From the sequence record OL739525.1: a stretch of 64,000 bases of DNA; one strand, 5' to 3'. Positions 1-64,000 of this stretch are shown one piece after another. The translations under genes and the position numbers were made by a program. This DNA is from Escherichia phage dw-ec. The stretch's first letter is position 1; the number at the start of each line of letters is the position of its first letter. The notes beneath the pieces were generated by a model that was not told where the DNA came from, did not search any database, and worked only from the letters and a program-made list of their open reading frames with translations.

Positions 1-1
1 T

Positions 2-229
2 TCCCGTGAAGAGTTGATGACACAAGCTAGTGCAAAAATTCGCTCTTTACAAGAAACAGCGGTAGCACTTATAACACCTTTACAGTATGCTAAAGATTTA
101 GAAATGGCTACTGAAGACGAATTAGCTTATCTTAAAAATCTTCAAGTTTATGTAGTTAAACTAAATCGTGTTCCGCTTCAAAAAGACTATCCTTACGCTA
201 TAGATTGGCCTACATTACCGACAGAATAA
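2..229 (+). CDS. C-terminal fragment of a tail fibre assembly chaperone-like protein (5' end outside window)
   Basis: Reading frame is open to the left window edge; C-terminus ...VVKLNRVPLQKDYPYAIDWPTLPTE resembles the conserved C-terminal motif of caudoviral tail fibre assembly proteins; tentative. Confidence 0.4.
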   Translation, partial: SREELMTQASAKIRSLQETAVALITPLQYAKDLEMATEDELAYLKNLQVYVVKLNRVPLQKDYPYAIDWPTLPTE

Positions 230-238
230 GGGATCACT

Positions 239-574
239 ATGGAATTTCAAGAAGCATGGGGACTTGCAAAGGATGCAATAATCCCTTTAATCGGAGTCAT
301 CTGGTTCTTTTTCAAACAAAAAATGGATAAATTCGGCTCTGATCTTGAGGAAATGGAGGAGAAAAGTCGAGAGCTAGAGAAGAAGTTGGTCTTTGTTGAA
401 TCAACTTACGCAACTAAAGCCGAACTTACCCAGATGCTAAATCAAATTAACTCTACATTAATGGCAAATAACAACACCCTTGAGCAAAAAATTGAAAAGA
501 TTATGGACCTCAAGAATGCGACTATCCAAATGATGCTAGATGACATAGTTAAACGTACACAGAATAAGGGGTAA
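239..574 (+). CDS. hypothetical membrane-anchored coiled-coil protein
   Basis: ATG with AAGGG RBS; N-terminal hydrophobic helix (IIPLIGVIWFFF) followed by charged heptad-like sequence. Confidence 0.5.
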   Translation: MEFQEAWGLAKDAIIPLIGVIWFFFKQKMDKFGSDLEEMEEKSRELEKKLVFVESTYATKAELTQMLNQINSTLMANNNTLEQKIEKIMDLKNATIQMMLDDIVKRTQNKG

Positions 575-577
575 TTA

Positions 578-3500
578 ATGGCAACATTCCCAACATATCC
601 AGCAACGTCTCTCGAACAGGGCGTAGACCTGGTTATTTTCTCATCTAACCAACTCCATGATGTTATTAATGGAAGTGCTACAGAGAGTATTGAAACAGAA
701 TCAGGGTTGATACCAACCCTGAGAAAAGCCCTTGTTGACAACTTTTTCTTTAAAAGCCCATTGGATTGGGCGCAAGGCACAAACGAAACAGTTTTTAACC
801 AACTTCGTTATTTCCAGAATGGAGTATTGAGCGGTTATTACTATGCTCCTAACGCTACATTGGTTAACCCAATCCCTATGCAAGGGACTCCAGTAGGAGA
901 TAACAACTGGGTATTGTGGGGACTGAAAACAGAACAATTAGCAACAGAAGTCACCCCGTGGGTATACTCTGGTGCAACTGGTTATGAAACAGTAATTAGT
1001 CCTCCTTACATCTTTGATAGTGCTATTGTTACGATCAATGGTGTTATTCAGGTTCTGGGGGAAGCTTTCCGTATAGAAGACAGTAAGATCATCTTATCTG
1101 AACCTTTGGGACACGATCCTGCAACAGGACTGCCAAACAAGCTTTTTGCTTATATTGGTAAAATCGTAGCTTCAGCAGATACAGATCCTAATCTAGAGAA
1201 CCGTCTTGTTAGTTTAGAAACAAAAACGGAAGAACTAACAGAAAGCATGGATAAAGTCCCTCTGCAAACTATTGCTCGTAAGTATGGTTTGTTAGATGAT
1301 GAGGTGGCTTACGCAACAGCAGGTCAATCGTTAACAGGGATTAAAGCTCTGTACGATCCGGTAGCACAGTCTTCCTACACATTACCTCCTAACATCACAG
1401 GAACTTTAACATCCTTATCTGTTTCTGGAGTAATGACTTATTCTGGAGGATCTGTAGACCTTTCTGCACTGGCTGTTGAGCGTGGACAGTTTGTTCATTT
1501 GCCTACAAGCTTTGGTAATAACGTAACTCTGACAGCTAAAAATCAGACGATTGGACGTGGTGCTGGTCGTTATCGTTGGGCTGGAAGTTTACCAAAAAGT
1601 ATTTTGGCCTCTGATACATTGGAGACAAGCGGAGGATTAGGTCCAAATGCATGGGTTCTGACTAATACAGAAGGACTGTTAACCCCTCGTGGTGGAACAT
1701 ACAACGATCTATTCGATGTTGTCTACTTGTCAGAATTTGCTAACAATACAACTACCTATACCACACCAGAAGCAGCTTTCCAGGCGGCACTGTTAGCAGC
1801 AAAAGCTTCGAAAAGCAAGATTCTCGATGCTTACGGTTGCGACATGACTTTCACGACAAGCTCTTTTGATATTCAAGATATCACTTTGCGTGGTGGTGTG
1901 TTCCGTGGTCAACGCGACTATCGTGTGCAGAATGCTACAGTAGAAGGCACAACTTTCCGTAACTCTCGTGTTATGTATTGGGGTGGTGCTGTGCGCATGT
2001 TCGATTGTTTGTGGGACGGTGCTCCTCGCGCAGGTCAAGTTGGTAGCTTGGTATTCCAAGGCAACCCAATATCAGGTACTTTTGAAATTGATAATTGTAC
2101 TTTTAAAAACGGGTTATATGGTATTCTTCAACAAGGAACAGGGGAACCAGTAACACGCGGTGTCTTCCGTAACCTTACCTTCATGGACATGCAAGGTGAT
2201 GCAATAGAACTGAACGTCATCAATAAACATTATGACGATGGTTGTGTGATTGAGAATATTTACCTGTCTAATATCGATGGGACTAACGCTCCTATTCCTC
2301 TGTCCAACTGGGGTATCGGTATCGGTGTAGCTGGTAAAGGACCATATGGTTACGGAATCCCTGATGATCAATATTGTAAGAACATTACAATTCGTAACGT
2401 TTTTGCAAAACGTTGTCGTCAGATTGTCCACGTAGAAGTTGGTCGTAATATCTCTATCGAAAACATTCATGGCGATCCAGATCAAACCGTATCTGTTGGG
2501 ACAGGTTTGGCAACTGGCGCAGTTGTAATGTATGGAAGTAAAGACTTTACGATTGATGGTGTTTATGGAGAGCCTAAAACAGACGGTAGCACACTTGCAA
2601 GTAATATCCGTATGATTTACTTGGAGTGGGGAACTAACGCAGTTCTGGATGAAGAGGGTAATCCGGTAGTTCCGGCACAGGGCAGACCTTCAAACCCATG
2701 CTTTAACTATTCTGTTCGTAACGTTCACACCAAAACTGGGCGTGTTTTTGCGGGAGTTTCCGCTGGGCCAGGTTATGAAAACAGAGTTAGCTTTGAAAAT
2801 ATTCGTTGCGCTGCCTTGCAGTTGTTCGGTATAGCTTCTTGGCTTTCAATGTCTAACATCACCTGTAATATCTTCGATTGTGTTGGTCAACCTGAATCTG
2901 GTCCAGGGACATTTTATGATGGATTCTTCCGTAGAGAAAAATCTGTTCTTGAAATGGTTAACGTAAACTGTTACCCAGATGGCAAGACGATGGTTACTGG
3001 TCGTCCACAGTGGAGCCGTTGCCGTTACTCGGATATTCATCGTGTCAACTGTAATGTTGAAGCTAATATGTATACCAATATCGCAGGTGGTATTGGAGCT
3101 ATTGTAGGGACAACGGGCAAAGTTTATTACTTAGAGCCTAATCCTAGTCGAAACATTGATGGAATGCATTTCCCAACAGGGAAAGAGTTTGACAAAGGGG
3201 ATATGATAGTCAAGGCGGATAATACGTTCTTCCTTGTAACAACAAGTGGGGCATATATTCCAGATATCCCAGCTTTCGGTATTCGAGCTACACAGGCAGG
3301 AGATACCTTCCTGACACAGAACTTGACTCCTAACGGGACAGCAACAAATGCTTCTTGGTTGTATCATTACCCTCTGTCAGCAGGGACACGTATCCGTATT
3401 CCTGGCGCTGGTGTAGGTGGAGCAGATTTGGACACAGTTATTACTCGTGCACCTTATCAAGATAATGATACGTGGACTAACCCAGTTAAAATAGACATTG

Positions 3501-3631
3501 CAGATCCAATTGTAACGCCTACAAGTGCTGGAGTTAGAATTAAAACCATACCTAATGATTCCAGTAATGTTTCTGTAGGTAATACTGCGGTTATTCGCCC
3601 AACGCCAGTAGTAGATGTGCCAACAACCTAA
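578..3631 (+). CDS. tail spike / tail fibre protein with predicted right-handed beta-helix (possible depolymerase)
   Basis: 1017 aa ORF, ATG with AAGGGG RBS; long central region of Gly/Asn/Thr/Val-rich repeats typical of parallel beta-helix tailspikes; terminator hairpin immediately downstream. Confidence 0.75.
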   Translation: MATFPTYPATSLEQGVDLVIFSSNQLHDVINGSATESIETESGLIPTLRKALVDNFFFKSPLDWAQGTNETVFNQLRYFQNGVLSGYYYAPNATLVNPIPMQGTPVGDNNWVLWGLKTEQLATEVTPWVYSGATGYETVISPPYIFDSAIVTINGVIQVLGEAFRIEDSKIILSEPLGHDPATGLPNKLFAYIGKIVASADTDPNLENRLVSLETKTEELTESMDKVPLQTIARKYGLLDDEVAYATAGQSLTGIKALYDPVAQSSYTLPPNITGTLTSLSVSGVMTYSGGSVDLSALAVERGQFVHLPTSFGNNVTLTAKNQTIGRGAGRYRWAGSLPKSILASDTLETSGGLGPNAWVLTNTEGLLTPRGGTYNDLFDVVYLSEFANNTTTYTTPEAAFQAALLAAKASKSKILDAYGCDMTFTTSSFDIQDITLRGGVFRGQRDYRVQNATVEGTTFRNSRVMYWGGAVRMFDCLWDGAPRAGQVGSLVFQGNPISGTFEIDNCTFKNGLYGILQQGTGEPVTRGVFRNLTFMDMQGDAIELNVINKHYDDGCVIENIYLSNIDGTNAPIPLSNWGIGIGVAGKGPYGYGIPDDQYCKNITIRNVFAKRCRQIVHVEVGRNISIENIHGDPDQTVSVGTGLATGAVVMYGSKDFTIDGVYGEPKTDGSTLASNIRMIYLEWGTNAVLDEEGNPVVPAQGRPSNPCFNYSVRNVHTKTGRVFAGVSAGPGYENRVSFENIRCAALQLFGIASWLSMSNITCNIFDCVGQPESGPGTFYDGFFRREKSVLEMVNVNCYPDGKTMVTGRPQWSRCRYSDIHRVNCNVEANMYTNIAGGIGAIVGTTGKVYYLEPNPSRNIDGMHFPTGKEFDKGDMIVKADNTFFLVTTSGAYIPDIPAFGIRATQAGDTFLTQNLTPNGTATNASWLYHYPLSAGTRIRIPGAGVGGADLDTVITRAPYQDNDTWTNPVKIDIADPIVTPTSAGVRIKTIPNDSSNVSVGNTAVIRPTPVVDVPTT

Positions 3632-3637
3632 TGGAAT

Positions 3638-3660
3638 AGAGGGGGATTCCCCCTCTTCTT
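3638..3660 (+). terminator. rho-independent terminator
   Basis: GAGGGGG-att-CCCCCTC stem-loop followed by T-rich run, directly after stop of 578..3631. Confidence 0.6.
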
Positions 3661-3692
3661 CCAATAGAATGGTCTAATGATAGGAGAGATAA

Positions 3693-5717
3693 ATGAATTT
3701 AACAAGACCTAATAGTGCGATAGCCGATCTGGTAGAAGCTACTTATCGAAAACGTCGCAGCTTTGAGGCAGGTTTTACATTACGTAATTCCCGTGAAGTT
3801 TTGCTGTTAGCAGCAGAAGGGAATTATTACCAATGGAAAGGAACTTTTCCTAAAGTTGTTCCAGCAAACTCTACGCCAGCCACCACAGGTGGTATTTCTT
3901 CCCTTGCATGGCAAAGTGTTGGGACCGCTGATGATATAGCAATTATCAATGCCAAGTTTACGGCAATGCAGCAACAGATTGATGATCTGTCGGAAACAAT
4001 ACCTGAAGCTGGTAAATCGGCTTATCAGATCGCACTTGATAATGGTTTTGTTGGAACAGAAGCACAATGGCTTGCTTCTTTGAAAGGGGATACTGGTGCT
4101 CAACTTAATATTAAAGGATCATTAGCAAACACTAGTGAACTACCATCCACAGGTAACGTTGCAGGGGATGGTTATATCGTAGGTGATGTAATCTACGCTT
4201 GGGACGGTTCTGTTTGGAAACTTATTTCTTCTCTTGGGCCAGAAGGTAAATCAGCTTACGAGGTATGGTTGGCAGATGGTAATACAGGATCTGTTTATGA
4301 TTTTCTTACCTCTATAAAAGGTGATAAAGGTGATGTTGGTCCTACAGGGCCACAGGGAGCACCTGGTGTTAACGCCAACGGTTTTGATTATCGTGGGGAT
4401 TTGCCTTCTACAAGTAACTTACCACAACCAAACTCTGAAAACGTAAGTCAAGCTTATTCTATCAATGGTAATCTTTATGTCTCTAATGGGACAGCTTGGG
4501 TCAACATGGGTAATATTGTTGGTCCTCAAGGTCCACAAGGTGAGGCAGGTAAAGACGGTCTTGATGGAACAGATGGAGATGAAGGGAAATCTGCATATCA
4601 AAGTTGGCTGGATGCTGGTAATGAAGGGACAGAAGTAGATTTTATTGCCTCACTTAAAGGTCCAAAAGGAGACAAAGGTGATCAAGGAGAGCGAGGTCCA
4701 CAAGGTGAACTAGGTCCACAAGGACCAGTGGGTGCAACAGGATCAGGCTTAGATATTATCGGGGTTCTGAACAGTGAAGCTGAACTTCCTCCTACCGGAG
4801 AAGTAGGTGATGCATATAAAATTAATAATGATTTATATGTTTGGGTTCAAGATGCTACGGAATGGATGAATGTTGGCAGTCTTGGAGGAACATCAATTAC
4901 AGCTAAAGGTCATGTTCCGAACAGTGAAGCTCTCCCTGTTTATAATAACTATGGCGATGCCTACTTAACTGAAGACACTAGTAATCTTTACATCTATACC
5001 TACGATCAAGACACCAATTCCGCATCTTTTGTTGACATGGGAAGTATTAAAGGCGACAAAGGTGAAAAAGGGGATAAAGGAGATAAGGGTGATCCTGGAA
5101 CAAACGGAACCAACGGTACTGATGGGACCAACGGTAAGGACGGCGCACAGTGGTTTGTAGCAACAACTAATCCAGTTGCAGGAGACGGTGTTATCAATGA
5201 TTACGCCTTCAATACTACCACTGGAGCAGTGTTTAAGAAAACAGATTCTTCTACGTGGACGCTTATAGGCACTCTTCCTAGTATACCAGAAGCCCCTCAA
5301 GACGGCTTGACGTATGGTCGGTCTGATGGAAACTGGATCGAAATATCAGGATCAGATCCTACGGAAGCTATAACACCAACTAGAGTTACAGCAGGTTTCA
5401 TGGAACTTGAAACAACTGCTGCCAACTCTGGAGCATCTTGGACTCCTTCTGGAACTTCCAATATGTATGTTGTTACAGTAACTGATGCTCTGACAGTTGG
5501 AGCATGGCCTGGTGTCACTGGCTCTACAAAACCTAAAGCGTTTTCAGCAATGATTTATTTGATTCAAGATACAACGGGACACACGGTTACACTAGATGCG
5601 TCTTATGGAGCACTAAATGATACAGAAATAGCAACTGCTGCTAACGCAGTAACAATTTTGCAATTAACGTATCCTGGTGTGGGTGATATCGTGGACATGG
5701 TTGTTGTAACACGATAA
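3693..5717 (+). CDS. collagen-like tail fibre protein
   Basis: 674 aa; several Gly-X-Y runs (GPQGPQGEAGKDGLDGTDG, KGDKGEKGDKGDKGDPGTNGTNGTDG); three copies of a GKSAYxxWLxxG..GT..xFxxSLKG motif and four ~30-aa LPxxGxxGDAYxIxxDLYVW repeats. Confidence 0.8.
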   Translation: MNLTRPNSAIADLVEATYRKRRSFEAGFTLRNSREVLLLAAEGNYYQWKGTFPKVVPANSTPATTGGISSLAWQSVGTADDIAIINAKFTAMQQQIDDLSETIPEAGKSAYQIALDNGFVGTEAQWLASLKGDTGAQLNIKGSLANTSELPSTGNVAGDGYIVGDVIYAWDGSVWKLISSLGPEGKSAYEVWLADGNTGSVYDFLTSIKGDKGDVGPTGPQGAPGVNANGFDYRGDLPSTSNLPQPNSENVSQAYSINGNLYVSNGTAWVNMGNIVGPQGPQGEAGKDGLDGTDGDEGKSAYQSWLDAGNEGTEVDFIASLKGPKGDKGDQGERGPQGELGPQGPVGATGSGLDIIGVLNSEAELPPTGEVGDAYKINNDLYVWVQDATEWMNVGSLGGTSITAKGHVPNSEALPVYNNYGDAYLTEDTSNLYIYTYDQDTNSASFVDMGSIKGDKGEKGDKGDKGDPGTNGTNGTDGTNGKDGAQWFVATTNPVAGDGVINDYAFNTTTGAVFKKTDSSTWTLIGTLPSIPEAPQDGLTYGRSDGNWIEISGSDPTEAITPTRVTAGFMELETTAANSGASWTPSGTSNMYVVTVTDALTVGAWPGVTGSTKPKAFSAMIYLIQDTTGHTVTLDASYGALNDTEIATAANAVTILQLTYPGVGDIVDMVVVTR

Positions 5718-5721
5718 CAGA

Positions 5722-5746
5722 AGCCCCGAAAGGGGCTTTCTTTTTA
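5722..5746 (+). terminator. rho-independent terminator
   Basis: GCCCC-gaaa-GGGGC stem-loop (GNRA loop) followed by TTTCTTTTT. Confidence 0.7.
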
Positions 5747-5758
5747 TGGAGGGTTTAA

Positions 5759-8431
5759 ATGTTTCCAATTCCAATATTTACTATTATGACCAGCACTGGT
5801 GTCGTTCCTCTGCCAGCGGGTATTGTTAAAAAAGTAATCACTTTAGATTACCCAGATAATGCTGGTAATTCTAACAGCAGTTTAGCAATTTTGCTTAATG
5901 ATGGTAGATTGTTTACTCAAGGCGCAAACCTTTTTGGTGAGATTGCAGATGGAACTCGTAGTGCACGATTCAATAATTTCCACTTAGCTTCTACTGTAGT
6001 AGCGGATGTGTTTACCGCAGATCGTTGTTTTGTTATTAAAACTAACAGCGGGGGATGGCAATATTCAGGATTGACAGCAGGGTTGGTAGGATCTATAGCA
6101 GCAGGTGGTACGGATGCATGTGTAACTACTTGGACCAGCTTTCCATCTGTAATAACAGGGACTATCTCTTTAGCCAATCTTAAAGAGGTTAAAGGAGGGT
6201 ATAACAATACTCTTTGGTTAATGAATAGCGGTGTTCTTTATGGATCGGGTCAAAACACAGTAGGCAGTTTAGGTGCAAGCACTACTAACGAAGTTTCTAC
6301 TCCCCGTCAGATAACAAGTTCAGCAGTTGCTTTTGATGCAGGTTATAACCAATGCTCTTATGTCAACAATGCGGGAACCTTGCGTGTTTGTGGAGCTAGT
6401 AAAGGTTTAGCAGGTAATAATAACACAACAACCGCTTTTGTCAATGCCACGATATCCACTACTGAAACAGTGTATGTCAAAGATTACATCAATACAGTTT
6501 CCCAGACAATAGTTGTAGGAGATACCTCCGGTGGCGCGGGTACAGTAAACTACTTATATGTTAGATCTAATACAGAAACAACCTACACTAAACTGGACAC
6601 CTTTGCAGCAGGTTTCTCAACATGGAAATTTCCACCAAGCCGCCACTCTTTTTTCGTTGGGATCAATAATTCCTTGTGGGCTATTGGTAAGAACTACACT
6701 GCAAACTTAGGTTTGGGATATGATTCTGCGAGCGGAGATCCACTCCAAGTGGGAAAACCAGTTAAACCTGAAGGAGTGGGTTCCTGGGATATAAACAAGC
6801 TCACAAGCGTTCATACGTTGAATATGGATATTACTAACCAATTAGGTTATCAAGGAACCTTTTTCGTTTATAACGGGGATATGTATTATTCCGGTATTTG
6901 GAAAGATGGGAAAGCCTCGTATCTGTTCAATAGTGGTCTAAACTATAATAAATTCACACCAATAGCAAGCTCCGTGATTACGGGGGATGTTCTGGCAACT
7001 GGCTTAACTACAGATTCTTTAGGAATTTGTATTGTAGGTGGAACTAAACAGTTGACACATTCTGTTAGCCCAGAAGGAGGTAAACTTTTCAATATTAAAT
7101 ACACTTCTTCTGCCCCTGCAAACATGACAATATCATCTACTGGTTTAATGACTTTCCATGCAGAAGGTGGTTTTGATGCAGGTATGACAGCCTTAAACGC
7201 TGAAGGAACAACTTTATCAGATACCTCTGGAGGATATGCTTCAACATTGAGTGTTTACACCCCTAGCTTATCTGCGATGGATGTAGGAACAACACAAACA
7301 ATGGTAGCAGAAATAACGCCAACAGGAGCAGCAAGCTTACCTGGTATGGTTGTTGAGTATACAACTACAGATCCTAATGTTGCTACAGTAGATCCTACAA
7401 CTGGTGTAATAACTGGTGTTGGTGATGGTGGTTGTAGAATTGGTTGCACAGCTACATATCAAGGTGTTGTTACCGCTTCTGATAGTTCTTATTTAACGGT
7501 GAACGCTGTTGCGGGAAAGGAGTTAGCTCCATCTCCGAGTAGTAGTTTAACGGTTCTAAACGGATATTTCAACCACTCGGCAGATGGGGCAATTACGTTC
7601 CCAATTTTATCGGGTACTGTCACACCAGCTAACTTTGTAGTTAAGGTGGATGACGTTGTAATACCTTCAAATAAAGTAATATTTAGAAATAAAGCTTTCT
7701 CTACAGTGGATAGTTATCCAGCAGGAGAATATAGACTGGCTATTGAATTTGCAAGTGCTTCAGTAGTGAATAGTGTTGATGTGTCTATGGAAGCAAATCC
7801 AGATCTTTTAGAATTATGGGGCGGCAACAGAATTGGTTATTCTACAAGCCCAGCCTCACAATTCTTAAAAGGTTGTGCTAACTTAAGACGAATAACTTCT
7901 GATTGTTTTAGTAACACATCTTACACCGGAACATCTATAAGTGGTATCTTCTCTGGCTGTACAAGTTTGACAGCTATCCCTGAAGGATTATTCAGTGATG
8001 CTTTATTTCCTTCAATGACAACAATGTCAAGCACGTTTGAAGGTTGTACATCTTTAACATCTATTCCTTCAGATTTATTTAAAAATCTATCAAAAGTTAC
8101 AAGATATTCTTACACCTTTAAAGATTGCACCTCTCTTGCAGAAGTTCCAGCAGGAATGTTTGATAATATTCCAACGAAAGTGACCTCTTTAACAGCTACA
8201 TTCCAAGGTTGTTTAGCACTTACAGATTTTAATAAAATCTTTAATGACAACCCAGGGTTAACTGTTTGTGGTAAACGTGGAGCATTATCTTCTTTCTTTA
8301 GTGGATGCACAAATCTTACAGGAACAGGAACAACATTAACAAATACATTAGGCGGAGTAGCTAATAGTTACCTATTCAGGTATTGCACAAAACTTTCTGA
8401 TTATAACAATATTCCTTCGGGTTATAAATAA
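5759..8431 (+). CDS. tail fibre / adhesin with RCC1-like repeats, Big_2-like Ig domain and BspA-type leucine-rich repeats
   Basis: 890 aa; N-terminal G.N..G.LG repeats (RCC1-like); central segment resembling bacterial Ig-like group 2 domain (TQTMVAEITPTGAASLPGMVVEYTTTDPNVATVDPTTGVITGVGDGG); C-terminal repeats F.GCTSLT.IP..LF typical of LRR_5. Confidence 0.75.
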   Translation: MFPIPIFTIMTSTGVVPLPAGIVKKVITLDYPDNAGNSNSSLAILLNDGRLFTQGANLFGEIADGTRSARFNNFHLASTVVADVFTADRCFVIKTNSGGWQYSGLTAGLVGSIAAGGTDACVTTWTSFPSVITGTISLANLKEVKGGYNNTLWLMNSGVLYGSGQNTVGSLGASTTNEVSTPRQITSSAVAFDAGYNQCSYVNNAGTLRVCGASKGLAGNNNTTTAFVNATISTTETVYVKDYINTVSQTIVVGDTSGGAGTVNYLYVRSNTETTYTKLDTFAAGFSTWKFPPSRHSFFVGINNSLWAIGKNYTANLGLGYDSASGDPLQVGKPVKPEGVGSWDINKLTSVHTLNMDITNQLGYQGTFFVYNGDMYYSGIWKDGKASYLFNSGLNYNKFTPIASSVITGDVLATGLTTDSLGICIVGGTKQLTHSVSPEGGKLFNIKYTSSAPANMTISSTGLMTFHAEGGFDAGMTALNAEGTTLSDTSGGYASTLSVYTPSLSAMDVGTTQTMVAEITPTGAASLPGMVVEYTTTDPNVATVDPTTGVITGVGDGGCRIGCTATYQGVVTASDSSYLTVNAVAGKELAPSPSSSLTVLNGYFNHSADGAITFPILSGTVTPANFVVKVDDVVIPSNKVIFRNKAFSTVDSYPAGEYRLAIEFASASVVNSVDVSMEANPDLLELWGGNRIGYSTSPASQFLKGCANLRRITSDCFSNTSYTGTSISGIFSGCTSLTAIPEGLFSDALFPSMTTMSSTFEGCTSLTSIPSDLFKNLSKVTRYSYTFKDCTSLAEVPAGMFDNIPTKVTSLTATFQGCLALTDFNKIFNDNPGLTVCGKRGALSSFFSGCTNLTGTGTTLTNTLGGVANSYLFRYCTKLSDYNNIPSGYK

Positions 8432-8433
8432 GA

Positions 8434-8460
8434 AAAGGAGCCATTTGGCTCCTTTCTTTT
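8434..8460 (+). terminator. rho-independent terminator (possibly bidirectional)
   Basis: GGAGCC-attt-GGCTCC stem-loop followed by TTTCTTTT after stop of 5759..8431. Confidence 0.7.
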
Positions 8461-8497
8461 ATAAAGTTAACTCTTCCCATGTTCTTGTGCCGCTTCT

Positions 8498-8520
8498 GGG
8501 GGGCCCCCCCCCCCCCCCCC
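8498..8520. repeat. G6-C17 homopolymer tract
   Basis: GGGGGG followed by 17 consecutive C in the convergent intergenic gap between late and minus-strand blocks. Confidence 0.9.
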
Positions 8521-8535
8521 TATAGATCAATAAGA

Positions 8536-9423
8536 TCAGAATGGAATATCATCATCGAAGTCCATTGGAGGTTCTTCTTGATTACTTGGAGTTGGTTCTG
8601 GTTGTGGTTCAGGTTTTTTAACTTCTTTCTTCTCTTCTTTCTTAGGTTGTTCTGCGGAACCACGAATGGCAGCAGCAACTTTATCAGACAAAGCTAGAAC
8701 TTTACGAGCAGAGTCAATCAAATCTTCTACAGATACAGTCTTAATGGTATGGTCTTTACAAGCATTGAGGATAGCGTGACCAACAGATGCCCCAAGATCA
8801 TAATCATTAATGTCAACGCCACGAGATTCAGCAATTTCCGATTTCAGCGTGACAGTTGCAGATTGAACAACCCCAGCGATATCGAAAGCATCACCTTTAA
8901 CACCATTACGAATCAGTTCCAGTGCACCATTTACTGCGTGACCAGTTTCCAGACCTACAGTATCACGTTTTTTATAGGACTGCTTAGGAGCAGCATCGTT
9001 GGAACCTTTATTGCCAGAAGATTTGTTAGACTTCTGAACACCATCGGTAGACAATACTGTAATACGAGATTTTTTAGTATTGTAGTAAGTTTTACCGCCT
9101 TTATTATCAACGCGATCAATATCAATACTTACTTCTACACCTTTTTCAATAGTGATCCAATTATCACCTTCTTTGACTTGCAGGTTTTCATAACCTTCTT
9201 TCAGTTCAATGTCACCAAGAGAAATCCAAACACCTTTCTCATCTGGTTTAGCACCTTTCTCTTTCAGAACAAGAGAAGCTCGGTGAGTTGAAACAATCGT
9301 TTTTCCTTCCCAATGAAAAGTTTTAGGTTCAGCGAATTTATCCAGTTTAACGTAGTCTACGATACCAGTTGCATAAGTTACGGTTTTGCCTTTACGATCA
9401 GTTTCAGTATTAATTACGGACAT
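8536..9423 (-). CDS. putative ssDNA-binding protein carrying a host SSB-type C-terminal tip
   Basis: 295 aa, ATG with GAGGAG RBS; Lys/Pro/Glu-rich linker then C-terminal PPMDFDDDIPF, the same nine-residue tip as E. coli SSB; N-terminal domain not obviously E. coli-SSB-like. Confidence 0.55.
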   Translation of the reverse strand: MSVINTETDRKGKTVTYATGIVDYVKLDKFAEPKTFHWEGKTIVSTHRASLVLKEKGAKPDEKGVWISLGDIELKEGYENLQVKEGDNWITIEKGVEVSIDIDRVDNKGGKTYYNTKKSRITVLSTDGVQKSNKSSGNKGSNDAAPKQSYKKRDTVGLETGHAVNGALELIRNGVKGDAFDIAGVVQSATVTLKSEIAESRGVDINDYDLGASVGHAILNACKDHTIKTVSVEDLIDSARKVLALSDKVAAAIRGSAEQPKKEEKKEVKKPEPQPEPTPSNQEEPPMDFDDDIPF

Positions 9424-9439
9424 TATTATCTCCTCTACA

Positions 9440-9832
9440 TTACATTAATTTTGCACAGAAAGAGCGGAGTCTTTCCATATCATCTTGCTCTAACAGGTAT
9501 TTACCTTTACCTATTCCAACTCCAATTTCACCATTAGGGAAATGAACTATTTGCACTGGAAAACCTCCGAGTTTAATTGTGGCAGCTTTGCCTTCTTCGT
9601 CTATAACGTTTCGGATTGTATCTTGCAGTGAAATGAATTCTTTGTTTGTAACAGTGGTTTCAATTATTTCAGATGTTTCAACACGAGCAGTTAGCTTCTT
9701 GTTTCCACCTTGAATAACCAAAATTTGAAAATAAAAAGAGTTGTCAAGACCTACAACATTTTTCTCAACTAGTGTCAAACTGGTATAGTTTCCATAAACA
9801 GTTTCAACAGCTATCTTAGAACGTTCAGTCAT
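9440..9832 (-). CDS. hypothetical protein
   Basis: 130 aa ORF co-directional with replication block. Confidence 0.55.
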   Translation of the reverse strand: MTERSKIAVETVYGNYTSLTLVEKNVVGLDNSFYFQILVIQGGNKKLTARVETSEIIETTVTNKEFISLQDTIRNVIDEEGKAATIKLGGFPVQIVHFPNGEIGVGIGKGKYLLEQDDMERLRSFCAKLM

Positions 9833-9877
9833 TGAATGCTATCCTATCATAAAATGTTTAATATTGTCAAGCTTTAA

Positions 9878-10471
9878 TTACCAAGGAATATCCTCTTCTT
9901 CCAATCTGGTATCTACTTGAGGTGGACGTGGAACCTTAACCTCTTTCACAAAACGAAGATATGGGAAACGTGTAGCAATTTTAATAACGTGTTTGGCATC
10001 TTCTCTAACGTCTTTGTGCAAGAAGCAGATCCCTGTTTCCAAGGTTGTTTCAAAATCTTTAGAATAATAACAATCCTTCCCATCAAATGCAGCCTGGCAG
10101 ATGGACAGATCGAACTCATTTAGAAAGGTTGTCATTACGCTTGGTTCCATAATCATAAGGTTGCAAAGCTGACCATCACGTTCAAACTCAAAAACGTGTT
10201 TAAGACCAGTAACACCTTCATAATTGTCAGAAGCCTCTTTGTTTCCTAGTTTACGAATATTGGTTCCCATTAAAGCAGATGCAATTAATCCTTGTATTTG
10301 TTCTTCAGTCCGATGTGCAGGAAGGGATGTATAGAAATCAAGATCACGTCCAGCAATATCAAGAATACGCCAATCACGAACAGCACCGCCAGCCAAGACA
10401 GAATTAGGATCAGCGATCTTTAATACGGTAAGAATTTCTTTGGCAATATTGATTTGTTTTGATTTAGTCAT
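9878..10471 (-). CDS. nucleotidyltransferase-fold protein (pol-beta superfamily head domain-like) with acidic IPW C-terminus
   Basis: GGAVRDWRILDIAGRDLDFYT resembles the GGAVRD...DxD head motif of CCA-adding / poly(A) polymerase class II NTases; C-terminus EEEDIPW resembles SSB tip. Confidence 0.45.
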   Translation of the reverse strand: MTKSKQINIAKEILTVLKIADPNSVLAGGAVRDWRILDIAGRDLDFYTSLPAHRTEEQIQGLIASALMGTNIRKLGNKEASDNYEGVTGLKHVFEFERDGQLCNLMIMEPSVMTTFLNEFDLSICQAAFDGKDCYYSKDFETTLETGICFLHKDVREDAKHVIKIATRFPYLRFVKEVKVPRPPQVDTRLEEEDIPW

Positions 10472-10682
10472 TGATACGCTCCACAGTTACTTTTACAACA
10501 TCATCCATATTAATCTCATCCCCCAAGACCTCAATAACACCTTCCTCATAAAGTCGAGCACATTCTTCCCACACTTCAGCTTCCGTCATTCCACCTGCAA
10601 TCTTATTTGCAAGACCTTTAATAACATCTTCATTTTGTTCATCAACAAGAATTGAAACATTAAAGCTCACTAATTTACGCAT
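10464..10682 (-). CDS. hypothetical protein
   Basis: 72 aa acidic ORF, ATG preceded by GGAGAA. Confidence 0.5.
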   Translation of the reverse strand: MRKLVSFNVSILVDEQNEDVIKGLANKIAGGMTEAEVWEECARLYEEGVIEVLGDEINMDDVVKVTVERIND

Positions 10683-10692
10683 TGTTTTCTCC

Positions 10693-10860
10693 TTATACTT
10701 CTAAACGGAAAGTTTCTTTAGATACAAAATCGTATCCACCTTTTTCAAGCCAGTCATTGTAAACCTCATCGGCTTGAGACTCTATCATAAAATACCGAGT
10801 GGTAATTTCGTCTCCGACAATACGCACAATTTTATAGCAAATCATGATACCATTTCCCAT
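10693..10860 (-). CDS. hypothetical small protein (55 aa)
   Basis: Not in ORF track (<60 aa); ATG preceded by GGAGGA RBS, start overlaps upstream stop (TAATG), translated by hand without internal stops. Confidence 0.4.
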   Translation of the reverse strand: MGNGIMICYKIVRIVGDEITTRYFMIESQADEVYNDWLEKGGYDFVSKETFRLEV

Positions 10861-11051
10861 TAATCTTCCTCCAGATCAATTTCATTATAACAATGTATGC
10901 AGAAACCATCATTGTGCATATGTTGTTCATAAGACATATCTTTACCACAAGACCAACAACGGATATCCCCATCGTCCCATTCACGTTCTTCTTCACCTTC
11001 AAATTCATCTGGTAGGTAAGGCATACCAAAATAATCTAAATCGTAACTCAT
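10860..11051 (-). CDS. small zinc-ribbon protein
   Basis: Internal ATG at 11051 with AGGAGA RBS preferred over track start; CWSC...CIHC cysteine pairs. Confidence 0.5.
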   Translation of the reverse strand: MSYDLDYFGMPYLPDEFEGEEEREWDDGDIRCWSCGKDMSYEQHMHNDGFCIHCYNEIDLEED

Positions 11052-11100
11052 ATCTTCTCCTATAAAGGGGCAGAAGCCCCTTATAAAACAATACGTTAGA

Positions 11101-13698
11101 TCAATGACAGGATGCCCAAGAATTCCCCACATCATATCCAGCAGTAAGCTGAACATTAAGATTGTAAAATTCTCCAGCCTTAGTAACAGCTAAAGCAGCA
11201 AGTTCACCTGCCCGACTATAAGCTGTAAACCATCCACCTTTGGGAGATTCATGAATGTTAGCCCAAATTTGCCCTGTCTCTTTTTCCTTATTATGCTTCC
11301 ATTCTTCGACTTTAGCAAGGCATTCTTTATCAATTTTCTTTTGTTCTTCAGGATCGTCTACTTTCTTCCAACCTAATGATTCAGGTGAAAACCATTTGAA
11401 TTCTACAAGGTTACGAGAAACTTCAAGCTGGGCTTCATCGTGATATGCAATCATTTGTTGCACGAAGTCTTTATTCTTCCAGTCATCTTTAAAGAAGTCA
11501 ACACTTAGCCCTTCTTCTTCGATCATGTCATCATAAATAACCATTGCACGTTTAGCACAGATAACCCCACCGCTTTGGAACAGAGAGTTAAGAATCGCGT
11601 GAGCAGAACGAGTAGGAACCTTACGACCGTCAATACCCAAAACATATTGTTTACCAGTCTTAACCCAGAAATCATTTAAACGTTCTTTAAGACGCGCCAA
11701 TGGGAATGCAGCTTCCCAGAAAGCATCGAACACCAATTGACCTGTAAACTTGTCGCTACCAATTGTTTTAGCAACCTTGTCGGCTTGTGCACCATAGGTA
11801 ATACCATACTTAACAGATTTAGCAGGACTACGTTCAAATTTACGTCCAATAGTTTCAGTGATACGTTTTGCCATCATTGTGTGAACATCGTTAGGTTTCT
11901 CTAACAACAGAGCGTTACAATATTCGTGTGGCTCTGGCTCGTACCGCCAACAGTAGTGTGATTCAATTTTTGCTTCCAAAGAGTCGAAGTCGTAGCCAAT
12001 CTGGAAGTACTTAGGAACCTCTACACCAAACAAGTTACGCATCTCCCATCCAAACAAAGATGTGACACGAGGAATATTAGCTACAGACCTATGCTTCATA
12101 CGAGAGGTTGCAGCATCACATGTAGCTGCTGGGGTAGGAATACGACCATCCGCCCTTACTGCGGCTAAGAAACCTTTATCATATTCTTGATCTTCCTCAT
12201 CTTCTTCCCAATCAGCACCACCGCCTAAAATAGAGTTCCTACGATGCTTATACGTTAAGTATTCTACAATCTGTGTAGCATAAGGGAATTTCTCACCTAA
12301 AGCTTGCAGGTTAGGACAGATTTCTTTTTCCTGACCTTTGGTAAAACATGGGTTAGTCAATACTTTAAGACCGCGACCCTTACCTTTTGCTATACGCTCT
12401 TGAATCTTCCTCTCCAAGGTTTCCGGTGTGCACTCCAGATGATCACAACGATCCTGACAAAAATTAGAAGACAGAGTTTGCTCAACGTAAGCTCGAATAC
12501 CTTTCTGAAGTTCTTCCTCGCTCTTTTTAATCTTGGTGCCAGATTTAAGAGTCAAGTCTTTATCTTTATATTCAGACGGTACCCAACCTAATCCTACAAG
12601 CCAGTTTTTAATATGGGTAGTATCGTTCAATGTTGCAGGGATATTAGGATCACACAAAGGCTCATCTGCTGCAACTGGCAGTTTCCATTCTTTCCCCAAC
12701 ATCACTAACCACCAATCTCCATCCCTCTCTTCCAAATGACCATCATGTTTCTTAGCAAAATTGATCATATGGTTAGTTGGCTCTAAGTTCTTTTTAATTT
12801 GCAACTTAGGTGGAATAAAAGCCTTAAGATAACCTTTTGTTGCTGGTTTAGGTGGCAAAATAGGCTCAACGAGTAAACGAAGACGCTCCATTTCTGCATC
12901 CAAAAAAGCAAGGTTCTCTTCTGCTTGTTTCATGTTAAAAGCAAACCCACGGTGTTCCTGGCGTGTAATAATGTCTGCTACACGTTGTTCAAGTTCAAAT
13001 GGACCTTCCCATTTATCATAATCACCCCATTCTTCCATAAGGTAATTATATACGCTCGTATTGGCTTTGTTGTCATAGATACAGTAATAAAGCATATCCG
13101 CAGCAAAAGTCTTAAATCGATCTTCTTCTGGAATCTCTTTACGGAAATCTATTTTTACATCACCCCCTGCCTTTCGAGAAAGTGCTGCCAAGCTATGTCC
13201 TGATTTGCCCTCAATCTTTCGATCTGGGTTTAACACTTTACTCAAAATCAAGGAGTCAATAAGTTTTACCTTATTTTTGCCCCACGTATTATATTTAACA
13301 CTGTAATCTAAACCATAAAACAGTTTTGTAGCCAACCAGTCATAGTTGATACCGTTGTGAGCCACAGCTATTTCAACCAGATATTCAGGCTTATCTTTAA
13401 AATAACCTTCATGATTAATAAAGTCTGGGAAATCTTTTAGTTGAAAATGTGTGTAATCTTGCGCCACATACTCTTTAAGAACATATGTGTATTTACCATC
13501 TGACTCTTCATAAGAACGCCCATCAAAGATGTATTTAGGGCCATCGTGGAAAGCTACTATTTCTCCTGTTTCATGGTTCTCTAAGACAATACAGTGCATT
13601 TGAAATGTGTCTTTGAGACGATAAGGACTAGCTAAATAATCGATAGTGTCATTATTCAACAATCCGTTTGCTTCAATATCCCATGTAAACTTACTCAC
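11101..13698 (-). CDS. DNA polymerase, family A (T7 gene 5-like) with 3'-5' exonuclease domain
   Basis: 865 aa; N-terminus ...DIEANGLL and C-terminus ...NSWASCH parallel T7 DNA polymerase (DIEANALL ... NWAICH); GTG start overlapping upstream stop, AAGGAGG RBS. Confidence 0.9.
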   Translation of the reverse strand: MSKFTWDIEANGLLNNDTIDYLASPYRLKDTFQMHCIVLENHETGEIVAFHDGPKYIFDGRSYEESDGKYTYVLKEYVAQDYTHFQLKDFPDFINHEGYFKDKPEYLVEIAVAHNGINYDWLATKLFYGLDYSVKYNTWGKNKVKLIDSLILSKVLNPDRKIEGKSGHSLAALSRKAGGDVKIDFRKEIPEEDRFKTFAADMLYYCIYDNKANTSVYNYLMEEWGDYDKWEGPFELEQRVADIITRQEHRGFAFNMKQAEENLAFLDAEMERLRLLVEPILPPKPATKGYLKAFIPPKLQIKKNLEPTNHMINFAKKHDGHLEERDGDWWLVMLGKEWKLPVAADEPLCDPNIPATLNDTTHIKNWLVGLGWVPSEYKDKDLTLKSGTKIKKSEEELQKGIRAYVEQTLSSNFCQDRCDHLECTPETLERKIQERIAKGKGRGLKVLTNPCFTKGQEKEICPNLQALGEKFPYATQIVEYLTYKHRRNSILGGGADWEEDEEDQEYDKGFLAAVRADGRIPTPAATCDAATSRMKHRSVANIPRVTSLFGWEMRNLFGVEVPKYFQIGYDFDSLEAKIESHYCWRYEPEPHEYCNALLLEKPNDVHTMMAKRITETIGRKFERSPAKSVKYGITYGAQADKVAKTIGSDKFTGQLVFDAFWEAAFPLARLKERLNDFWVKTGKQYVLGIDGRKVPTRSAHAILNSLFQSGGVICAKRAMVIYDDMIEEEGLSVDFFKDDWKNKDFVQQMIAYHDEAQLEVSRNLVEFKWFSPESLGWKKVDDPEEQKKIDKECLAKVEEWKHNKEKETGQIWANIHESPKGGWFTAYSRAGELAALAVTKAGEFYNLNVQLTAGYDVGNSWASCH

Positions 13699-14492
13699 TA
13701 TTCCTCCTTTCTAATGTTCTCCAGAACCCACTGAAGTTCTTTTAAACTTAAACTTCTTACTCCCGCAGTTTTACTAGCTTCAGCTTTAAGTAACGGGTAA
13801 GCCTCAATGATACGCGTTTTAAGATCAGAAGTCAAGGCTTTTAAAAAATAGGTAGATGCTTCAGATAAAGAATCTTCTTCTGATAACACTTTACCTGCAC
13901 TTGCTCCCGCTCTCCTAACGGCTATATCGTAGTCTTTACTGTTACCTAATACGAATAGTCGATTCTCTCCTAAAACAACGGGAGAACGCTTCTCGTTGCG
14001 TTTAATCCATATCTGGAATACACAAGGAACATCCCAAGGTTCTCCATGAAGAATAAAAGATCCTTTTGGACATTCTTCTTCGTAAAAAAGATGCATGTGG
14101 GGATTTAGTTTGTGTGCAAAAAAGATTTTTTGAAATGTGCGAGGCAAGATAAAACAAATACCACCTTCGTTATCCAACATTTCAGCACAATGGTTAAAGA
14201 ACTTAATGGCAAGACTGGCATTTTTTCCAAACGGAGGATTACCGACAAAAGCAGTTACACTACCAACAGACTCAACAGATTGAGCTAAAAAATCTGCCTC
14301 AATACAATCTTCAAACTTAGGGTCAATATCAAAAGAAGTTATGTTTTTAAAACAAGAAGAGAAAGCTCCTTCTCCCGCAGATGGTTCTACGTAGTTAGCT
14401 TCCTCTCCAAAAATTTCTTTGATCTTATCACATAAGAACCCCGCATAAGCGGGGTTAGTGTAATATTGATCAAGTATGTTCAACTTGCTCAA
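13698..14492 (-). CDS. putative DNA methyltransferase (amino-MTase, NPPF motif)
   Basis: EPSAGEGAF (SAM-binding motif I-like) and VGNPPFG (motif IV); TTG start with AAGGAGG RBS. Confidence 0.55.
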   Translation of the reverse strand: MSKLNILDQYYTNPAYAGFLCDKIKEIFGEEANYVEPSAGEGAFSSCFKNITSFDIDPKFEDCIEADFLAQSVESVGSVTAFVGNPPFGKNASLAIKFFNHCAEMLDNEGGICFILPRTFQKIFFAHKLNPHMHLFYEEECPKGSFILHGEPWDVPCVFQIWIKRNEKRSPVVLGENRLFVLGNSKDYDIAVRRAGASAGKVLSEEDSLSEASTYFLKALTSDLKTRIIEAYPLLKAEASKTAGVRSLSLKELQWVLENIRKEE

Positions 14493-14501
14493 TAGTCCTC
14501 C

Positions 14502-14933
14502 TTAGTTGTTAGCGAACTCAATAGTGAGGTCAACTTTACCATCATCAGAAATAACCATGTTTTTAGTATTTTTAAAGATGATGTCTACTTTACCTTCACT
14601 TACACGACAGAATGCAACACCATCTGCAACTTTATCGATATAATATTTGTAAGAAAGAATACCCACTTTACTACGACCAGCACCTTTTGTGAAAGAAGGG
14701 CTTACATCGAAACGGAAACCTTTAGAAGAAACAACACGGTAAGAACGTCCAGTTGGGATATGTTCAATAACAGAAACATTGTTCTCAACAACTTTTACAG
14801 CAAACTCTTCAGGATGATCCTCAACAATCATATGTGGGATGGCAAATGCCAACGCTTGTTTGTGTTTAATAACACCAGCACCTAGAGCACCAGCAGCTTT
14901 AACTTTTGCATTCAGATCGATTGTCATACGCAT
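14502..14933 (-). CDS. hypothetical protein
   Basis: 143 aa; GAGGAGA RBS; preceded by promoter TTGACA-17-TATACT. Confidence 0.6.
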   Translation of the reverse strand: MRMTIDLNAKVKAAGALGAGVIKHKQALAFAIPHMIVEDHPEEFAVKVVENNVSVIEHIPTGRSYRVVSSKGFRFDVSPSFTKGAGRSKVGILSYKYYIDKVADGVAFCRVSEGKVDIIFKNTKNMVISDDGKVDLTIEFANN

Positions 14934-14966
14934 TTTTACTTCTCCTCTTGTTTGGTTGATGAGACA

Positions 14967-14995
14967 AGTATAAGTCCCTTCCGCAAAGTTGTCAA
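14967..14995 (-). promoter_or_regulatory. sigma70-like promoter (TTGACA-17-TATACT)
   Basis: On minus strand, perfect -35 and near-consensus -10 between primase terminator and 14502..14933. Confidence 0.5.
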
Positions 14996-15000
14996 CAGGT

Positions 15001-15027
15001 ATTTTTAATAAAAGGGCCGAAGCCCTT
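15001..15027 (-). terminator. rho-independent terminator
   Basis: AAGGGC-uucg-GCCCUU stem-loop (UUCG tetraloop) followed by U-rich tract on minus strand after primase-helicase stop. Confidence 0.65.
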
Positions 15028-16804
15028 AATAGTTGCTATCCGTAGGCAAATTAGCAGGATTGTTGAAATACTGCTCTTTGTCATGCAGAGTTGCAGTTCT
15101 AATGTCATAGTAAAACTGCCCTGCCGGACCAGTTTCCGAGAACTCACGGTTTTTTAGGATAAAGCAATGAGTCGTATTGCGTTCTACAGGGTCTTCAGCG
15201 GCTTTATCTCGTTCCAAAGCCAAGGTAATACCAGCACCTTTAGCCAAAAAACTACTACCCATTGCATCGTCCTCTGTTAAGTGTTCATTGCCACCATTAG
15301 CCGATTTCTTAACGTGTGAGATGACGATAATAGTTATAGCGTACTCTTTCATGATGCGCTTCAACCATGTTGCTAACTCTTCCTGGGCTTGAACATCCAT
15401 ACCAGAAAGCAAATCAGAATAAGGGTCGATAACAAGAATTGTTACTCCAAAATAGATGATCATCTCCAAAACTTTTTCTTTGATAGACTCCACATCTGCT
15501 CCACGATCATCACACACATAAAAACGTGGTGATCCATCTTCTCTTTCGTAAAAATCTAGGATTTTTTCTTTATTCTCTTCCAAGATTTGAAATTTCTCTT
15601 CCGGTGTTTTCCTGTGTAGAGGAATATGCAGGAACGAGGACAACAGGTTACGAGAATATTTCTTATAAGTTGCTTCCAAGGACAGAATACCCAAGGTATG
15701 TTCTGGGTGAGCAACAATAATATGTTTGGTGATCTCGTTCACCATCAAAGTTTTACCGATACTGGTCTTTGCCAGGATCACTGTAATCTCTTCCTCTACT
15801 AAACCACCACCCAGCATATTTGCAGCAACACGCATAAAAGGAGGCAAGGTAATCATCTTGGATTCCAAGCATTCTAATGCAGCTTCATACAAGACATTAG
15901 AAGCATAAACACCTGCTGGGGTGTATAGACGAGCACTCCAAAAAGCTTTTACGAAATCTTTTGCACGACCTTCTTCCAGATACTGATTGGCATCCTTAAG
16001 ATCCATCTGCATACGGTAGACTTTGTTACGGGGCAGCACCTTAACAATATTTTCAAATGCCTCATTACCTGCTTTGTCATTATCCATGCAAACAATAATC
16101 TTCTTAAATTTTTCAAAGAAAGGATATTGTGCCTGAACTTGTTTATACATACTGGTTTCACCAGTTGTGCCACTAACTACTGCTGGAAGTTCATATTTGT
16201 TGTCCAAGTTTTCAGACAACATTTGATAAGCTGCCAGAGCATCGTGTTCACCACCTGTAATTACCACAGTATGAGAACGGTCTGCAAAACGAATTTGTCC
16301 AAAAAGATCTACATCTTTACCTACTTGACCAATAGGTTTACTGAAATCTTTAGGATGGATACGACGCTTAAAACCAACCAATTCTTTACCGATGGTAGTT
16401 GGATATAAACAACTTTCTACTACCATCTGATCCCCTTCCTGACGGTATTCATAACGAACACCATAGAAAGATGAAACTTTTTCTTTAATGCCTCGATAAC
16501 CACGTGGGTTGGTTGATGTTTCTTGAACAATTTTACGATGAATCTGTTTATTAAATTCCGAACCCACAATCTCCTCCTCTTCTTCTAAAACTTCACCATT
16601 TTCTCGTAACCATTCTACGCTAGGAATAGTGTATTCACACGCAAAGCACTTAGCACCTTTATGCTCTCCATTAGAATCTAATCCATAAACCATCAGGTTA
16701 TTACGAGAGCGATCCTTGCCATTTTTCATGCAGCGCGGACAACCTGTATGCCCTTCCTTGCTAAGATCAACATCAAATCCATATTTAGTTATAATGTGCG
16801 ACAC
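15026..16804 (-). CDS. DNA primase/helicase (T7 gp4-like)
   Basis: 592 aa; N-terminal zinc-binding CPRC...CFAC, central TOPRIM-like region, C-terminal DnaB-family helicase with Walker A (AKTSIGKT); GTG start with AGGAGA RBS. Confidence 0.85.
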   Translation of the reverse strand: MSHIITKYGFDVDLSKEGHTGCPRCMKNGKDRSRNNLMVYGLDSNGEHKGAKCFACEYTIPSVEWLRENGEVLEEEEEIVGSEFNKQIHRKIVQETSTNPRGYRGIKEKVSSFYGVRYEYRQEGDQMVVESCLYPTTIGKELVGFKRRIHPKDFSKPIGQVGKDVDLFGQIRFADRSHTVVITGGEHDALAAYQMLSENLDNKYELPAVVSGTTGETSMYKQVQAQYPFFEKFKKIIVCMDNDKAGNEAFENIVKVLPRNKVYRMQMDLKDANQYLEEGRAKDFVKAFWSARLYTPAGVYASNVLYEAALECLESKMITLPPFMRVAANMLGGGLVEEEITVILAKTSIGKTLMVNEITKHIIVAHPEHTLGILSLEATYKKYSRNLLSSFLHIPLHRKTPEEKFQILEENKEKILDFYEREDGSPRFYVCDDRGADVESIKEKVLEMIIYFGVTILVIDPYSDLLSGMDVQAQEELATWLKRIMKEYAITIIVISHVKKSANGGNEHLTEDDAMGSSFLAKGAGITLALERDKAAEDPVERNTTHCFILKNREFSETGPAGQFYYDIRTATLHDKEQYFNNPANLPTDSNY

Positions 16805-16816
16805 TTTGTTCTCCTG

Positions 16817-17095
16817 TTAAAATGGTTCGTTAGTCTCCATCATATATTCTGCTTCTAGTTCTTCCATGTGCTTTCTAAATTGGAAAGCAATTTCTGCTAC
16901 AGTTACATTTAAATCTTTTTCAAAAACTTCTGTAGAGCCTTCGTAAAAACGAATACCGTCAATTAAAAGCCCTCCGTGGTAATCCCAATCACTTTCACGA
17001 GAAAGCGGGTTAGGCTCTTCATAATAGTAATCCACCTCCACGACTAAAGCTTTCCCGTTACGAGTGGTGTATTCAAAATCAAAAGTGTTAATCAT
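16817..17095 (-). CDS. hypothetical protein
   Basis: 92 aa ORF tightly packed between primase and glycosyltransferase genes. Confidence 0.55.
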   Translation of the reverse strand: MINTFDFEYTTRNGKALVVEVDYYYEEPNPLSRESDWDYHGGLLIDGIRFYEGSTEVFEKDLNVTVAEIAFQFRKHMEELEAEYMMETNEPF

Positions 17096-18039
17096 TATAG
17101 CTCCTCAAATAAAAGTCTACGACGCTCATTCAACACATCAATGTGATAATGAGTCCTGACATACTTAGCTAATGCTAATCCTTTCTCCATGCAAACATCG
17201 GGAGCACTTAATAAGTATTCCGTAATATCTTTCCACTCGGAAGGTGTTTCAGCAAAGAATAACAAATCTTTAAACTCTTGCGTATGATAATTCTCACGAG
17301 GAGAACAGATCAAAGGTAAACCCTTAGCACCTGCCTCAAGAATTTTAAGATTGCTTTTTGCATTATTAAACACGTTATCAATCAATGGCGCAAGACTGAT
17401 TTGATGACCATCGTAAGATTCCATGTAGTTGGCATATGGTCTTACACCTTCATAAACACAAGTTGGTGCTACATTTTCTCTGATTACAGACCATTCACGA
17501 CTACTTAAAACTTCAGAATCCCTACGAAAACCACATATTGTAAGATCTTTACCAAAATCGGGCAAGATAGCCAAATCTTGTTTATGTGTTTCACTTCCAG
17601 CCCAGACTAATGGAGTTTTGGAGTAGCGATCACGGGTCAACACAAATTGACCTTCATCGTAAGGAAGTCCATTAGGGATTATGTGCACATTATCATTGTA
17701 TTGTGAAAGTTCAACTTGCAAAGCAGGTGTCGTAGTTGTGACAAGATCGCTGTGCTCTAAAAACCATTTTAAATGTTCACGAATACCTGATTCAAAAATA
17801 CCTTCTAACATGTGTCCTTTTGGAATAACTAAAGAGTCATCCAAATCCATAACCATTTTAAAGCCTAGGTTTTTAAGGGCTAAAAAGCCCTGTTTACCTT
17901 TTGTTGGCACCCCGTTAAAAACGAAAACGTTGTGTTTAGGTTGTGAAGAGAACTGCCTTGAGTAAGGCAGCACTACCCTATGGAAATCGCAGACACTATA
18001 ATTGATTCCGTTACGATTGTCAAGAATTATTTGTCCCAT
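17095..18039 (-). CDS. putative glycosyltransferase (GT-B fold), paralog 1
   Basis: 314 aa; C-terminal SNLKILEAGAKGLPLICS resembles GT-B (GT4-like) E..G.P motif; tandem paralog of 18047..18994. Confidence 0.55.
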   Translation of the reverse strand: MGQIILDNRNGINYSVCDFHRVVLPYSRQFSSQPKHNVFVFNGVPTKGKQGFLALKNLGFKMVMDLDDSLVIPKGHMLEGIFESGIREHLKWFLEHSDLVTTTTPALQVELSQYNDNVHIIPNGLPYDEGQFVLTRDRYSKTPLVWAGSETHKQDLAILPDFGKDLTICGFRRDSEVLSSREWSVIRENVAPTCVYEGVRPYANYMESYDGHQISLAPLIDNVFNNAKSNLKILEAGAKGLPLICSPRENYHTQEFKDLLFFAETPSEWKDITEYLLSAPDVCMEKGLALAKYVRTHYHIDVLNERRRLLFEEL

Positions 18040-18046
18040 ACTTCAC

Positions 18047-18994
18047 CTACAAACTTTCAATAACCTGGCGTCGCAACTCGTTTGCATCTGCCAGATTATA
18101 ATGTGTTCGAACATGTTCCGCCAAGAACAAACCACGATCTTCCCGATAGTTTGGATTGCGAAGAAGCTTAACAATTTCGTAATGCCATTCTGCTTTATTC
18201 TCTGCGTAAGCAACAGCGCGAGCATCTACAGGGTTAAAATAAGGTAATACCTTAGAACAAACAATTGGAATACCTTTTGCTCCAGCTTCCAGGATTTTGA
18301 GATTACTTTTACAATTATTAAAATCATTATCTACCAAAGGAGCTATAGCAATAGCATGACTTTCGTAAACACTCATGTAATTATCTAAATCTTTTACAGC
18401 GGCTTTATATTTGGCATTTGGTAAATTTCTGCGAATCTTAATCCACTCTTGTCCCGTGATGCTTTGTGATGCTTCATATCCCGCAATAGTAAGAAGTTCA
18501 TCATCGAAAGTATTAGAGACTAGTCGTAAATCTGGTTCGTGACTAGCACCGCCAGCCCATACAACAGGGGTACCGGATGAACGATCATTTGACAAAGTGA
18601 ATTGTCCACTATCAAAAGGAAGTGCATTTCGGATCACAACAACATTCCTATTTAAGTGACGGATCTTATATGCCAAATATTCTGTAGTCACAATAACCAC
18701 ATCAGCAAGCTTAACCATAGCTACAATAGCATGAGTGTTTGACTCGTATAGACTTGCTAAATAATGTTCTGGATTAAGTTGGTAGAAATCATCTAAATCT
18801 ACAACAATCTTAACACCTTGACGTTTCAAAGATAAAACGTATTCTGCACCTTTAGAGTGGATACGGTTAAACACAACAACATCTTTCTTAGGTTGAAGAT
18901 TATGGTTGTTAAATGGCATAACAATACGATGATAGTCACAACCGCTGTGAGGTTTTGCATCAATTTTTAGTTTAGACCATTTTTTATTTGACAT
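18047..18994 (-). CDS. putative glycosyltransferase (GT-B fold), paralog 2
   Basis: 315 aa; shares CD(F/Y)HR(V/I)V(L/M)P N-terminal motif and SNLKILEAGAKG(L/I)P C-terminal motif with 17095..18039. Confidence 0.55.
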   Translation of the reverse strand: MSNKKWSKLKIDAKPHSGCDYHRIVMPFNNHNLQPKKDVVVFNRIHSKGAEYVLSLKRQGVKIVVDLDDFYQLNPEHYLASLYESNTHAIVAMVKLADVVIVTTEYLAYKIRHLNRNVVVIRNALPFDSGQFTLSNDRSSGTPVVWAGGASHEPDLRLVSNTFDDELLTIAGYEASQSITGQEWIKIRRNLPNAKYKAAVKDLDNYMSVYESHAIAIAPLVDNDFNNCKSNLKILEAGAKGIPIVCSKVLPYFNPVDARAVAYAENKAEWHYEIVKLLRNPNYREDRGLFLAEHVRTHYNLADANELRRQVIESL

Positions 18995-19667
18995 GTGCTA
19001 GTGCCTCCTCATAGGAAATTCGGATTTTCCCATTTTTAATATCCTCTAAAGATGCTTTATATTCTTCCCAGTTAATCCCGATAGCAGCTTCTTTCTCTTC
19101 TTTTGTCAGATTAGCAAAAGGCATAGGATTGTTTCCAAAAACATCGTCTGGGTGGATATAAGCCATGATACGAAGTGGACAAGGTGTTGCCTGAATACCA
19201 TGATTCAAACCAGCAGCTTGTAAACGGTGTCCCCATTCAGCATCTTCAAAACCATAACCATGAGTGTAAGGACGGAAATAACCCATCTTCTCAACAACGG
19301 CACGAGAATACATTGCAAATTGACACATTGCAAGTTCCCAGAGAATAACTTCTCCTTTGCTTCCAACAACTTTATCTTTGAAGTACTCCGGCATACCAAA
19401 GAAATCCCATCCTCCAGAGACAGCTTGATCTACAAAATATGTTTCCCATCCCTCCATGACTGGGTAGCAATCGTCGTCAAAAATAAACCAATAATCATAA
19501 CCTTCTTCATAAAACTGGTGCATAAGTTCATTCCTGGCATAAGCTACACCTTTACGGTCTGGATCGTTGAATACTCGAAAATCTGCACGTGGATCTGTTA
19601 CAAGGTAGTCTTTAAGTGGACGGACACCTACAGTGATAACACCCACTCCGATTTTAATATTTTCCAT
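18984..19667 (-). CDS. putative glycosyltransferase (GT-A fold, DxD)
   Basis: 227 aa; WFIFDDDCYP (DxD) and YGFEDAEWGHRL motifs typical of GT-A family 2-like enzymes. Confidence 0.6.
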   Translation of the reverse strand: MENIKIGVGVITVGVRPLKDYLVTDPRADFRVFNDPDRKGVAYARNELMHQFYEEGYDYWFIFDDDCYPVMEGWETYFVDQAVSGGWDFFGMPEYFKDKVVGSKGEVILWELAMCQFAMYSRAVVEKMGYFRPYTHGYGFEDAEWGHRLQAAGLNHGIQATPCPLRIMAYIHPDDVFGNNPMPFANLTKEEKEAAIGINWEEYKASLEDIKNGKIRISYEEALAHVK

Positions 19668-19675
19668 TTTCTCTC

Positions 19676-20239
19676 CTAAATAGTTTTACTGTGATCATGA
19701 CAGTGTAATAAATGATGTATAGACCGTTGAGGATTTGTTTGACCTAATCTGTAAATGTGAAACAGATACATTCCCCGCATCAATCCTAACCTCTTCCCTT
19801 TTTCATGTAAAGTGCGAGAGAAAATTAAGTCGAATTGGATAGATTTTTCTTCGAAAGGAATTTCATTCCACAAGGATTTTCTAAAAAGCAAAAAGAAACC
19901 TGCTAGAGGTGTTCCGAAAGGAACTTCTTCAACACTCACTTTATGATATTCTCTTGCAATCTTAGCATATTCTATATGGTTTAGAATATCTGGATCATCG
20001 TTAATTTGGTTAGAGAAAAGCTGATAACCACTGCCTAACCTGTTACAAGTTGCACCTATTACATCAAAAGGTGGGTTTGACATAACAAGCTCTTCAAGCA
20101 TAGATGGTTGATCAGGTAGGAGGAACATTGTATCGGTATCTCTTAAACACACCCAACTATCATCTGGAAGAACGGCAATGGCTTCATTGATAGCCTTGCC
20201 GATATTTCCTGTCAGATAGGGAGTAATATAATAAATCAT
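19676..20239 (-). CDS. putative glycosyltransferase-like protein (GT-A-like)
   Basis: 187 aa; CLRDTDTMF DxD-like motif; weaker than neighbours. Confidence 0.4.
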   Translation of the reverse strand: MIYYITPYLTGNIGKAINEAIAVLPDDSWVCLRDTDTMFLLPDQPSMLEELVMSNPPFDVIGATCNRLGSGYQLFSNQINDDPDILNHIEYAKIAREYHKVSVEEVPFGTPLAGFFLLFRKSLWNEIPFEEKSIQFDLIFSRTLHEKGKRLGLMRGMYLFHIYRLGQTNPQRSIHHLLHCHDHSKTI

Positions 20240-20255
20240 TCTCCCCTCCGTTATA

Positions 20256-20447
20256 TTAACTGTCGGCTACAATCCCGCGTTTAATCATTTCCTGTTGGAT
20301 TTGGATGACACGATCTCGTGCTTCCATGTATTCTTTAAAAGATTCTTGAAGATGGTCACGAGCTACGTCTCGTAGCTTAATCAGTTTGTCGTTTGTCACT
20401 TCTTGAAGAGAGATTTCGCCAGTTTCATTGGTCCCAAGCGTTTTCAT
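20256..20447 (-). CDS. hypothetical protein
   Basis: 63 aa ORF. Confidence 0.45.
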   Translation of the reverse strand: MKTLGTNETGEISLQEVTNDKLIKLRDVARDHLQESFKEYMEARDRVIQIQQEMIKRGIVADS

Positions 20448-20655
20448 TTACAACCTCCTTAATAGCTACTGCACAGTTCTTACAAATACATTGACCTTTG
20501 TTCTTAGAAATTTCAATGTAAGGTTCATTTTCGTTTTCTCCGCGTCGTGAGTCGTATATTACCGTATTGAAGCAGACAACGCAAATGTTTTTAATAACGA
20601 CATATTTTTGCACTTTCTGTTTAGTGCGAAAATTGACTTCAATGACTTCTCCCAT
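20425..20655 (-). CDS. small zinc-ribbon protein
   Basis: Internal ATG at 20655 with GGGGAG RBS; CVVC...CICKNC. Confidence 0.45.
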   Translation of the reverse strand: MGEVIEVNFRTKQKVQKYVVIKNICVVCFNTVIYDSRRGENENEPYIEISKNKGQCICKNCAVAIKEVVNENAWDQ

Positions 20656-20939
20656 CAGTGAATCTCCCCTAAAATGTTGTTTTGAGACATTACTGCGGAG
20701 CATTCTACAGCATCATGAGTCCTTGCAAAACGCTCCCACAACACAGCATCTACTTTAAGAACCATACAAGGATAAATACTGTCGTTGATCATGTCAATGC
20801 TATATTTATCTACATCCTTTTCACCTTCCATAAACAAAGTAGCATATGCTTCTAAATGCTTACGGGTGTAGTATACATCCTCTTCAGTAAGACCGACAAC
20901 CAGGTAACTTGCTACAACAACAGTATTATCTTCTTGCAT
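20655..20939 (-). CDS. hypothetical protein
   Basis: Internal ATG at 20939 with GGGGAG RBS chosen to avoid 62-nt overlap with upstream gene. Confidence 0.5.
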   Translation of the reverse strand: MQEDNTVVVASYLVVGLTEEDVYYTRKHLEAYATLFMEGEKDVDKYSIDMINDSIYPCMVLKVDAVLWERFARTHDAVECSAVMSQNNILGEIH

Positions 20940-20940
20940 T

Positions 20941-21462
20941 TTAACTCCCCTTTGGTAGATAGAAACCATGCACTTTATCTCGATAAACAAGACGCATATC
21001 ACGTTCCCAGTGTGTCCTTATATTCCGTTTCTTGAAGTATAGAGCACCTTTAGTAACATCTAAAACAGACCGCAATTCAGGAAAATGTTTCTCTAAATAA
21101 AGTAAACGCTCCGCTATTGCTTTTGCTTCCTGCCACTTATCTTTCTCTGTTACGTTAAAAGTTTTCGCATATGAGAATTGCCCTTTCTGGAACAAGACTC
21201 CTCTGACCGTGTTAGGGAAGTAGGTATCATTTCTTCTGTTGATTACCACATTCCCAACGGCATTCATTCCTTTTTTACCCAGACCTCGACCTTCTGCGTA
21301 AATTGCACAAGCTAATAGAATTTTATCATTATATTGCTTTGTACATTTGTGAACTACTTTAGCGGTTTTTACGTTTGCAGCTTCGGCTTTCGCCACAACA
21401 GGTGTAAATGTAAAAGCAGTTAAGGATAGTAACGCAACTGTTACAAAGTTTTTTATCAGCAA
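20941..21462 (-). CDS. secreted cell-wall hydrolase (SleB/CwlJ-like), candidate endolysin
   Basis: N-terminal signal peptide (MLIKNFVTVALLSLTAFTFTPVVAKA); ACAIYAEGRG...VVINRRND...FP..V..VLFQKGQFS resembles Hydrolase_2 (SleB) domain. Confidence 0.65.
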   Translation of the reverse strand: MLIKNFVTVALLSLTAFTFTPVVAKAEAANVKTAKVVHKCTKQYNDKILLACAIYAEGRGLGKKGMNAVGNVVINRRNDTYFPNTVRGVLFQKGQFSYAKTFNVTEKDKWQEAKAIAERLLYLEKHFPELRSVLDVTKGALYFKKRNIRTHWERDMRLVYRDKVHGFYLPKGS

Positions 21463-21494
21463 ATTTTGCCTCCTTTTTAAGTTAACGAATTTCT

Positions 21495-21523
21495 AGTATA
21501 ACACGATAGAGGCTTTATTGCAA
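21495..21523 (-). promoter_or_regulatory. sigma70-like promoter (TTGCAA-17-TATACT)
   Basis: On minus strand upstream of 20941..21462. Confidence 0.45.
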
Positions 21524-21543
21524 GAGGGGGATTTCTCCCCCTC
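21524..21543 (-). terminator. intergenic GC-rich stem-loop (putative terminator after terD-like gene)
   Basis: GAGGGGGA-tttc-TCCCCCTC perfect hairpin directly after stop of 21562..22164; U-tract weak. Confidence 0.4.
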
Positions 21544-21561
21544 AAAATCATTTGTTAATTA

Positions 21562-22164
21562 TTATGGACATTCATACCATTCTTTTTTACCACCGAAGGC
21601 CATCACCACATCGCAAATATCCAGACCGGCTTTACCTACACCATATGCTTTCAGCTTCCATTCCCCATCTTCACGAACCAAGGAAGCCACGTGGCAGATT
21701 GTGTTACCAGCTACTTCAGGAGCCAGGAAGTCAAAATCCAGAATTTCCACATTACGTTCGGAGTCAAAGATTTTAAGCATACCTTCAGAAGCATGACCAA
21801 AACGTTTCAGACCTGTATCATCATCAATGGTCAGAACAAAGGCAATCTCTTGTGCATCAGGAGAGATTTTAGCCAGAGTAATATCAATCTGCTCCATGCT
21901 GCCAGTCCCATCACGAACATCGTCACCAGCGAAGGTAGAACGTTCAGGATCAAACTTGTTAGCGTAGCAAACCAGATGACGTGCAGACAGCATTTCAGGA
22001 TTGCCAGCGGCATTATGACGACAAACCAGTGCACTTACATCCAGATCCAGTTTAGAATCAGATTTCCAAGAGAATTCCAGGCGCAGTTCTTTCAGAGCCG
22101 GAGCAACTTTCTTCAGGGAAATTTTTTCGCTAGAGCCTTTTTTCAGGGAAATTTTATCAGTCAT
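21562..22164 (-). CDS. terD: TerD-family protein
   Basis: 200 aa; motifs parallel E. coli/plasmid TerD: LDLDVSALV, TFAGDDVRDGTGSMEQIDITL, EIAFVLTIDD, REDGEWKLKAYGVG. Confidence 0.85.
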   Translation of the reverse strand: MTDKISLKKGSSEKISLKKVAPALKELRLEFSWKSDSKLDLDVSALVCRHNAAGNPEMLSARHLVCYANKFDPERSTFAGDDVRDGTGSMEQIDITLAKISPDAQEIAFVLTIDDDTGLKRFGHASEGMLKIFDSERNVEILDFDFLAPEVAGNTICHVASLVREDGEWKLKAYGVGKAGLDICDVVMAFGGKKEWYECP

Positions 22165-22179
22165 CTTTTGTCTCCTCTA

Positions 22180-22449
22180 TTATTTAAGTGTAATACCAGT
22201 TACAGTCAATTCTACTTCCAAAAGCTTAGATGTGTTTTGGATTGATACTAATTGTGCATGATGGTTTAGTTCTACAGCGGAATAATCATTCTCCCCATCG
22301 TCTACTTTTAAATAAACAATGATTTCACTAAGGTCTAAACCATTTTCGTCAAATGCATTTTCATAGACGAAAGTATCTCCTACATCCAAATCTTTAATGG
22401 TAAGGCATCGTTTATTTACTTTTTGCTCATCAATTTCGAAGTTTAACAC
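22180..22449 (-). CDS. hypothetical protein (paralog family with 23471..23749)
   Basis: 89 aa; shares DLDVG(D/A)TF...GLD...VE(L/V)T(G/N)ITLK with 23471..23749. Confidence 0.55.
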   Translation of the reverse strand: MLNFEIDEQKVNKRCLTIKDLDVGDTFVYENAFDENGLDLSEIIVYLKVDDGENDYSAVELNHHAQLVSIQNTSKLLEVELTVTGITLK

Positions 22450-22678
22450 TTCTTCCTCCTAATGTTATCTCCGGTTTGTATATACGAAGAATTATAGCAT
22501 TTTCATTTTCTTTGTCAACCCATTCTTCATAATCGGGCCATACATGAATCTCTACTCTACTTACAATATCTTCCATTCGCACAGTCCCAATGAAATACTC
22601 TTTGAGACTGCGCATAATGAAAGCTTCTCTCTCGCGCCAATAATTTTCTACGACTTGAGAGGCAAGCTCGTCGATCAT
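22430..22678 (-). CDS. hypothetical protein
   Basis: 82 aa ORF. Confidence 0.5.
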   Translation of the reverse strand: MIDELASQVVENYWREREAFIMRSLKEYFIGTVRMEDIVSRVEIHVWPDYEEWVDKENENAIILRIYKPEITLGGRSVKLRN

Positions 22679-23469
22679 TTTTTAGCACCTACTTTAACAA
22701 CCCACTCTCCGAACTCTTCAGATAAGAGTTTGTCATAAAGCTCTGAATCTGTCAAGTCTAAATCTTTAATGCCAATAAAACCAACATTATCATAAGCATT
22801 TGCCAGTTCTTTCAGGAAGCCAAACTTCTCATTACCAACGCCAACCATGAACCAATAAATAGGTTTATTCTTATTCTCTTCAATAAGACGACGAACAGCA
22901 CTAGGATCACCATTCTCACCATCCGTCTGGAAGAATACAACACCAGGGGTAACGTCAGCACCTGGTTCAGATACAGCTACAACTTTTTCACGCTCTACAG
23001 ACACTGTTTCAGTTTTACCAAGCAGACGATTAAAGAAGCCTTTCTTTGGAGCCTCCTCTTGTACCACTTGTTTAGTGGTAATATATTTGGTAACAGTGCC
23101 AAAATACTCATCGTAGATATCTGCCATTACAGGGGCGTAATTTGTTCCACCTCCGATACGAACATTACGCATACATTTACCAACATAGTCATCGTAAACG
23201 TCTGCTGTTGCTGGAGTAAGCTCTTGGGAACTCGTATTGAAGGCCCACATATCAATTTGTTGATTATCGTCGAACAGCATACCAAAAGGAAGCAGTTTAC
23301 CTACAAAATCACTCACTACCCCACTAGAATATAGACCATGCATACTACCAGAAATATCTAGAGCACATGCTACACGAAGAACAATCTTACCTTCATTCAG
23401 GTTCTTATTCTTTTTCAGAGAGAAAGCAAGGTTTTCTTGACGTTTTTTCAGGCTGATTTTCTCGGACAT
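22675..23469 (-). CDS. von Willebrand factor A (vWA) domain protein with TerD-like N-terminal leader (TerY/TerF-like)
   Basis: 264 aa; MIDAS motif ALDISGSMHG; N-terminus MSEKISLKK resembles TerD N-terminus; AGGAGA RBS. Confidence 0.65.
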   Translation of the reverse strand: MSEKISLKKRQENLAFSLKKNKNLNEGKIVLRVACALDISGSMHGLYSSGVVSDFVGKLLPFGMLFDDNQQIDMWAFNTSSQELTPATADVYDDYVGKCMRNVRIGGGTNYAPVMADIYDEYFGTVTKYITTKQVVQEEAPKKGFFNRLLGKTETVSVEREKVVAVSEPGADVTPGVVFFQTDGENGDPSAVRRLIEENKNKPIYWFMVGVGNEKFGFLKELANAYDNVGFIGIKDLDLTDSELYDKLLSEEFGEWVVKVGAKK

Positions 23470-23470
23470 A

Positions 23471-23749
23471 TTATTTCTCCTTCTTAAGTGTAATATTGGT
23501 AACTTCTAAATCTACTTCCACCATATTTGTATCTGGTGGGATGCAATGAGTATAGCCTCGTTGTGCTAGTGATCCATTAATACAAATCGCACTGTTTGTG
23601 GAATTTTTAATGAACACCAAGTTACGGTAGGTATCCAACCCTGCGTCTTCATAGGCATCATAATACATGAATGTGGCCCCTACATCAAGATCTTCGAAAG
23701 CAATAGGTAAATCCTGACTTTTTTCTTCTTGAATATTGAATCTAAACAC
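23471..23749 (-). CDS. hypothetical protein (paralog of 22180..22449)
   Basis: GTG start at 23749 with GAGGAGG RBS gives 93 aa matching paralog length; alternative track start 23815. Confidence 0.45.
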   Translation of the reverse strand: MFRFNIQEEKSQDLPIAFEDLDVGATFMYYDAYEDAGLDTYRNLVFIKNSTNSAICINGSLAQRGYTHCIPPDTNMVEVDLEVTNITLKKEK

Positions 23750-24305
23750 GCATACCTCCTCTACCAATTTTGAAGCCCAAATCGTAAGCTTCCTTAGTGA
23801 TCTTTTGTAACTCACTTATAGGAAGTGTTACAAGAGGATCATCTTCTTCAATTTCCATCTTGTCATCTTCTGTTTCAATGAGAGTATTATGCACTTTGTG
23901 ATAAGGGTTGTCAACACGTTTAAACTTATTCTTTTCTGTGCTGAAAAAACAATCTGGATCTTCTTCACCATCACCCCAACCTTGGTTAGGATCTCCGTCA
24001 GATTGTTCTGTAGGGATTTCACCTGTAAAGTACTCTTCCAGCACCATAGCGATACCGTCCCTTGGATTTGAGGAATGCATCAAATCACAAACCTTACTCC
24101 AATCCATAGCCCATTCAAATCGTTCACGAACACCATTTTCATCCTCCTTTCCAGAGAAAACACAACCATAACTATCATAGTTGCCATACATCTCTTCAAT
24201 AACAACACCGTCCTTCAAAAGAAAGAGGTAGCAAGGTGATCCGTCGAAAGAAGTAGAAAGGGCAGCTTTGCCCGATTCTTTGCACAAAAAGCTAAAACAA
24301 CCCAT
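23742..24305 (-). CDS. hypothetical acidic protein
   Basis: 187 aa ORF. Confidence 0.55.
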   Translation of the reverse strand: MGCFSFLCKESGKAALSTSFDGSPCYLFLLKDGVVIEEMYGNYDSYGCVFSGKEDENGVRERFEWAMDWSKVCDLMHSSNPRDGIAMVLEEYFTGEIPTEQSDGDPNQGWGDGEEDPDCFFSTEKNKFKRVDNPYHKVHNTLIETEDDKMEIEEDDPLVTLPISELQKITKEAYDLGFKIGRGGMRV

Positions 24306-24703
24306 TACAAACCCTCCTTCAGATTATCAAGAGCTACAGTGGTTTCACAAAATTCTCCATAAGCTTTATGATGTTCCAGAAAAGCTTCGGGTCCACCCCA
24401 GTCATTATCTTGTGTATTCCAGCCATCTATAAAAGCATCTTCAATGATTGTGATCAGTTCCTGTCGAGTCAACGTAATGGTATCAGGTTTCTGCGTAGTT
24501 TCCACACGGAACCCTGGTTCTTCATAAAAACCTTTAGTTATAATGGATTCTAACTCTTCTGCATCACAGAGGAAGTAGCCACAAAGATAACACCAACCGT
24601 CATCATCTTTCATTACTTCATAAACTTCACCACTTGCCAAATTAGTGAAAAGAGTAGGGTCTGTTACTGTAAGTTTTAAAAGAATACCTGTTGGATTATA
24701 CAT
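24305..24703 (-). CDS. hypothetical protein
   Basis: 132 aa ORF, RBS GGAGGAAG. Confidence 0.55.
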   Translation of the reverse strand: MYNPTGILLKLTVTDPTLFTNLASGEVYEVMKDDDGWCYLCGYFLCDAEELESIITKGFYEEPGFRVETTQKPDTITLTRQELITIIEDAFIDGWNTQDNDWGGPEAFLEHHKAYGEFCETTVALDNLKEGL

Positions 24704-24869
24704 CTTCTTCCTCCTCTAAAATATGGAACCCGTAATTACAATAATCCTGAAAGGTTTCGTGTGCAAGATCTTCTATATCCTCTTGAGACATATCATCTTC
24801 AATTTCGATATCCACAACCTCATTGCATCCACACCAAGCAGTTTCAATATTCACTCGTAGTATTTTCAT
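24696..24869 (-). CDS. hypothetical small acidic protein (57 aa)
   Basis: Not in ORF track; ATG with GGAGGAGGAG RBS, start overlaps upstream stop (TAATG); hand-translated without stops. Confidence 0.35.
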   Translation of the reverse strand: MKILRVNIETAWCGCNEVVDIEIEDDMSQEDIEDLAHETFQDYCNYGFHILEEEEDV

Positions 24870-25066
24870 TACTCCTCCTCCTCATTGAAGTCAATATCTG
24901 CAAGGAGTTCGAATTTACGGAAGTTACGACAACCTTCATAAATATAACAATCACGACAAACTGCTAGAACACTTGGGGGATATATACCTCCCATCGGCGC
25001 GAATCGTTTTTCGTCATCATAACGGACACCAATGTCCTCATCAATTATATAGATACGGATTCTCAT
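24869..25066 (-). CDS. hypothetical Cys-containing protein
   Basis: 65 aa ORF (CRDC...C). Confidence 0.45.
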   Translation of the reverse strand: MRIRIYIIDEDIGVRYDDEKRFAPMGGIYPPSVLAVCRDCYIYEGCRNFRKFELLADIDFNEEEE

Positions 25067-26175
25067 TTACCAAGCCCTCGTTTCACAGCAGCTACCATCC
25101 CGTCTTCCAGAGATTGAACTTCATTAATATAATCAACACGAGCAGCACGGGCTTCCGTATTGATGCGGTTAGTTTCTTCCAACATCTTAACCAAGTTTTC
25201 CTGATCGTGACGCAGAGTTTCAATATCCAACACTTGACGGTTAGCCAGTGCTGCTGCTTCGATCTGATTCTGTGTGGCAAGATCGCTACCCAGTTTAATT
25301 GCCAGGTTAAATTCATCAAGAACGTTATTCTGCGTCTCTGCTGCTTTCATTTGACGTAAGCTCTCGATATACATTGAGAAGTTAGCAGAGTAAGCAGGAA
25401 TAACATTATTTACTATGTTACGCGCAGATCGCATTAAGCTTGCAGAAACTTTTTGCATACCTTGTACACGCGGTCCCATTTGGACACACAGTAGGCGCAA
25501 TGCTTTTAAATCTGCAATACGAATCTCCAGAAGATCCAAAGTATCTCGGATCACTTGTCGCTGTTCTACTGCATCTTCTGGAAGAGCAGCCAAAGCTTGT
25601 TCTTCTTTTTCATAGGTTGCTGTTAGAAGCTGCATATCTCGGTTCAAACTTGCAGCATATTGTCCAATAGCTTGATGTAGCTTTTCAAGATATACCAAGG
25701 AATCTTCTTCTTTGCGAATATCCATTTGAAGGTTCTTTACCAACTCTTCAATACGGTTATTAACATTATCAAACTCCCCGAACAGGTCTTCTTTCATACC
25801 CATAACTTTTTTAATGAGTTTAGTAATACCCTTGCTTTGTTTAATAGAGTTTGGATCAAGTTGTTTTGCCTGTTTAATCAAAGCTGTAAGTCGTTCACTC
25901 ATCTGATCGCCTTGATTACTACGTTGATGTTTTAACACCTCGGCATTCAAGGAACGCAAGGTTGTTCCTGCCTCTGCCCCAATCTCTTCAATCTCTTGTC
26001 GGGTCATAGAAGGCAAAACTGGAACTTCTTGCGGTGCCGCTGGTGCATAAACAGGACTGGCATCTAACACGCTTGGAGCGAATACAGATTTACTTGCATC
26101 TGTTGTTGCAGCGAATACACTCATTTCAGACTTCTTCTGACCACCAGTAGCTGCTTTTAAAAATGGACTTGTCAT
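25063..26175 (-). CDS. TelA-like (toxic anion resistance family) protein
   Basis: 370 aa, largely helical; LDPNS and DIETL segments resemble TelA/KlaA family; genomic context with TerD/TerC; needs HMM confirmation. Confidence 0.5.
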   Translation of the reverse strand: MTSPFLKAATGGQKKSEMSVFAATTDASKSVFAPSVLDASPVYAPAAPQEVPVLPSMTRQEIEEIGAEAGTTLRSLNAEVLKHQRSNQGDQMSERLTALIKQAKQLDPNSIKQSKGITKLIKKVMGMKEDLFGEFDNVNNRIEELVKNLQMDIRKEEDSLVYLEKLHQAIGQYAASLNRDMQLLTATYEKEEQALAALPEDAVEQRQVIRDTLDLLEIRIADLKALRLLCVQMGPRVQGMQKVSASLMRSARNIVNNVIPAYSANFSMYIESLRQMKAAETQNNVLDEFNLAIKLGSDLATQNQIEAAALANRQVLDIETLRHDQENLVKMLEETNRINTEARAARVDYINEVQSLEDGMVAAVKRGLGK

Positions 26176-26762
26176 TCTTCATTCTCCTCTTCTGCATCTC
26201 TTATATATGGTGAAACACCGTACTCTTTAGCTACTTTAACCCAATCATCCCATTTATACAACCATAATTTTCCTTCAGTTCCTTCTTTATCTGATTTCAA
26301 CCACATGTTAGGTTGCTTGCCTGGGTACATGCGATTAGGTTTACGATTATAACCTCTAACACATCTTGTCGCAAACCTATCTACCAGAACAAGAACATAT
26401 TTATACTCGTGGTTCAACGGCTCTTTGGAAGTGGCTTTAGGATTAGCCCCTAACTCTGCTGCCAGTTTTTGCCAATGAGCACCGTGCCTACTAAACTTAC
26501 CCATACAACCATCAATAGCGTGAGCAATTTCGTGCTTCATTGTATCCACGATCATATCTCTTGTAGAGTTCTTATGCAAGTGCCAATTTACAACAACAAT
26601 TTTATCTCGGTAGTTGCACCAACCGAAAGAGTTATTCACTTTGTTTCTAACACAAGCTTTATATCCTGCTTCACGTAACATGTTGTAGTAAACAGGAAAA
26701 TCTTCTTTTATTTCCTGCATCACTTCCCACCACAAGAGTTGCAAGTCTCTCTCGGTATGCAT
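26172..26762 (-). CDS. SprT-like zinc metallopeptidase-domain protein
   Basis: 196 aa; HEIAHAID (HExxH) within SprT-like context. Confidence 0.5.
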   Translation of the reverse strand: MHTERDLQLLWWEVMQEIKEDFPVYYNMLREAGYKACVRNKVNNSFGWCNYRDKIVVVNWHLHKNSTRDMIVDTMKHEIAHAIDGCMGKFSRHGAHWQKLAAELGANPKATSKEPLNHEYKYVLVLVDRFATRCVRGYNRKPNRMYPGKQPNMWLKSDKEGTEGKLWLYKWDDWVKVAKEYGVSPYIRDAEEENEE

Positions 26763-26764
26763 AC

Positions 26765-27358
26765 TTACACCTTAAAAGCGAAATGCGTGGTCGTGGCTTC
26801 AAAATCAGGGCCAGATAAACTTGCACTGAAATCTGAAATATTTGTAATTAAAAAGCTTTTATGCATACCTAACACAGCCACGCTTTCAATATCTTCTACT
26901 AACATTTCAATCATGTTAGAAACATGGCTGAACGTATAGTTTTGTTTTTTGATGGTGTAGAAAGAAAGACTCTCACCTGCTGTATAAGATACTTCTTCAA
27001 AATCTTTAATCGTATACTGTGTCCCATCAGTAAAGAAAATGGTAGCTTTATTAGTAGCACGTTTCTTGTTTTTTGGTCCTTTTTTACGTTTACTGCGAGT
27101 AGGCAAACCGTTTGGAAATACCGTAGCTACAAATTCTTCAGGAGAAACCTCCTTACCGAAATCATAACCGTAAGAAACAGCGTCTATAAACTCGTCGTCT
27201 TCATTTTTAAAATAATGAAAATAGGGCCAATTTGAGAGATTATCGAGCATCTTATGCTCATCCACAGCAGAGAACGTATCCCTCAAAGCACGTGTGATTT
27301 GCAAAGCATTAGGCAAACTTTTAACACCTGTAATGGAAGTACGGATAGAAATTGTCAT
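26765..27358 (-). CDS. hypothetical protein
   Basis: 197 aa ORF. Confidence 0.55.
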   Translation of the reverse strand: MTISIRTSITGVKSLPNALQITRALRDTFSAVDEHKMLDNLSNWPYFHYFKNEDDEFIDAVSYGYDFGKEVSPEEFVATVFPNGLPTRSKRKKGPKNKKRATNKATIFFTDGTQYTIKDFEEVSYTAGESLSFYTIKKQNYTFSHVSNMIEMLVEDIESVAVLGMHKSFLITNISDFSASLSGPDFEATTTHFAFKV

Positions 27359-27372
27359 TGTTTTTCTCCTTA

Positions 27373-27810
27373 TTAACGTCGCTTGCTACGAGATGAACTC
27401 TTTTTACTTAAAGGGCTATTGTAAGATTTACGAGTTGTATAGCTACTATTTGTTTTAAAAGTTTGTCTCGGCTTTTCATAAGTTTTTATCTCTTGTTTAG
27501 GCTTACCATAAAAATTAGTTTTCGGTTTAGGTGTATTATAATGCTTATTAATAATCGTTCTGTTATCGTTATAATCCCCACTGCTACGATTACTACCGCC
27601 ACTCATCATATGCCCTAACAACATACCTGTAGCAAACTCACCAACACCGCTACTACTAGAACCGCCACCATTGTTGATAATAGTTGTATCTCCGTCAGAT
27701 CCTTGTTGAGCGTATTGTTGAGGAGGTTGTTGGTATTGTGCAGGATTTGTTTCATCCTCGCAAGCTGTTAAAAAGATACAACCAATTAAAATCAGGGCTA
27801 GTTTTTTCAT
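27373..27810 (-). CDS. lipoprotein (candidate superinfection-exclusion protein)
   Basis: Internal ATG at 27810 with GAGGAA RBS; lipobox MKKLALILIGCIFLTAC; Gly/Ser-rich middle, basic tail. Confidence 0.55.
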   Translation of the reverse strand: MKKLALILIGCIFLTACEDETNPAQYQQPPQQYAQQGSDGDTTIINNGGGSSSSGVGEFATGMLLGHMMSGGSNRSSGDYNDNRTIINKHYNTPKPKTNFYGKPKQEIKTYEKPRQTFKTNSSYTTRKSYNSPLSKKSSSRSKRR

Positions 27811-27997
27811 ATTTGCTTTCCTCGTTTTGGCTATTAATACATCTGTGTTTGAAATCTCCAGAGAAGCAATAAAGTTGCTCTCCATCTCGGTATAAACTCA
27901 CTTTACTGCCGTTGATTACGCTTGTCAATACAAAAATTACAACAAACAACCCTATTGCAAAACAGATATTTTCAAACACAACCAACAAGTATTTCAT
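27752..27997 (-). CDS. hypothetical membrane protein
   Basis: 81 aa; one N-terminal TM helix; C-terminal part overlaps lipoprotein gene start so 3' extent uncertain. Confidence 0.4.
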   Translation of the reverse strand: MKYLLVVFENICFAIGLFVVIFVLTSVINGSKVSLYRDGEQLYCFSGDFKHRCINSQNEESKYEKTSPDFNWLYLFNSLRG

Positions 27998-28344
27998 TTT
28001 AAAAATACCTCATCATCAGTTTCATTATCCCAGAAGAACAAATCCCAACCATTCGGATCATTCCATTTGGCTGCTGGAGAAGTCCATATTTGTTCAATAT
28101 CAATATTCAAAACTTCACCGTTTCGTTTTGAAACAGCTTTAGTTAATTCCCAACGAGATACAGGCTCTACTTCTCCTGAACCACTTCCACAACAAGCTAC
28201 CACATTAGGAGGCAAATTAATCGGATCTTTGGTCACAATCATAACGCTTACCCCAGGGTAAACTTTTGAAAGATAATCTGAAATGTAATCCACATCACCA
28301 GGTAAATCCCAAACAAGTTCTTGAATTTCATCAAAATTATTCAT
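27994..28344 (-). CDS. hypothetical acidic protein
   Basis: 116 aa ORF downstream of terC terminator. Confidence 0.55.
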   Translation of the reverse strand: MNNFDEIQELVWDLPGDVDYISDYLSKVYPGVSVMIVTKDPINLPPNVVACCGSGSGEVEPVSRWELTKAVSKRNGEVLNIDIEQIWTSPAAKWNDPNGWDLFFWDNETDDEVFLK

Positions 28345-28361
28345 AAGTCTCTCCTATAAAA

Positions 28362-28384
28362 TAGCCTCCCGAAGGAGGCTCATC
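28362..28384 (-). terminator. rho-independent terminator
   Basis: GCCUCC-uucg-GGAGGC stem-loop with U-rich tail on minus strand after terC-like gene. Confidence 0.6.
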
Positions 28385-28386
28385 TA

Positions 28387-29361
28387 TTAAATAGCAGCTT
28401 CTTCTTTTTCAGGGAAGATAAAGCTTGCAATAACACCAAGAGCTAATGTGCCTAGAACAATCATCAGACTTACGTTAGGGGAAATATCATGCGGGAGGAA
28501 TGACCACTTGGCATGAAGTGTTTCACCGAACGGGTGGTACATAAGTTTAGCACCAACAAACACCAGAACCACAGCAACAGCTTTCTCTAAGTGAACCAGA
28601 TATTTCACAGCTACACTCAACACAAAGAAAAGTGCACGTAAACCAAGAACAGCCATCAGCATTGCAGAATAAACTAGCAGAGGTTCTTGTGTCACACCGA
28701 TCACAGCCGGAACTGAATCAAAAGAGAAGACAATATCTGTAAGCTCAATAACAAACACACAAAGAAGAGCAGGAGTTGCATATTTAATACCATTCTTAAT
28801 GGTGATGAACTTTTCACCATCCAGTGCATTGTGCACAGGCAGAACTTTACCTACTAAACGAACAGCCCAATGCTTAGAGTAATCAATATCCTCTTCTTCG
28901 TCACCACCTTTGATGATAGCCACGGCAGACCAAGCTACAATCAAACCGAACAACACTTGGACCGACCAATGAAGGTTAAACAAAGCGGTCCCTGCTGCAA
29001 CAAAAATACCTCGGAAGACAATGGCTCCTGCAATCCCCCAAAGTAGAATCTTATGTTGGAGATGTGTGCTCTTAATTCCAAAGCTTGCAAAAATCGCCAT
29101 GAACACCATCAGGTTATCTACAGAAAGACTCTTTTCCAACACATAGCCACTTAGGAAAAGCGCGGCAAACTCTTTACCATGTTCTACCCAAATGAATGCG
29201 TAATATCCTAAAGCTAAAGCAATCCAAAAAACAGACCAAAGCAAAGCAGATTTAATTCCAATTTCTTTATTCTCTTTATGACCAAAGAAATCGATACCAA
29301 TAGACAATGCCAAAATACCAACTAAAACAACTACATCAATAATTGGGAAACCGAGTTGCAT
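28387..29361 (-). CDS. terC: TerC-family integral membrane protein
   Basis: 324 aa multi-pass membrane protein; SLSVDNLMVF and ELTDIVFSFDSVPAVIGVTQEP motifs typical of TerC/Alx family. Confidence 0.8.
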   Translation of the reverse strand: MQLGFPIIDVVVLVGILALSIGIDFFGHKENKEIGIKSALLWSVFWIALALGYYAFIWVEHGKEFAALFLSGYVLEKSLSVDNLMVFMAIFASFGIKSTHLQHKILLWGIAGAIVFRGIFVAAGTALFNLHWSVQVLFGLIVAWSAVAIIKGGDEEEDIDYSKHWAVRLVGKVLPVHNALDGEKFITIKNGIKYATPALLCVFVIELTDIVFSFDSVPAVIGVTQEPLLVYSAMLMAVLGLRALFFVLSVAVKYLVHLEKAVAVVLVFVGAKLMYHPFGETLHAKWSFLPHDISPNVSLMIVLGTLALGVIASFIFPEKEEAAI

Positions 29362-29378
29362 TCTTTTCTCCTCTCTTT

Positions 29379-29437
29379 GCGGGGAACTATTCCCCGCTTC
29401 ATGTGATATATCTTACTCTTTTTAAGAACTATGTCAA
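29379..29437 (-). promoter_or_regulatory. promoter-leader cassette on minus strand (TTGACA-16-TAAGAT + GCGGGGAA-tag-TTCCCCGC stem-loop) driving terC
   Basis: Same -35/-10/hairpin/AAAGAGAGG leader architecture as the plus-strand early cassettes, here upstream of 28387..29361. Confidence 0.6.
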
Positions 29438-29440
29438 CAC

Positions 29441-29662
29441 TTATTTTGTTGAATGAGAGGAAAAGATTCCTCGTAATACCGCCAGAATAAACGAAACACA
29501 AACCACGGTCCAGAAGGTTACTGGGACAGTGATATCTGCATGACCCATAACTTCAGCAACATAGTTGTAAGCCAGCAACAGTAACCAAGCTGGAATCAAA
29601 CTAAGCATAAAAGCAATAACAAAAAAGCTTACCACTGCAACAATACCTGCAAAAACACCCAT
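29441..29662 (-). CDS. small membrane protein (2 TM helices)
   Basis: 73 aa hydrophobic ORF. Confidence 0.5.
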   Translation of the reverse strand: MGVFAGIVAVVSFFVIAFMLSLIPAWLLLLAYNYVAEVMGHADITVPVTFWTVVCVSFILAVLRGIFSSHSTK

Positions 29663-29674
29663 ACTAATCTCCTC

Positions 29675-30148
29675 TTAAAGTTTATAAATAGTCACATCGT
29701 GACCTGTTTTTACTAAAGTTTCTTCAATCATCACTTGGATGATAGCCCAATTACCTCCAGCATATCCAGCGCCAATCATAGGTAAGCCGATCTTACATTT
29801 TTGGTCACGGAGAAGCAAATCATTAGCCATAGCTATTAGTGCATCGTAAAGTGCATCATAGTCCAACTGACGACCTTTAGCATTGTATCCATAACGGTAT
29901 TGCCCGTATAGATTATATACCAAAGGGTCTGATTGTTCGTCTGGCACCCCTAAACTAAAACAACCTAGTTTACTTTGATCACCAGCCATTGTGTCTAAGT
30001 CTGCTGCATATGCGTAAGGAAATGCTTGTTTGATTTGTGGGGCAATACCTGCCCCCATATTACACATACAGTTGCAACAATGAGCAATAACAGTTACTTC
30101 ACCTGCTTTAGCGGCATCAATAAGATTACCTCTTTTCATTTTAAGCAT
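29675..30148 (-). CDS. macro domain-like protein (ADP-ribose processing)
   Basis: Internal ATG at 30148 with AAGGAG RBS; G.LIDA...VIAHCCNCMCNMGAGIA and later IGLPMIGAGYAGG resemble macro-domain Gly-rich loops. Confidence 0.5.
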   Translation of the reverse strand: MLKMKRGNLIDAAKAGEVTVIAHCCNCMCNMGAGIAPQIKQAFPYAYAADLDTMAGDQSKLGCFSLGVPDEQSDPLVYNLYGQYRYGYNAKGRQLDYDALYDALIAMANDLLLRDQKCKIGLPMIGAGYAGGNWAIIQVMIEETLVKTGHDVTIYKL

Positions 30149-30161
30149 TTTTAGCTCCTTA

Positions 30162-30989
30162 TTACAGAATGTGTTGTTTTGTGTAACGATCCAAGAATTC
30201 AAAGTTTTCAGCATACTTTGAAATTCGGTTGTAACCTTCTCCCAAACATCCAAAGAAAAGTTGCTCTACATAGTAATGTGGCAATTGGCTAAGAATGATT
30301 TTGAAGTCTTCATGATTTTGGCCCATAAGATACTTAATAGGACGAACAAGACACTGTGCATCACGTTCTTCATTAATCATTTTAACAAACGCTTCTGGTG
30401 TATTAATGTAGTTAAAATTCAGTTTAGCTTCGGTATCTGCTTGATTACCTTCGTATTTTGCAAAATACAAGAAGTAAACATCATTTTTAACTTGATTTTC
30501 ATCAAGGATCTCAATCAGTTTGTCTTCATGCGTTCCAGTGATATTTACATCATCAATGAATACAAGCTTCTTATCACCCCAGAATTCTTTGTTGCAGTAG
30601 AATGTATCCCCATCAATAAGTTTCTTACGACTAGCTTTATCCAAGAAACCATAATCGTTGATATAGCTAACTTTACGATGAATAATGTCCAGTTCTGCTG
30701 AACGACCTTGATCATATTGTGATTGCAACATATTAAAATAATTAATAAAATGATCTGTCATCATTGTTGCAGCATTATGCACATGGTTATAAGGAGAAGG
30801 AATGATAACAAATTGTTCCCCAATATGTTTCATTGCCACTTGAGCAAAAAACTGAAGTGCCAATTCTTTACCCATACGACGCGCAGCTTGGTTACTACCA
30901 AATTTCAATTTTGAATAATCTTGGATATCAAAAGTAGCAGTTTCCAGGTCATCAAATTTATTTGCAAAAATTTGAGTTTGATTACGCAT
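30162..30989 (-). CDS. phosphoribosyltransferase-like protein (type I PRTase PRPP motif)
   Basis: 275 aa; LVFIDDVNITGTH matches hhhhDDhxxTGxT PRPP-binding loop; GAGGAGA RBS. Confidence 0.55.
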   Translation of the reverse strand: MRNQTQIFANKFDDLETATFDIQDYSKLKFGSNQAARRMGKELALQFFAQVAMKHIGEQFVIIPSPYNHVHNAATMMTDHFINYFNMLQSQYDQGRSAELDIIHRKVSYINDYGFLDKASRKKLIDGDTFYCNKEFWGDKKLVFIDDVNITGTHEDKLIEILDENQVKNDVYFLYFAKYEGNQADTEAKLNFNYINTPEAFVKMINEERDAQCLVRPIKYLMGQNHEDFKIILSQLPHYYVEQLFFGCLGEGYNRISKYAENFEFLDRYTKQHIL

Positions 30990-31638
30990 TTACAATTTCT
31001 CCTCTTTTAAGTTTCTCTAGTAAGTCGTTAGGGTTCTTAATATGACAGAAGTTAAATCCTAAGTCAACACATTTTCCATCATATTCTTCACTATCACCTA
31101 CATGCAACACTTCGTGCCCTAACAGAGGGATCGGAGAATACGTGAGCGTGCGAGCAAAGAATCGCGGATCTGGTTTACAAAGTAAAGCTTCATCCGAGAA
31201 ATGGGTGAACTCAAAACAATTCCAACTATCAAACTTACAAGCACGACGCAGGATATCCCCTGATATGAAGTTGGTATTGCTCTTAATACTCAAATCATAA
31301 CGCCCCGAAAGATACAGCAAGTACATCGGCAGATCCACGGCTACGTGTGGTGGAAACTTAAGGAACCACTGTTCACACTCGAAACGAAGCTTTGCAGACT
31401 TCCAAGGCGTTATCCCAAGTTCAGAACCAAGTCTTTCCCAGGCGTATGCTGCACACTCGGCTTTGCCTTGAAGTGCTGCATTATCCAGTTCCTTTTTGAT
31501 CTTTTTATAAGCTGCTCTTGCTTCCACTTCCGTAATATCTCCATATTTTGCGATAGTCCAGGCTCGCATGTCTGCGTAATTGGAGTTTGCTGTGATCAGT
31601 GTGTTCCATACATCAAAAGAGATATGTTTAATAGTCAT
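30982..31638 (-). CDS. HAD-superfamily hydrolase
   Basis: 218 aa; motif I FDVWNTLI and motif IV-like HVGDSEEYD. Confidence 0.55.
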   Translation of the reverse strand: MTIKHISFDVWNTLITANSNYADMRAWTIAKYGDITEVEARAAYKKIKKELDNAALQGKAECAAYAWERLGSELGITPWKSAKLRFECEQWFLKFPPHVAVDLPMYLLYLSGRYDLSIKSNTNFISGDILRRACKFDSWNCFEFTHFSDEALLCKPDPRFFARTLTYSPIPLLGHEVLHVGDSEEYDGKCVDLGFNFCHIKNPNDLLEKLKRGEIVNA

Positions 31639-31639
31639 A

Positions 31640-32245
31640 TTAAGCCCACCATGCGTCTAAGTTAAGATTACTGTCCACTACCACTTGTTCTATGTGGTAG
31701 CCTTTTATCTGTATCCCACTATTCAAGAGCATATCATACGCTTCATTGAAACGCAACTTATCTTCTGCGGAATATAAGCGAGCATTATAAAATCGGTAAT
31801 CAACTTCTTCAGCATTAGAAGAAATACGGAAGAAGTTTGTTTCTACTTCGGGATCACTTGCTGAAGTCTTAATGTGAACTTCTCCGTAATTTTCTTTACT
31901 TAGATCCATGAAAAGAACACAGGCAACATGTTTAAACATTCGTTCCAGCTTGTAACGAACAACATTGAAACCTGCATTCTCAAGTTTTTCTACACACTGC
32001 AACATTAAAGTAGTGTCGAGATCGCTTTGATACTTTGTTAACATACGATCACGTTGAGACTTTGTATCCCGATGTAAATCAATTGTTGTGCATTTGGCAC
32101 CAATAATCTTAGCTGCTTTCATCAACTCTTCAGAACTAACGTTAGATAAAGTAAGATGAAAATGGGCTTTCCACACTTTTTTAGCAGGGACACCAAAAGA
32201 TTTATCCCCACTATTCGGCATGTTGACTACTACACTATGTTGCAT
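31640..32245 (-). CDS. 2H phosphoesterase-family protein (LigT/CPDase-like)
   Basis: 201 aa; two H-x-T motifs (HLTL, HIKT) ~95 residues apart. Confidence 0.45.
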   Translation of the reverse strand: MQHSVVVNMPNSGDKSFGVPAKKVWKAHFHLTLSNVSSEELMKAAKIIGAKCTTIDLHRDTKSQRDRMLTKYQSDLDTTLMLQCVEKLENAGFNVVRYKLERMFKHVACVLFMDLSKENYGEVHIKTSASDPEVETNFFRISSNAEEVDYRFYNARLYSAEDKLRFNEAYDMLLNSGIQIKGYHIEQVVVDSNLNLDAWWA

Positions 32246-32260
32246 TACTTATCTCCTCAC

Positions 32261-32452
32261 TTAAAATGGAAGTCTTTGAAGTTCATCTCCTCCGATATCA
32301 AGTAATTTAGCAACATCTCGATCAGAAAGCAACTCTTTTCTTTGTAAAATATCCACAAGGGTTGCAAGAATATCCTTAACGTCCCGATCACTGTTCTTCA
32401 AAAGTTCTCCTGCCGTCCCTACTCTATCTCCTACAGCAAAATATGTAACCAT
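32261..32452 (-). CDS. hypothetical small protein
   Basis: Internal ATG at 32452 with AGGAGG RBS. Confidence 0.45.
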   Translation of the reverse strand: MVTYFAVGDRVGTAGELLKNSDRDVKDILATLVDILQRKELLSDRDVAKLLDIGGDELQRLPF

Positions 32453-32465
32453 AAAACCTCCTAAG

Positions 32466-32936
32466 TTAATCTGATTGCCAACCACTTGCCGTTTTGGTCC
32501 ATAATCTTTGATTATCTGACCCTCTGAAAGGTTTTGTAGTTGGATTGTTTATTTCATACTTTCCGTCTACAATAATGTCAACAAGATTTTTAATATACAA
32601 AGGCACTTCCTCAAAAGTATATCCTGTATACACCATTATATCTTTGCTTGACCCATAAACGTCTCTAACCTTTTCTATAAGGTTTTTAACATTGTAAATA
32701 TTCTGCGGATCTAATGGCTCTCCTCCTAAAATTGTTAAACCTTTTACAAACGGTCTTGACAAATCTTTTAAAACTTGCTCTACATTTTCGTGAGTGAACG
32801 GTTTCCCATAAGAATAAGACCAGGCTTTTTGGTTAAAACAGCCACGACAACCGTGGCTACAACCACTAACCCAGAGGGAGCACCTAACTCCCTCACCATT
32901 AATAAGATCTACAGGTTCATATCCTGCAAAATTCAA
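32466..32936 (-). CDS. nrdG: anaerobic ribonucleotide reductase activating protein (radical SAM)
   Basis: 156 aa; CSHGCRGC radical-SAM cysteine cluster; TTG start overlapping nrdD stop. Confidence 0.85.
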   Translation of the reverse strand: MNFAGYEPVDLINGEGVRCSLWVSGCSHGCRGCFNQKAWSYSYGKPFTHENVEQVLKDLSRPFVKGLTILGGEPLDPQNIYNVKNLIEKVRDVYGSSKDIMVYTGYTFEEVPLYIKNLVDIIVDGKYEINNPTTKPFRGSDNQRLWTKTASGWQSD

Positions 32937-34747
32937 AGATGTTTCTCCCTTTGCAAAACTTCCTGCATTTTACCTTTGTTGTAAGGCCGTGAATTAGGGG
33001 CAGAAAGATACCCTGATACACGTCTAACTACAGAAATAGTTTCTTCTTCATGGTTGCCACAATCAGGACACTCAAACCCTTTAGCCGTTGCCTTAAATTC
33101 TCCATGAAAACCACACTTAAAGCATTGATCCACGGGCTGATTAATACCAAAATAGTGAATATGTTCATAAGCGTAGTCTACTAAAGTCTCCAAAGCTTCT
33201 AAGTTATTCTTTAAGTTTGGTGTTTCGACATAACTTATGTTACCACCATTGCTAATCTGTGCAAAACCTGCTTCATAATCCCATTTTTCAAAAGGATTTG
33301 TTACCAACCATACAGGTTGGTGAAAAGAGTTGGTAAGATAGTCTCTTTCTACCAAACCTGGGTATTTTTCATTTAAAGCTGTTGCAAACTTATAACACAA
33401 GGATTCTGCTGGAGTTCCATAGAGACTAAACGCCAACTTAGATCGTTCTTTAAACACAGCACACACATCTTTCATATGTTGCAGAATGCTTTTACCAAGT
33501 TCCTTTTTATCTTTTTCTTCTGGATAAAGGATTTCCAAAGCTTCGGCAAGACCTACATAACCAATACTAATAGAAGCATAACCACCTTCAAACAAAACAC
33601 CAATTTCATCATTGGCATTTAAACGCGCTAAAGCCCCTTCCATGAAAAGAATAGGGTTTTCAGATGCTTTGGTATGTCTGATACGGTTTACACGTAACAT
33701 GTGAGCATCGTAGGCTATCTCCATATGTTTATTAAGAAGATCGGTGAAAGATTCTCCTTTACTTCTCGCTTCCGCAGCGATCAGAGGTAAGTTGATAGAA
33801 ACTACTCCAAGGTTGAATCGTCCATCGTATTTTTCTCCTTGTTCGGTGGCATAGTACGACAAAAAGGAACGACAACCCATACTCGTAACAGTGCCATCTG
33901 CTGATCCCGTAACTTCTTTGTTCAAAGGAACAGAAATAAAATCTGGATAAATACGATCAGCACAACATGCCAAAGCTTGTTGCTTAAGGTCATAGTTAGG
34001 ATCACTAGGTTTCATGTTAACACCTTCTTGTAAAAAGAAAATAACTTTAGGGAATACAGGTGTTACATGATCTTTGCCTAGACCGTTACTATGAACTTTA
34101 AGATAGTTAGCTGTGATCATTCTGCCAAAAACAGAGGTATCCAGACCCATACTGATTGTAATAAAAGGAGATTGTCCATTAACACTCATTAAAGTATTAA
34201 CCTGATACAAGAGAGTTTGCATAGCATCATATACATCTTGTTCGGTCATTTCTAGTGCTTCTTTCCTTGCATAACAACCGTAGCGACGTTTGGTTATCTC
34301 CATGTTTTTAAGGAAACTAGCTTCAACATAAGGACTAAGACCTTTATCAATGTGCGCACACGTCTGACCTCCATACTGACTGGAGGCAACAGCTTGGATG
34401 ATTTGAGTTAGCACTGTGGTAGCTACCCCAATAGATTTTGGTTTTTCTATCTGTGCGGCTCCGATCTTAAAGCCATTCTCTAACATATCTTGATAATTAA
34501 CAAGACAACAGTTTGTAAGAGGAGAGAGTAGATAATCTAAGTCGTGAATATGTCCAAAACCTTCTGTATGCCATTCTGACAAGTTTTTTGGCAGTATCTG
34601 TGTCATTGCCATATGTTTGCTTAAAATCCCCGCCAAGAGATCCCTATGCGTGTTAACGAGGTGGGAAGGTTTGTTTGCATTCTCTCTAGTGTATGTTTCT
34701 GAAGTGCGATCTAAAAAAGAAAAAACATCTTGGTACAAATCTTTCAT
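32933..34747 (-). CDS. nrdD: anaerobic ribonucleoside-triphosphate reductase (class III)
   Basis: 604 aa; C-terminal zinc ribbon (CFKCG...CPDCG) and glycyl-radical motif RRVSGYL. Confidence 0.9.
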   Translation of the reverse strand: MKDLYQDVFSFLDRTSETYTRENANKPSHLVNTHRDLLAGILSKHMAMTQILPKNLSEWHTEGFGHIHDLDYLLSPLTNCCLVNYQDMLENGFKIGAAQIEKPKSIGVATTVLTQIIQAVASSQYGGQTCAHIDKGLSPYVEASFLKNMEITKRRYGCYARKEALEMTEQDVYDAMQTLLYQVNTLMSVNGQSPFITISMGLDTSVFGRMITANYLKVHSNGLGKDHVTPVFPKVIFFLQEGVNMKPSDPNYDLKQQALACCADRIYPDFISVPLNKEVTGSADGTVTSMGCRSFLSYYATEQGEKYDGRFNLGVVSINLPLIAAEARSKGESFTDLLNKHMEIAYDAHMLRVNRIRHTKASENPILFMEGALARLNANDEIGVLFEGGYASISIGYVGLAEALEILYPEEKDKKELGKSILQHMKDVCAVFKERSKLAFSLYGTPAESLCYKFATALNEKYPGLVERDYLTNSFHQPVWLVTNPFEKWDYEAGFAQISNGGNISYVETPNLKNNLEALETLVDYAYEHIHYFGINQPVDQCFKCGFHGEFKATAKGFECPDCGNHEEETISVVRRVSGYLSAPNSRPYNKGKMQEVLQREKHL

Positions 34748-34847
34748 TATTAATCCTTATTTTGTGAGTAGAACTATTATTCTACCTCTTCCAACCGAAA
34801 AAAGCTTTGAGGAAAATCAAAAAAGGCGCAAAGTGCGCCTTTAAGTT

Positions 34848-36194
34848 TTATCGTTTGGAGAGGAATTGTCTTCCCATGATCTTACCGTTCTTTACAGCGG
34901 TCCCATCGTGTCCATTATAATCCCAAGTTCCATCAATGTTACGCAAGAAGCTATCACGAACAGTGTAGGCTTTACCGTTCTCTACTTTACTTTCTTCCAC
35001 AATGATTGCCATAACAAGCTTATTTTCAATTTCGGTAGTAACCGATTCTTTAATACCCTCTGTAACTTCACGATCATATTGGATATAAACTCGCTCCTCG
35101 GTCACTTGCACGTCTACCACATTTTTAAATGTGTATGTCTGCTGTGTAGTGTAAAGGACACGAACGACACTCTTCTTACCTACTGGCGGCTTCTGACGAC
35201 GCTTGCGGTAACGTGGAGACGGGTTAAGTTGAATATAACCTACAATATCTGACCCATCTCCAGAGTGGCTCCAATAAAACGTCTCTGCCAAACCTTTTCC
35301 TTTGTCCCCATTTCGAAAAAGGATATTAACAGGACCATCACAAGGGCGTCTACCTCCGATGTGGGCTTGGTATTTTGCTGTTCTTGGGAGAACAAAATAT
35401 TCTTCAATCTGCCATTCACTGTCGTATTTCTCCCATTCGAAGTGGTTGGCTTTGCATACTTCTAAAACACCATTTTTGTAACGGACTTGAACAAAGTCCT
35501 CACAAGGTTGAATACCTGTATTAGGAATATAGGTAGGCTCTGTGTCTTCTGGTTCAAAAGTCTCTTTTTGTTGTTCTACATCTTCCACTTTTCTTACATG
35601 CTTAGTATAAAACATATCTTTAAACTCCTGTGCTTCAACCTCAACTGCAAATTCATGTTCTCTAACAGCCGGAGGCACAAGGCTTCCACACTCAAGATGT
35701 AGAGCATCCAGACCTGCCATTTTATCGTAAAAGATAACTTTTCGATACTTCTTACCGTCTTCTGGAATAGCAGGGTCTACTCGTTTAAGACGGGAAGCAT
35801 CGTTTTTAGTCCAAAAACTCTTCCCTGTTGTATTATTGAAAGTAGTAATCATTTCTCCAATTTCTTCTTCAGAAAGGTTACTAGTGTCTGTGTAAACATC
35901 TTCAATTTTTAGCATTTTAGTTTTCTTAAAAATTAAATCTAGCATTGCATCTCCTGTAAAACGTAGTTCATTATCTCCTACTGTCGGCTCTCCAGAAAAT
36001 TCATCAGTCCCGACTGTGTGACAGATGTATGGAAAATTTGTGCAACCGTGTAAAAGAGCATATTGTCCTGTAAGTTTAGGATCTGTCTCTTTAGTCCAAC
36101 CATATGCAATCTCAATAGCTTTGCAAAGCCTATCGAACAAGCCCCGATTGTTTGCCGCTGTTACCAAATCTTGCTTATGTGCATATACATTCAT
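34848..36194 (-). CDS. hypothetical protein
   Basis: 448 aa ORF with GGAGG RBS; no motif recognised. Confidence 0.6.
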   Translation of the reverse strand: MNVYAHKQDLVTAANNRGLFDRLCKAIEIAYGWTKETDPKLTGQYALLHGCTNFPYICHTVGTDEFSGEPTVGDNELRFTGDAMLDLIFKKTKMLKIEDVYTDTSNLSEEEIGEMITTFNNTTGKSFWTKNDASRLKRVDPAIPEDGKKYRKVIFYDKMAGLDALHLECGSLVPPAVREHEFAVEVEAQEFKDMFYTKHVRKVEDVEQQKETFEPEDTEPTYIPNTGIQPCEDFVQVRYKNGVLEVCKANHFEWEKYDSEWQIEEYFVLPRTAKYQAHIGGRRPCDGPVNILFRNGDKGKGLAETFYWSHSGDGSDIVGYIQLNPSPRYRKRRQKPPVGKKSVVRVLYTTQQTYTFKNVVDVQVTEERVYIQYDREVTEGIKESVTTEIENKLVMAIIVEESKVENGKAYTVRDSFLRNIDGTWDYNGHDGTAVKNGKIMGRQFLSKR

Positions 36195-36745
36195 AATAAT
36201 CCTCCCCGTTTTATTGCAATAGATGCCCTAGGCTCTGCGATACCAGTGGCGTATAAATATGGATGACCTTGTGGAGAAGTTCTCATCCCAAACGAACCTA
36301 ATTCTAACCCATACATATCTTCCACGTCAAGACCAATATCTGTCTCTATGATTTGAGTTTGAACTTTGTAATACGTCCAAAAGAAATAGCGCATAGTTTC
36401 GGCATATTCTTTGACGGACGCTCCTGGATAAAACTCAATAATTTCCAACTTTAAGAAAATGTTAAAATGAGCATCATCCAACTCTTCTTCTGTTCGGTAG
36501 CAAGGTGTTAGAGCCATATAAGGATGATCTGTTGAAAATTCAAACCCATCTTTCTCCATCTGGAGGAAAGACTGCTCTGCACTGGCTACGTAGAACTTAC
36601 CATTAGGATGCCCCAAGGGGCGATCCTCTTTACCTTCTGGTAATGTATATGCAAGGATATCCGCATCTACAAGATAAGGGACTTCCAACATCTCCGCAAA
36701 TCGCCCGTAGTAATCAATAGCTTGAGCAATAACAGCTACGTTCAT
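36191..36745 (-). CDS. hypothetical protein
   Basis: 184 aa ORF, AGGAGGAAG RBS. Confidence 0.55.
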   Translation of the reverse strand: MNVAVIAQAIDYYGRFAEMLEVPYLVDADILAYTLPEGKEDRPLGHPNGKFYVASAEQSFLQMEKDGFEFSTDHPYMALTPCYRTEEELDDAHFNIFLKLEIIEFYPGASVKEYAETMRYFFWTYYKVQTQIIETDIGLDVEDMYGLELGSFGMRTSPQGHPYLYATGIAEPRASIAIKRGGLL

Positions 36746-36993
36746 GATCTTCCTCCTGTGCGGAAAGCGCGTTTAGTAATGTTGGACATAATGATTAAGT
36801 CTTGTAAAGTCATATCTGGGAACTGTTGTTCTAAAACTCCCTCAACAGCACCTATAATATCTGATAATTCAACAAGTTGCATTATTTTGCAATCCTGTTC
36901 AACAGCATCAAAAAGTTCTTCTACTTCCTCTTTAATCTTTTCTATGCTGCCATAAGGTTGTTTCTTAATGTCTGTTATGTGATACCCTGCCAT
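36742..36993 (-). CDS. hypothetical protein
   Basis: 83 aa ORF. Confidence 0.5.
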   Translation of the reverse strand: MAGYHITDIKKQPYGSIEKIKEEVEELFDAVEQDCKIMQLVELSDIIGAVEGVLEQQFPDMTLQDLIIMSNITKRAFRTGGRS

Positions 36994-38586
36994 TTAACGA
37001 TCCTCTCTGATTTGATTAATCTTACGAGCAAGGGCAGCTATAAGCTTATCTTCTTCAGACACAGGAGCCGTGCTCTTACCTAAACGATGCATGTCTAAAA
37101 TCTCTTGAACAGTTCGGTTCCATTGTAGACATTTAATACAACGTGTATGTGCAACATACAGAAGATTTCGTTCTGATTCTTCAAGACCTACCCACTCACC
37201 CTTCTTATCATAATTAGAAGGAAAGTCATTTGCAACAATAACCTGATCCCATTCCAAACCTTTTGATTTGTGGGCTGTAGTTAAAGTAACTTTAGCCGTT
37301 GGAGAGTTACGGTGCATACGTAAAGTGTATGCAATATTATTAGCTTTACCAGAAACAACAATGTTTAAAAGTCGTTTTGCATCAGGATCTGATTCTGCAC
37401 ACTCTACAAATTCTTCCCAAGAAGTGTAAGGGAGAACTGTCTCATGCTTAACTTTGTCCAAATCACCTCTACGTAAAGCATTAACACTATCAACCATAGA
37501 AATGAAATCTTTGGTATCTACGTTAATAATAATCTCTTCTCCGTTAGCGATTCGGTCCATAGCTTCGAGCAACAGAGTCAAATTTTTACGGAAAATAATG
37601 GTGTAAGGTTTACTATAATCTACCACATCAGAATGAAAACTTCCAGTGACAGTATCATAACCTTTGCCTACCAGCGGATGCTTCAGAGGTGAGCGATCAG
37701 AAAGGATCGCATTAGCAATGTCCGCAACTTTAGGACCAAAGCGAAAACAAGCTGTCAGAGGCAACTCAACCCCATATGTAGCCGTTTGCTTCATCATGTT
37801 CTGGCTTCCACGGAACTGATAAATACTCTGAAATTCATCACCCACAACAACAATACGTTTAGCTGATTTAGCATTGCGAAGGATAGACAGGAATGCAGGG
37901 TTAACATCCTGGAATTCATCTCCAAAAATAATATCGTATCCTAAGTCTTCTTTGCTCAATTCAAAGAGTTTCACATAGGTGTCATGAGTCATAATGGTTT
38001 CTGATTTAGGATCAATACGCTCACGCCAAAGTTGCTTCGCATATTTAACAACTTCGTTAATAAGTTTTTGTTCGTTGATGTTCTTACGTTTAAGATCTGA
38101 CATATGCACTTTAGGAAAATGTTTATGTCCGATATGTTCATCGTCAGAAAACTCATATTTAGCTAAAGTTTGTTTTACCATTAACCCGATCATTGCACGA
38201 GTCAGTAGCACTTTACCATTCTTATCAATCAAGTTCTGAATCTTGAATTTTTTGGCAATCTCACTACCAGTTCCAGCTACGTTAACATATTGACCTTCTG
38301 GACGAGACAATTTGTGTCGAAGGTTTTGTGGAAGACGCTGGTAACAGATTGAATGTAGCGTTCGGCACATAACGTTAGGCGGCATTTTACGTCGAGCTTC
38401 CTCTGCCATACTCTTGTTAAAGGCCAAGTATAGAATACTATCATTTGTGCCATTAGCCAACATATACAGTGTTGACGTTTTACCTGATCCAGATTTAGCT
38501 TGAATTGTAACGAAACGATTTTCTTTATACCCGCTTTCAATAGCGTATTGTTCCTCGGTAGGTGTAAAACTCAATTGTGTAGACAC
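36994..38586 (-). CDS. superfamily 1 DNA helicase (UvrD/RecD-like)
   Basis: 530 aa; Walker A AKSGSGKT, VVVGDEFQSIYQFRG, C-terminal TAHKSKGLEWDQVIV; GTG start with GAGGAG RBS. Confidence 0.8.
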   Translation of the reverse strand: MSTQLSFTPTEEQYAIESGYKENRFVTIQAKSGSGKTSTLYMLANGTNDSILYLAFNKSMAEEARRKMPPNVMCRTLHSICYQRLPQNLRHKLSRPEGQYVNVAGTGSEIAKKFKIQNLIDKNGKVLLTRAMIGLMVKQTLAKYEFSDDEHIGHKHFPKVHMSDLKRKNINEQKLINEVVKYAKQLWRERIDPKSETIMTHDTYVKLFELSKEDLGYDIIFGDEFQDVNPAFLSILRNAKSAKRIVVVGDEFQSIYQFRGSQNMMKQTATYGVELPLTACFRFGPKVADIANAILSDRSPLKHPLVGKGYDTVTGSFHSDVVDYSKPYTIIFRKNLTLLLEAMDRIANGEEIIINVDTKDFISMVDSVNALRRGDLDKVKHETVLPYTSWEEFVECAESDPDAKRLLNIVVSGKANNIAYTLRMHRNSPTAKVTLTTAHKSKGLEWDQVIVANDFPSNYDKKGEWVGLEESERNLLYVAHTRCIKCLQWNRTVQEILDMHRLGKSTAPVSEEDKLIAALARKINQIREDR

Positions 38587-38600
38587 GTATTTCTCCTCTC

Positions 38601-39110
38601 TTAATAAAAACTCTTGACAATCCTCATCATTTCCTTAGCTCTGCTGGCATAAGGTTCTTTTAGATTAGGTGGCAAATGTGCATTAATGTACCCCATTTGT
38701 TTTTCCCATGTCCACTTATCTTTAAATCTTGGCATGGTGTCTCCTGCTAAACTGTTTTCTTTTCGTGTTTGAATAATCCAATTACATGGAAAATGCACAC
38801 CACCTTTACGGAAGGGAATATAATGTCCCAATGTGAATGCCTTATTATTCTTTAAACGTCCAGCTAAATTAAGATTAACAATAAGACTACGAAACACGTA
38901 GTATTGATAAAGATTGTCAACAGTATATACAGAGTAGTATGCTCTAAGTGCATTATCTCTACTAAGATTACCAACATCCAAACTGCACCAGTTTAAATTA
39001 CTTGGATCGTAGTTGTGATTATCAATCCATTCTTCTCTTTCCTCAAATTCTGCATTAACAGCAGACTGCCCTGCTGTAGATACAAAAAGAGAATTTGCAT
39101 CAAAGAACAT
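38601..39110 (-). CDS. hypothetical protein
   Basis: ATG at 39110 with GGGGGAG RBS preferred over GTG at 39116. Confidence 0.55.
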   Translation of the reverse strand: MFFDANSLFVSTAGQSAVNAEFEEREEWIDNHNYDPSNLNWCSLDVGNLSRDNALRAYYSVYTVDNLYQYYVFRSLIVNLNLAGRLKNNKAFTLGHYIPFRKGGVHFPCNWIIQTRKENSLAGDTMPRFKDKWTWEKQMGYINAHLPPNLKEPYASRAKEMMRIVKSFY

Positions 39111-39123
39111 ACTCACTCCCCCT

Positions 39124-39477
39124 TTAGTTTACATCGTTTAGAGCATTACCAATCTTTAAGATAATAGCATCATTAAGAGCGTCTTCTCCATTAAGGCCAG
39201 AGAAAGCAGGAGTAACGAAAGTTACCATATAATAATGGTCTTCTTGTAGGATTGCGATAACGCCGTCTAGTTTAACATCTCCTGTGAAACGAAAAACTTT
39301 CAACTTTTGTTCTAAAGGAAGATCTCCTTCAACATTTAAAACCATATCTCCGACACCAAACTTTTCTGCCCCGATGTAGATGTAAGCTTGGTCCTCTTTT
39401 TTATGGTAATACAATGTTGCTTGTTTGTCTTGTAGTGTTGTGATACCAAACACATCCACATCAATAATATTTTTCAA
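39124..39477 (-). CDS. hypothetical protein
   Basis: TTG start at 39477 directly after GGAGGAG, overlapping upstream stop; track start 39534 would overlap upstream gene by 61 nt. Confidence 0.4.
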   Translation of the reverse strand: MKNIIDVDVFGITTLQDKQATLYYHKKEDQAYIYIGAEKFGVGDMVLNVEGDLPLEQKLKVFRFTGDVKLDGVIAILQEDHYYMVTFVTPAFSGLNGEDALNDAIILKIGNALNDVN

Positions 39478-39842
39478 AAATTCTCCTCCCAAATCCAATA
39501 ATTGTCTACATAAGTAGGATGCCTTTTGTCCCACTCTTTTCTAGCCCAAGCTACGGCTGCTACCAATACATCTCCATGACAAGGTTGAGGTGAGCAGAAG
39601 CAAACTAAATCTTTCCCTTCTAACTCTAATAAATCTTCAAGAGTGATCTTACCACAACGAATTTGCTCCCACAACCACTCTTTATACCTTTGTATAGTTG
39701 ATCCTCGTGGCTCATCATCTTTTAACTTAAAAGGGTTTGCAAACTTAGAGGCTTTTAGTCCCATGTGTGGCATTGCTCTACCAATATAAACAGCACCTTC
39801 TGGGATTGTTTTGCCTAAATGGTAAAAGTTTAATACCTTCAT
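39474..39842 (-). CDS. DUF4326-like protein
   Basis: 122 aa; GAVYIGR...ANPF...GKDLVCFCSPQPCHGDVL resembles DUF4326. Confidence 0.5.
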   Translation of the reverse strand: MKVLNFYHLGKTIPEGAVYIGRAMPHMGLKASKFANPFKLKDDEPRGSTIQRYKEWLWEQIRCGKITLEDLLELEGKDLVCFCSPQPCHGDVLVAAVAWARKEWDKRHPTYVDNYWIWEENF

Positions 39843-39843
39843 A

Positions 39844-40206
39844 TTAACCTAAACACATACGTGCGATCAGACCCTGGATGAGTTTATCTGCTTCTTCCCG
39901 ATCATAGTCGGTATCTTCTATACCACCATCTTCGTCACGATAAACTTTACCTTCCAGGTACCCAGCATCGATCAAACCAATAATCAAATCGAACTGCCAG
40001 CAAGAGTTACCGAAAGGGCGTTTTCCACTGAAACTATCTTCTTCTTCCCAAAGTGTAGAGAGTAGTCGTCTGAAATATTCACGCACAGTAACAGTGCCAA
40101 GATCATCGTCTTCAAAAACAACATCTAAAGCATCTGGTTCAGCTTTCTCTACAACAGGCACATAACGTTGACCATTAATAACAACATCTACGATTGTTTC
40201 TCTCAT
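39844..40206 (-). CDS. hypothetical acidic protein
   Basis: 120 aa ORF. Confidence 0.55.
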   Translation of the reverse strand: MRETIVDVVINGQRYVPVVEKAEPDALDVVFEDDDLGTVTVREYFRRLLSTLWEEEDSFSGKRPFGNSCWQFDLIIGLIDAGYLEGKVYRDEDGGIEDTDYDREEADKLIQGLIARMCLG

Positions 40207-40565
40207 TTTTCCTCCTTTTTGTATTCAATGAACATATCTGCATAGTAAGCTTTACGTTCTTCAAATTTAGCAGGGTTTACCACAATGAACAACACCTTTC
40301 TATTGTCTTGTGGTTCTTTGACTGTAATATATAAATCTTTTGTGCAATAGAAACCTGTGGCTTTGTAAGCGTCACCCCAATTATCCACTCCACGATCTAT
40401 ACGATCAAACTTGCAGTTATACTTTTTATCATCCACCTGGTAGACAGCTTCACCACCATACCAAGTGAAGAATTGGCTACCTTCCACCCCAATCTTGAAA
40501 CCATCACGGGCTGCTGTAGCATTGGTGGCAATCATCAACATCAGGACACAAAGTAGCCTTTTCAT
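40203..40565 (-). CDS. secreted/periplasmic protein
   Basis: Signal peptide MKRLLCVLMLMIATNATAA. Confidence 0.6.
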   Translation of the reverse strand: MKRLLCVLMLMIATNATAARDGFKIGVEGSQFFTWYGGEAVYQVDDKKYNCKFDRIDRGVDNWGDAYKATGFYCTKDLYITVKEPQDNRKVLFIVVNPAKFEERKAYYADMFIEYKKEEK

Positions 40566-40871
40566 TTAGAATTCCTCTTCAGTCTTCTGTCGGTTTTTGA
40601 AGAATACTACGTCATATACCTCTCCGTAACCATCATTCACACAGAACATAATAAAACGATCATCTTCTGCTGTTGGTGCGCGATGTTCAAGTTCAAAACT
40701 TTCAATAAAACCGCGTGAATTTACGTAGTAGATTTCATCCTCACCAGAGAACATCCAATCCCTGTCTATCAGATGGAAAGCTAAACTCACAGGCGACAAC
40801 TCATCCTTCACAGAATCATTGTACAGCATGTGGGCTGCAACTGCCAAACTTAAAGTCGTATTGTGCCGCAT
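40566..40871 (-). CDS. hypothetical protein, tandem paralog A
   Basis: 101 aa; aligns with 40871..41179 (LSLAV..H..Y...VKD...ELE.RAP..DD..IM..VN.G.GE...VVF). Confidence 0.6.
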   Translation of the reverse strand: MRHNTTLSLAVAAHMLYNDSVKDELSPVSLAFHLIDRDWMFSGEDEIYYVNSRGFIESFELEHRAPTAEDDRFIMFCVNDGYGEVYDVVFFKNRQKTEEEF

Positions 40872-41179
40872 TACATCTCCTCGTCGGACTTCAAGGCTTT
40901 AGAGAATACTACATTAAACGTTTCACCGCAACCATTATTAACATAATACATGATGTAATTATCATCTTCGTCTACAGGCGCACGATACTCCAATTCATAA
41001 CTATACAAATTAGAATTACTTGTGCAACCTTGTGGATACCAAAAGTAAAGTTCACCACAAGATTCTACCCACTTAAGACCAGTCCGATCTTCAAATACTA
41101 ATGTAGATGGATTTTCTGAATCTTTTACAGCTTCTTCGTAATACTGGTGCACCGTAACTGCTAATGATAATGTACTCAT
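40871..41179 (-). CDS. hypothetical protein, tandem paralog B
   Basis: ATG at 41179 (track used GTG at 41182); paralog of 40566..40871. Confidence 0.6.
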   Translation of the reverse strand: MSTLSLAVTVHQYYEEAVKDSENPSTLVFEDRTGLKWVESCGELYFWYPQGCTSNSNLYSYELEYRAPVDEDDNYIMYYVNNGCGETFNVVFSKALKSDEEM

Positions 41180-41352
41180 CACGCCTCCAAATAGTGTTTA
41201 CAAATGACAAAACGCCATGTTTGTTTGTAATAGTCTCTTTTTTCAAGAGCCTCTTTGTAAGAGGGTATACGTTGCGACAGAAGCATCCATTCACAATCTG
41301 CACCCATTCTTCCATAAAGCGCGTAACGGATGTTACTTTGTTTATCTCCCAT
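41179..41352 (-). CDS. hypothetical small protein (57 aa)
   Basis: Not in ORF track; ATG with AAGGAGG RBS; stop overlaps downstream start (TGATG); preferred over track ORF 41091..41315. Confidence 0.4.
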   Translation of the reverse strand: MGDKQSNIRYALYGRMGADCEWMLLSQRIPSYKEALEKRDYYKQTWRFVICKHYLEA

Positions 41353-41395
41353 AAACGCCTCCTTAATCTTGTTTACAAGTATACCCTCTAATTAG

Positions 41396-41593
41396 TTACA
41401 CTTTTTCCCAAGTACCAAAAGCACAGGAAGGGTAGATTCCAACTTGAGGGTTTCCGTTATCATCTTTGAAAGTAAAACTGTTGTTGTCTTTATCAAGAAC
41501 TGTAGAATAAATCTTACCAACAGTAACGCAGTTGGAAGCTTGACCCAGTTCAGTGAGAGTAAGACATTTCATTTTCTGTTTCTTTGTAGCCAT
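41396..41593 (-). CDS. hypothetical protein
   Basis: 65 aa ORF. Confidence 0.45.
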   Translation of the reverse strand: MATKKQKMKCLTLTELGQASNCVTVGKIYSTVLDKDNNSFTFKDDNGNPQVGIYPSCAFGTWEKV

Positions 41594-41675
41594 TTATAAA
41601 ATCTCCTTAGTAAGTGAATCTTTATTCTACACAAAGAGCTTTGCACATGTCAAGTAACTCTTTGTCAGATTAGTC

Positions 41676-41945
41676 TTAATGATTAATGATGTTGATGACA
41701 ATCTTAGTTTCAACCTTAGCCCAACAGTAATCTGCTTCATTAAAACGACTAGTCACAATGTATTCTCCTGCACGAGAACCTGTTAAGCACACTGCACCTG
41801 TATCTGTAGCTAAGTAGTAGTCCCGTTCTTGTTCACTTACTTCTGAATCGTAGTAGTAGAAAACAGACATAGGTTCAATTTCAGATAAACGGTATAACTT
41901 TGGAACAGGGGATTTCTCGATAAACTCAACAGAAGTTTTACTCAT
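41676..41945 (-). CDS. hypothetical protein
   Basis: 89 aa ORF. Confidence 0.5.
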   Translation of the reverse strand: MSKTSVEFIEKSPVPKLYRLSEIEPMSVFYYYDSEVSEQERDYYLATDTGAVCLTGSRAGEYIVTSRFNEADYCWAKVETKIVINIINH

Positions 41946-42178
41946 TTGTTTTCTCCTAGATCTAAACTAATTAAGAAGTCACGAAGGATGATCATTTGTT
42001 CTGTAGACAATGATAATACACCTTCTCCATAAATATCACCAGACCATTCAGCAGTTAGATCTAGTGTACCAGTACCAGGAAACCAATCAACAGTGATCTG
42101 ATTACCATTAGAGTCAGGTAGTATTTCACTGACTAACATAACACACTCTCCTATTATTGTTCTTGATCTTACGATCAT
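41942..42178 (-). CDS. hypothetical protein
   Basis: 78 aa ORF, start overlaps upstream stop. Confidence 0.5.
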   Translation of the reverse strand: MIVRSRTIIGECVMLVSEILPDSNGNQITVDWFPGTGTLDLTAEWSGDIYGEGVLSLSTEQMIILRDFLISLDLGENK

Positions 42179-42634
42179 CTACCGATAAGAACAAGTACTT
42201 AAATCTCTGTTCTTCGAACATCTAACGATAGAGATTAATCTATTACATAATCTATACTCGCTATCGCTCGACCCTTCGGGGTTAGGGTAGCATATTTTTT
42301 GAAAAAAGTCAACACTTATTTTTTTGGTAAGTAGATAAATCAATTGTTCACCTGCTTCTGGTGCATATAGTGCTTTAGTATCGAAGTCAAAGAAGTGAGT
42401 GACTCCTGTTACTTTGGATGCATGAATAGATAATCGTGCAAGCTTAAGCAGATTATCCATTTCCGCAATCTTTGCACGAAATACTGCACGTGTAGCGTCA
42501 AAAGCTGCATGTGGCATGTATTTACGATTTAGACTACTACGTTTAAATTTACGATAATCTGCAATGATCCTGTTACGTTCTTTGTTCAAGTGCTTTACCA
42601 GTGCAGTATATACATGTGGTTCTTTGTTAGCCAT
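42179..42634 (-). CDS. hypothetical basic protein
   Basis: ATG at 42634 with GAGGAG RBS. Confidence 0.5.
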   Translation of the reverse strand: MANKEPHVYTALVKHLNKERNRIIADYRKFKRSSLNRKYMPHAAFDATRAVFRAKIAEMDNLLKLARLSIHASKVTGVTHFFDFDTKALYAPEAGEQLIYLLTKKISVDFFQKICYPNPEGSSDSEYRLCNRLISIVRCSKNRDLSTCSYR

Positions 42635-42839
42635 TGTTAATCTCCTCTTCATATGTTGGTAGTGCATGGTATGCGATCACAGGTGCCAAGTCAAAATAAA
42701 AATGACCATTGATAACAGCTATCGTGCCATTGCGTGTTTTGTTAACTTCACAGAATCCCTTCTTGCCGTTTGCCATGATTACAAGCCACTCTCCGATAGG
42801 AACATCCTCGGTACCAGATACTTTAATCCATCCACTCAC
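42627..42839 (-). CDS. hypothetical protein
   Basis: 70 aa ORF. Confidence 0.45.
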   Translation of the reverse strand: MSGWIKVSGTEDVPIGEWLVIMANGKKGFCEVNKTRNGTIAVINGHFYFDLAPVIAYHALPTYEEEINNG

Positions 42840-43096
42840 TTTACTTCCCCTTTGTAATCGGACACTATGCCAGGTCTTACTTTTGCCTTAAGATGTTTCA
42901 ACTCTGCCATAGGAGTTGCCACTTGTATAAGGTTAATAATTTCAACCTCGTAGATAGTATACTCATAACCCGCATACTTCCCGATGGAATGCAGGTATTT
43001 GATAGCATGTTCAGGTGAATCTGCTTCAACATACCCCAAATCTTTTGTAGTGCGGCCTTCACAGTCGCCTTCTGTAGTTACGTGATAAAGTGTCAT
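42836..43096 (-). CDS. hypothetical protein
   Basis: 86 aa ORF; start overlaps upstream stop. Confidence 0.5.
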   Translation of the reverse strand: MTLYHVTTEGDCEGRTTKDLGYVEADSPEHAIKYLHSIGKYAGYEYTIYEVEIINLIQVATPMAELKHLKAKVRPGIVSDYKGEVK

Positions 43097-43242
43097 AAAA
43101 CCTCCTCATAGTAAGGTAAAGCCTTGATCAGTTGTTCTGAAGTGCCATTTTGCACCCACGTAACACCCTTGTCAAGAGAAACATACCCTTTCTTATCGAT
43201 AAATTTACGAAGACAACCAGTGAACTTGTTTTTGTAGATCAT
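43093..43242 (-). CDS. hypothetical small protein (49 aa)
   Basis: Not in ORF track; ATG overlaps upstream stop (ATGA), AGGAAAG RBS; hand-translated. Confidence 0.35.
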   Translation of the reverse strand: MIYKNKFTGCLRKFIDKKGYVSLDKGVTWVQNGTSEQLIKALPYYEEVL

Positions 43243-43673
43243 TTCTTCTTTCCTTTCTTTAATTTGTTGTGACCTTTACCCTTATAAAGCTTGTGATTAC
43301 GAGCAGACGGGTTATTTTGGTTCTCCAGTCGGCTAACAGGTGTATTCCAAAGGTTTCCTGCTACAAAAGATGCTGCCACAAGTTCTTCCAGGTATACAAA
43401 ATCCAAAGCAGGTATCTTTGTTTCCCTCATCTCGTGTTCTACATTAGACAACACACCTTCTTCCTTACTGTCTTCTTTTTCAATTACAGACCAACCCTCT
43501 TCCTGCCAAGCTTCCCCTCTGAACCAAGTTTCCATGTTATAACCTTGTTCGTCGAGAATAACACCATCTCGCATTTCAAACCATTCGCCACCACAAAAAT
43601 GGCGGTGCTCAACACGTCTACCTTCCTTCATTGCTTCTTTAGCTTCGGGCCAAGTCAGTTTGATGTTTTGCAT
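43239..43673 (-). CDS. DUF2829-like protein (possible Tad2-type signal-nucleotide sponge), first gene of minus-strand operon
   Basis: 144 aa; N-terminus LTWPEAKEAMKEGRRVEHRHF..GEWFEM fits the [FW]xEAxxAxKxGxxVxR pattern of DUF2829; Lys-rich C-terminal tail; AAGGAGAA RBS. Confidence 0.45.
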   Translation of the reverse strand: MQNIKLTWPEAKEAMKEGRRVEHRHFCGGEWFEMRDGVILDEQGYNMETWFRGEAWQEEGWSVIEKEDSKEEGVLSNVEHEMRETKIPALDFVYLEELVAASFVAGNLWNTPVSRLENQNNPSARNHKLYKGKGHNKLKKGKKK

Positions 43674-43700
43674 TTGTTTTCTCCTTTTGTTTGGTAGGAG

Positions 43701-43763
43701 TTGATCTTAACAAGATTAAAAAGTATGTCAATACTTGATCTGAAATTATTTTCAGGTATCATG
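43701..43763. promoter_or_regulatory. divergent promoter hub between minus-strand and plus-strand early operons
   Basis: Plus strand: TTGATC-16-TATCAT (43735..43762) and TTGATC-17-TATGTC; minus strand: TTGACA-16-TAAGAT (rc of 43704..43731); small ATCTT-aac-AAGAT hairpin. Confidence 0.5.
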
Positions 43764-43787
43764 TATGAACATTAACAAGAGAGGTAG

Positions 43788-44081
43788 ATGATGAACATTA
43801 CTTTAGCAACTAAGAATATTTCTGAAACAATTAACGGTTTTGGTGTGATTGTAGCCTTGCACGGTAACAATGAGAAATGGTTGGCTTCTTTTGAAGAGGA
43901 TCGTCAACACAACATTATTTTAGATGCTCCTATAAAAGTTATGCATATCGTTGGTGAAAGCAAAGTGCTTACTTCCTCCCGTTCAAAAGAACAAATTACA
44001 AATGAATTAGTAAAACTGCTTGACAATGTTCTTAACATGTTTGATAATGCACCCATCGACACAAAACGTGTCTTAATGTGA
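43788..44081 (+). CDS. hypothetical protein
   Basis: 97 aa ORF, first gene of plus early operon. Confidence 0.6.
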   Translation: MMNITLATKNISETINGFGVIVALHGNNEKWLASFEEDRQHNIILDAPIKVMHIVGESKVLTSSRSKEQITNELVKLLDNVLNMFDNAPIDTKRVLM

Positions 44082-44093
44082 AAGGAGAATATA

Positions 44094-44585
44094 ATGGCTT
44101 ACCCTGATTACATTGACGAACGTGCTATGGGTTTCTTCCGTAACTTCTTGGTTGGTCGTTCTCACGGAGACAACGGTTCCAGTTATAAAACAAGCTGGGA
44201 TAGTCAGTGTGGCGCTAAGGCTACCAAAACTTTGAAAATGCCAGGTCGTCCGTTGTGCGCGTATTGTGGTAATGAAGCTTTAGCTCTTCAACCTGGTATT
44301 GAACATGGTGATTATACTATTAAAGGTTACACTTGTGTCTGCAAAGGTGCAATGGACGAGGCGGATTGGGTGAAAGAAAAAGCAGAGATGGAGGAACGTC
44401 ATAAACGAGAAGCTTATGAAATGGAAAAACGTATGCCTGTTCCAGATTTGCAAGTTAAGAAAGATATTGTTGCGAAAATGATGGAAAAAGTCCAGAAAGC
44501 AGAGACGGAAGAAGACCTAAATCGTGCACTGGAAAACTTACGTAATTTTAAAGAAGAAAAAGAGTTGCGTGAGATTATGTGGTAA
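44094..44585 (+). CDS. hypothetical Cys-rich protein
   Basis: 163 aa; AAGGAGAA RBS; C..C...C.C cluster. Confidence 0.6.
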   Translation: MAYPDYIDERAMGFFRNFLVGRSHGDNGSSYKTSWDSQCGAKATKTLKMPGRPLCAYCGNEALALQPGIEHGDYTIKGYTCVCKGAMDEADWVKEKAEMEERHKREAYEMEKRMPVPDLQVKKDIVAKMMEKVQKAETEEDLNRALENLRNFKEEKELREIMW

Positions 44586-44622
44586 GGTATACTATTTCCA
44601 TCAATTAAGAGAGGAGAACCAA

Positions 44623-44910
44623 ATGTATTATTCACAAGACGAAGTAGCAAACATTAAACTGGCAGTTGGCGATCTTATTGTGTCACCTAACTACTATTGG
44701 GATAACACAGACTTGGTTGAAGTAGTAACCTATGTTGGAGTTGAAGGTATTGTGCTCTACACACTAGGTGGAGGTGTTGTTGGGGAAATGGAACGTTATA
44801 CGACAACGAAGAAACTGGTAAGCTCTTATCACATGTTTTTACACCAAGGTTCGGAAGAGTATACAGCTTTCTTGTTGAAATTAGATGCAGATCGGGAGAA
44901 GGCACGATGA
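44623..44910 (+). CDS. hypothetical protein
   Basis: ATG at 44623 with GAGAGGAGAA RBS (track start 44524 rejected). Confidence 0.55.
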   Translation: MYYSQDEVANIKLAVGDLIVSPNYYWDNTDLVEVVTYVGVEGIVLYTLGGGVVGEMERYTTTKKLVSSYHMFLHQGSEEYTAFLLKLDADREKAR

Positions 44911-45263
44911 AAATTGTACACGATGAAATTCAAATAGAAGAAAGTGACCTGATGGATTTGGATGCAGCTTTGGGGAAGGTAATCTATGCAGGAATTAAAG
45001 CCTTCCGTGAGAAGGCAAACAATAGCACGTTTGTCATGATCCCCACTAAACTGATGCGTGTTTTGTATCCAAATAGAAGTGCGCCGTATACAGATGAAGA
45101 AGAGGAGACAGGTAGAAGAGAGTGGTTAAATATTTTAGAAAAGATGGAGAATGCTTTTATTGATAGTGGTAATCCAGAAATCGTGTATGCTGAAGATCAA
45201 AGGAAGGCACGGTTAGAGGGCCGTCTTTTATTCGCTAGTTATTTTGATAATCTTTGGAGCTAA
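44907..45263 (+). CDS. hypothetical protein
   Basis: 118 aa ORF. Confidence 0.55.
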   Translation: MKIVHDEIQIEESDLMDLDAALGKVIYAGIKAFREKANNSTFVMIPTKLMRVLYPNRSAPYTDEEEETGRREWLNILEKMENAFIDSGNPEIVYAEDQRKARLEGRLLFASYFDNLWS

Positions 45264-45265
45264 AT

Positions 45266-45442
45266 ATGTCTGAATTCTTCACAATGGCTTTCTTAGGGAT
45301 CTATCTGATTATTAGTGCTGTTGGCTTAATCATGTCTCTAATAGAGGAAATGGGAATTAAGTGGAATTGTGCATTCGGTATAGCTCTTATGCTCACTCCA
45401 GTTTGGATTTACATTTGCAAATCGGTTGAACTAATTGGTTAA
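45266..45442 (+). CDS. small membrane protein
   Basis: ATG at 45266 with GGAG RBS; two hydrophobic helices. Confidence 0.5.
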   Translation: MSEFFTMAFLGIYLIISAVGLIMSLIEEMGIKWNCAFGIALMLTPVWIYICKSVELIG

Positions 45443-45452
45443 TGGAGGTAAT

Positions 45453-45791
45453 ATGTTTAGTAAAGAAATGAGAGAGGTAATCGCTACTCTGGTAGTTGAT
45501 CATGGTGTTGAAGTTGAGCGTCACGTTTGGAAAGATGAGCCTCCTTTCTTTGATTTGGCATCACGAGCTAAAAGTCACATGAATCTCCTTGAAGATGATA
45601 AGGATTTTATTCTGCGTATGCGTTATGATCGAGAGTTTAGAATTCCTCTTGACACAAATCCTGATGATGTAGTATTGTGGTTGGCAGAGCATTTCGCATT
45701 TAACGCTCTACATGGAAGAAGTTTTGGTAATGAACGTTGGGATACCATTTGTCGTAAACATAATATTGAACCAGAATACGGGAGTATGTAA
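45453..45791 (+). CDS. hypothetical protein
   Basis: ATG at 45453 after GGAGGT. Confidence 0.55.
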   Translation: MFSKEMREVIATLVVDHGVEVERHVWKDEPPFFDLASRAKSHMNLLEDDKDFILRMRYDREFRIPLDTNPDDVVLWLAEHFAFNALHGRSFGNERWDTICRKHNIEPEYGSM

Positions 45792-46042
45792 TGTTAAGCG
45801 TTAAGCCTAAGATGATCAGTGAAGACCAGAAAGATTTCATTTACAAGTGTGGACGAATCTGGAGAGAGTATACCAAGGGTAACGAGGTCGTGGTGGTTAC
45901 TGAACACCAGATTGAAATCTCTGATCTTTTCGGTGATTATTTGCAAGTGATCAAATTAGGCATTGACAGAGGTTTGGTGCAGGTGTTAACATTATCCCAA
46001 GTTGAAGCAGAACACTTAGACAAAATCATTGTCGAGTTCTAA
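45791..46042 (+). CDS. hypothetical protein
   Basis: 83 aa ORF. Confidence 0.55.
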   Translation: MLSVKPKMISEDQKDFIYKCGRIWREYTKGNEVVVVTEHQIEISDLFGDYLQVIKLGIDRGLVQVLTLSQVEAEHLDKIIVEF

Positions 46043-46055
46043 GAGGAGAAAGAAT

Positions 46056-46220
46056 ATGATCTCTTTAGAATCAATAGCTTTTAAGAAAGGGTATACCGCA
46101 GGGTTCAAGTTTGGTATGTTTAATAAAGTAAATCCGTACTGTCCAATGACACACAAAAAGGAATTCGAAGAATGGGAAGATGGATTTTCTAAAGGCTACC
46201 AGGCAAAGGGTTGGTTGTAA
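46056..46220 (+). CDS. hypothetical protein
   Basis: ATG at 46056 with AAGAGGAGAA RBS. Confidence 0.5.
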   Translation: MISLESIAFKKGYTAGFKFGMFNKVNPYCPMTHKKEFEEWEDGFSKGYQAKGWL

Positions 46221-46229
46221 GGAGAGAAT

Positions 46230-46394
46230 ATGATTTTAAACTTCATCATCAATTTGTGTTTGACATTGGGACTACTTTGTGCAATAGTATCCCCTCTGGT
46301 TGGTGAATATTGTTCTGAACTGGCGATGTTTATAGTTCTTGGTGCGGCTATTGTTAATATGTTTGTCGCTGCGATTTGTATGTTGTGGGAATAG
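46230..46394 (+). CDS. small membrane protein (54 aa)
   Basis: Not in ORF track; ATG after GGAGAGAA; two hydrophobic segments. Confidence 0.4.
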   Translation: MILNFIINLCLTLGLLCAIVSPLVGEYCSELAMFIVLGAAIVNMFVAAICMLWE

Positions 46395-46405
46395 GAGGGA
46401 AGTTT

Positions 46406-46762
46406 ATGAAAAAACTAATCTTAGCCACATTGCTGGCTACCGTAAGCTTCACCACTTACGCTCAAAAATTTGTAGCAGTTAAAACGGATATTGGTAAAGA
46501 TGTTGTGATCACAGGCAACAAGTTTTACTATACATCTGGAAATGGTATTCTAGAAGAGTGCAAAGATGTTGAGGCATATACAGGAAAAGAAGATAACACG
46601 GAACGTCCTTTTTATTCGATTATAGCTACTTGCAAAAATGAAATAGTAGCTATTAAACAATACAAAGATGCCCCTGGAGGAGAATACTTATTAGTCAAGA
46701 ATATTAAGAGTGAAAAAACTGCAAAGTTTACAGTAATTATTTTAAAAGGAGAAACGTTCTAA
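46406..46762 (+). CDS. secreted protein
   Basis: ATG at 46406 with AGGAGGGA RBS; signal peptide MKKLILATLLATVSFTTYA. Confidence 0.6.
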   Translation: MKKLILATLLATVSFTTYAQKFVAVKTDIGKDVVITGNKFYYTSGNGILEECKDVEAYTGKEDNTERPFYSIIATCKNEIVAIKQYKDAPGGEYLLVKNIKSEKTAKFTVIILKGETF

Positions 46763-47901
46763 TGAAATACACTATTTTTGGAGATGTAGCTGTTGTAAAT
46801 AAGGAATATGGCGTTGAAGCTAATAAACTTCCTGCTGGAGTTTGGGTTGTCAACTGCGATCCGCACGGTAACTACTCTTTAGTGCGTGGCGAAAGTTTCT
46901 CTCTTCCGAACACTCTTTATGGGGAAACTAAAGATCGCGCCGCACATGTTATTAAAACATTTGCTCGTCGTAGTAAAGAAGGTAAAAATACTGGGGTGTT
47001 ACTGACAGGGACAAAGGGCAGTGGTAAGACGATGTTAGCTAAACTGATTAGCATGTCCCTAATGTCCACAGAAGGTTTAGGTATTCCAACCATTTTGGTG
47101 ACACAGCCTTACACAGATGCTGGATTCTTAGAATTTATGAGTAAAATTACAGATCGTGCTGTTGTTTTATTTGACGAGTTTGATAAAGTGTACGCTAAGA
47201 AAGAAGATCAGGAAGCACTGTTGACCTTGTTGGATGGAACAGGAAGTGGGAATAAACTTTACATCCTCACTAAAAATAGTGGCTATATCTCGGAATATTT
47301 TGTAAACCGTCCTAGTCGTATCTATTACAGTTTCAATTACGATAAACTGTCTAGTGAAACTATGTTAGATTACTTGGATAAGAACTTGGTAAATAAAAAG
47401 CACGTAGATAACTTCCAACGTTTATGGGATGTTAGCACAGAGTTGTCTTTCGATGTTATTCAAGGTATTGTAGAAGAATTGAATTTCTATCCAAAAATGA
47501 CTTTTAAAGAATGTCTTGAAATGATGGGTATTTCTTTAGGGAACGATGCTAAATGGAATGTGGCTTCTATCGTAGCTAATGGCAAAACCTTGAAGGTGAA
47601 TTGGATCAATAACTGGCACGACTTCACCCCTACTAAGTTTTTGTCGGGTGCTTGTTCCCTGAACATCTATCTACAAAGTTTGAAAGATGATGAAGTGGAA
47701 GCAATGGAAACCAACAGTTATGTTATCCTGGATGAAGATGGTGATCCACATATTGATCTATGTGCAACGGCTGATGGTCTAACTTGTGATCTGATTGAAG
47801 GTGGTAAGATTCTGGTTATGAGCACTACACCAGGAAACACTCTGCGAGTGGTGCTGGAGCCTGTAACACAACGTTCCACCACACTGGGTAGCGTGTTCTA
47901 A
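46762..47901 (+). CDS. AAA+ ATPase
   Basis: 379 aa; Walker A GTKGSGKT and Walker B VVLFDEFDK. Confidence 0.7.
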   Translation: MKYTIFGDVAVVNKEYGVEANKLPAGVWVVNCDPHGNYSLVRGESFSLPNTLYGETKDRAAHVIKTFARRSKEGKNTGVLLTGTKGSGKTMLAKLISMSLMSTEGLGIPTILVTQPYTDAGFLEFMSKITDRAVVLFDEFDKVYAKKEDQEALLTLLDGTGSGNKLYILTKNSGYISEYFVNRPSRIYYSFNYDKLSSETMLDYLDKNLVNKKHVDNFQRLWDVSTELSFDVIQGIVEELNFYPKMTFKECLEMMGISLGNDAKWNVASIVANGKTLKVNWINNWHDFTPTKFLSGACSLNIYLQSLKDDEVEAMETNSYVILDEDGDPHIDLCATADGLTCDLIEGGKILVMSTTPGNTLRVVLEPVTQRSTTLGSVF

Positions 47902-47917
47902 TAATTTGAGATTTATT

Positions 47918-47945
47918 AAACCCGCTTCGGCGGGTTTTGTTATAT
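47918..47945 (+). terminator. rho-independent terminator
   Basis: AACCCGC-ttcg-GCGGGTT followed by TTGTTAT. Confidence 0.65.
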
Positions 47946-47975
47946 TGGTTTTAGTTTAATAGAGAGGATCGTTAG

Positions 47976-49202
47976 GTGAGACGTAAATCAATAGAAGAAT
48001 ATATGGAAGAGTGCGCACCGATAGCGACTGAGAGGGGGATCATCATCCTCGGCACGTATGGAGAGGATAAGGGAAGTAAGACTAAAATGATCCTACGGGG
48101 AAGAGATTGCAATCATGAGTGGAATACCACGACTTTTAACCATTTTAAAAGGGGTAGTGGTTGTCCTGTTTGTGCAAAAGAAATGGAAAGTAGAGGTAAA
48201 GCTAAAAAGAAAAACTTAGAAACCTGTCTTATAGAGTGTCAACCTTTAGCACAGGAAAGAGATATTGAGATTATTGGGGTTGTGAAACCTTTTAAAGGTG
48301 TACGGACTAAAATGATCAACCGTTGTAAAGTTTGTTATCATGAATGGAATACTTGCAGTATTGCCAATTTCAAGAGAGGTTCGGGATGCCCGAAATGCAA
48401 AGCTGAGAAAATAGGAGAATTAGGCAAGTGTGCGGTTATCCCAGACGATCAGCACATACAAGATTTCATGAATACTGGCGCTTTCCAACCAGGAACCATC
48501 TTCATCAATACAGGGGAACGTACTGGAAAGAGCGACAGTATTTGGTGTATAAAATGTCCTATTTGCTCATACGACGAATATGTACAAGCTGGAGTATGTG
48601 ATGGTAAGTTTTATTCTACAAGGGGCAGTCTTAAAAACGGGAGTCTCGCTTGTCGTTGTTCTACACGTTATGTGTTTAGCGATCAGCAGTTAACATACCG
48701 CATGAGAAAGGAGTTGCAGAAAAAAGATTTGATTTTTATCGAATGGGTAGGCAAACCGTCTGTAAGATTAGGTAAGTTTAAATATGGATGTAAGAAACAT
48801 GGGGTACAAATAGGACGTGCCAGTAGTTTGTTAAATCATGGCACTGGTTGTCCGCAATGTGCTAACCAGACACAACAACAATGTTACATTAACCACATTC
48901 ATGATGAACAAGGTATTCTCTGTGCTTTGAAATTTGGAATTGCCAATAATAGTGATCGCCGTATCAAAGAACAAAATAGTCGTAATGTGTTTACTATGAA
49001 ACAGGTCCAAGTGTGGCACTTCCCTACTGCGAAGCAGTGCAAAGATGCAGAGAAGCGTTGTAAGCGTGTCCTTCACACGGAAGCAGTGAGCAAATATGCT
49101 ATGCCAGATGGCTACACAGAGACAGTGGAGTTATCTTGCATGGCATCAATACAAAACATTTATAAACTTTATGGTGGAACATTACAGGAGGAAACATGTT
49201 AG
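47976..49202 (+). CDS. zinc-ribbon repeat protein, possible GIY-YIG-like nuclease
   Basis: 408 aa, GTG start; repeated C.HEWNT...F.RGSGCP.C modules; C-terminal GILCALKFGIANNSDRRIKEQN weakly GIY-YIG-like. Confidence 0.5.
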   Translation: MRRKSIEEYMEECAPIATERGIIILGTYGEDKGSKTKMILRGRDCNHEWNTTTFNHFKRGSGCPVCAKEMESRGKAKKKNLETCLIECQPLAQERDIEIIGVVKPFKGVRTKMINRCKVCYHEWNTCSIANFKRGSGCPKCKAEKIGELGKCAVIPDDQHIQDFMNTGAFQPGTIFINTGERTGKSDSIWCIKCPICSYDEYVQAGVCDGKFYSTRGSLKNGSLACRCSTRYVFSDQQLTYRMRKELQKKDLIFIEWVGKPSVRLGKFKYGCKKHGVQIGRASSLLNHGTGCPQCANQTQQQCYINHIHDEQGILCALKFGIANNSDRRIKEQNSRNVFTMKQVQVWHFPTAKQCKDAEKRCKRVLHTEAVSKYAMPDGYTETVELSCMASIQNIYKLYGGTLQEETC

Positions 49203-49561
49203 TTGACGTTCAAATTATGCGCAACGAAAGAATGGACTTCTTTGAAGCAGTAGAGAAACATCTGATCAGATGGGACTATGAATTTGTTCCTGCTGGATGT
49301 GGACCAGTAGAGCATTTAGCGGAAGACGACGATGTATACATGATCATTCGTCAAGTGTACCAGACAGACCAGTGTGAAGAAACTCCCGAACTGATTTTGT
49401 TTGAGTGTAAAGATCTTGCAAAATATTTTGACTATGGTGGAAAAGAGGGTCATAATCTCTCCAGATACAATAAACGTCTACTTATCTTAGACTACATGCG
49501 GAACAATAAACACAAACTCATCGACGCAGACGCAGTTTATGGCTACTGGTGGATGGACTAA
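49196..49561 (+). CDS. hypothetical protein
   Basis: 121 aa ORF. Confidence 0.55.
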   Translation: MLVDVQIMRNERMDFFEAVEKHLIRWDYEFVPAGCGPVEHLAEDDDVYMIIRQVYQTDQCEETPELILFECKDLAKYFDYGGKEGHNLSRYNKRLLILDYMRNNKHKLIDADAVYGYWWMD

Positions 49562-49574
49562 CAAAGGAGAAATT

Positions 49575-49763
49575 ATGGCACGTTTAGCAGATCATGAAAT
49601 CTTTAAACCTATTCTGAACCATTATAATGAACTTAAAGCAGTGTTGGATTGTTATAAAGAGGATGAAGAACGCTTGGAAGTCAATCTTAAGATAGTTCTG
49701 ATGAAAGCTTTTCAAGACGGGCAAGCTGAAGTCTTAAGAGGTATGAAAAATGCGAATAACTGA
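49575..49763 (+). CDS. hypothetical protein
   Basis: ATG at 49575 with AAGGAGA RBS. Confidence 0.5.
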   Translation: MARLADHEIFKPILNHYNELKAVLDCYKEDEERLEVNLKIVLMKAFQDGQAEVLRGMKNANN

Positions 49764-50283
49764 TGAATATGTATTCTTCTTTTCACATAAAGATGTGTTT
49801 AGCAATTGGTACATTGCACCATTCACAGAGACGGAACCAGGGTACAGTGAGACTTTCTGTTGTGTAGAGCAATACATGATGTGGCGTAAGGCTTTGCTGT
49901 TCAAGGATCAGGTAATCGCAGCAGCTATCCTTGATCACTCAATGAAGCGAGACGACGAGAAGGGACAGGCATACTACAAGCGTATGGGTCGAGCGGTGTC
50001 TGGTTTTAATAATGACATGTGGGAAGAGTACCGAGAGCGTATCGTAATGCGAGGCTTATGCTTGAAGTATACACAGAACCCTGATCTTTACTCTGACTTG
50101 CGACTGTACCAATTCAAAACGTTCGTTGAGGCGAGTCCTTATGATAAGGTTTACGGAATTGGAATGGGTATGTACGAACCAGGGGTGCTTAATCCTGCCA
50201 ACTGGAAAGGGCAGAATCTTTTAGGTAAATATCATAATAAACTGATCGAAATACTTTTCCCAGACAAAATACCGCAAAGATGA
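49750..50283 (+). CDS. NADAR-domain protein (YbiA-like)
   Basis: 177 aa; FFFSHKDVFSNWY, CVEQYMMWRKALLF and KYTQNPDL..L segments fit the NADAR/DUF1768 fold family. Confidence 0.6.
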   Translation: MRITDEYVFFFSHKDVFSNWYIAPFTETEPGYSETFCCVEQYMMWRKALLFKDQVIAAAILDHSMKRDDEKGQAYYKRMGRAVSGFNNDMWEEYRERIVMRGLCLKYTQNPDLYSDLRLYQFKTFVEASPYDKVYGIGMGMYEPGVLNPANWKGQNLLGKYHNKLIEILFPDKIPQR

Positions 50284-50535
50284 TATTTGTGATATTTTAA
50301 CTTTTTTCATTTTTAGAACAAAGGTGTCACTTTGTAGCACAGAAATAAGGCTCCTACAGCACCGTAGAGAGCCTGTTATTTTGTCCTATACAAACCCTTA
50401 TCTTTTTCAGTTTGCATCACTAAGATTCGATCTAAGTGGGTTCCTGAAGGTCTACTAATAAGATTAAAGGTTATATCAAATTCCCACTATCCATTATCTC
50501 AAAAATCCCTCAAATTATTTAAACTTTTTAAGAAT

Positions 50536-50720
50536 TTACAAAAGTGAAAGTTGAAAACCAAAATTTAAAGTTTAGGAAAATTATCTTAAAATGTTAGATA
50601 CAAAACAAAACTCAAAAGTCAAGGAAAATTTTAAAAATTTTGCGCGCCCACAGTATTTAAAGTTTTTTTGCTTTTACAAAAATGAAAGTACAAAAGCAAA
50701 ATTTAAAGTTTACAAAAATT
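50536..50720. repeat. AT-rich direct repeats (two ~47-bp copies plus partial copies)
   Basis: 50536..50582 and 50674..50720 about 83% identical (TTACAAAA.TGAAAGT...AAAATTTAAAGTTTA..AAAATT); ATTTAAAGTTT occurs three times. Confidence 0.7.
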
Positions 50721-50731
50721 TTTATGCAGGT

Positions 50732-50752
50732 GAGAATGAGAAGAGTTCTCAT
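50732..50752. promoter_or_regulatory. palindromic operator-like site (ATGAGAA-gag-TTCTCAT)
   Basis: Perfect 7-bp inverted repeat; same half-site family as the Fur-box-like elements. Confidence 0.4.
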
Positions 50753-50762
50753 ATGGAAATGC

Positions 50763-50783
50763 AAATGATAATGATTCGCATTT
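50763..50783. promoter_or_regulatory. Fur-box-like element
   Basis: AAATGATAATGATTCGCATTT, partial match to GATAATGATAATCATTATC. Confidence 0.4.
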
Positions 50784-50820
50784 AAGTTTATAAATGAGAT
50801 TGATTCTTATTTAATAAGGT

Positions 50821-50850
50821 AAATGATAATCATTCTCATTTAGAGAATGA
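50821..50850. promoter_or_regulatory. Fur-box-like element with TCATTCTC-attta-GAGAATGA palindrome
   Basis: AATGATAATCATTCTC matches 15 of 16 positions of the Fur-box core AATGATAATCATTATC. Confidence 0.5.
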
Positions 50851-51098
50851 CGCGCAGGGGCGGTGTTTGTCTCGCGCTCCCGTGTCCCCTCGCCATGTAA
50901 TAAGAATAACAGATCCAGCCAGGAAAGCAAGCGATTATTTTATCTTTACATTTCTTTACAAATATATAGCGCCCAGCCTACCGGCGATCAACCTTCCAAC
51001 CAGCGCCCTGGTATGTTAGCCCCGCCTTTACGCCGTGGGGTGGCGCTTCCTCTTCTGTATGTAAAACAGTATAAGCCCGATCCCTGGGCTTGTCAAGA

Positions 51099-51365
51099 TT
51101 ATTTTTTGTTTTCTTGCCAGGATAGGACACCTAACCAAAAATACATATCGCCCCGCGCCCCTGGTGGTATCTTGCTTTCCCCGCCGCCACTGCAAGCCCA
51201 TAGATAACCATTTGCGAACGTATCAAAATGATCTATCTCTTCCACCTTATGATCGCCCAGGTTGAGAACGGTTTCAACCTTTAAGCCCGTTGCGCTTGCT
51301 ACCTGGTGCACCGTGCCGCCTTGCCAGCCCAATGAGTGCATAAGGTGTAATGTAGTAGTTGTCAT
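51099..51365 (-). CDS. hypothetical protein in GC-rich island
   Basis: 88 aa ORF with protein-like composition; surrounding 50860..51560 noticeably GC-richer than the rest of the window. Confidence 0.4.
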   Translation of the reverse strand: MTTTTLHLMHSLGWQGGTVHQVASATGLKVETVLNLGDHKVEEIDHFDTFANGYLWACSGGGESKIPPGARGDMYFWLGVLSWQENKK

Positions 51366-51474
51366 GGTGTCGCCCTTTCTTTGTTGTGCGCCCTGGTTGG
51401 CGCGGTAGAAAGATGATAGCCTTTTCCTTTATATATAGCAAGCAAAAAGAAAATAAAAAAGATTGAAAAAGTGG

Positions 51475-51503
51475 TTGACGTTCCTCACCTGGTAGCGTAG
51501 TAT
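51475..51503 (+). promoter_or_regulatory. sigma70-like promoter (TTGACG-17-TAGTAT)
   Basis: Upstream of 51639..51836. Confidence 0.4.
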
Positions 51504-51638
51504 TCATCTTGTCGAGGGGGGCGCGGCACAACGACAATAAAAAACAGGAGGGCGCAATGTAGGACGGGCAAAGGTGAGGATCTCCATAATCCACCGTCAA
51601 CCAACAAAAAACATCATTCATCACCTGGAGTTAAAATC

Positions 51639-51836
51639 ATGGCAACATTGCACATAGTAGCGAAAGCAGGACAAATCAGCGTCGTGGTAAACGGTTTTAC
51701 TGAGTTCAGTCATCCCCAGGATGATCATGAAACGGTTTTATCTTTCATTGATTCACTGTTAGAAATGGGAGTAATTACAGAAGACCAGCACGCTACAAAA
51801 TGCAAACGCGTTAATCAGATTGCAGGAATAGAATAA
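51639..51836 (+). CDS. hypothetical protein
   Basis: 65 aa ORF. Confidence 0.5.
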   Translation: MATLHIVAKAGQISVVVNGFTEFSHPQDDHETVLSFIDSLLEMGVITEDQHATKCKRVNQIAGIE

Positions 51837-51842
51837 AAAGTA

Positions 51843-51904
51843 TTGACAACAACCAACAACCTGATAAGATGTATCACATAGGGCGGCGGAATGGTCCACC
51901 GCTC
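51843..51904 (+). promoter_or_regulatory. promoter-leader cassette P1 (TTGACA-16-TAAGAT + leader stem-loop)
   Basis: -35 51843..51848, -10 51865..51870, then GTATCACATAGGGCGGCGGAATGGTCCACCGCTC hairpin and AGAAGAGAG leader. Confidence 0.7.
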
Positions 51905-51927
51905 ACAACAGAAGAGAGATTATAATC

Positions 51928-52200
51928 ATGGCATCATATAGCGCAACAATGATCGTAGCTGGCACCACTGGTAAACCTATGAGCGGTGGCGGATCTTTCG
52001 CAAATATCAACATTGACGGGCGTTTATCCCTGGACGCAGCGATCACCGTGGCGCGGGAAACATTTAAGAAAGAATGTAAATTCAATAAACAAGATTATCT
52101 CGGTTTTGCTATTGAAAAAACCGCGCGTTTTGTTGATTATAAAAGCCCAAAAATGGTTGATACTACACTAAAAGCGCAAGATGTAGCGTTTTTGCTTTAA
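51928..52200 (+). CDS. hypothetical early protein
   Basis: 90 aa ORF downstream of P1. Confidence 0.55.
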   Translation: MASYSATMIVAGTTGKPMSGGGSFANINIDGRLSLDAAITVARETFKKECKFNKQDYLGFAIEKTARFVDYKSPKMVDTTLKAQDVAFLL

Positions 52201-52203
52201 GGC

Positions 52204-52259
52204 TTGACATTAACGAATAATTTGTTAATATGTTACATAAAGCGGGAATAGTTCCCGCT
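52204..52259 (+). promoter_or_regulatory. promoter-leader cassette P2
   Basis: TTGACA, TAATAT, hairpin GCGGGAA-tag-TTCCCGC. Confidence 0.65.
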
Positions 52260-52276
52260 ATTTGTAAGGTGGTAGA

Positions 52277-52534
52277 ATGTTTTACATCAAATTAAAAGGT
52301 CACGTGATCGCGTTCAAAGATAACGCTTTTTACAGATTAGCAAAATATGCGTTAATACATCCCCACTATGTTTATATAAGGGGGCGTGATGAAATAAATA
52401 TCTTTGATCAAACAACATGCGAAAACATCGAGATCCGCAAGGTTGGCGTACGTGATTATCGTACATCTTTCTACCCTTGCAAGGATTCAGCAAGTCTTTT
52501 CAAAGTATGCCAATTGTTGAAAAAAGGTGGTTAA
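52277..52534 (+). CDS. hypothetical early protein
   Basis: 85 aa ORF. Confidence 0.55.
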   Translation: MFYIKLKGHVIAFKDNAFYRLAKYALIHPHYVYIRGRDEINIFDQTTCENIEIRKVGVRDYRTSFYPCKDSASLFKVCQLLKKGG

Positions 52535-52535
52535 T

Positions 52536-53093
52536 ATGGGCCGCGAATATGTGATCCAGTCTTGGGTAAAACATGAAGCAGATGATCCGCGCATCATTCC
52601 CGATCATCTTATCGATGAATCCACGGGATATAGCGGTGAGCAAATAGGTAACAGATTAGCACGTAGTAACGGCAACGTAAAAGCGCGTTATGTGCGCCCT
52701 GGTTGGCTGGCAAATGGTAATGCTGATTTATCCAGTGCGGAAGATGCGAGCGACGGCGCGAAAGATAATCCTTTGTACAAAGTTGATCCGGCTTTTCGTG
52801 TCCTGGATGAATACCCCAGCAAGATAGCGGCGCTCGATCAGGCCCTGGAAAGTAAGCGCATCACCTGGACCGCTTACAACATGGCAAAAAACGTACTTGA
52901 TGGTAAATTGATTCAAGCTGAAAGAAAATTAGCCAAAATTGCAGCCATAGCCCAGGAGGAAGACGAGGAGACAACGGAAGAGGAAGAGTACGAAGAGATC
53001 CCGCCGTTGTTGTGTGTTGATGCTTTTCCTGATTATCAGCCGACAGAGGAAGAAAAAAGGATCGCACTAGAAAACTTTGAAAATAGTCTTTGA
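52536..53093 (+). CDS. hypothetical early protein with acidic C-terminal region
   Basis: ATG at 52536 after AGGTGG; E-rich segment. Confidence 0.55.
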   Translation: MGREYVIQSWVKHEADDPRIIPDHLIDESTGYSGEQIGNRLARSNGNVKARYVRPGWLANGNADLSSAEDASDGAKDNPLYKVDPAFRVLDEYPSKIAALDQALESKRITWTAYNMAKNVLDGKLIQAERKLAKIAAIAQEEDEETTEEEEYEEIPPLLCVDAFPDYQPTEEEKRIALENFENSL

Positions 53094-53148
53094 CATATCG
53101 CCGCCACTGGCATAATATTTACCACGTAGGGCGGCAATGGTGCCGCTC
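53090..53148 (+). promoter_or_regulatory. promoter-leader cassette P3
   Basis: TTGACA-17-TAATAT, hairpin GCGGCA-atgg-TGCCGC. Confidence 0.65.
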
Positions 53149-53175
53149 ATAGTAAAATTATGCAAGAGGTTTGCA

Positions 53176-53271
53176 ATGATTAATAAAGAAAATAGCTTGA
53201 CGGTTGGAACGATTAACGCTATCATTTTCGCCGTTCCATTTTGGGTTGTAGTAGCGGCTATTATTTTCTAA
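53176..53271 (+). CDS. small hydrophobic peptide (31 aa)
   Basis: Not in ORF track; ATG after AAGAGG; MINKENSLTVGTINAIIFAVPFWVVVAAIIF; lies between cassettes P3 and P4. Confidence 0.35.
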   Translation: MINKENSLTVGTINAIIFAVPFWVVVAAIIF

Positions 53272-53280
53272 AAAATATTC

Positions 53281-53341
53281 TTGACAACGTTTTTTAATCT
53301 GATAAGATGTATCACATAGGGCGGCGGAATACTTCCCCGCC
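53281..53341 (+). promoter_or_regulatory. promoter-leader cassette P4
   Basis: TTGACA-16-TAAGAT, GTATCACATAGGGCGGCGGAATACTTCCCCGCC. Confidence 0.65.
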
Positions 53342-53362
53342 AAAACAAAAAAGGGTAACACA

Positions 53363-53725
53363 ATGAGCAAGCAAATCAGTACTATCATGTTTAATCTGGT
53401 ATCTTTCCGCGATGATATGAAAAATTTACCACGTGAAACGGTTGATATTCATGTTTCAGCTTATCGCGCCCTTATTGACATGTTACCGCTAAAACGTGAT
53501 CAACATGCCGCTAATATGATGCTTAATGCTATGCTTAAAAAGATGATTCAAACGGATCTCACCCTGGCATATGAGTATCAAGGGCGCTTATATGCAACTT
53601 ACAACAAAGCGGTACCTGGTTTGGGAAGTACCGAAGAGTTGCACGGCTTAAACCTGGATCAAAACACTTGGGATAGTATGCGCCGCGTTATGGTATGGGC
53701 CGAAAGCGGTAAAATTTACGAATAA
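53363..53725 (+). CDS. hypothetical early protein
   Basis: 120 aa ORF. Confidence 0.55.
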   Translation: MSKQISTIMFNLVSFRDDMKNLPRETVDIHVSAYRALIDMLPLKRDQHAANMMLNAMLKKMIQTDLTLAYEYQGRLYATYNKAVPGLGSTEELHGLNLDQNTWDSMRRVMVWAESGKIYE

Positions 53726-53731
53726 AAACGG

Positions 53732-53788
53732 TTGACACTGTTTAAACTTCTGGTATAGTTTATCACGTAGGGCGGCAATGGTGCCGCC
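53732..53788 (+). promoter_or_regulatory. promoter-leader cassette P5
   Basis: TTGACA-16-TATAGT, hairpin GGCGGCA-atgg-TGCCGCC. Confidence 0.65.
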
Positions 53789-53808
53789 AACAATAAAAGG
53801 TTAACATC

Positions 53809-53988
53809 ATGGCTATCATTGCAAAAACTGAGATTATAGGTTTAGATTCGATCCTCCTGGCTTATGAGGAAACTTTAAAAATGTATATAGTGACCTATGG
53901 TGATTATGTGCGTGAATACGAATACATTGATCTTGCTTTCGAATGTTACATTCGCCAGGTCAATAAAGCCTATAACGATTATCGTTAA
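53809..53988 (+). CDS. hypothetical early protein (59 aa)
   Basis: Not in ORF track; starts MAI like neighbouring cassette genes; hand-translated. Confidence 0.45.
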   Translation: MAIIAKTEIIGLDSILLAYEETLKMYIVTYGDYVREYEYIDLAFECYIRQVNKAYNDYR

Positions 53989-54007
53989 AAGTTTTAGTCT
54001 TATACTA

Positions 54008-54060
54008 TTGACAATGAGTGATAGTATAAGCATAATAACTTTTATCGGGAATACTTCCCA
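54008..54060 (+). promoter_or_regulatory. promoter-leader cassette P6
   Basis: TTGACA-17-CATAAT, hairpin GGGAA-tac-TTCCC. Confidence 0.6.
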
Positions 54061-54085
54061 CTAACCAAAAAGAGAGAGTGACACC

Positions 54086-54451
54086 ATGGCTATTAATATC
54101 AATGTTTCCGCTTATGCTACCCTGGCTAACACGGCTAAAATTGAATTATCCAGCATTGAGGCGGTGCATATTAGCGCCCGTCGCTGGTTTCAACGGTCCT
54201 ACGGTAACACATATTTTTCTTTAATGGTTGACGTTGAGATCGGCGGTAAACTGATCGAGGTGGTTAACGTTCCGTTTCAATATGGCTATGGTGATCATTT
54301 TGATACCGTCGCCCTGGAAGAATTTAGCAAGGTTATCAACCTTGAGGGCAAGGAATTTTCACGCGGCGCGTATCTTTCCCGTTTTTGCCGTGACAATGGG
54401 ATCACTGTATACAGTCATGCAAGCGATGTAAAACGTAAAAAAGATTTATAA
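54086..54451 (+). CDS. hypothetical early protein
   Basis: 121 aa ORF. Confidence 0.55.
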   Translation: MAININVSAYATLANTAKIELSSIEAVHISARRWFQRSYGNTYFSLMVDVEIGGKLIEVVNVPFQYGYGDHFDTVALEEFSKVINLEGKEFSRGAYLSRFCRDNGITVYSHASDVKRKKDL

Positions 54452-54456
54452 AAGCA

Positions 54457-54517
54457 TTGACAGCACGAATAAAAAGAGTAAACTGTATTACATAGAGAGC
54501 GGGAATAGTTCCCGCCT
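54457..54517 (+). promoter_or_regulatory. promoter-leader cassette P7
   Basis: TTGACA-16-TAAACT, GTATTACATAGAGAGCGGGAATAGTTCCCGCC. Confidence 0.65.
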
Positions 54518-54539
54518 CATTCAAAGAGAGATTATCATC

Positions 54540-54779
54540 ATGGCTATTACTAAAACTTACAACGGTCACAAAAACAAAACTCACTGGAATGTAAGCCTTT
54601 GGATTAATAACGATGAATCGTTATACCGGTTGGCCCAAGATTTTATTAACGCTAATGCTAATCGTAATGATGCGGCGCGGGATATGATGCTTTTTCTGGA
54701 ACAAACTGGACAAGATAAAACGCCAGACGGTTTCAAATATAGCACTACTGCGATCCGTGCCGCGATGGTTGGAATGTAA
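54540..54779 (+). CDS. hypothetical early protein
   Basis: 79 aa ORF. Confidence 0.55.
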   Translation: MAITKTYNGHKNKTHWNVSLWINNDESLYRLAQDFINANANRNDAARDMMLFLEQTGQDKTPDGFKYSTTAIRAAMVGM

Positions 54780-54788
54780 TAAAAACAG

Positions 54789-54849
54789 TTGACAACGTTT
54801 AAAATTAGTGTAAGATGTATCACATAGGGCGGGAAGTGGTTTCCCGCCA
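54789..54849 (+). promoter_or_regulatory. promoter-leader cassette P8
   Basis: TTGACA-16-TAAGAT, hairpin GGCGGGAA-gtggt-TTCCCGCC. Confidence 0.65.
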
Positions 54850-54869
54850 AAACAGAGAGATTAAAGATT

Positions 54870-55097
54870 ATGGCTATCAATATTGTTCGCGTATCCGGCA
54901 CCGTTGGCACTTCCCAGGTCATTGCAGTTGTAACAAACAAAAAGATTAATGATGTATGTGAGATCTTGAATAAGTGGGCTGTTGCTAATTTTGGGGAATA
55001 TGCAAGCGTCGAGTACATCGAATCCTACCAGGTGCCAACCATCAGCCTAACCGATCTCAACGTTGATCGCCTGTTATGCCTGGATGAATTAATCTGA
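54870..55097 (+). CDS. hypothetical early protein
   Basis: 75 aa ORF. Confidence 0.55.
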   Translation: MAINIVRVSGTVGTSQVIAVVTNKKINDVCEILNKWAVANFGEYASVEYIESYQVPTISLTDLNVDRLLCLDELI

Positions 55098-55106
55098 AAA
55101 AGATTG

Positions 55107-55164
55107 TTGACACGGGAAAGAAAAAGAGTAAACTGTATTACGTAGGGCGGCAATAGTGCCGCTC
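55107..55164 (+). promoter_or_regulatory. promoter-leader cassette P9
   Basis: TTGACA-16-TAAACT, hairpin GCGGCA-atag-TGCCGC. Confidence 0.65.
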
Positions 55165-55187
55165 ACAACAGAAGAGAGATTATCACG

Positions 55188-55400
55188 ATGGCTAATATCC
55201 GCACACTGTTAAAAAATGCAAGTCAAGTTTTATTTTCTGATCACGATCATTTTAATAAAGATATTACAGGCGTGAAGAATATCAAAGATGTAAAAAGTGT
55301 TATGGGTATATATTGCAATGTTAAACGTGTTGGAACGTTCGGTGATAAAGTATTGTATCAATCAGGTGATTACAATTTTACTTTGACGATTATTTCATAA
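55188..55400 (+). CDS. hypothetical early protein
   Basis: 70 aa ORF. Confidence 0.55.
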   Translation: MANIRTLLKNASQVLFSDHDHFNKDITGVKNIKDVKSVMGIYCNVKRVGTFGDKVLYQSGDYNFTLTIIS

Positions 55401-55406
55401 AACCGC

Positions 55407-55468
55407 TTGCAATACTGCAAAAATAAAGTAAACTGTATTACATCAAGGCGGCGGAATGGTCCACCGCC
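55407..55468 (+). promoter_or_regulatory. promoter-leader cassette P10
   Basis: TTGCAA-16-TAAACT, hairpin GGCGGCGGAATGGTCCACCGCC. Confidence 0.6.
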
Positions 55469-55492
55469 TAACAAAGAGAAGAGGAAAACATC

Positions 55493-55660
55493 ATGATCAC
55501 TTTCGCTACCCGTGAAGCCGCTCGCAACGTTGCCCGTAAAGTTAACGCCGCCAACCTGGGCGCTACGTTTAAAGCACCTGTAAAAGATGAATCAGGAAAA
55601 TGGATCTTCCCTGGTCTGCGTCACGCTGATAAGCTAGGCACTTTAAGCCTTAAAAAATAA
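55493..55660 (+). CDS. hypothetical early protein (55 aa)
   Basis: Not in ORF track; MITFATREAARNVARKV...; shares MITFA start with 55735..55956. Confidence 0.45.
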   Translation: MITFATREAARNVARKVNAANLGATFKAPVKDESGKWIFPGLRHADKLGTLSLKK

Positions 55661-55663
55661 TCG

Positions 55664-55701
55664 TTGACTTTTCGTTATAGCGCCCATTATAAGGCGCTAT
55701 A
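55664..55701 (+). promoter_or_regulatory. promoter-like element P11 with distinct hairpin
   Basis: TTGACT then AGCGCC-cattataa-GGCGCT hairpin overlapping the -10 region. Confidence 0.4.
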
Positions 55702-55734
55702 GAGAAGAGAAACCACTACTAACAAGGAAACATC

Positions 55735-55956
55735 ATGATCACTTTCGCTATTGTCGCCGTTGTTGCTGGTCAGGTTTACGTAAACGATACATTCACCACA
55801 GAAGACAAGGCCGCAGGAGACATAACCGCCGTTTACAATGAGTGCAAGGCAGTAGAAAGAATGTTAGCGCCTTGTATGCTAATGAGTGAACGCCAGGACG
55901 GGATAACAGTATTTACTAACATTGAAACAGGGTACCAAATGGTAGTAACAAAATAA
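55735..55956 (+). CDS. hypothetical early protein
   Basis: 73 aa ORF. Confidence 0.5.
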   Translation: MITFAIVAVVAGQVYVNDTFTTEDKAAGDITAVYNECKAVERMLAPCMLMSERQDGITVFTNIETGYQMVVTK

Positions 55957-55959
55957 AGC

Positions 55960-56018
55960 TTGACACGGATTTAATTTTCAGTAAACTGTTACACGTAGAG
56001 CGGGAATAGTTCCCGCTC
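55960..56018 (+). promoter_or_regulatory. promoter-leader cassette P12
   Basis: TTGACA-17-TAAACT, hairpin GCGGGAA-tag-TTCCCGC. Confidence 0.65.
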
Positions 56019-56035
56019 AAAAAGAGAGAAAGACC

Positions 56036-56389
56036 ATGAAAGCACAAAATGCAATTAAAGAGTACATCCTTGCCGCTATCGATTTTAATGATTACGGTAT
56101 TACAACCGAAAAAGAGAAGATCGCGGAATTGATGCGCCGTTTTAATTCCGAGTACTGGTACCCTGATAACCAATCACGTTTTAATTATAGTATTGTTAAA
56201 GCACTTGCATCATGGTTACAAGGTTTGCCATCAGATATCAATATCGCTTTCGAATATTGGGAAATTGATCGCCTGTTAACATCCTGGGGATACATTAAAG
56301 AGAATAGCAGCGATGATAAAATCCAACGAGAAAGGGAAAATTATTGGCTTTATATTGCAGGCGTGATCCTTGCTTGCTCTTATGAATGA
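56036..56389 (+). CDS. hypothetical early protein
   Basis: 117 aa ORF. Confidence 0.55.
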   Translation: MKAQNAIKEYILAAIDFNDYGITTEKEKIAELMRRFNSEYWYPDNQSRFNYSIVKALASWLQGLPSDINIAFEYWEIDRLLTSWGYIKENSSDDKIQRERENYWLYIAGVILACSYE

Positions 56390-56395
56390 TAAACC

Positions 56396-56449
56396 TTGAC
56401 AATTTTACAAAACAGTTTAAATTAATAATATAGCGGCAATGGTACCGCT
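56396..56449 (+). promoter_or_regulatory. promoter-leader cassette P13
   Basis: TTGACA, AT-rich -10 region, hairpin GCGGCA-atgg-TACCGC (one mismatch). Confidence 0.5.
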
Positions 56450-56468
56450 CATATAAAGAGGAAACAAA

Positions 56469-56615
56469 ATGAATACATCTAATCGCGCAGAAAAAATTCA
56501 ATCTTCCAAGATCCGCAAGGCCTGGAATGAGGAAGTGATCCGCAAAGGCGACAAGCGCAATAAAACAAAGCGCGGGAAGAGTGACAAATATAATTGGATG
56601 GATTTAGAGAATTAA
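56469..56615 (+). CDS. small basic protein (48 aa)
   Basis: Not in ORF track; ATG after AAGAGGAAA; Lys/Arg-rich. Confidence 0.4.
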   Translation: MNTSNRAEKIQSSKIRKAWNEEVIRKGDKRNKTKRGKSDKYNWMDLEN

Positions 56616-56621
56616 CATAAC

Positions 56622-56650
56622 AAGGGCGCACCAAGCGCCCTTTCTTTTTA
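56622..56650 (+). terminator. rho-independent terminator
   Basis: GGGCGC-accaa-GCGCCC followed by TTTCTTTTT; near-identical copies at 61964 and 62529. Confidence 0.7.
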
Positions 56651-56670
56651 CATGTAGAGGATAAACAAAA

Positions 56671-56856
56671 ATGACTTTAAACGAGCTTAAAACAGCGTAC
56701 AGCGCAACATTAAAAATAGCCGTGCGTTACCGTGACGAATACGGTTTTATTGCGCAGGGCGTGATCCTGGGCTTTTCTGACGATGGTTTGATCTATGTTG
56801 ATGCACATTATAACAAGGTTAAACCGGAAAACGTTATTAGCATAAAATATCTTTAA
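56671..56856 (+). CDS. hypothetical early protein
   Basis: 61 aa ORF. Confidence 0.5.
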   Translation: MTLNELKTAYSATLKIAVRYRDEYGFIAQGVILGFSDDGLIYVDAHYNKVKPENVISIKYL

Positions 56857-56862
56857 AAACGG

Positions 56863-56922
56863 TTGACACCATAACCGGACCTGTTAAACTGTATTACATC
56901 AGGCGGGGAATAGTTCCCCACC
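56863..56922 (+). promoter_or_regulatory. promoter-leader cassette P14
   Basis: TTGACA-16-TAAACT, hairpin GGGGAA-tag-TTCCCC. Confidence 0.65.
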
Positions 56923-56941
56923 ATACAAAAAGGTAAATATT

Positions 56942-57148
56942 ATGATCACCGCAAAACAAGAAAAAATCATTATCGACGTTGCAGCCGTTGCCGCTATCGC
57001 TATTATTGGATCTTATTATGATACCCGTTTCCCGTCGGCTATGCATGAGGTCGCCGCCGTTGCATCAGTTGGCGTACTGTTTTACGTTGGTAAACGCTAT
57101 TTATCACCAATGATTAACAAGCTGACACCGTGGAAAAATAAAGGTTGA
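56942..57148 (+). CDS. small membrane protein
   Basis: 68 aa; hydrophobic segment IIIDVAAVAAIAIIG. Confidence 0.5.
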   Translation: MITAKQEKIIIDVAAVAAIAIIGSYYDTRFPSAMHEVAAVASVGVLFYVGKRYLSPMINKLTPWKNKG

Positions 57149-57201
57149 TCCTGTTTTACATTGTGTTATAGTTATCGTGTAGGGCGGCAATGGTGCCGCG
57201 C
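57145..57201 (+). promoter_or_regulatory. promoter-leader cassette P15
   Basis: TTGATC-16-TATAGT, hairpin GCGGCA-atgg-TGCCGC. Confidence 0.55.
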
Positions 57202-57219
57202 CCCTTTGAGGATGCAATC

Positions 57220-57504
57220 ATGAGTAAAGCTAACACCGTGCTAATGTTTTCCCTGATTAATGATCTCGCTTACTTGTCCAACATGACGCAGGAGGGTAAC
57301 ACATTAACGGCAACATTCACCAATAAGCTTGACCGAGTGATCATCATCTCACTGAAAACAGTTAGTAAAGGCTTTTACTCGTTAGCTTATCATTGGATCA
57401 CCGATACCGATGAGACAAGCCAGGACTATAGCGCCCCTTTCCCTGAATCAATGGCACGGGAGATCATCGCCGCCGTTATAAATGATGGTTTGTTTACTGC
57501 ATAA
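57220..57504 (+). CDS. hypothetical early protein
   Basis: ATG at 57220 after GAGGA; track start 57190 lies inside the leader hairpin. Confidence 0.5.
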   Translation: MSKANTVLMFSLINDLAYLSNMTQEGNTLTATFTNKLDRVIIISLKTVSKGFYSLAYHWITDTDETSQDYSAPFPESMAREIIAAVINDGLFTA

Positions 57505-57521
57505 ATAATTTAGAAAAAGGC

Positions 57522-57578
57522 TTGCAATCATTTTGAGATAGTGTATATTTAATTCATAGGGCGGCGGGAATAGTTCCC
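57522..57578 (+). promoter_or_regulatory. promoter-leader cassette P16
   Basis: TTGCAA, TATATT, hairpin GGGAA-tag-TTCCC. Confidence 0.55.
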
Positions 57579-57601
57579 AAAGCAAACGAGAGGATTACAC
57601 G

Positions 57602-57721
57602 ATGAGCAAGTACACAGTAGAATACACGGTAGAAAATCCGGCAGTATCCGAAGGTAAAAAGATGACATTTGCCATCAGTATAATCGCTTTCGTTGTCACT
57701 ATCTTATCAATCATCTTATAA
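57602..57721 (+). CDS. small membrane peptide (39 aa)
   Basis: Not in ORF track; ATG after GAGAGGA; C-terminal TM helix FAISIIAFVVTILSIIL. Confidence 0.35.
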   Translation: MSKYTVEYTVENPAVSEGKKMTFAISIIAFVVTILSIIL

Positions 57722-57731
57722 GGTGCACACC

Positions 57732-57893
57732 ATGAAAACAACAGACATTATCAAAGAGATCGCCCTTGCCGCTGGCGTTGAAGTCGAGGAAGTGATCGCG
57801 CTCAATCTTACAGAAAACGATCTGCGCAACTATGAAGCGGAAAGCGTGAAAGCAAGCGGCGCGGTCCTGGTATATGATCCGGCTAACAAGTAA
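57732..57893 (+). CDS. hypothetical early protein
   Basis: ATG at 57732 after AAGGTG. Confidence 0.45.
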   Translation: MKTTDIIKEIALAAGVEVEEVIALNLTENDLRNYEAESVKASGAVLVYDPANK

Positions 57894-57902
57894 GGGGATA
57901 AC

Positions 57903-58013
57903 ATGAATCCGAAAGATATGCAAGCATGGAAAGGGTACGACGATCTAAGCGCCTTGCGCAATAAGTCAAGCCGTAACCTTAGACGGTTGGAAGCAAAGAA
58001 AAAGAAAAAATAG
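57903..58013 (+). CDS. small basic protein (36 aa)
   Basis: Not in ORF track; ATG after AAGGGGA; Lys-rich tail. Confidence 0.3.
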   Translation: MNPKDMQAWKGYDDLSALRNKSSRNLRRLEAKKKKK

Positions 58014-58014
58014 T

Positions 58015-58071
58015 TTGACAAGTCCGCCTAGTCTGATAATATGTATCTTGTAGGGCGGCAATGGTGCCGCT
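58015..58071 (+). promoter_or_regulatory. promoter-leader cassette P17
   Basis: TTGACA-16-TAATAT, hairpin GCGGCA-atgg-TGCCGC. Confidence 0.65.
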
Positions 58072-58091
58072 CACAAGAAGAGAGAAAAATC

Positions 58092-58376
58092 ATGAAAATC
58101 ACAAAAAGCCTAACTAATTATGCAGCACGTCGCGGATTATGTTTAACCGTTGAAAACTTAGGGAAAGAAGACTTTTTGTGTTTTTGGGAGCTTGAAAATG
58201 ATTGCGAGTGGATGTTTTCTTATTCTATCTGCGAAGATCAAAACGGTTGTTTGTTAACCTGGCGCGGTAATATCTATTTACCGGAAGAAATTAAAGAAGA
58301 GTTACCAGGTACGATCATGACAGAGAGACAGCTTAAGGAAATGATTAATTTTGTAGGGCAAAACATTAAAAAATAA
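58092..58376 (+). CDS. hypothetical early protein
   Basis: ATG at 58092 (track start 58041 overlaps the leader hairpin). Confidence 0.5.
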   Translation: MKITKSLTNYAARRGLCLTVENLGKEDFLCFWELENDCEWMFSYSICEDQNGCLLTWRGNIYLPEEIKEELPGTIMTERQLKEMINFVGQNIKK

Positions 58377-58377
58377 T

Positions 58378-58440
58378 TTGACAGCACGCAAATAACGTAG
58401 TAAAGTTTATTACATAGAGCGGCGGAATGGTCCACCGCTC
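58378..58440 (+). promoter_or_regulatory. promoter-leader cassette P18
   Basis: TTGACA-17-TAAAGT, hairpin GCGGCGGAATGGTCCACCGC. Confidence 0.65.
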
Positions 58441-58461
58441 ACAACAGAAGAGAAACAAATC

Positions 58462-58632
58462 ATGATCCCGACTATGTTTTATGTATCGCGCAAAGGTCAC
58501 AATATTTTTTGGTCTGAAGATTTAAATGAAGCTATGACGTTTGCCCGTGATCGTGTTGCTATCGGTGGCGTTAACATCACCGTAACCGATGAAAACGGCA
58601 TTGAATACTATAACGGCGACAATGAAGAGTAA
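58462..58632 (+). CDS. hypothetical early protein (56 aa)
   Basis: Not in ORF track; hand-translated without stops. Confidence 0.45.
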   Translation: MIPTMFYVSRKGHNIFWSEDLNEAMTFARDRVAIGGVNITVTDENGIEYYNGDNEE

Positions 58633-58639
58633 TCAACAA

Positions 58640-58657
58640 GGCGGGATTAATCCCGCC
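58640..58657 (+). other. intergenic stem-loop (GGCGGGAT-ta-ATCCCGCC)
   Basis: Perfect 8-bp stem between two small genes; no U-tract. Confidence 0.5.
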
Positions 58658-58676
58658 TGTATTAAAGGGCAATATA

Positions 58677-58814
58677 ATGAAAACTTTCAACGCAACAGCC
58701 TCGACAATTGGTTATATTATTACAGTACAAGCCGTTGACCTGGTAGCGGCAGCAAACAAGATTAAAAAAATGATCCCAACAGGCAGCGAATTTTCCGTTT
58801 GGGAAGTAAAATAA
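58677..58814 (+). CDS. hypothetical early protein (45 aa)
   Basis: Not in ORF track; hand-translated. Confidence 0.4.
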   Translation: MKTFNATASTIGYIITVQAVDLVAAANKIKKMIPTGSEFSVWEVK

Positions 58815-58817
58815 AGC

Positions 58818-58880
58818 TTGACAATAATTTGTTATCTAGTAAAGTGTATTACGTAGGGCGGGGCAATGGTGCAACGCCCA
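58818..58880 (+). promoter_or_regulatory. promoter-leader cassette P19
   Basis: TTGACA-16-TAAAGT, GTATTACGTAGGGCGGGGCAATGGTGCAACGCCC. Confidence 0.6.
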
Positions 58881-58897
58881 TTAATGAGGGTAGAATC

Positions 58898-59002
58898 ATG
58901 TTAGAGAAAATTTTCACGGTTGCAGTGGTTGGCCTGGCGTTATCGGTTGGAGTAGTTGCAACTATGGCTAATATGATCCTATCTTCCCACGGTATCGGTT
59001 AA
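58898..59002 (+). CDS. small membrane peptide (34 aa)
   Basis: ATG at 58898 after GAGGGTAGAA; MLEKIFTVAVVGLALSVGVVATMANMILSSHGIG. Confidence 0.35.
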   Translation: MLEKIFTVAVVGLALSVGVVATMANMILSSHGIG

Positions 59003-59003
59003 G

Positions 59004-59228
59004 GTGAAACAAATGATCACGAACAAAACAGGCAAAACGGAATTTTTACGCGGCTTACAAGTTGGTAAGCCTGAGATCTGGCATTGCACGAAGTCCGCGC
59101 ATAATGAAATGAAAGATTTTACCGCTACTTTACAACGTGTTAAAATATCTATCACACAGAAAAAAGCCTTGTTAGTAGTAGAAAACGAGATCCCGCAAAC
59201 TATTATTATTGTCGAGCGTACAGCATGA
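59004..59228 (+). CDS. hypothetical early protein
   Basis: 74 aa ORF. Confidence 0.5.
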   Translation: MKQMITNKTGKTEFLRGLQVGKPEIWHCTKSAHNEMKDFTATLQRVKISITQKKALLVVENEIPQTIIIVERTA

Positions 59229-59611
59229 AAACAGAAATCATTATTGAAATCATCAACGGCTATAAAGAAGCCTTTATTTTTGCTGAATCAGCAAGGGATC
59301 ATGAAGGTAATTTTATTGATAACTTAGACGATTATGATTTTTCTCCTAGCGCGGATCAACGGATCGCCCAGGATGTAACAGCCTTTATTAATGCTAATCT
59401 TGCCGCTATCTCTGAGGCAATGAGCGACGGCGCAACAGCCAACCAGATCGGGAATGATTTACATTTTACCCGTAACGGTCACGGCGTAGGCTTTTGGGAT
59501 CGCCCTGAAATATACACCACTAACACGGCGAACCGCCTAACCAATGCAGCTAAGTTTATGCCGAACGTGTCGGCTTACATTGGTGAAGATAATTTGATTT
59601 ATATTGAATAA
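59225..59611 (+). CDS. hypothetical early protein
   Basis: 128 aa ORF. Confidence 0.55.
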   Translation: MKTEIIIEIINGYKEAFIFAESARDHEGNFIDNLDDYDFSPSADQRIAQDVTAFINANLAAISEAMSDGATANQIGNDLHFTRNGHGVGFWDRPEIYTTNTANRLTNAAKFMPNVSAYIGEDNLIYIE

Positions 59612-59617
59612 AAAGTA

Positions 59618-59675
59618 TTGACACAGATCGCCAGTGTGATAATATTTACCACGTAGGGCGGCAATGGTGCCGCTC
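59618..59675 (+). promoter_or_regulatory. promoter-leader cassette P20
   Basis: TTGACA-16-TAATAT, hairpin GCGGCA-atgg-TGCCGC. Confidence 0.65.
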
Positions 59676-59694
59676 ACTGTAAAAGGTAAACATT

Positions 59695-59886
59695 ATGAAA
59701 ACTATCACCTATCTGGAATCGAATAACATGTTTTTTGCGCCCGTTGATGAAATCATCGAAGCATTAAACAACGAGGAAGGGATCAATGGTTTATCTTATA
59801 GCCAACTTTTAGGAATGGTTGCAGCAAATGCAGAGCTTGCTTACTATGTTGAAAATTTTGATGAAGCTGTAATCTTTACAAAATAA
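59695..59886 (+). CDS. hypothetical early protein
   Basis: 63 aa ORF. Confidence 0.5.
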   Translation: MKTITYLESNNMFFAPVDEIIEALNNEEGINGLSYSQLLGMVAANAELAYYVENFDEAVIFTK

Positions 59887-59889
59887 TCC

Positions 59890-59946
59890 TTGATCTAATC
59901 TCTTAAATAACTTATATTTAATGCGTAGGGCGGCAATGGTGCCGCC
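59890..59946 (+). promoter_or_regulatory. promoter-leader cassette P21
   Basis: TTGATC-17-TATATT, hairpin GGCGGCA-atgg-TGCCGCC. Confidence 0.55.
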
Positions 59947-59964
59947 GATAATGAGGAAAGTAAA

Positions 59965-60264
59965 ATGGAAACTATCGCTATTGTTACCGTAGAAAAACTG
60001 GTTGTTGGTGATGTATTCGCGTTAATGGTGCCTAACAGCAGCAAGCTGGGCGCTTATGAAGTAATGGATCATAAAAATGAATCATTTGGCGACGGTTGCA
60101 CAATGGCGGTAAAATCTTTAAAGGATGGAATCATCCGTCAAGCTAATTGGCACAAAGGAAATCAAGTCGGATTAATATCAGCTAATTTCTTGCCAGAAGA
60201 GCAAACGTTAGACCAACTGTCAGGCGGTAAGACGTTAGCCGAACTACTGGAAACAGCGATCTAA
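59965..60264 (+). CDS. hypothetical early protein
   Basis: 99 aa ORF. Confidence 0.55.
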   Translation: METIAIVTVEKLVVGDVFALMVPNSSKLGAYEVMDHKNESFGDGCTMAVKSLKDGIIRQANWHKGNQVGLISANFLPEEQTLDQLSGGKTLAELLETAI

Positions 60265-60272
60265 TCAACAAA

Positions 60273-60288
60273 GGGGCGGCAACGCCCC
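60273..60288 (+). other. intergenic stem-loop (GGGGCG-gcaa-CGCCCC)
   Basis: 6-bp GC stem with GNRA-type loop, no U-tract. Confidence 0.5.
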
Positions 60289-60308
60289 ACGTCAGAAAGG
60301 AAAAGATT

Positions 60309-60545
60309 ATGAGTATTGCAACAGTATTAAACGCCGTTAAAACCGCTGAATCATCCGGCTTACATGTTGAGCTTATAGATCAACCAGGTGGCGATCTCCT
60401 GGTCCAGGTTTACCCGCCGAAAGTAGGGGATGATTATTATTGGTGCTATTCCGATACGTTCGAACAAGTAGACACGAAAGCGATCACGGCTTTTATTTTA
60501 AAAGCTATTGAAGAAAATAATTTTCATTATAACATCAATCAATAA
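60309..60545 (+). CDS. hypothetical early protein
   Basis: 78 aa ORF. Confidence 0.5.
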   Translation: MSIATVLNAVKTAESSGLHVELIDQPGGDLLVQVYPPKVGDDYYWCYSDTFEQVDTKAITAFILKAIEENNFHYNINQ

Positions 60546-60554
60546 ACCATAAGC

Positions 60555-60570
60555 GGGGCGGTAACGCCCC
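60555..60570 (+). other. intergenic stem-loop (GGGGCG-gtaa-CGCCCC)
   Basis: Same stem as 60273 with a different GNRA loop. Confidence 0.5.
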
Positions 60571-60600
60571 ATTAAACGCAATAGGAAGAGGCTAGAAAGC

Positions 60601-60885
60601 ATGAAAAAGATGATCGCAGTAGTTGCCCTGGTTGTTGGTATTAACGCGCCTGTAATGGCGAAAGAGTTGCCAGAATCCATCACGTTAACCGATATTAACG
60701 CAGTGAACCGGATCGGCGTTAATTATCGCCTATGCCTTGCCGCTAAAACTTTCCAGGACGGCACAACAGAGTACTACGGATTCGAGGGTGTCCGGTGCGG
60801 TGAGCTTGCACGCGACCTTAAGGAAGATCCAGACCTTGAGGCCATACCGATGACCGTAAACGGTAAAGCCCAGGTAAACCGCTAA
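60601..60885 (+). CDS. secreted/periplasmic protein
   Basis: Signal peptide MKKMIAVVALVVGINAPVMA. Confidence 0.55.
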   Translation: MKKMIAVVALVVGINAPVMAKELPESITLTDINAVNRIGVNYRLCLAAKTFQDGTTEYYGFEGVRCGELARDLKEDPDLEAIPMTVNGKAQVNR

Positions 60886-60887
60886 CC

Positions 60888-61022
60888 ATGAGAAAGGTAA
60901 TCATCACAATGGGGATCGTAGTAGCAACGCTGGCGCTTATCCCCTTCCTGGTTGAATATGTGCTGATTAATGTTGTCCTGGTAGTCAGTGACCTATTGGA
61001 AACGGTTGGCAACTGGTTTTAA
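60888..61022 (+). CDS. small membrane peptide (44 aa)
   Basis: Not in ORF track; ATG after GAGAAAGG; two hydrophobic segments. Confidence 0.35.
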   Translation: MRKVIITMGIVVATLALIPFLVEYVLINVVLVVSDLLETVGNWF

Positions 61023-61197
61023 GATAAATAAACAGGGCTTGCTTTTGTCCTGTTTTTTGTTATGCTTATTGAACGGGCGGCACCTGGGAGCAGGGGAAGA
61101 TAATCACCGGAAGACCCCGCTATATATTGATAGCTAACATCTATCAAACAACAAAACATCAAAGGAATAAACTATCAAATCTTTACAATCCCACCTA

Positions 61198-61254
61198 TTG
61201 ACACCGGATCACGCTTACATTATTATTTATCACGTAGGGCGGGAATGTTTCCCA
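61198..61254 (+). promoter_or_regulatory. promoter-leader cassette P22
   Basis: TTGACA-17-TATTAT, hairpin GGGAA-tgt-TTCCC. Confidence 0.6.
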
Positions 61255-61274
61255 CCTGATTTAGGAGTCATATC

Positions 61275-61508
61275 ATGATCGAACAAATTAAAAGCACTAC
61301 ACCAAATGTTAACGGTAATGTTTCTCACTTTATCGGGGATAATGAAAGAGGTACACCGTACGCCGCCGTAACCGTTCAACCTAACGGGGATTATTGGTTT
61401 ACCGTGTACGGATCTTACTCTTTTGGACGTTCGGCACATGATAAGATCTTGCAAGTGGTTAAGCCTACTGGGAAGAATATCACAGCAGAAAAATTTTATA
61501 AAAAATAA
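61275..61508 (+). CDS. hypothetical early protein
   Basis: 77 aa ORF. Confidence 0.5.
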   Translation: MIEQIKSTTPNVNGNVSHFIGDNERGTPYAAVTVQPNGDYWFTVYGSYSFGRSAHDKILQVVKPTGKNITAEKFYKK

Positions 61509-61569
61509 CTTGCTTTATAGCTCCTGTTAACTTATAGTTATTGCGTAGGGCGAGCAATACAGCAAGCCC
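61509..61569 (+). promoter_or_regulatory. promoter-leader cassette P23 (divergent variant)
   Basis: TTGCTT, TATAGT, then TTGCGTAGGGCGAGCAATACAGCAAGCCC with alternative pairing. Confidence 0.45.
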
Positions 61570-61586
61570 ACAAAGAGGAAAATAAA

Positions 61587-61955
61587 ATGAGCAAATCAGC
61601 AATTAAAGCACTTGAAAAAGCACAAGAAGTGATCGCAACGTCAACCACTGGCGCAAATATTAATTTGGTCGCTTATCTGGAAGATGAAACTATCCGTAAA
61701 AATTGGCGTAATGCTGATTTACTGGCTTGCTTATTGATTAATAGTGTCGCTAATGCTTTCCAGTGTGAAACAGCCGAGAGCCTGGAGGAAAACTTGTTTG
61801 ATAATATGGATCAAGCCATTGAAACCTATATACAATCAAACTTGGATAGCTGGAACAGTAAAACATGGCCCGACAATTTACGCGATACAACTGATCAACT
61901 GATCCGCCTTGCCGTGATGGTTGAACGCGATAACGTTTACAACAGCACAAAGTAA
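61587..61955 (+). CDS. hypothetical early protein
   Basis: 122 aa ORF. Confidence 0.55.
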   Translation: MSKSAIKALEKAQEVIATSTTGANINLVAYLEDETIRKNWRNADLLACLLINSVANAFQCETAESLEENLFDNMDQAIETYIQSNLDSWNSKTWPDNLRDTTDQLIRLAVMVERDNVYNSTK

Positions 61956-61963
61956 GATTATAC

Positions 61964-61990
61964 AAGGGGCGCACTAAGCGCCCTTTAACG
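61964..61990 (+). terminator. rho-independent terminator
   Basis: GGGGCGC-actaa-GCGCCCC followed by TTTAACG. Confidence 0.55.
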
Positions 61991-62011
61991 TAAAGAAATG
62001 TAAATAATGCG

Positions 62012-62050
62012 CTATCCCCTATTGACAGGGGATCGGCGTTATATTATATT
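62012..62050 (+). promoter_or_regulatory. promoter P24 with -35 embedded in a palindrome
   Basis: TCCCCT-attgac-AGGGGA hairpin contains TTGACA (62022..62027); 17 nt later TATATT. Confidence 0.45.
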
Positions 62051-62095
62051 TAACTCACTGGCAGCAAACAACGAAACGAAACAAAGGATAACACT

Positions 62096-62515
62096 ATGAA
62101 CATTAAATCAAATAATCCAGCTTACTCCTTCGATAACGCTTTTTGTCACGGTAGCGCCGCCAAAGGCTTCGAAATCGATGGTAAATTGGTTATCGTGAAC
62201 GTTGACGGGGAAGAGGTTGCAGTGTATCCGGTAAACGATGTTAAAAGCCGTTTACAATGCCGTATGGATGTTACCGCATATCAGCTTGATCCGATCCGTG
62301 TAGTTGCCCTGGTATTAGAGGAAGAGATCAAAGCAATGCATCACAGTAATAAGTTTATTGGTGACGCGCAGGATAATATGAACGTTTGCCGCCATAAAGT
62401 TAATGAAGCACTGAAAGAATGCGGTTTTAAGGATCTGATGATCAAACGTGATGAAAAATTCCGCTTTCGTAATGACCTGGCAAACCGGATCTACTCAATC
62501 TATGAAGCGTTATAA
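62096..62515 (+). CDS. hypothetical early protein
   Basis: 139 aa ORF, last gene before the non-coding A+C-rich region. Confidence 0.55.
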   Translation: MNIKSNNPAYSFDNAFCHGSAAKGFEIDGKLVIVNVDGEEVAVYPVNDVKSRLQCRMDVTAYQLDPIRVVALVLEEEIKAMHHSNKFIGDAQDNMNVCRHKVNEALKECGFKDLMIKRDEKFRFRNDLANRIYSIYEAL

Positions 62516-62528
62516 TTGACAACAAAAC

Positions 62529-62556
62529 AAGGGCGCACCAAGCGCCCTTTCTTTTT
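62529..62556 (+). terminator. rho-independent terminator
   Basis: GGGCGC-accaa-GCGCCC followed by TTTCTTTTT; identical core to 56622. Confidence 0.7.
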
Positions 62557-63130
62557 GCCCGAACAATGTTGATAGCTTTCGCCTATGAAAAACCGACACA
62601 GAACAAAATTGAATAAATCGCGGTATCGAGCTAATCAACCATTAAACGAATAACCATACCTCCCAGGGTAACAGGCTGTTAGAGAGCCATTTATAGCGGT
62701 TAAAATCGATCAACAACCAACAACAAACCATCAAAAACACCCTTCTACCTCCTTTCTAGTGCAATGATAACCATTATCATCTACCCATGATTATCTATGC
62801 AATATAAGCGCATAATTATAATGTTGATAATAGTTCGCAACAACTAACCAACAAACAACATAAAACAATAAGCAAACTAATCATAATCAAAGGAATAATA
62901 GCAAGATGATTGATAACGACAAACAATCAAACCATGATGAATACTAAGCAAAATAACGATAACACGACAAAACAACCAACTAACGAACAATAACAAACGA
63001 AACCATTAAAATAATAACTATTGCCATAATAGTGACTGAATGAAATCATTACAAAACGAATCATTCACAGGATCATCATTAGCACGCTATGCCGGACACA
63101 TAGCGAGCTAATAATAAGCCAACTACACCC
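62557..63130 (+). other. ORF-free, strongly A+C-skewed non-coding region
   Basis: No ORF of 60 aa or more in any frame from 62516 to the window end; plus strand dominated by A and C with CAA/AAC-type triplet runs. Confidence 0.7.
62765..62779. promoter_or_regulatory. palindrome TGATAA-cca-TTATCA
   Basis: Inverted repeat of Fur-box-like hexamers. Confidence 0.4.
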
Positions 63131-63138
63131 CAACAATC

Positions 63139-63206
63139 ATAACCATCGGTGATGGTTATTTCTTGTTACTGCGTAGCTTGCAATAATTGCAAGCGTAATG
63201 ACGCTT
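63139..63206. repeat. cluster of three distinct palindromes
   Basis: ATAACCATC-ggt-GATGGTTAT (63139..63159), CTTGCAAT-a-ATTGCAAG (63177..63193), AAGCGT-aatg-ACGCTT (63191..63206). Confidence 0.7.
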
Positions 63207-63590
63207 ACACTTATTGCGCTGGCTTATTATTAGCATTATATGTAATTACCAAGATCATAACATTAGCGCAATAACAATAATCATTGTAATGGTTACAATA
63301 TGAAATCATTAGCAGGATGAATAATTGCACGTAGCAACATGAGCGAATAGCGACAGGTTGCATAGTGTGCACATAATAGAATAAAAGTCAATAATTTTGG
63401 GGGCGAAATGTTACCGCCACGGGCGGGAATGTTGAGCACTAAGAAAAGAGATAAACCTTAATCATGGGGGCGTAAATATCCGCAGGATTGCCAACGGCGA
63501 TCCGGTAGGATGTTGAGCATCTTCTCTTAAACGTAAATAAAATCAGAAAATTCTTGATTTATTCTGGTTTTTATGTTAATAAACGTTTAA

Positions 63591-63610
63591 ATAATAATCA
63601 TTCTCATATG
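63591..63610. promoter_or_regulatory. Fur-box-like element
   Basis: ATAATAATCATTCTCATATG; shares ATAATCATTCTCAT core with 50826..50839. Confidence 0.45.
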
Positions 63611-63766
63611 AATAATAGTCCGTCTGTCATGAGCGGCATTAGTTGACATTGTTCCGTCATATGATGAAGTTGCCAAACCATTGATAAATAAGCGTTTGTG
63701 TGATTTATAATCAAGTGGCCCACCTTGTCGCTATGTTGGCATAAGCCTTGCATAAGTCATTGAATA

Positions 63767-63789
63767 CGAATGATAATTATTCTCATTCG
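63767..63789. promoter_or_regulatory. Fur-box-like palindromic element
   Basis: CGAATGA-taattattc-TCATTCG. Confidence 0.45.
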
Positions 63790-63895
63790 CATGATATTTG
63801 GGAATTGTCGCTGCGTGGACCTGACGGCCCGAAAATTCGCGTTAGGTTAAACACCCAAGCAGACGCCGCAATATCAGCACCGACAGGAAACACAA

Positions 63896-64000
63896 AGACA
63901 CCGACAACTTTCTTGTCACATGTGTACTTCGTTCAGTTTCGAATGTTCGGGTGTTTATGCAATCGTAAGCCCTACCGTGACAAGAAAGTTGTCGGTGTCT
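63896..64000. repeat. 24-bp perfect inverted repeat (arms 63896..63919 and 63977..64000) flanking a 57-nt spacer
   Basis: AGACACCGACAACTTTCTTGTCAC and its exact reverse complement; right arm touches the window edge. Confidence 0.8.

Follow-up and report, generated by a model that had tools for sequence, protein, structure and literature searches.

A four-gene cassette of a phAPEC8-like Escherichia coli myovirus is built around a portable glycosyltransferase pair and more likely acts on a protein or other non-DNA target

The T-even DNA glucosyltransferases (T4 alpha-GT and beta-GT and the beta-glucosyl-HMC-alpha-glucosyltransferase of T2 and T6) and the arabinosyl system of RB69 are phage glycosyltransferases encoded among DNA-metabolism genes, and the T4 enzymes take the GT-B fold. 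TarP is a prophage-encoded soluble GT-A enzyme that alters wall teichoic acid, and Gtr-type lysogenic conversion depends on a GtrA flippase, a GtrB bactoprenol glycosyltransferase, and GtrC. Clusters of several soluble glycosyltransferases are encoded by phages such as Che8, Corndog (gp38), and Myrna; in the accounts of Freeman 2023 given in PMC12363180 and PMC11256854, gp108-110 of Che8 are described as glycosylating the capsid and the tail tube. A cassette resembling the last group in being phage encoded, clustered, and soluble is described in this study.

The 64,000-nt stretch of DNA that was analyzed (the window) comes from a Phapecoctavirus, a phAPEC8-like E. coli myovirus with 99% identity to published genomes. 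The initial annotation pointed to four clustered minus-strand open reading frames (Table 1), which are already labeled as glycosyltransferases in RefSeq. Each begins with ATG preceded by a Shine-Dalgarno sequence, and neighboring genes are joined in turn by a gap of 8 nt, an overlap of 11 nt between the GT-A stop and the GT-B2 start, a gap of 7 nt, and a 1-nt overlap of the GT-B1 stop with the start of the next gene, p92. Against the phi92-like orthologs, pN is 0.16 to 0.25 and the saturated pS is 0.67 to 0.83, the same as for the primase/helicase gene; the four frames are therefore genuine genes rather than chance ones, strongly conserved and under purifying selection. The cassette is found in approximately 120 Stephanstirmvirinae genomes, and p92, which follows it in every large-myovirus locus compared, is possibly its companion. 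No transmembrane segment was found in any of the four cassette proteins, all of which are soluble.

Table 1. Features of the cassette and its flank in the window
Feature	Position	Strand	Basis
GTx, putative small GT-A-like transferase, 187 aa, soluble, first cassette gene	19676..20239	-	PHROG 14179 'glycosyltransferase', E 8.5e-113
GT-A, predicted DxD glycosyltransferase, GT2/GT7-like superfamily, 227 aa, core module gene 1	18984..19667	-	AF2 model, Foldseek, PHROG 2456 E 1e-78
GT-B2, predicted GT4-type GT-B glycosyltransferase, 315 aa, core module gene 2	18047..18994	-	AF2 model, Foldseek, homologs
GT-B1, GT-B2 paralog, 314 aa	17095..18039	-	41% identity to GT-B2; Pfam Glyco_trans_1_2; PHROG 7162 E 2.5e-145
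p92, acidic protein, 92 aa, pI 4.2, possible companion	16817..17095	-	PHROG 4240
Primase/helicase	15026..16804		
DNA-methyltransferase-like, NPPF motif	13698..14492		

In this window the cassette lies between an endolysin gene and the adjoining primase/helicase gene, among replication genes and away from structural genes, and the nearby DNA-methyltransferase-like gene is also where it had been reported. The methyltransferase gene is missing from the phi92-like loci and is thus not a cassette member. A set of Ter and nucleoside-like-metabolite genes is another neighbor in this window; elsewhere among phages, the cassette occurs apart from the Ter genes.

The AF2 model of GT-A (pLDDT 89) takes the shape of a single Rossmann-like GT-A fold. 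A Foldseek search of the PDB returned 41 matches at E <= 1e-3, consisting of GT-A glycosyltransferases, among them the generic enzymes A197 of STIV, B4GALNT1, LH3, TarP, and B4GalT7, and of nucleotide-sugar enzymes with the same fold; the BFVD matches are viral GT2-like proteins. Among solved structures, the closest match is A197 of STIV, a virus whose capsid protein is glycosylated. The FDDD motif (F63-D64-D65-D66; 19470-19481) is invariant in all 16 family members, and the YGxED motif (19242-19256) is also invariant. The Pfam GT2 model scores the protein at 13.3 bits, under the gathering threshold of 23.3, which only distant relatives reach; in the wider family GT2 is matched in 37 of 60 members (E values as low as 2e-17), Glyco_transf_7C in 28, and TAGT in 5, always below threshold for the last. 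By its predicted structure GT-A is a DxD glycosyltransferase of the GT-A fold, and it belongs to a GT2/GT7-like group at the superfamily level only. The family is acidic, with a median pI of 4.9.

The GT-B2 model (pLDDT 95) shows the two-Rossmann-domain GT-B fold and has 284 PDB matches at E <= 1e-3; its fold neighbors are led by GlgM, ManT, BshA, PglA, MshA, and PimB' and also include GtfC/Gtf3, SdgB, and TarM. The motifs CDYHR, LDD, and KILEAGAKG (18272-18298) are conserved and recur in GT-B1, where the last is at 17320-17346. The donor-binding signature of the GT-B C-terminal domain (xLEAxAxGxP) is kept in both proteins, and Lys229, Ser230, Asn231, Glu236, and Gly238 are invariant in 45 sequences. 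The two are tandem paralogs, as was originally proposed (41% identity, E 3e-77). The GT1-clan model Glyco_trans_1_2 of Pfam gives GT-B1 25.2 bits against a cut-off of 25 and GT-B2 20.4 bits, which is below it. As judged from its model, GT-B2 is a GT4-type GT-B glycosyltransferase; 209 homologs of it were retrieved. The smallest protein, GTx, has an RDxDT motif (20129-20143) that is nearly invariant in its family alignment, together with conserved NRLG and LFRKSLW motifs, while its proposed GT-A fold found no match in Pfam, NCBIfam, PDB, HH, or profile searches. The initial annotation had described both smaller proteins as GT-A-like with DxD motifs; the description holds for the 227-residue protein, whereas for GTx the glycosyltransferase label is plausible, given the names of its PHROG matches and its fixed position in the cassette.

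The GT-A and GT-B genes form a portable two-gene module, which is a new finding of this study. The pair is adjacent and mostly overlapping in unrelated phages and prophages of Pseudomonas, Enterobacter, Serratia-like bacteria, Paraburkholderia, Devosia, and others, where it usually lies just upstream of the terminase genes, beside TerL proteins of at least four different families. A GT-B2 homolog adjoins the GT-A homolog in 14 of 18 nonredundant loci, and no other gene family is common to the 18 neighborhoods compared. In temperate relatives, the pair is part of the late operon, spaced by gaps of 3 to 55 nt and flanked by the lysis genes on one side and (HNH)-terS-terL on the other; being packed in this way, it shares its expression with the packaging and structural genes, unlike a stand-alone lysogenic-conversion moron. 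Module identity is 40 to 45% across phages with unrelated capsid proteins, and the hosts (Pseudomonas, Enterobacteriaceae, Burkholderiaceae, Chitinophaga, and Acetivibrio) differ widely in their envelopes. Both GT-B paralogs are present in loci L008 to L019 and a single copy in L020 and the small phages, a distribution that marks GT-B1 as an expansion specific to the large phAPEC8/phi92-like myoviruses. GTx also stands beside the pair in unrelated prophages (L006, L024, L026, L047, and L048). An NDP-hexose 4,6-dehydratase gene (dTDP-glucose-4,6-dehydratase-like) is inside the cassette in two lineages (L006 and L020), and phAPEC8 carries rmlABCD away from the cassette, with bona fide RmlB and RmlD. 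No flippase, ligase, polymerase, or conserved membrane partner accompanies the cassette across the compared loci.

The cassette more likely assembles a short chain of sugars on a protein or another target that is not DNA, and our best guess, with a probability of roughly 0.35, is that a phage or virion protein is glycosylated. Beyond its own family, the next phage relatives of GT-A are 327 glycosyltransferases of cluster-F mycobacteriophages of the Che8 gp108 type (25 to 28% identity, E 1e-8 to 1e-6); in a pairwise alignment with the N-terminal domain of gp108, identity is 23% (E 9e-4). This homology is limited to the nucleotide-sugar-binding half and therefore says little about the acceptor. 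Che8 gp108-110 lie just before an HNH gene at the cos/terminase end, a position shared by the module in temperate relatives and not by the cassette in this window. Methyltransferase or sugar-modifying partners occur in both systems, in the C-terminal domain of gp108 (by sequence inspection) and at a Luteibacter locus. On the other hand, the Che8 cluster consists of three GT-A-type enzymes with no GT-B, and gp109 and gp110 have no match to the cassette proteins. No published glycoprotein stain or mass-spectrometric record turned up for the Stephanstirmvirinae, and the hosts are Gram negative.

Chromosomal relatives also bear on a protein acceptor. GT-B homologs outside phages (41 to 45% identity) occur at an invasin/intimin autotransporter locus that is conserved in three Burkholderiaceae species, directly downstream of the inverse autotransporter and a 555-residue beta-rich protein and with the GT-A partner absent, and another is found in Edaphocola beside a GT90 gene and a T9SS-secreted Ig-like protein. 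These contexts indicate protein or surface glycan, not DNA. The GT-B2 model resembles the glycosyltransferases of adhesins and SRR proteins (GtfC/Gtf3 and SdgB) among other GT4 enzymes; the connection to adhesin glycosylation is one of gene neighborhood only, and the autotransporter heptosyltransferases known so far fall into other families.

Several observations weigh against a virion-protein acceptor. In the near-atomic cryo-EM structure of phi92 (2026), the capsid, cement, sheath, tube, and baseplate proteins were modeled with no mention of glycan or unexplained density, and only the tail fibers and the tape-measure N terminus are unresolved (PMC13450770). The acceptor signature of Che8, Ser/Thr-rich C-terminal tails on the capsid and tube proteins, is absent; such tails were seen in 2 of 423 open reading frames in 22 glycosyltransferase-bearing loci, both anecdotal, and the C-terminal tails of the phAPEC8 major capsid, tube, and sheath proteins are unremarkable. 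The replication-gene setting in this window also counts against this reading, and a universal acceptor, for example DNA or a molecule of the host, would account more readily than phage-specific proteins for the occurrence of the pair in phages with unrelated capsids.

A possible, if somewhat doubtful, alternative is that the host envelope is remodeled, the soluble enzymes acting at the inner membrane face on a lipid-linked or core glycan (Und-PP-GlcNAc, ECA, an O unit, or the LPS core) with dTDP-rhamnose or other donors. A GT2-type GT-A, a GT4-type GT-B, and Rml enzymes, here including the rmlABCD of the phage, are the enzymes typically employed in assembling O antigen, LPS, and ECA, and PglA, PimB', TarP, TarM, and WrtF are among the fold neighbors. 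Phage-borne GT-A enzymes that use nucleotide sugars are also found among the O-antigen-, LPS-, and teichoic-acid-modifying systems, such as GtrABC and TarP. The receptors of Stephanstirmvirinae, ECA and the LPS core (PMC8594841), fit this reading, as does the BASEL annotation of the GT-B proteins as 'putative disaccharide synthase.' However, temperate phages carry the pair within the late operon, 3 to 55 nt from the terminase genes, and it would therefore be made minutes before lysis and not in the lysogen; the cassette comes without a membrane protein of any kind and without a flippase, ligase, or polymerase, and the envelopes of the module hosts are too varied to fit easily. The cassette does not match lysogenic conversion of the Gtr type, as GtrA- and GtrC-type membrane proteins, transmembrane segments, and a lysogenic-conversion position are all lacking.

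It is unlikely that the target is instead another cytoplasmic molecule, for instance a small molecule, an RNA base such as the queuosine of tRNA, or a host protein that is glycosylated in take-over or antidefense, in the manner of the glycosylating toxins and effectors of bacteria. The solubility of all four enzymes is compatible with such a target, and the GT4 fold neighbors include the small-molecule enzymes BshA, MshA, GlgM, tetrahydrobiopterin glucosyltransferase, and SenB. Eukaryotic queuosine glycosylation employs one GT2-type and one GT4-type enzyme. The Luteibacter pair is chromosomal and lies with a SAM methyltransferase gene in surroundings that are otherwise unrelated. The Ter and nucleoside-like-metabolite genes beside the cassette point in the same direction in this window, but the Ter genes do not accompany it elsewhere, and late-operon placement in temperate phages is a poor fit to host take-over.

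Glycosylation of DNA, which the initial annotation favored as a means of evading restriction and which had already been raised by Olsen et al. 2020 (PMC7552041), is disfavored and the least probable of these readings; it would require an unrecognized base activator or hydroxymethyl-free chemistry on replicated phage DNA, with a density or placement that leaves the restriction enzymes tested so far unhindered. The location beside primase/helicase, polymerase, and methyltransferase genes would suit it, and a universal acceptor such as DNA would account for the movement of the pair among unrelated phages. Late DNA-modification genes, such as mom of Mu and many phage methyltransferases, sit near terminase genes, so the terminase-adjacent site of the module would likewise suit a DNA-modifying enzyme. 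GT-A has a weak match over 39 residues to the T-even beta-glucosyl-HMC-alpha-glucosyltransferase (PHROG 842), and like TAGT (PF20691) it is a small phage GT-A with DxD; 15 of the 16 family members give a weak but consistent TAGT-like signal. However, all of these TAGT scores are below the gathering threshold (19.5 bits for the GT-A of the window and at most about 20 in the family, against 27.5) and are confined to the DxD region, where they span approximately 38 of the 205 positions in the profile, and the family at large is GT2/GT7-like.

The partners that DNA glycosylation would call for are also missing. As initially noted, the window holds no hydroxymethylase, and no hydroxymethylase, TET/JBP, DpdA, or kinase partner was found in the window, the phAPEC8 annotation, or approximately 30 neighborhoods; specifically, no ThyA-family dCMP/dUMP hydroxymethylase is present in the window or the phAPEC8 annotation. 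The 'thymidylate synthase' gp156 of phAPEC8 was rejected as a candidate, being weakly ThyX-like (31 bits against a cut-off of 87.9) and present also in rV5, which has no such glycosyltransferases. Nor was a T-even pathway of dCMP hydroxymethylase, dCTPase, and hm-dCMP kinase found. Neither a TET/JBP dioxygenase nor a C5-methyltransferase, as would be expected beside TAGT, was found in 18 neighborhoods or is annotated in phAPEC8; for the small phages, the TET/JBP check covered cassette neighborhoods rather than whole genomes.

The GT-B proteins share a GT-B fold with the T4 enzymes but are GT4-like, T4 AGT and BGT are missing from the top 50 Foldseek PDB matches of the GT-B2 model, and no PDB sequence match to T4 alpha-GT or beta-GT was obtained. 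Neither the T4 DNA glucosyltransferases nor TAGT gave a match above threshold. The acidity of the GT-A family and the chromosomal homologs in adhesin loci count further against a DNA acceptor. Restriction resistance had been anticipated, and the literature reports the opposite for relatives: phi92 and the BASEL phages EmilieFrey, PaulScherrer, and JohannJBalmer carry the orthologous cassette, and the phi92-like BASEL phages are 'exceptionally susceptible' to restriction-modification systems (PMC8594841) and are reported to be sensitive also to Druantia III and ARMADA II, two systems that modified T4 evades. HincII cuts Phapecoctavirus DNA, whereas T-even DNA resists (PMC10269720). The alternative mentioned in the initial annotation, in which virion proteins or polysaccharide of the host surface would be modified, is the better fit to the evidence.

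With a phage protein as the preferred acceptor, the cassette would be a phage-borne glycan builder whose core is a translationally coupled soluble pair of GT-A (227 aa) and GT-B (315 aa), enlarged in the phAPEC8/phi92-like myoviruses by the second GT-B paralog and the 187-aa small DxD protein. During lytic growth, sugars may be added stepwise in the cytoplasm from nucleotide-sugar donors, perhaps up to about four residues, at least one of them probably a 6-deoxyhexose, for example rhamnose, made available by Rml enzymes of the phage or the host. The acceptor would be a non-DNA macromolecule, most probably a phage-encoded protein such as a virion component, and possibly a fiber or minor protein, in parallel with the Che8-type mycobacteriophage cassette that O-glycosylates capsid and tail-tube proteins. 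If the envelope were the target instead, receptor glycans might be altered or blocked, which would bring about superinfection exclusion and spare the progeny from adsorbing to debris, or undecaprenyl phosphate might be sequestered.

The window belongs to a Phapecoctavirus, an E. coli myovirus of the phAPEC8 type in the subfamily Stephanstirmvirinae; its region from position 13000 to 21500 is 99.4% identical to phage ETEC-TG and 98.9% identical to phAPEC8. The four ORFs claimed in the initial annotation are present on the minus strand with the coordinates originally assigned to them, and they correspond to gp071 to gp074 of phAPEC8, all of which carry the RefSeq label 'glycosyltransferase' (GT). 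All four begin with ATG behind a Shine-Dalgarno sequence. In succession, neighboring ORFs are separated by 8 nt, overlap by 11 nt, and are separated by 7 nt, and a small fifth gene, p92, overlaps the cassette by 1 nt. A scan of the cassette for sigma-70 promoters and terminators gave nothing above shuffle expectation and no minus-strand terminator-like site inside it, which is only weakly informative on an operon. In all phAPEC8- and phi92-like myoviruses, the gene order is a SleB-type endolysin, two small genes, GTx, GT-A, GT-B2, GT-B1, p92, and the primase/helicase. Non-synonymous divergence from the phi92-like orthologs is 0.16-0.25, whereas synonymous sites are saturated (0.67-0.83), so the cassette ORFs are real genes under strong purifying selection; the neighboring primase/helicase has the same divergence pattern. 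None of the four cassette proteins contains a transmembrane segment. The SleB-type endolysin keeps its position just upstream of the cassette in all large myovirus relatives, and its hydrophobic, signal-like N-terminus suggests a secreted or signal-anchor-release enzyme.

Features of the window and of related loci, with their locations and strands
Feature	Location	Strand	Remarks
p92	16817-17095	-	small gene
GT-B1	17095-18039	-	314 aa
GT-B2	18047-18994	-	315 aa
GT-A	18984-19667	-	227 aa
GTx	19676-20239	-	187 aa
SleB-type (Hydrolase_2) endolysin	20941-21462	-	N-terminus MLIKNFVTVALLSLTAFTFTPVVAKAEA, max KD 1.94
'DNA N6-adenine methyltransferase'	13698-14492	-	NPPF motif; Pfam Eco57I E 0.022; PHROG 799 E 3e-10 (weak)
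TerD	21562-22164	-	
vWA-TerF-like	22675-23469	-	
TelA	25063-26175	-	
SprT-like metallopeptidase	26172-26762	-	
TerC membrane protein	28387-29361	-	
Macro domain	29675-30253	-	
PRTase_3/ComF-like phosphoribosyltransferase	30162-30989	-	
HAD hydrolase	30982-31638	-	
AAA/STAND-like ATPase	46762-47901	+	
408-aa protein	47976-49202	+	four CapR-homology domains, treble-clef zinc finger, MUG113/T5orf172-type domain
phAPEC8 gp156, 'putative thymidylate synthase'	L004 (phAPEC8 segment outside the window) 713-1711		332 aa; ThyX 31 bits vs 87.9, residues 22-176
Adhesin locus, Burkholderia dolosa, Trinickia symbiotica, Trinickia sp.	L036 3025-8440; L037 2742-9026; L050		
Thr-rich tails, Enterobacter huaxiensis prophage	L006 13650-15608, 19960-20487		capsid ...GANTTT (inspection), tail tube ...TTTANPTT (scan match)

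GT-B1 and GT-B2 are paralogs with 41% identity, and both keep the donor-site signature KILEAGAKG. The AlphaFold model of GT-B2, built with 45 homologs, has a pLDDT of 95 and takes a GT-B fold of the GT4 kind; its best solved neighbors are GlgM, methylmannose-polysaccharide mannosyltransferase, BshA, PglA, MshA, PimB', GtfC/Gtf3, SdgB, and TarM, and the DNA glucosyltransferases of T4 are absent from the top 50. GT-A is modeled with a pLDDT of 89 as a GT-A fold with invariant FDDD and YGxED motifs, and its solved neighbors are generic GT-A enzymes (STIV A197, B4GALNT1, the GT domain of LH3, TarP, and B4GalT7). Its Pfam matches are all sub-threshold; the best, to TAGT, scores 19.5 bits against a cut-off of 27.5, covers approximately 38 residues around the DxD motif, and recurs as a weak match in 15 of the 16 family members. 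When 1.84 billion representatives were searched by profile, 1512 relatives of GT-A were recovered, and among 60 distant ones GT2 was matched in 37 (E values to 2e-17), Glyco_transf_7C in 28, and TAGT weakly in 5. This dominance of GT2 and Glyco_transf_7C places the family, as judged from profile matches, in a branch of the GT2/GT7-like superfamily and not in TAGT. GTx is a member of a small family confined to phages, in which an RDxDT motif is nearly invariant; profile, PDB, and Pfam searches gave no support for its putative GT fold, its family profile had no similarity to the GT-A family or extended family, and Pfam searches with all members gave scattered single weak matches. PDB sequence searches with the three GT types yielded nothing usable, and the matches of a BFVD fold search were for the most part phage GT-A proteins without a name, together with GTs of giant and archaeal viruses, which are uninformative on the acceptor. 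The description of the cluster as four GTs is right for GT-A and the two GT-B paralogs and plausible for GTx. The family classification that had been proposed as a check gives a GT4-like GT-B and a GT2/GT7-like GT-A, with no T4-type or TAGT membership.

Viral contigs, genomes, and assemblies were scanned for relatives, which gave approximately 50 loci. Outside the phAPEC8/phi92-like lineage, 14 of 18 non-redundant loci have GT-A and GT-B side by side, usually overlapping; in some loci the pair comes with GTx attached, and no gene family beyond the GTs is common to different backbones among these 18. In temperate phages and prophages, the pair is located between the lysis genes and (HNH)-terS-terL, in Pseudomonas, Enterobacter, a Serratia-like contig, Paraburkholderia, Devosia, and other hosts, with gaps of 3-55 nt to the next genes and next to at least four large-terminase families. 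This tight packing before terS-terL argues that the pair is part of the late operon rather than a conversion gene with its own expression. Between GTx and GT-A, the Enterobacter prophage and a distant myovirus contig carry a dTDP-glucose-4,6-dehydratase-like gene, and phAPEC8 encodes bona fide RmlB and RmlD, together with RmlA and RmlC, approximately 70 kb from the cassette; both observations indicate that the donor is probably a 6-deoxyhexose. Phapecoctavirus ESCO37 keeps the cassette and lacks rmlA and rmlB. The best-supported reading is that the cassette is a conserved, mobile phage glycan-building system with a core of GT-A and a GT4-type GT-B; in the window, GT-B is duplicated and a small DxD protein is added.

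The most likely acceptor is a phage protein, a reading to which we give a probability of roughly one in three. After its own family, the next phage relatives of GT-A are 327 GTs of cluster F mycobacteriophages, of the Che8 gp108 type, with 25-28% identity over residues 26-155. Che8 gp108-110 directly precede an HNH gene at the terminase end, and the module in temperate phages is placed alike; according to the accounts of Freeman 2023 in PMC12363180 and PMC11256854, these proteins add glycans to the capsid and tail tube of Che8. Three Burkholderiaceae species also have a GT-B homolog (41-45% identity) in a conserved chromosomal locus, in the order of an invasin/intimin inverse autotransporter, a 555-571-aa β-rich protein, and the GT-B homolog, with two convergent β-rich proteins of 474 and 245 aa; this locus is a candidate adhesin-glycosylation system that appears undescribed. 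In Edaphocola, a GT-B homolog has a GT90 enzyme and a T9SS-secreted Ig-like protein as neighbors, and in Luteibacter a GT-B/GT-A pair occurs with a SAM methyltransferase. The Che8-type relatives and position, together with these bacterial contexts, point to a protein or another non-DNA glycoconjugate.

Several observations count against glycosylation of the virion itself. The capsid proteins of phages sharing the module are unrelated. The acceptor sites in Che8 are reportedly C-terminal, and Che8-like Ser/Thr-rich C-terminal tails were found in 2 of 423 ORFs from 22 GT-bearing loci. The Thr-rich capsid and tail-tube ends of the Enterobacter huaxiensis prophage recall the Che8 O-glycosylation sites, but this is the sole suggestive case among GT-bearing phages, and such tails were rejected as a general feature. 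The near-atomic cryo-EM study of phi92 (2026; PMC13450770), in which the capsid, cement, sheath, tube, and baseplate were modeled and the fibers were unresolved, mentions no glycan. Isoelectric points (acidic for the GT-A family, about neutral for GT-B) are too weak to decide the acceptor. In one paper, ten phages, E. coli phage JEP7 among them, stained negative for glycoprotein; it was set aside because the genus of its coliphages is not stated.

Remodeling of the host envelope is a possible but somewhat unlikely alternative: GT2 and GT4 enzymes with Rml proteins form a natural envelope toolkit for phages whose receptors are ECA and LPS, but late-operon placement fits this role poorly, and no membrane partner accompanies the cassette. 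Other cytoplasmic targets seem unlikely. Glycosylation of phage DNA, including sparse or site-specific modification, which was the original proposal (as a means of evading restriction) and which Olsen et al. 2020 (PMC7552041) had already suggested for phages of this group, is improbable. A universal acceptor would neatly account for movement of the module between unrelated phages; however, no hydroxymethylase, TET/JBP, DpdA, or similar enzyme was found in the window, in line with the reported lack of a hydroxymethylase there, in the phAPEC8 annotation, or linked to the module elsewhere. The sole 'thymidylate synthase' of phAPEC8, gp156, is a weak ThyX-like protein common to rV5-like phages without the cassette; rV5 and PVP-SE1 have it, and its label is doubtful. 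Furthermore, phi92 and the BASEL phages EmilieFrey/Bas61, PaulScherrer, and JohannJBalmer carry a complete orthologous cassette with 66-76% amino acid identity to that of the window, and the phi92-like BASEL phages are 'exceptionally susceptible' to restriction-modification systems 'despite ... a putative dTDP glycosylation machinery' (Maffei et al. 2021; PMC8594841). Druantia III and ARMADA II, both of which T4, with glucosyl-hmC, escapes, act on them as well. In HincII typing of 42 coliphages (PMC10269720), three T-even-type phages alone were refractory, so Phapecoctavirus DNA was cut. Restriction evasion by base glycosylation is thus unsupported and partly contradicted by the published phenotypes of phages with the same cassette. 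More doubtful still is a hydroxymethylase-independent route, in which the GT-A/GT-B pair, in some loci joined by its 4,6-dehydratase, would build a (deoxy)hexose disaccharide at sparse or specific sites on a normal or otherwise activated base, against defenses beyond the tested restriction systems; it would explain the mobility of the pair and its position beside replication and packaging genes. Our literature search on glycosylation or DNA modification in Phapecoctavirus, Justusliebigvirus, and phi92 found only the speculation of Olsen and the counter-observation of Maffei.

The NPPF-motif methyltransferase is specific to Phapecoctavirus: phAPEC8-like loci have it, and phi92-like loci lack it although they retain the GTs, so it is not part of the cassette and has no functional tie to it. 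A near-complete Ter-type gene set occupies 21562-31638 on the minus strand, immediately upstream of the cassette; it is unusual for a lytic coliphage and is mostly annotated as 'hypothetical' in phAPEC8. It matches the 'Ter stress-response / nucleoside-like metabolite' association reported by Anantharaman, Iyer and Aravind (2012). A functional link of the cassette to the methyltransferase or to the Ter/nucleoside-metabolite genes was rejected, since neither travels with it.

Elsewhere in the window, genes lie on the minus strand from 8.5 to 43.7 kb and on the plus strand from 43.8 kb, and GC skew and coding strand invert sharply at approximately 43700-44100, with the cumulative GC-skew minimum at approximately 44 kb; transcription diverges here, and the site may be a replication-related landmark. 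The 408-aa CapR-domain protein, labeled just 'endonuclease' in phAPEC8, looks like a conflict or anti-defense protein. Four GenBank records (MG065639, MG065645, MG065656, and MG065689) are named 'Campylobacter phage A150/A145/C3/A110a', with Campylobacter jejuni as the stated host. Over the cassette they share 98% identity with phi92-like E. coli phages of equal genome size, and probably either the host assignment is wrong or the records are coliphage contaminants.

The annotation of these genes as GTs and the DNA-glycosylation idea were already known. New are the definition of the core module of two genes, its distribution beside terminase genes, the dehydratase within the cassette, the homologs in adhesin loci, and the explicitly negative outcome of DNA-GT membership tests. 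The results correct a tempting but unsupported annotation habit, i.e., that a phage GT near replication genes signifies DNA glucosylation. The phAPEC8- and phi92-like phages rank among the most often isolated coliphages with a broad host range and serve in therapeutic and biocontrol cocktails; they devote approximately 3 kb of genome to a four-enzyme glycosylation cassette on which selection is as strong as on the primase/helicase. The two-gene core, widespread in prophages beside terminase genes, offers a compact and experimentally tractable handle on the acceptor. If the target is the host envelope, the cassette would represent a receptor-masking strategy of lytic phages, and if it is DNA, a new DNA-modification chemistry. 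A virion-protein target would make the cassette the first system of virion glycosylation beyond the actinobacteriophages, with a bearing on antibody recognition and clearance of therapeutic phages.

What the first reader, a model, noticed from the sequence alone, without database searches (positions are those of the whole stretch)
21562..32245. Phage-encoded Ter-like gene set (TerD, vWA, TelA-like, TerC) contiguous with a PRTase/HAD/macro/2H operon
Within about 11 kb on one strand the window carries a TerD-family protein (21562..22164, with segments closely paralleling E. coli TerD such as TFAGDDVRDGTGSMEQIDITL and REDGEWKLKAYGVG), a vWA protein with a TerD-like N-terminus (22675..23469), a TelA-like helical protein (25063..26175), a TerC-family membrane protein (28387..29361), and immediately upstream a phosphoribosyltransferase-like, HAD hydrolase, macro-domain and 2H-phosphoesterase cluster (29675..32245). 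In bacteria, Ter loci pair TerD/TerC/TelA/vWA proteins with a PRTase/HAD biosynthetic module proposed to make a nucleoside-like metabolite, and the classical ter operon confers phage inhibition and colicin resistance. The same combination inside a lytic phage replication block is unusual and suggests the phage carries its own membrane-stress or metabolite pathway, possibly to exclude competitors or to neutralise a host Ter-type response.
Basis: partly seen in the sequence, partly recalled or inferred. Interest (0 to 1): 0.85.

Follow-up and report, generated by a model that had tools for sequence, protein, structure and literature searches.

The report
Known phage Ter-like gene cluster
This E. 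coli phage (a phAPEC8-type myovirus) carries a real, conserved set of Ter-type membrane and metal stress genes next to a small nucleotide-enzyme operon, but the set is already annotated and discussed in the literature, is common in large phages, and still has no tested function.

Summary
The window is a Phapecoctavirus (99.4% identical to Escherichia phage ETEC-TG). Seven of the eight domain calls hold at the stated coordinates: TerD, vWA-TerF-like, TelA, TerC (Alx subfamily), PRTase_3 (ComF-like), an IA-type HAD and a macrodomain. The "2H phosphoesterase" call (31640-32245) fails both HMM and structure tests. That protein belongs to an uncharacterised family that is often fused to NUDIX hydrolases.

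The cluster is not unusual. The same genes are annotated in public phage records and were flagged in phi92 relatives in 2015. Iyer et al. (2021) described phage Ter systems with PRTase and HAD and proposed that they exclude rival phages. TelA, TerC, TerD and PRTase_3 each occur in 148-224 phage records.

Three refinements came out of this work:
- HAD and PRTase_3 form an obligate two-gene cassette. It sits inside Ter clusters in at least four divergent phage-like lineages and stands alone in Rhizobiaceae.
- The cassette is not orthologous to the classical ter biosynthetic module (PRTase_2/TRSP, StiP, ATP-grasp, C-C lyase).
- TerC is an independently transcribed cassette that is exchanged between phage genera.

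Function remains inferred. Verdict: genuine, already known, modest interest.

The parts
21562..22164 (-). Single-domain TerD protein (200 aa)
   Evidence: PF02342 E 3e-28. Full-length match to Klebsiella TerD 2KXT, E 1.5e-15. 100% identical in more than 20 Phapecoctavirus records and 81% identical in phi92.
22180..22449 (-). 89-aa protein, paralogue of the 114-aa protein at 23471-23815
   Evidence: BLASTP E 3e-13, 33% identity. phi92 has one copy.
22491..22518 (-). Perfect extended -10 sigma-70 consensus promoter (TTGACA-16-TG-TATAAT) upstream of the 89-aa gene and terD
   Evidence: 12/12 match with TG. Expected about 0.0008 such sites per strand in 15 kb. Not experimentally verified.
22675..23469 (-). 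vWA-TerF-like protein with an intact MIDAS motif (DISGS at residues 38-42)
   Evidence: PF10138 E 1.6e-37. Motif read from the sequence. 67% identical in phi92.
23471..23815 (-). 114-aa paralogue (relatives annotate a shorter 23471-23749 CDS), preceded by an 11/12 sigma-70-like promoter at 23886-23914
23742..24305 (-). 187-aa conserved protein with no assignable domain
   Evidence: No Pfam or PADLOC hit. 76% identical in phi92, similar to TelA.
25063..26175 (-). TelA-family all-helical protein (370 aa)
   Evidence: PF05816 E 3e-33. The AF2 model is two very long helices, pLDDT 71. No significant structural neighbour.
26172..26762 (-). SprT-like Zn-metalloprotease (HEIAH). Its stop codon overlaps the telA start codon
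   Evidence: PF10263 E 4e-9. Motif found, coordinates. Not detected at the corresponding position in the phi92 locus examined.
27373..27810 (-). Predicted lipoprotein (MKKLALILIGCIFLTAC, lipobox LTAC), Gly/Ser/Asn-rich
   Evidence: Sequence and lipobox scan. The phi92 gp180 homologue has an annotated signal peptide.
27752..27997 (-). 81-aa single-pass membrane protein
   Evidence: Hydropathy. 49% identical in phi92.
28363..28380 (-). Intrinsic terminator immediately after terC
   Evidence: Independently annotated in phage ASO2A.
28387..29361 (-). TerC/Alx-subfamily integral membrane protein (324 aa), a separately transcribed and exchangeable cassette
   Evidence: PF03741 E 3e-40. TIGR03718 319 bits, above cut-off. 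Gene-precise allele replacement versus SKA64.
29379..29437 (-). Sigma-70-like promoter (TTGACA-16-TAAGAT) plus a 5'-UTR hairpin ahead of terC
   Evidence: Promoter also annotated in ASO2A. No Mn riboswitch found.
29441..29662 (-). 73-aa two-pass membrane protein
   Evidence: Hydropathy. 60% identical in phi92.
29675..30148 (-). Macrodomain protein of the TARG1/DarG/SCO6735 class (157 aa from the ATG used in relatives)
   Evidence: phrog_335 8e-54. PDB 5E3B 2.5e-12, DarG 5M31 and TARG1. PADLOC DarG 5.6e-10.
30162..30989 (-). PRTase_3 (ComF-like) phosphoribosyltransferase with an invariant PRPP loop DDVxITGxH
   Evidence: PF15610 E 2e-41. Alignment A3.
30982..31638 (-). IA-type HAD hydrolase, always directly upstream of PRTase_3 and overlapping it by 8 nt. 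Motif I is FDVWNTL (Trp at the Asp+2 position)
   Evidence: Alignment A2. 2OM6 match 1e-20. Adjacent to PRTase_3 in every locus that carries PRTase_3.
31640..32245 (-). 201-aa protein of an uncharacterised family (invariant HxT and ExH strand motifs). Not a demonstrable 2H enzyme
   Evidence: 258 cluster representatives at E<=0.001; of the 148 retrieved from the 150 best, 13 are NUDIX fusions, one an HD_4 fusion and one an HTH_3 fusion. PADLOC 'AbiEi' 3.6e-13.

Best explanation
This is the Stephanstirmvirinae (phAPEC8/phi92) version of the already described phage-borne Ter system.

Shown:
- An envelope- and metal-centred gene set: a TerC/Alx-type divalent-cation membrane protein, one TerD domain protein, a MIDAS-bearing vWA-TerF-like protein and a coiled-coil TelA. 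With them sit a lipoprotein and two small membrane proteins that are conserved across genera.
- Upstream, a tightly packed enzyme operon: the 201-aa protein, HAD, PRTase_3 and the macrodomain.
- The HAD and PRTase_3 genes form an obligate translationally coupled pair with intact catalytic motifs.

Inferred:
- The genes are read by host RNA polymerase from sigma-70-type promoters during the early or middle phase.
- PRTase_3 joins an unknown base to PRPP, and the HAD partner processes the product into a nucleoside-like small molecule.
- The Ter proteins change the ion and membrane state of the infected cell, so that the infection is protected against superinfecting phages, colicin-like agents or membrane-targeting host suicide responses. 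The plasmid ter locus confers the same phenotypes.

I put identity as a phage Ter system at about 0.95. I put the protective or exclusion mechanism at about 0.35-0.4.
For: - Domain assignments.
- The locus is conserved with the same order in phi92 (TerD 81%, TelA 79%, TerC 71%, vWA 67%, PRTase 65%, HAD 49%), together with the small membrane proteins.
- HAD and PRTase_3 sit inside Ter clusters in independent phage-like contigs with only 46-49% identical PRTase: TerC-x-TerD-x-vWA-HAD-PRTase in L009 and L010, and TelA-vWA-..-TerC-x-HAD-PRTase-TerD in L014 and L015. Two Bacteroidetes MAG contigs carry two TerD genes (plus TerC in one) near the pair.
- Catalytic motifs are invariant across 12 divergent pairs.
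- A perfect extended -10 sigma-70 promoter lies before terD, with about 0.0008 expected by chance. Promoter and terminators bracket terC.
- Membrane and lipoprotein features.
- TerC-family proteins export Mn2+ or metalate exported enzymes (PMC10550928 and PMC10197570, from their titles and abstracts).
- The superinfection-exclusion hypothesis for phage Ter systems is published (PMC7824862).
Against: - No experiment exists for any phage Ter gene. Warring et al. state that the functions during infection are unknown (PMC9796965).
- The HAD and PRTase_3 pair also occurs without nearby Ter genes: Rhizobiaceae replicons, Rhizobium phages and XaC1-type phages. In phiCbK-like phages it lies 28-40 kb from TerD.
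- In the window, predicted terminators and a separate promoter divide the enzyme operon, terC and the telA-to-terD unit.
- The HAD partner lacks the Asp+2 general acid/base, having an invariant Trp instead, so a simple phosphatase role is not secure.
- None of the Ter proteins or HAD/PRTase_3 matches a PADLOC defence model; only the macrodomain (DarG) and the 201-aa protein ('AbiEi') do.
- TelA gave no informative structural neighbour.
Confidence: 0.5

Rival explanations
1. There are two unrelated modules that merely share the early-gene block. The 201-aa protein, HAD, PRTase_3 and the macrodomain would form a nucleotide, ADP-ribose or NAD-type salvage or counter-defence operon, co-transcribed with nrdD and nrdG. 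The Ter proteins would be a separate membrane module.
For: - No terminator-like site is predicted between nrdD and the macrodomain gene, while terC has its own promoter and terminator.
- HAD and PRTase_3 stand alone in Rhizobiaceae, Rhizobium phages and XaC1-like phages.
- NAD-related neighbours occur elsewhere: an NMN adenylyltransferase/Nudix gene in a Rhizobium phage, and PnuC plus an AAA_28 protein (possibly NadR-type kinase) in L010.
- The macrodomain resembles DarG.
- The 201-aa family is fused to NUDIX and HD_4 hydrolases, and a homologue sits next to anti-CBASS Acb1 in L037.
Against: In four independent lineages the HAD and PRTase_3 pair is physically embedded between Ter genes, not just near them. 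PRTase_3 and TerD show almost the same phage distribution: Escherichia 104 versus 105 records, Brevundimonas 7 versus 7, Caulobacter 4 versus 4.
Confidence: 0.2
2. The set manages metals for the phage's own benefit. TerC moves Mn2+ or other divalent cations, or metalates exported phage proteins. TerD and the vWA protein buffer Ca2+ or Mg2+. Together they support phage metalloenzymes and envelope proteins rather than excluding competitors.
For: - TerC is in the Alx subfamily. TerC-family proteins export Mn2+ and metalate exoenzymes (PMC10550928, PMC10197570, PMC13274385).
- The vWA MIDAS motif is intact.
- Neighbours include ribonucleotide reductases, a Zn-protease-like SprT protein, a lipoprotein and a secreted-type cell-wall hydrolase.
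- TerC alone is carried by many smaller phages.
Against: There is no Mn riboswitch or other metal-sensing element. This idea does not explain TelA or the HAD and PRTase_3 pair. The exchange of TerC alleles between genera fits a conflict-type or host-specific role at least as well.
Confidence: 0.2
3. One reading: the phage proteins act as decoys that neutralise a host Ter-type defence.
For: Only the general fact that plasmid ter loci inhibit phages (Whelan et al. 1995, as cited in PMC8386662).
Against: Many of these phages were isolated and propagated on E. coli K-12 MG1655, which lacks a ter island by general knowledge. The phage proteins keep their functional motifs (MIDAS, PRPP loop) rather than looking like inactive mimics. 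The phage set is only about 31% identical to enterobacterial plasmid TerD.
Confidence: 0.05

Closest known systems
The same locus in phi92 (gp172-gp187) and phAPEC8 (gp200-gp219), and annotated Phapecoctavirus records such as SKA64
   Same: Same genes in the same order. The window is 96.5-99.4% identical at the DNA level to the listed Phapecoctavirus records, and phi92 proteins are 49-81% identical for the named domain genes. TerD, vWA-TerF-like, TelA, TerC, macro, PRTase and HAD are already named in SKA64. The phi92 genes were flagged as TerD and tellurite resistance in 2015.
   Different: In the loci compared, phi92 shows no match to the 201-aa protein or the SprT-like protein, and has only one copy of the small 89/114-aa protein. 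The TerC allele differs between otherwise near-identical phages.
[quoted passage not shown]
   Same: Same component classes and the same proposed logic: a nucleoside-like signal made by PRTase and HAD, TerD as ligand binder, TerC in the membrane, and TelA with vWA under the membrane. That paper extends the idea to 'certain other related smaller tailed phages'.
   Different: That work names jumbo phages. I did not check whether ME3 uses PRTase_3. Here the genome is about 150 kb and the locus is split into several transcription units.
Classical terZABCDEF locus with its biosynthetic module (examined here on Klebsiella plasmid pRJA166a)
   Same: It shares the TerC, TerD and vWA-TerF-like families and the general theme of a PRTase plus a HAD.
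   Different: The plasmid locus has five TerD-domain genes (TerZ, A, D, E and the TerD part of TerF), TerB, PRTase_2+TRSP, StiP+PELOTA_1, ATPgrasp_Ter, a C-C_Bond_Lyase and a PF12710 HAD with the canonical DFDGT motif. The phage has one TerD, no TerB, PRTase_3, an IA-type HAD with FDVWNTL, and also TelA. The phage PRTase finds no Enterobacteriaceae ter plasmid by tblastn.
Abbreviated Ter clusters of PhiPsa374-like and PhiKp34 phages (terC, terD, terF-vWA, telA)
   Same: Same four-family core in virulent phages, with function stated as unknown.
   Different: No Pseudomonas or PhiPsa-like records appear among those listed or tallied by genus in the PRTase_3 search.
Bacillus subtilis yceCDEFGH operon (three TerD paralogues, TerC/MeeF, TelA/YceH)
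   Same: Same TerD, TerC and TelA core as an envelope-stress operon (operon composition from my own knowledge). The TerC member MeeF(YceF) functions in metalating enzymes during export (PMC10550928 abstract).
   Different: It is bacterial, has no vWA protein and no PRTase or HAD. I did not test it here.

Membership tests
Ter core set (TerD, TerC, TelA, vWA-TerF-like) in the sense of Anantharaman et al. 2012 and Iyer et al. 2021 | TerD-domain protein | tested here: met
   PF02342 E 3e-28. Full-length match to TerD structures 2KXT and 3IBZ.
Ter core set (TerD, TerC, TelA, vWA-TerF-like) in the sense of Anantharaman et al. 2012 and Iyer et al. 2021 | TerC-family membrane protein | tested here: met
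   PF03741 E 3e-40. TIGR03718 above its cut-off. Multiple hydrophobic segments.
Ter core set (TerD, TerC, TelA, vWA-TerF-like) in the sense of Anantharaman et al. 2012 and Iyer et al. 2021 | TelA and vWA-TerF-like proteins | tested here: met
   PF05816 E 3e-33 and PF10138 E 1.6e-37. MIDAS motif DISGS present.
Ter core set (TerD, TerC, TelA, vWA-TerF-like) in the sense of Anantharaman et al. 2012 and Iyer et al. 2021 | Conserved co-localisation of the components | tested here: met
   Same order in phi92 and in unrelated phage-like contigs.
Classical terZABCDEF tellurite-resistance operon | Several TerD paralogues (TerZ, A, D, E, F) and TerB | tested here: not met
   Only one TerD-domain ORF. 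No TerB hit among the 22 ORFs of the locus. The plasmid comparator has them.
Classical terZABCDEF tellurite-resistance operon | Confers tellurite, phage and colicin resistance | not testable with these tools
   This needs phenotypic assays. Warring et al. consider tellurium resistance unlikely for incomplete phage sets.
Ter-associated biosynthetic module of classical loci | PRTase_2+TRSP, StiP(+PELOTA), ATPgrasp_Ter and a C-C bond lyase | tested here: not met
   All are present on pRJA166a. None was found among the locus ORFs. The phage enzyme is PRTase_3 and finds no Enterobacteriaceae ter plasmid by tblastn.
Ter-associated biosynthetic module of classical loci | A PRTase paired with a HAD-fold hydrolase | tested here: met
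   Met at superfamily level only: PRTase_3 plus an IA-type HAD, always adjacent.
HAD phosphatases | Motif I DxDx(T/V), with Asp+2 as the general acid/base, plus motifs II-IV | tested here: inconclusive
   The nucleophile Asp, the motif II Ser, the motif III Lys and the motif IV GD...D are invariant, but Asp+2 is an invariant Trp (FDVWNTL). PH0253/2OM6, of unknown function, has the same motif.
Macrodomain (TARG1/DarG/SCO6735 class) | Macrodomain fold and sequence signature | tested here: met
   PDB sequence matches to 5E3B, 2FG1, 5M31 and 4J5Q. PADLOC DarG 5.6e-10 over the whole domain. The Pfam Macro score is just under its cut-off. Catalytic activity was not tested.
2H phosphoesterase superfamily (claimed for 31640-32245) | Two HxT/S motifs | tested here: not met
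   The first motif, H30-L-T32, is invariant. The second is E122-x-H124-x-K, not HxT/S.
2H phosphoesterase superfamily (claimed for 31640-32245) | Match to a 2H profile or a 2H structure | tested here: not met
AbiEi antitoxin (suggested by PADLOC for 31640-32245) | N-terminal winged-helix DNA-binding domain, and pairing with an AbiEii nucleotidyltransferase | tested here: not met
   PADLOC 'AbiEi' models hit at 3.6e-13. However, the AF2 model has no helix-turn-helix, no Pfam AbiEi family matches, no solved AbiEi matches, and no Pfam-recognisable AbiEii gene is adjacent in the window, L036 or L037.

The most novel reading that the evidence does not exclude
The HAD and PRTase_3 pair makes a so far unidentified nucleoside-like molecule. 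Its HAD partner invariably has Trp in place of the catalytic Asp+2. The molecule would act together with the phage Ter proteins as a phage-encoded system that stabilises or re-programmes the infected cell's membrane, either against membrane-targeting abortive-infection effectors or against rival phages. The between-genus swapping of TerC alleles would then be a trace of an arms race. The neighbouring 201-aa protein and the DarG-like macrodomain would be further counter-defence enzymes in the same island.
Probability: 0.2. Interest if true: 0.65.

Novelty: already known. Interest (0 to 1): 0.28.

Why it matters
Ter-type genes are among the most widespread accessory genes of large virulent phages, including phages used in therapy cocktails. 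No function has been shown for them in any phage. This locus lies in easily handled E. coli K-12 phages, for example the BASEL collection relatives JohannJBalmer and EmilieFrey and the MG1655 phages anhysbys and tuntematon. That makes it a practical place to test the published superinfection-exclusion idea and to identify the product of the HAD and PRTase_3 pair. As a discovery it adds little, because both the gene set and its interpretation are already in the literature and in GenBank annotation.

Tried and rejected

2. AbiEi identity for the same protein (PADLOC hit). Not accepted: no HTH, no Pfam or PDB AbiEi match, no Pfam-recognisable adjacent AbiEii gene, and no plasmid homologue at E<=1.

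3. Orthology of the phage PRTase and HAD with the classical ter biosynthetic module. Rejected.

4. A Mn2+ (yybP-ykoY) riboswitch or any Rfam RNA near terC. None found.

5. TelA fold assignment, for example ESCRT-III/PspA-like. The AF2 model has modest confidence, and Foldseek gave only non-significant long-helix matches: alpha-pore-forming toxin components, BAR domains and designed bundles.

6. A solved relative of PRTase_3, TelA or TerC. None by sequence.

7. The afdb50 fold library was unavailable.

8. Anantharaman et al. 2012 (PMC4104200) is not held in the library, so statements about it rest on citing papers and my own knowledge.

9. A TerD domain at the N-terminus of the vWA protein. Only a short shared motif.

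10. TelA homologues in the compact L009 and L010 clusters. The roughly 400-aa proteins there have no Pfam TelA match, and the L010 one shows no BLASTP similarity to the window TelA.

Full report
**What the window is.** The 10.7-kb region matches 62 phage records over at least 80% of its length. The best is Escherichia phage ETEC-TG at 99.4% identity, and phAPEC8 is 98.2% identical. The window is therefore a Phapecoctavirus of the subfamily Stephanstirmvirinae, with a genome of about 150 kb. All genes from about 8 kb to 44 kb lie on the minus strand (GC skew, annotation). This block contains DNA polymerase I, primase/helicase, four glycosyltransferases, a SleB-type cell-wall hydrolase, the region of interest, nrdG and nrdD, and a UvrD-type helicase.

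**Checking the observation.**
- Pfam places 21562-22164 in TerD (E 3e-28) and 22675-23469 in vWA-TerF-like (1.6e-37).
- It places 25063-26175 in TelA (3e-33), 28387-29361 in TerC (3e-40) and 30162-30989 in PRTase_3, the ComF-like family (2e-41).
- TerC also passes NCBI's curated TerC/Alx subfamily model.
- The HAD call is weak in Pfam. However, a profile of the family matches the HAD structure 2OM6 at 1e-20.
- The macrodomain is just under Pfam's cut-off. It matches phrog_335 at 8e-54, the solved macrodomains SCO6735, BT1257, DarG and TARG1, and PADLOC's DarG model over the whole domain.
- The TerD protein matches Klebsiella TerD over its full length at E 1.5e-15, and enterobacterial plasmid TerD proteins at 31% identity. 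It is a genuine family member, but not "closely parallel".
- The vWA protein shares only a ~20-residue KISLKK motif with TerD.

The first conserved strand motif, H30-x-T32, looks like a 2H motif. The second is E122-x-H124-x-K.

An exhaustive profile search shows that this is a real family of 258 cluster representatives. I retrieved 148 of the 150 best. Thirteen are fusions to NUDIX domains with an intact Nudix box. One is fused to a SpoT-type HD_4 domain and one to an HTH. PADLOC labels the family "AbiEi" (3.6e-13), but nothing else supports that label.

The protein is separable from the rest of the cluster:
- The phi92 locus shows no match to it, and the phage search returned about 60 Escherichia records against 104 for PRTase_3.
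- It occurs in Rheinheimera Barba phages, which do not appear in the PRTase_3 search tally.
- In one viral contig a homologue sits directly beside an anti-CBASS Acb1 gene.

It is best described as an uncharacterised, nucleotide-associated domain.

**Anatomy.** The region is not one operon.
- A terminator precedes nrdD. No terminator-like site is predicted from nrdD through nrdG, a 74-aa ORF, the 201-aa gene, HAD, PRTase_3, the macrodomain gene and a two-pass membrane protein. The HAD and PRTase genes overlap by 8 nt.
- terC has its own sigma-70-like promoter and a 5'-UTR hairpin, and is followed at once by a strong terminator.
- A third unit runs through a chain of overlapping ORFs. It contains a 116-aa protein, a single-pass membrane protein, a lipoprotein, a 197-aa protein, a SprT-like protease, TelA, four small proteins, the 114-aa protein, vWA, an 82-aa protein, the 89-aa protein and TerD.
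- Inside this unit are an 11/12 sigma-70 match before the 114-aa gene and a perfect extended -10 consensus before the 89-aa gene and terD. About 0.0008 perfect matches would be expected by chance.
- The 89-aa and 114-aa proteins are paralogues.
- No Rfam family is present, including the Mn2+ riboswitch that controls bacterial alx.

**Comparative evidence.** phi92, a different genus, keeps the same order. Protein identities are TerD 81%, vWA 67%, the 187-aa protein 76%, TelA 79% and TerC 71%. The two-pass membrane protein is 60% identical, the macrodomain 49%, PRTase 65% and HAD 49%.

The HAD gene lies directly upstream of PRTase_3 in every locus that carries PRTase_3. These include XaC1, Rhizobium phages, CcrColossus, five metagenomic contigs, twelve Rhizobiaceae loci and two Bacteroidetes MAG contigs. 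The PRPP loop and HAD motifs are invariant across them.

In four of five metagenomic phage-like contigs with 46-49% identical PRTase, the pair is embedded in a compact Ter cluster. The two Bacteroidetes MAG contigs have two TerD genes close by, and one also has TerC. Elsewhere the pair is alone or tens of kilobases from TerD. The link between the enzyme pair and Ter genes is therefore recurrent but not obligatory.

**Comparison with the classical ter locus.** A Klebsiella ter plasmid carries TerZ, A, B, C, D, E and a truncated TerF. It also carries PRTase_2+TRSP, StiP+PELOTA_1, ATPgrasp_Ter, a C-C bond lyase, and a PF12710 HAD with the canonical DFDGT motif. The phage PRTase finds no such plasmid by tblastn. 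The phage HAD belongs to a different subfamily, in which the Asp+2 position is an invariant Trp. The resemblance is thematic, not orthologous.

**What is already known.**
- Zschach et al. 2015 list phi92 gp172, gp173 and gp178 as TerD and tellurite-resistance genes.
- Iyer et al. 2021 describe phage Ter systems, including one with PRTase and HAD. They propose use against superinfecting phages and extend the idea to smaller tailed phages.
- Two other papers report terC, terD, terF-vWA and telA in PhiKp34 and PhiPsa374. The PhiPsa374 paper states that the function is unknown.
- GenBank record SKA64 names nearly every domain.
- Across 50,697 phage records, TelA is found in 224, TerC in 176, PRTase_3 in 156 and TerD in 148.

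**How it probably works.**
- Shown: the domain families, the intact motifs, the conservation, and the membrane and lipoprotein character of several partners.
- Inferred: early expression from host-type promoters. PRTase_3 couples an unknown base to PRPP and the HAD partner processes the product. TerC alters divalent-cation flux, as characterised TerC/Alx proteins do. TerD, vWA and TelA form a metal-dependent, membrane-proximal assembly.

The most likely benefit is protection of the infected cell. That would mean exclusion of other phages or colicin-like agents, or resistance to membrane-damaging suicide defences, as proposed in the literature. I give this about 0.35-0.4. The rivals are a pure metal-management role, and two independent modules in which the enzyme operon serves nucleotide, ADP-ribose or counter-defence functions. 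Neutralising a host Ter system is unlikely.

**Verdict.** The finding is already known and ordinary for large virulent phages. Its remaining interest is that the function is still untested and that this locus sits in tractable E. coli phages.

Noticed in passing
window 28387-29361 (terC) versus L001 (phage SKA64) and L007 (phi92): terC is a gene-precise allelic replacement. The flanks are 97.6-100% identical to SKA64 at the DNA level, but the terC ORF is only 66-82% identical. SKA64's TerC is the phi92 type (94.8% aa identity to phi92, 73% to the window). This suggests cassette exchange between two phage genera.
   Followed up: partly
window 31640-32245: The 201-aa protein belongs to an uncharacterised family with 258 cluster representatives and invariant H30, T32, R97, K99, E101, E122, H124, S142, N144, E186, D191 and D197. 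Among 148 retrieved members, 13 are fused to NUDIX domains with an intact Nudix box, one to HD_4 and one to HTH_3. PADLOC calls the family 'AbiEi', with no other support.
   Followed up: partly
L037 4980-6000 (IMG/VR contig 3300035492_000044): A 36%-identical homologue of the 201-aa protein overlaps the start of an anti-CBASS Acb1 homologue (PF23474, 46.8 bits), followed by an RNase H gene. This hints at an anti-defence neighbourhood.
   Followed up: no
window 30982-31638 and alignment A2: The HAD partner of PRTase_3 has motif I FDVWNTL in most of 12 divergent homologues, and the Trp at the Asp+2 general acid/base position is invariant in all 12. The archaeal structural-genomics protein PH0253 (2OM6) has the same motif. 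L-2-haloacid dehalogenase is also a full-length match.
   Followed up: partly
window 22180-22449 and 23471-23815: Two paralogous small proteins (33% identity, E 3e-13) each sit just downstream of a strong sigma-70-type promoter, one ahead of terD and one ahead of the vWA gene. phi92 has only one copy.
   Followed up: partly
window 29675-30148: The macrodomain matches DarG models over the whole domain (PADLOC 5.6e-10; NCBIfam DarG over residues 3-49, 1e-8). It could be a de-ADP-ribosylase that counters DarT-type defence. The only phage anti-DarT factor read about here (AdfB) is not a macrodomain.
   Followed up: partly
window 26172-26175: The stop codon of the SprT-like metalloprotease gene (HEIAH motif) overlaps the telA start codon, which suggests translational coupling. 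No SprT-like gene was detected in the phi92 locus examined.
   Followed up: no
L010 11270-14612 and L004 6283-6855: NAD-related genes lie just downstream of HAD and PRTase_3 in other elements. L010 has an NMN transporter (PnuC) and an AAA_28 protein that may be a NadR-type kinase. Rhizobium phage RHph_TM2_3B has an NMN adenylyltransferase/Nudix gene.
   Followed up: no
Public records matched; L016: Records named Campylobacter phage B15, C3 and A110a, Acinetobacter phage vB_AbaM_ABPW7 and Klebsiella phage ZCKP1 are 98-100% identical to E. coli Phapecoctavirus or Justusliebigvirus genes. Pseudomonas phage PsgM04F carries a 91%-identical TelA. A 13-kb contig with a 100% identical PRTase is binned in a 'Proteobacteria bacterium' MAG. 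These are probably host mislabels or bin contamination.
   Followed up: no
window 17000-20239: Four consecutive glycosyltransferase genes lie between the SleB-type hydrolase and the primase/helicase gene (annotation of relatives). One shows a weak TET-associated glycosyltransferase hit (E 0.001). They might modify DNA or the cell surface.
   Followed up: no
window 29379-29397: A GC-rich hairpin (GCGGGGA-atag-TTCCCCGC) lies between the terC promoter and its ribosome-binding site. It has no T-run. One group annotated it as a terminator in phage ASO2A. It may be regulatory or a stabilising 5' structure.
   Followed up: no

Follow-up and report, generated by a model that had tools for sequence, protein, structure and literature searches.

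Through covariance modelling, shuffled-sequence controls and comparison with related phages, we show that the terC gene of Escherichia phage dw-ec (OL739525.1) is directly preceded by a promoter–hairpin cassette that belongs to the same family as the cassettes heading the small ORFs of the phage's early array. We consider it rather probable that this is an extra early-gene cassette, akin to the PeSL cassettes of T4-type phages, which gives terC a sigma-70 unit of its own. An earlier note on the window, as we call the 64,000-nt stretch of DNA analysed throughout, had read TTGACA-16-TAAGAT followed by a hairpin on the minus strand in front of terC, and this reading proves correct to the base.

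Results

A 3-kb query around the terC cassette is 99.3% identical to Escherichia phage ETEC-TG and has matches along most of its length in 68 further records, which are almost exclusively Phapecoctavirus; judged by its sequence, the window belongs to this genus of the Stephanstirmvirinae, the phAPEC8-like myoviruses of ~150 kb. Its first 51 kb are mostly minus-strand, the exception being a short plus-strand gene block ahead of the array, and the minus-strand genes include those for DNA polymerase, primase/helicase, glycosyltransferases, endolysin, TelA, TerC, a ComF-like PRTase, NrdD/NrdG and a helicase; the plus-strand array of small ORFs starts at ~51.8 kb. The terC gene sits among the nucleotide-metabolism and replication genes of the minus strand, in agreement with the placement of the cassette inside a replication block by the earlier note. 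Upstream of it, the genes from nrdD to a 73-aa ORF are tightly packed, and no convincing terminator was found between 34.8 kb and the terC cassette. Within 25063–34747 (−) the early cassette is present before terC only, and the neighbours of terC over this interval (Table 1) presumably recall Ter-type stress or nucleoside-metabolite clusters; Ter systems were reportedly treated by Anantharaman, Iyer and Aravind in 2012. Where the minus-strand block meets the plus-strand array lies a divergent promoter region (51045–51108 (−) and 51831–51921 (+)), whose minus-strand promoter (51045–51108) has the form TTGACA-17-TATACT with a palindromic spacer, AGCCCAGGGATCGGGCT.

Table 1. The terC cassette, the terC gene with its closing hairpin, and neighbouring genes, in window coordinates
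Feature	Position	Strand	Remarks
A-rich stretch caacaaaataagtg, 5′ of −35	29438..29452	−	UP-element-like; aaTAAAAA context shared with array copies
TAA stop of upstream 73-aa ORF	29443-29441	−	inside the A-rich stretch, 3 nt before −35
−35, TTGACA	29432..29437	−	perfect consensus
−10, TAAGAT	29410..29415	−	spacer 16 nt; same hexamer in array copies 51843, 53281 and 54789
Initial-transcribed motif ATATCACATGAA	29398..29409	−	conserved; family consensus GTWTYACRTAG (alignments)
Predicted transcription start	29402	−	A, with C at −1
Leader hairpin GCGGGGAA-tag-TTCCCCGC	29379..29397	−	8 bp; −14.6 kcal/mol; from fold and covariation
Shine–Dalgarno AGGAG	29368..29372	−	6 nt before ATG; kept in all lineages
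terC ATG	29361	−	
terC	28387..29361	−	324 aa; TerC-family integral membrane protein; PF03741
Terminator-like hairpin AGCCTCC-TTCG-GGAGGCT, then ATTTTAT	28353..28380	−	starts 7 nt past the terC stop
TelA	25063-26175	−	PF05816
SprT-like	26172-26762	−	
Macro-like/phosphatase ORF	start near 30148	−	
ComF-like PRTase_3	30162-30989	−	PF15610
HAD-like hydrolase	30982-31638	−	followed by NrdG, NrdD

At the terC cassette the minus strand reads gtgTTGACAtagttcttaaaaagagTAAGATatatcacatgaaGCGGGGAAtagTTCCCCGCaaagagAGGAGaaaagaATG, laid out as gtgTTGACA-tagttcttaaaaagag-TAAGAT-atatcacatgaa-GCGGGGAAtagTTCCCCGC-aaagagAGGAGaaaaga-ATG and spanning 29437–29359 (−) from the −35 element through the ATG. Since the stop of the 73-aa ORF falls so close to the −35, the whole 79-nt gap between the two genes is cassette. 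The promoter, preceded by AT-rich caacaaaataag, matches the consensus at 10 of 12 positions, the −10 alone at 4 of 6, and the hairpin begins 12 nt after the −10. In the window the composite TTGACA-N15-18-TAAGAT-N5-20-GCGGGG occurs once, against 0.00 expected from 100 shuffles, and the looser TTGACA-N15-18-TANNNT occurs 32 times against 4.9 expected, a six-fold enrichment; the terC hairpin itself folds with z = −3.8, a stability equalled by 2 of 200 shuffles. A conserved C–R step at positions 7–8 after the −10 is in line with the start-site rule, by which transcription begins 7–8 nt past the −10, on a purine (+1) that follows a pyrimidine (−1), and the start probably lies at the conserved C–A step 8 nt past the −10 (A 29402).

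The early array holds 16 plus-strand cassette copies between 51843 and 61198, and no fewer than 20 different ORFs have the cassette in front of them. Common to the array copies are an A-rich stretch, TTGACA, a spacer of 16–17 nt, a −10 of the form TAnnnT, a GTATCACATAG-like motif, a GC hairpin of 7–10 bp, an A/G-rich Shine–Dalgarno sequence and an ATG, with the hairpin starting 8–12 nt after the −10 (mostly 10–11, about 10–12 in nearly all, 8 in one). A covariance model was trained on these 16 array cassettes only, with the terC copy excluded and the structure set by hand, and the whole window was scanned with filters off. The model matches the terC copy over its full length (1–88/88) at 29361–29449 (−) with 60.3 bits (E = 6.4e-11), a score that lies inside the range of the seed members and equals or exceeds that of three of them. 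It is the only strong match outside 51.8–61.3 kb, the next best outside the array reaching 20.7 bits. Primary sequence agrees, in that the terC cassette shares a median identity of 53% with the array copies, compared with 57% (range 42–75%) among the array copies themselves, and the claim that both belong to one family is thereby upheld.

The complete genome of ETEC-TG yields 21 array copies (record 984–10520, plus strand), a terC copy of 60.7 bits, which is the sole strong copy outside the array, and one weak match of 27 bits. The latter is a diverged unit after the thymidylate synthase gene at record ~51.2 kb, beyond the window (locus 1187–1276 (−)), and consists of TTGACT-17-TATAAT, 13 nt, TGGGAGGA-ggtgag-TCCTCCCA, a Shine–Dalgarno sequence and an ATG. 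Within the array, the copies at 55395, 57133 and 59878 (+) have a weakened −35 (TTG-CA or TTGATC) with the GGCGGCAATGGTGCCGC-type hairpin intact. Two identical 21-nt terminator-like hairpins of bidirectional form (56622–56642 and 62529–62549 (+); AAGGGCGCACCAAGCGCCCTT then TCTTTTT) suggest that the array may be split into a few transcription blocks.

The downstream gene is a genuine TerC, as had been claimed: the ORF matches PF03741 with 138.3 bits against a cutoff of 27.8 (E = 3e-40), relatives' records label the gene TerC, Alx or membrane protein, and TerC occurs in 174 phage records. The UUCG-loop hairpin past its stop (hairpin portion 28380–28363, with the T-run after it) is kept elsewhere with compensatory changes, as AACCTCC..GGAGGTT and AGCCCC..GGGGCT. 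The Shine–Dalgarno sequence of the next gene lies within ~10 nt after this hairpin. By its features, namely its own promoter (29437–29410) and its own downstream terminator-like hairpin, terC is a moron-like unit, and because the UUCG-loop hairpin follows directly on the stop and is conserved across lineages, we regard terC as a promoter–gene–terminator unit. Morons proper are autonomous units of this composition, defined in temperate phages and expressed from the prophage. Like them, terC is an accessory gene with a promoter and terminator of its own amid a larger co-directional block; unlike them, it is carried by a virulent phage and its promoter belongs to the phage's own early class.

The stem of the terC-leader hairpin changes from lineage to lineage (GCGGGGAA, GCGGGGA, GCGGAGGA, AAGAGGGGG, AAGAGGGAG and AAGGGAGAG), in ZCKP1 by a paired insertion (GCGGGGGG..CCCCCGC), yet it pairs in every lineage, and the downstream leader segments fold at −14 to −18 kcal/mol. 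Because the stem sequences differ and still pair, the paired insertion included, we conclude that the hairpin structure is under selection. In alignments that are model-fitted, hence biased towards structure, and with which independent per-sequence folds agree, 91.4% of cells are paired among 31 cassettes of all kinds, with compensatory changes at 7 of 8 pairs, and 90% among the 10 terC-linked copies, with a covariation of 0.558 versus 0.25. None of 500 shuffles reached the observed percentage paired or covariation score in either set, and slid controls gave 34–65% and 40–57%, respectively. MAFFT with RNAalifold on the raw cassettes gave a poor register owing to stem indels, and the hand-set structure and model-based alignments were used. 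The loop, R-A-T-N-G, is constant even in copies whose stems have changed.

We reject an intrinsic terminator as the identity of the leader hairpin, which lacks a U-tract: the terC hairpin is followed by AAAGAGAGG and is missing from the lists of terminator-like sites, and among the cassette hairpins none passes the test for a following U-tract and none is terminator-like on its own strand. The array has separate terminator-like sites at 56622, 61030 and 62529. Bacterial TerC-family genes such as alx are controlled by the yybP–ykoY Mn2+ riboswitch, which the phage leader resembles as a structured 5′ leader before a TerC-family gene. Unlike that riboswitch, however, the terC leader is only ~45 nt long with a single hairpin, and an Rfam scan of 27500–30500 gave no match at E ≤ 1, yybP–ykoY included, which together argue that it is not a riboswitch. 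Rfam models scanned over 51000–64000 returned nothing relevant; the one weak match, unrelated to the cassettes, is to the mir-1305 precursor at 63895–64000 (+) (28.8 bits against a gathering threshold of 63, E = 0.048) and is almost certainly due to chance.

That the inverted repeat acts in DNA instead, as the operator of a dimeric repressor that turns off early promoters or as a cruciform or hairpin promoter for a phage polymerase, we regard as very unlikely. Folding energies are no different on the sense and antisense strands (15 versus 8 copies, p = 0.29), so that wobble pairs do not separate an RNA from a DNA element, and this lack of strand asymmetry would suit a DNA site, as would its overlap with ~+4 to +30, where protein binding would stop the elongating polymerase, and the designation of the array 20-mer GTAGGGCGGCAATGGTGCCG as a putative promoter ('PHIRE promoter') in the phAPEC8 record. 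PHIRE, for its part, reports repeated 20-mers only. Moreover, within a single phage the half-sites of the terC cassette are not those of the array copies, and conservation is highest in the asymmetric centre, the opposite of what a symmetric operator would lead one to expect, which makes a symmetric double-stranded operator unlikely; by annotation, no phage RNA polymerase is among the listed features of the whole ETEC-TG genome. Hairpin promoters of the N4 type were likewise dropped, no virion polymerase being present and a sigma-70 promoter standing in front of the hairpin, as was lambda nut/boxB, whose loop is different and for which no boxA-like sequence was noticed on reading the cassette. 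A resemblance to the lambda operator half-site TATCAC was judged coincidental.

Outside the window, the cassette stands before terC in Phapecoctavirus (including phAPEC8, phiWec190 and ZCKP1), in Justusliebigvirus (pEC-M2929 and PaulScherrer), in Klebsiella phage phi1_175008 and in four IMG/VR contigs, and its region is at least 99% identical (99–100%) in 42 Phapecoctavirus records. In Klebsiella phage FBKp34, whose TerC protein is 87.6% identical, terC has a Shine–Dalgarno sequence only, without the cassette, and the terC genes of Grimontviridae abut the preceding ORF, also without it. The FBKp34 locus (540–600), where terC starts with GTG 28 nt after a small ORF, provides a natural cassette-less comparison. 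The ORF directly upstream of terC varies among lineages. Just upstream of the terC cassette of phi1_175008 (3100–3215 (−)) are an extra terminator hairpin, a TTGACT-16-TAAACT promoter and a different 80-aa ORF.

This distribution bears on whether the terC cassette might be a chance resemblance or a dead relic, with terC expressed only within the upstream operon, a reading to which we give almost no credence. The tightly packed genes from nrdD to the 73-aa ORF, with no convincing terminator before terC, would accord with it, as would FBKp34, which does without the cassette. A covariance E-value of 6e-11, a 79-nt gap kept from genus to genus, in which changes are compensatory and an insertion is paired, and near-complete identity of the cassette region in the 42 records all speak against it.

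Further afield, the covariance model matches Vequintavirus slur16 with up to 62 bits, Certrevirus (P7_Pc) with 25–29 bits, and the 348-kb Escherichia phage SHEFM2K in five copies within 3 kb, at 32–49 bits and with the hairpin GCGGGGGAATAGTTCTCCCGC. The array ORFs of slur16 are 81–98% identical to ORFs of the window, and the seven SHEFM2K ORFs are all without a homologue, both in the window and in the searched three-quarters of the ETEC-TG genome. At SHEFM2K locus 78–2013 the design of promoter, GTWTYACRTAG and hairpin precedes small ORFs.

The cassette had further been described as a portable module, and this description holds in part. Its heading of at least 20 ORFs, the terC genes that lack it in FBKp34 and Grimontviridae, the varying ORF upstream of terC with the added unit of phi1_175008, and the non-homologous ORFs of SHEFM2K are in keeping with portability; the terC copy, on the other hand, is found in several genera with diverged stems of its own, is not homogenised with the array, and the single exchange that could be mapped, in phage tuntematon, has its joints outside the cassette. 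We reject concerted evolution of the terC hairpin with its own genome's array, since the arrays of phi1_175008 and Justusliebigvirus keep GGCGG-type stems, as do those of all genera examined, while their terC stems differ. Comparison of tuntematon (NC_052660.1) with window 27787–29961 shows flanks, cassette included, that are 99–100% identical, and a terC segment from ~+50 to +930 that is 55–83% identical to the window and 84–98% like Justusliebigvirus. This pattern indicates allele exchange between genera via homologous recombination within conserved ORF ends, and with the crossovers in the ends of the terC ORF, the cassette is rejected as the recombination joint in tuntematon. Because the terC copy is common to several genera and has diverged independently of the arrays, a recent move is argued against; as far as sequence comparison can tell, the copy is old and vertically inherited.

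Discussion

The promoter half of the terC cassette is already annotated, and the design is a known kind of phage regulatory cassette. In the record of the type phage phAPEC8 (JX561091.1; Tsonos et al. 2012), the gene for 'integral membrane protein TerC' has directly upstream of it a 'putative host dependent promoter determined with MEME', and the array hairpin 20-mer is labelled 'putative promoter determined with PHIRE' at 556–575, 937–956, 1787–1806 and 3202–3221, right after MEME sigma-70 promoters. Unlike the present analysis, that record leaves the terC hairpin unannotated and does not treat promoter and hairpin as one unit; its PHIRE label probably misinterprets what is the leader hairpin belonging to the preceding sigma-70 promoter. 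The rV5 paper lists sigma-70 promoters only, and in the literature on this phage group we found neither a description of the combined cassette or its hairpin nor data on transcript 5′ ends, timing or half-lives.

The closest parallel is provided by the PeSL cassettes of the T4-type phages RB49/phi1, PST and nt-1 (Arbiol et al. 2010, PMC2839356; Comeau et al. 2014, PMC4122927). Both have an upstream stop, an AT-rich stretch, a near-consensus sigma-70 early promoter, a stem-loop, and a Shine–Dalgarno sequence with ATG (PMC2839356); both have a stable hairpin whose 5′ arm is rich in G and whose 3′ arm is rich in C; and both are repeated before many small early ORFans, with occasional lone copies by accessory genes in conserved blocks. 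In contrast to PeSL, the terC cassette belongs to a phage of the Stephanstirmvirinae, which is not T4-like, and its hairpin, like all those of its family, is 3′ of the −10 and transcribed, whereas PeSL stem-loops lie mostly between or over the −35 and −10. Nor does the present family have a U-tract, and no sign of cassette-to-cassette recombination or mini-circles was found. The PeSL stem-loop has been treated as a terminator of upstream transcription, and only a rare fifth class is downstream of the −10 (PMC2839356).

A PeSL function in the full sense, in which the stem-loop attenuates or blocks incoming transcription and isolates units and the cassette is a recombination linker that shuffles genes, seems to us distinctly unlikely here. 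The identity of architecture, down to the G-run/C-run stem-loop (PMC2839356), would favour it, together with the variable ORF upstream of terC, the extra promoter unit at that place in phi1_175008 and the cassette-less terC of FBKp34. However, an efficient terminator placed 3′ of the −10 of its own promoter would cut short the very transcripts that this promoter starts, the U-tract is missing, the exchange joints of tuntematon are inside the terC ORF, and the terC copy has not been homogenised with the array.

We favour a PeSL-like cassette in design, one that serves as an extra early-gene unit for terC. The A-rich upstream region and the near-consensus sigma-70 promoter would recruit unmodified host RNA polymerase, and the message would begin with ~5 unpaired nt in the case of terC (~3 in most array copies), continue through the 8-bp GC hairpin and a short linker rich in A and G to AGGAG and the start codon of terC, and be closed past the stop by the UUCG-loop terminator within the long co-directional gene block. 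TerC could then be produced from the first minutes of infection alongside the array genes, and later terC mRNA would probably arise also by read-through from upstream genes. The coupling of terC to early timing asserted by the earlier note is plausible. Two features of the promoter weigh against our reading, the −10 with only four of six consensus positions and the spacer of 16 nt, as does the fact that read-through could supply terC mRNA.

The hairpin most likely acts in the RNA, as a 5′-proximal guard against 5′-end-dependent decay (RppH, RNase E), and it would also shield the ribosome-binding site from upstream context. We suggest the stabilising role because a stable hairpin near the predicted 5′ end has the geometry of known mRNA 5′ stabilisers. 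Such 5′-terminal stabilising stem-loops of bacterial mRNAs, of the ompA 5′ UTR type, were reportedly described by Emory, Bouvet and Belasco in 1992. As in the ompA type, a stable hairpin here lies a few nucleotides from the predicted 5′ end and upstream of an accessible Shine–Dalgarno sequence; unlike that type, the 5′ end is a predicted one (3 nt from the hairpin in the array, 5 nt in terC), and the loop and leader are conserved in sequence. A hairpin of this protective kind goes with no more than about 2–4 unpaired nt before it at the 5′ terminus of the RNA; with 5 nt predicted to be single-stranded, the terC leader is at or past the limit usually quoted.

The constancy of the loop (R-A-U-N-G in RNA) and of the pre-hairpin motif across phage groups suggests specific recognition over passive structure. 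On that basis, the hairpin and the motif before it might be the binding site of a phage or host protein that times the early class, with terC enrolled in it, for instance by shutting off early messages at the level of translation or transcription, or by protecting them selectively during host mRNA destruction. We hold this to be possible but doubtful. It would explain why the R-A-T-N-G loop and the GTWTYACRTAG leader stay constant while stems drift, and why the same leader and hairpin recur in Vequintavirus, Certrevirus and the 348-kb phage, there with non-homologous downstream ORFs; the hairpin, moreover, marks a subset of genes, being absent from the other strong sigma-70-type promoters of the minus-strand block (43731, 41653, 22518 and 14995). 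Conversely, no candidate binding protein was identified, the conservation across groups may reflect shared ancestry or exchange of early genes, as the close similarity of the slur16 ORFs illustrates, and the stem sequence is clearly not what is read, the terC and array stems of one phage being wholly different.

In its broader form, the same idea would make the leader, that is, GTWTYACRTAG with the G-rich hairpin and its loop, a cis-acting RNA signal specifically recognised by some factor of the host or the phage, for which we see an outside chance of similar size. The leader does head early genes in Stephanstirmvirinae, Vequintavirinae and the 348-kb jumbo coliphage, where the ORFs are unrelated. 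Were it such a signal, immediate-early messages would be marked for protection in phage-induced mRNA decay or for timed shut-off, and terC would be enrolled in an early regulon that extends across phages, which would suggest that TerC has a function during the first minutes of infection.

Under the reading that we prefer, of an additional PeSL-like early cassette, current understanding is not changed in any major way, the terC cassette being a regulatory cassette of an ordinary kind. Its family nevertheless shows that PeSL-like cassettes are not confined to T4-like phages, and that a cassette with a transcribed hairpin at a fixed position occurs in large enterobacterial phages of at least three other groups. 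For the biology of Phapecoctavirus and its relatives, our analysis predicts that the accessory membrane protein TerC can be produced from a unit of its own as soon as infection begins, a prediction that would narrow the hypotheses on what purpose TerC serves in phages.
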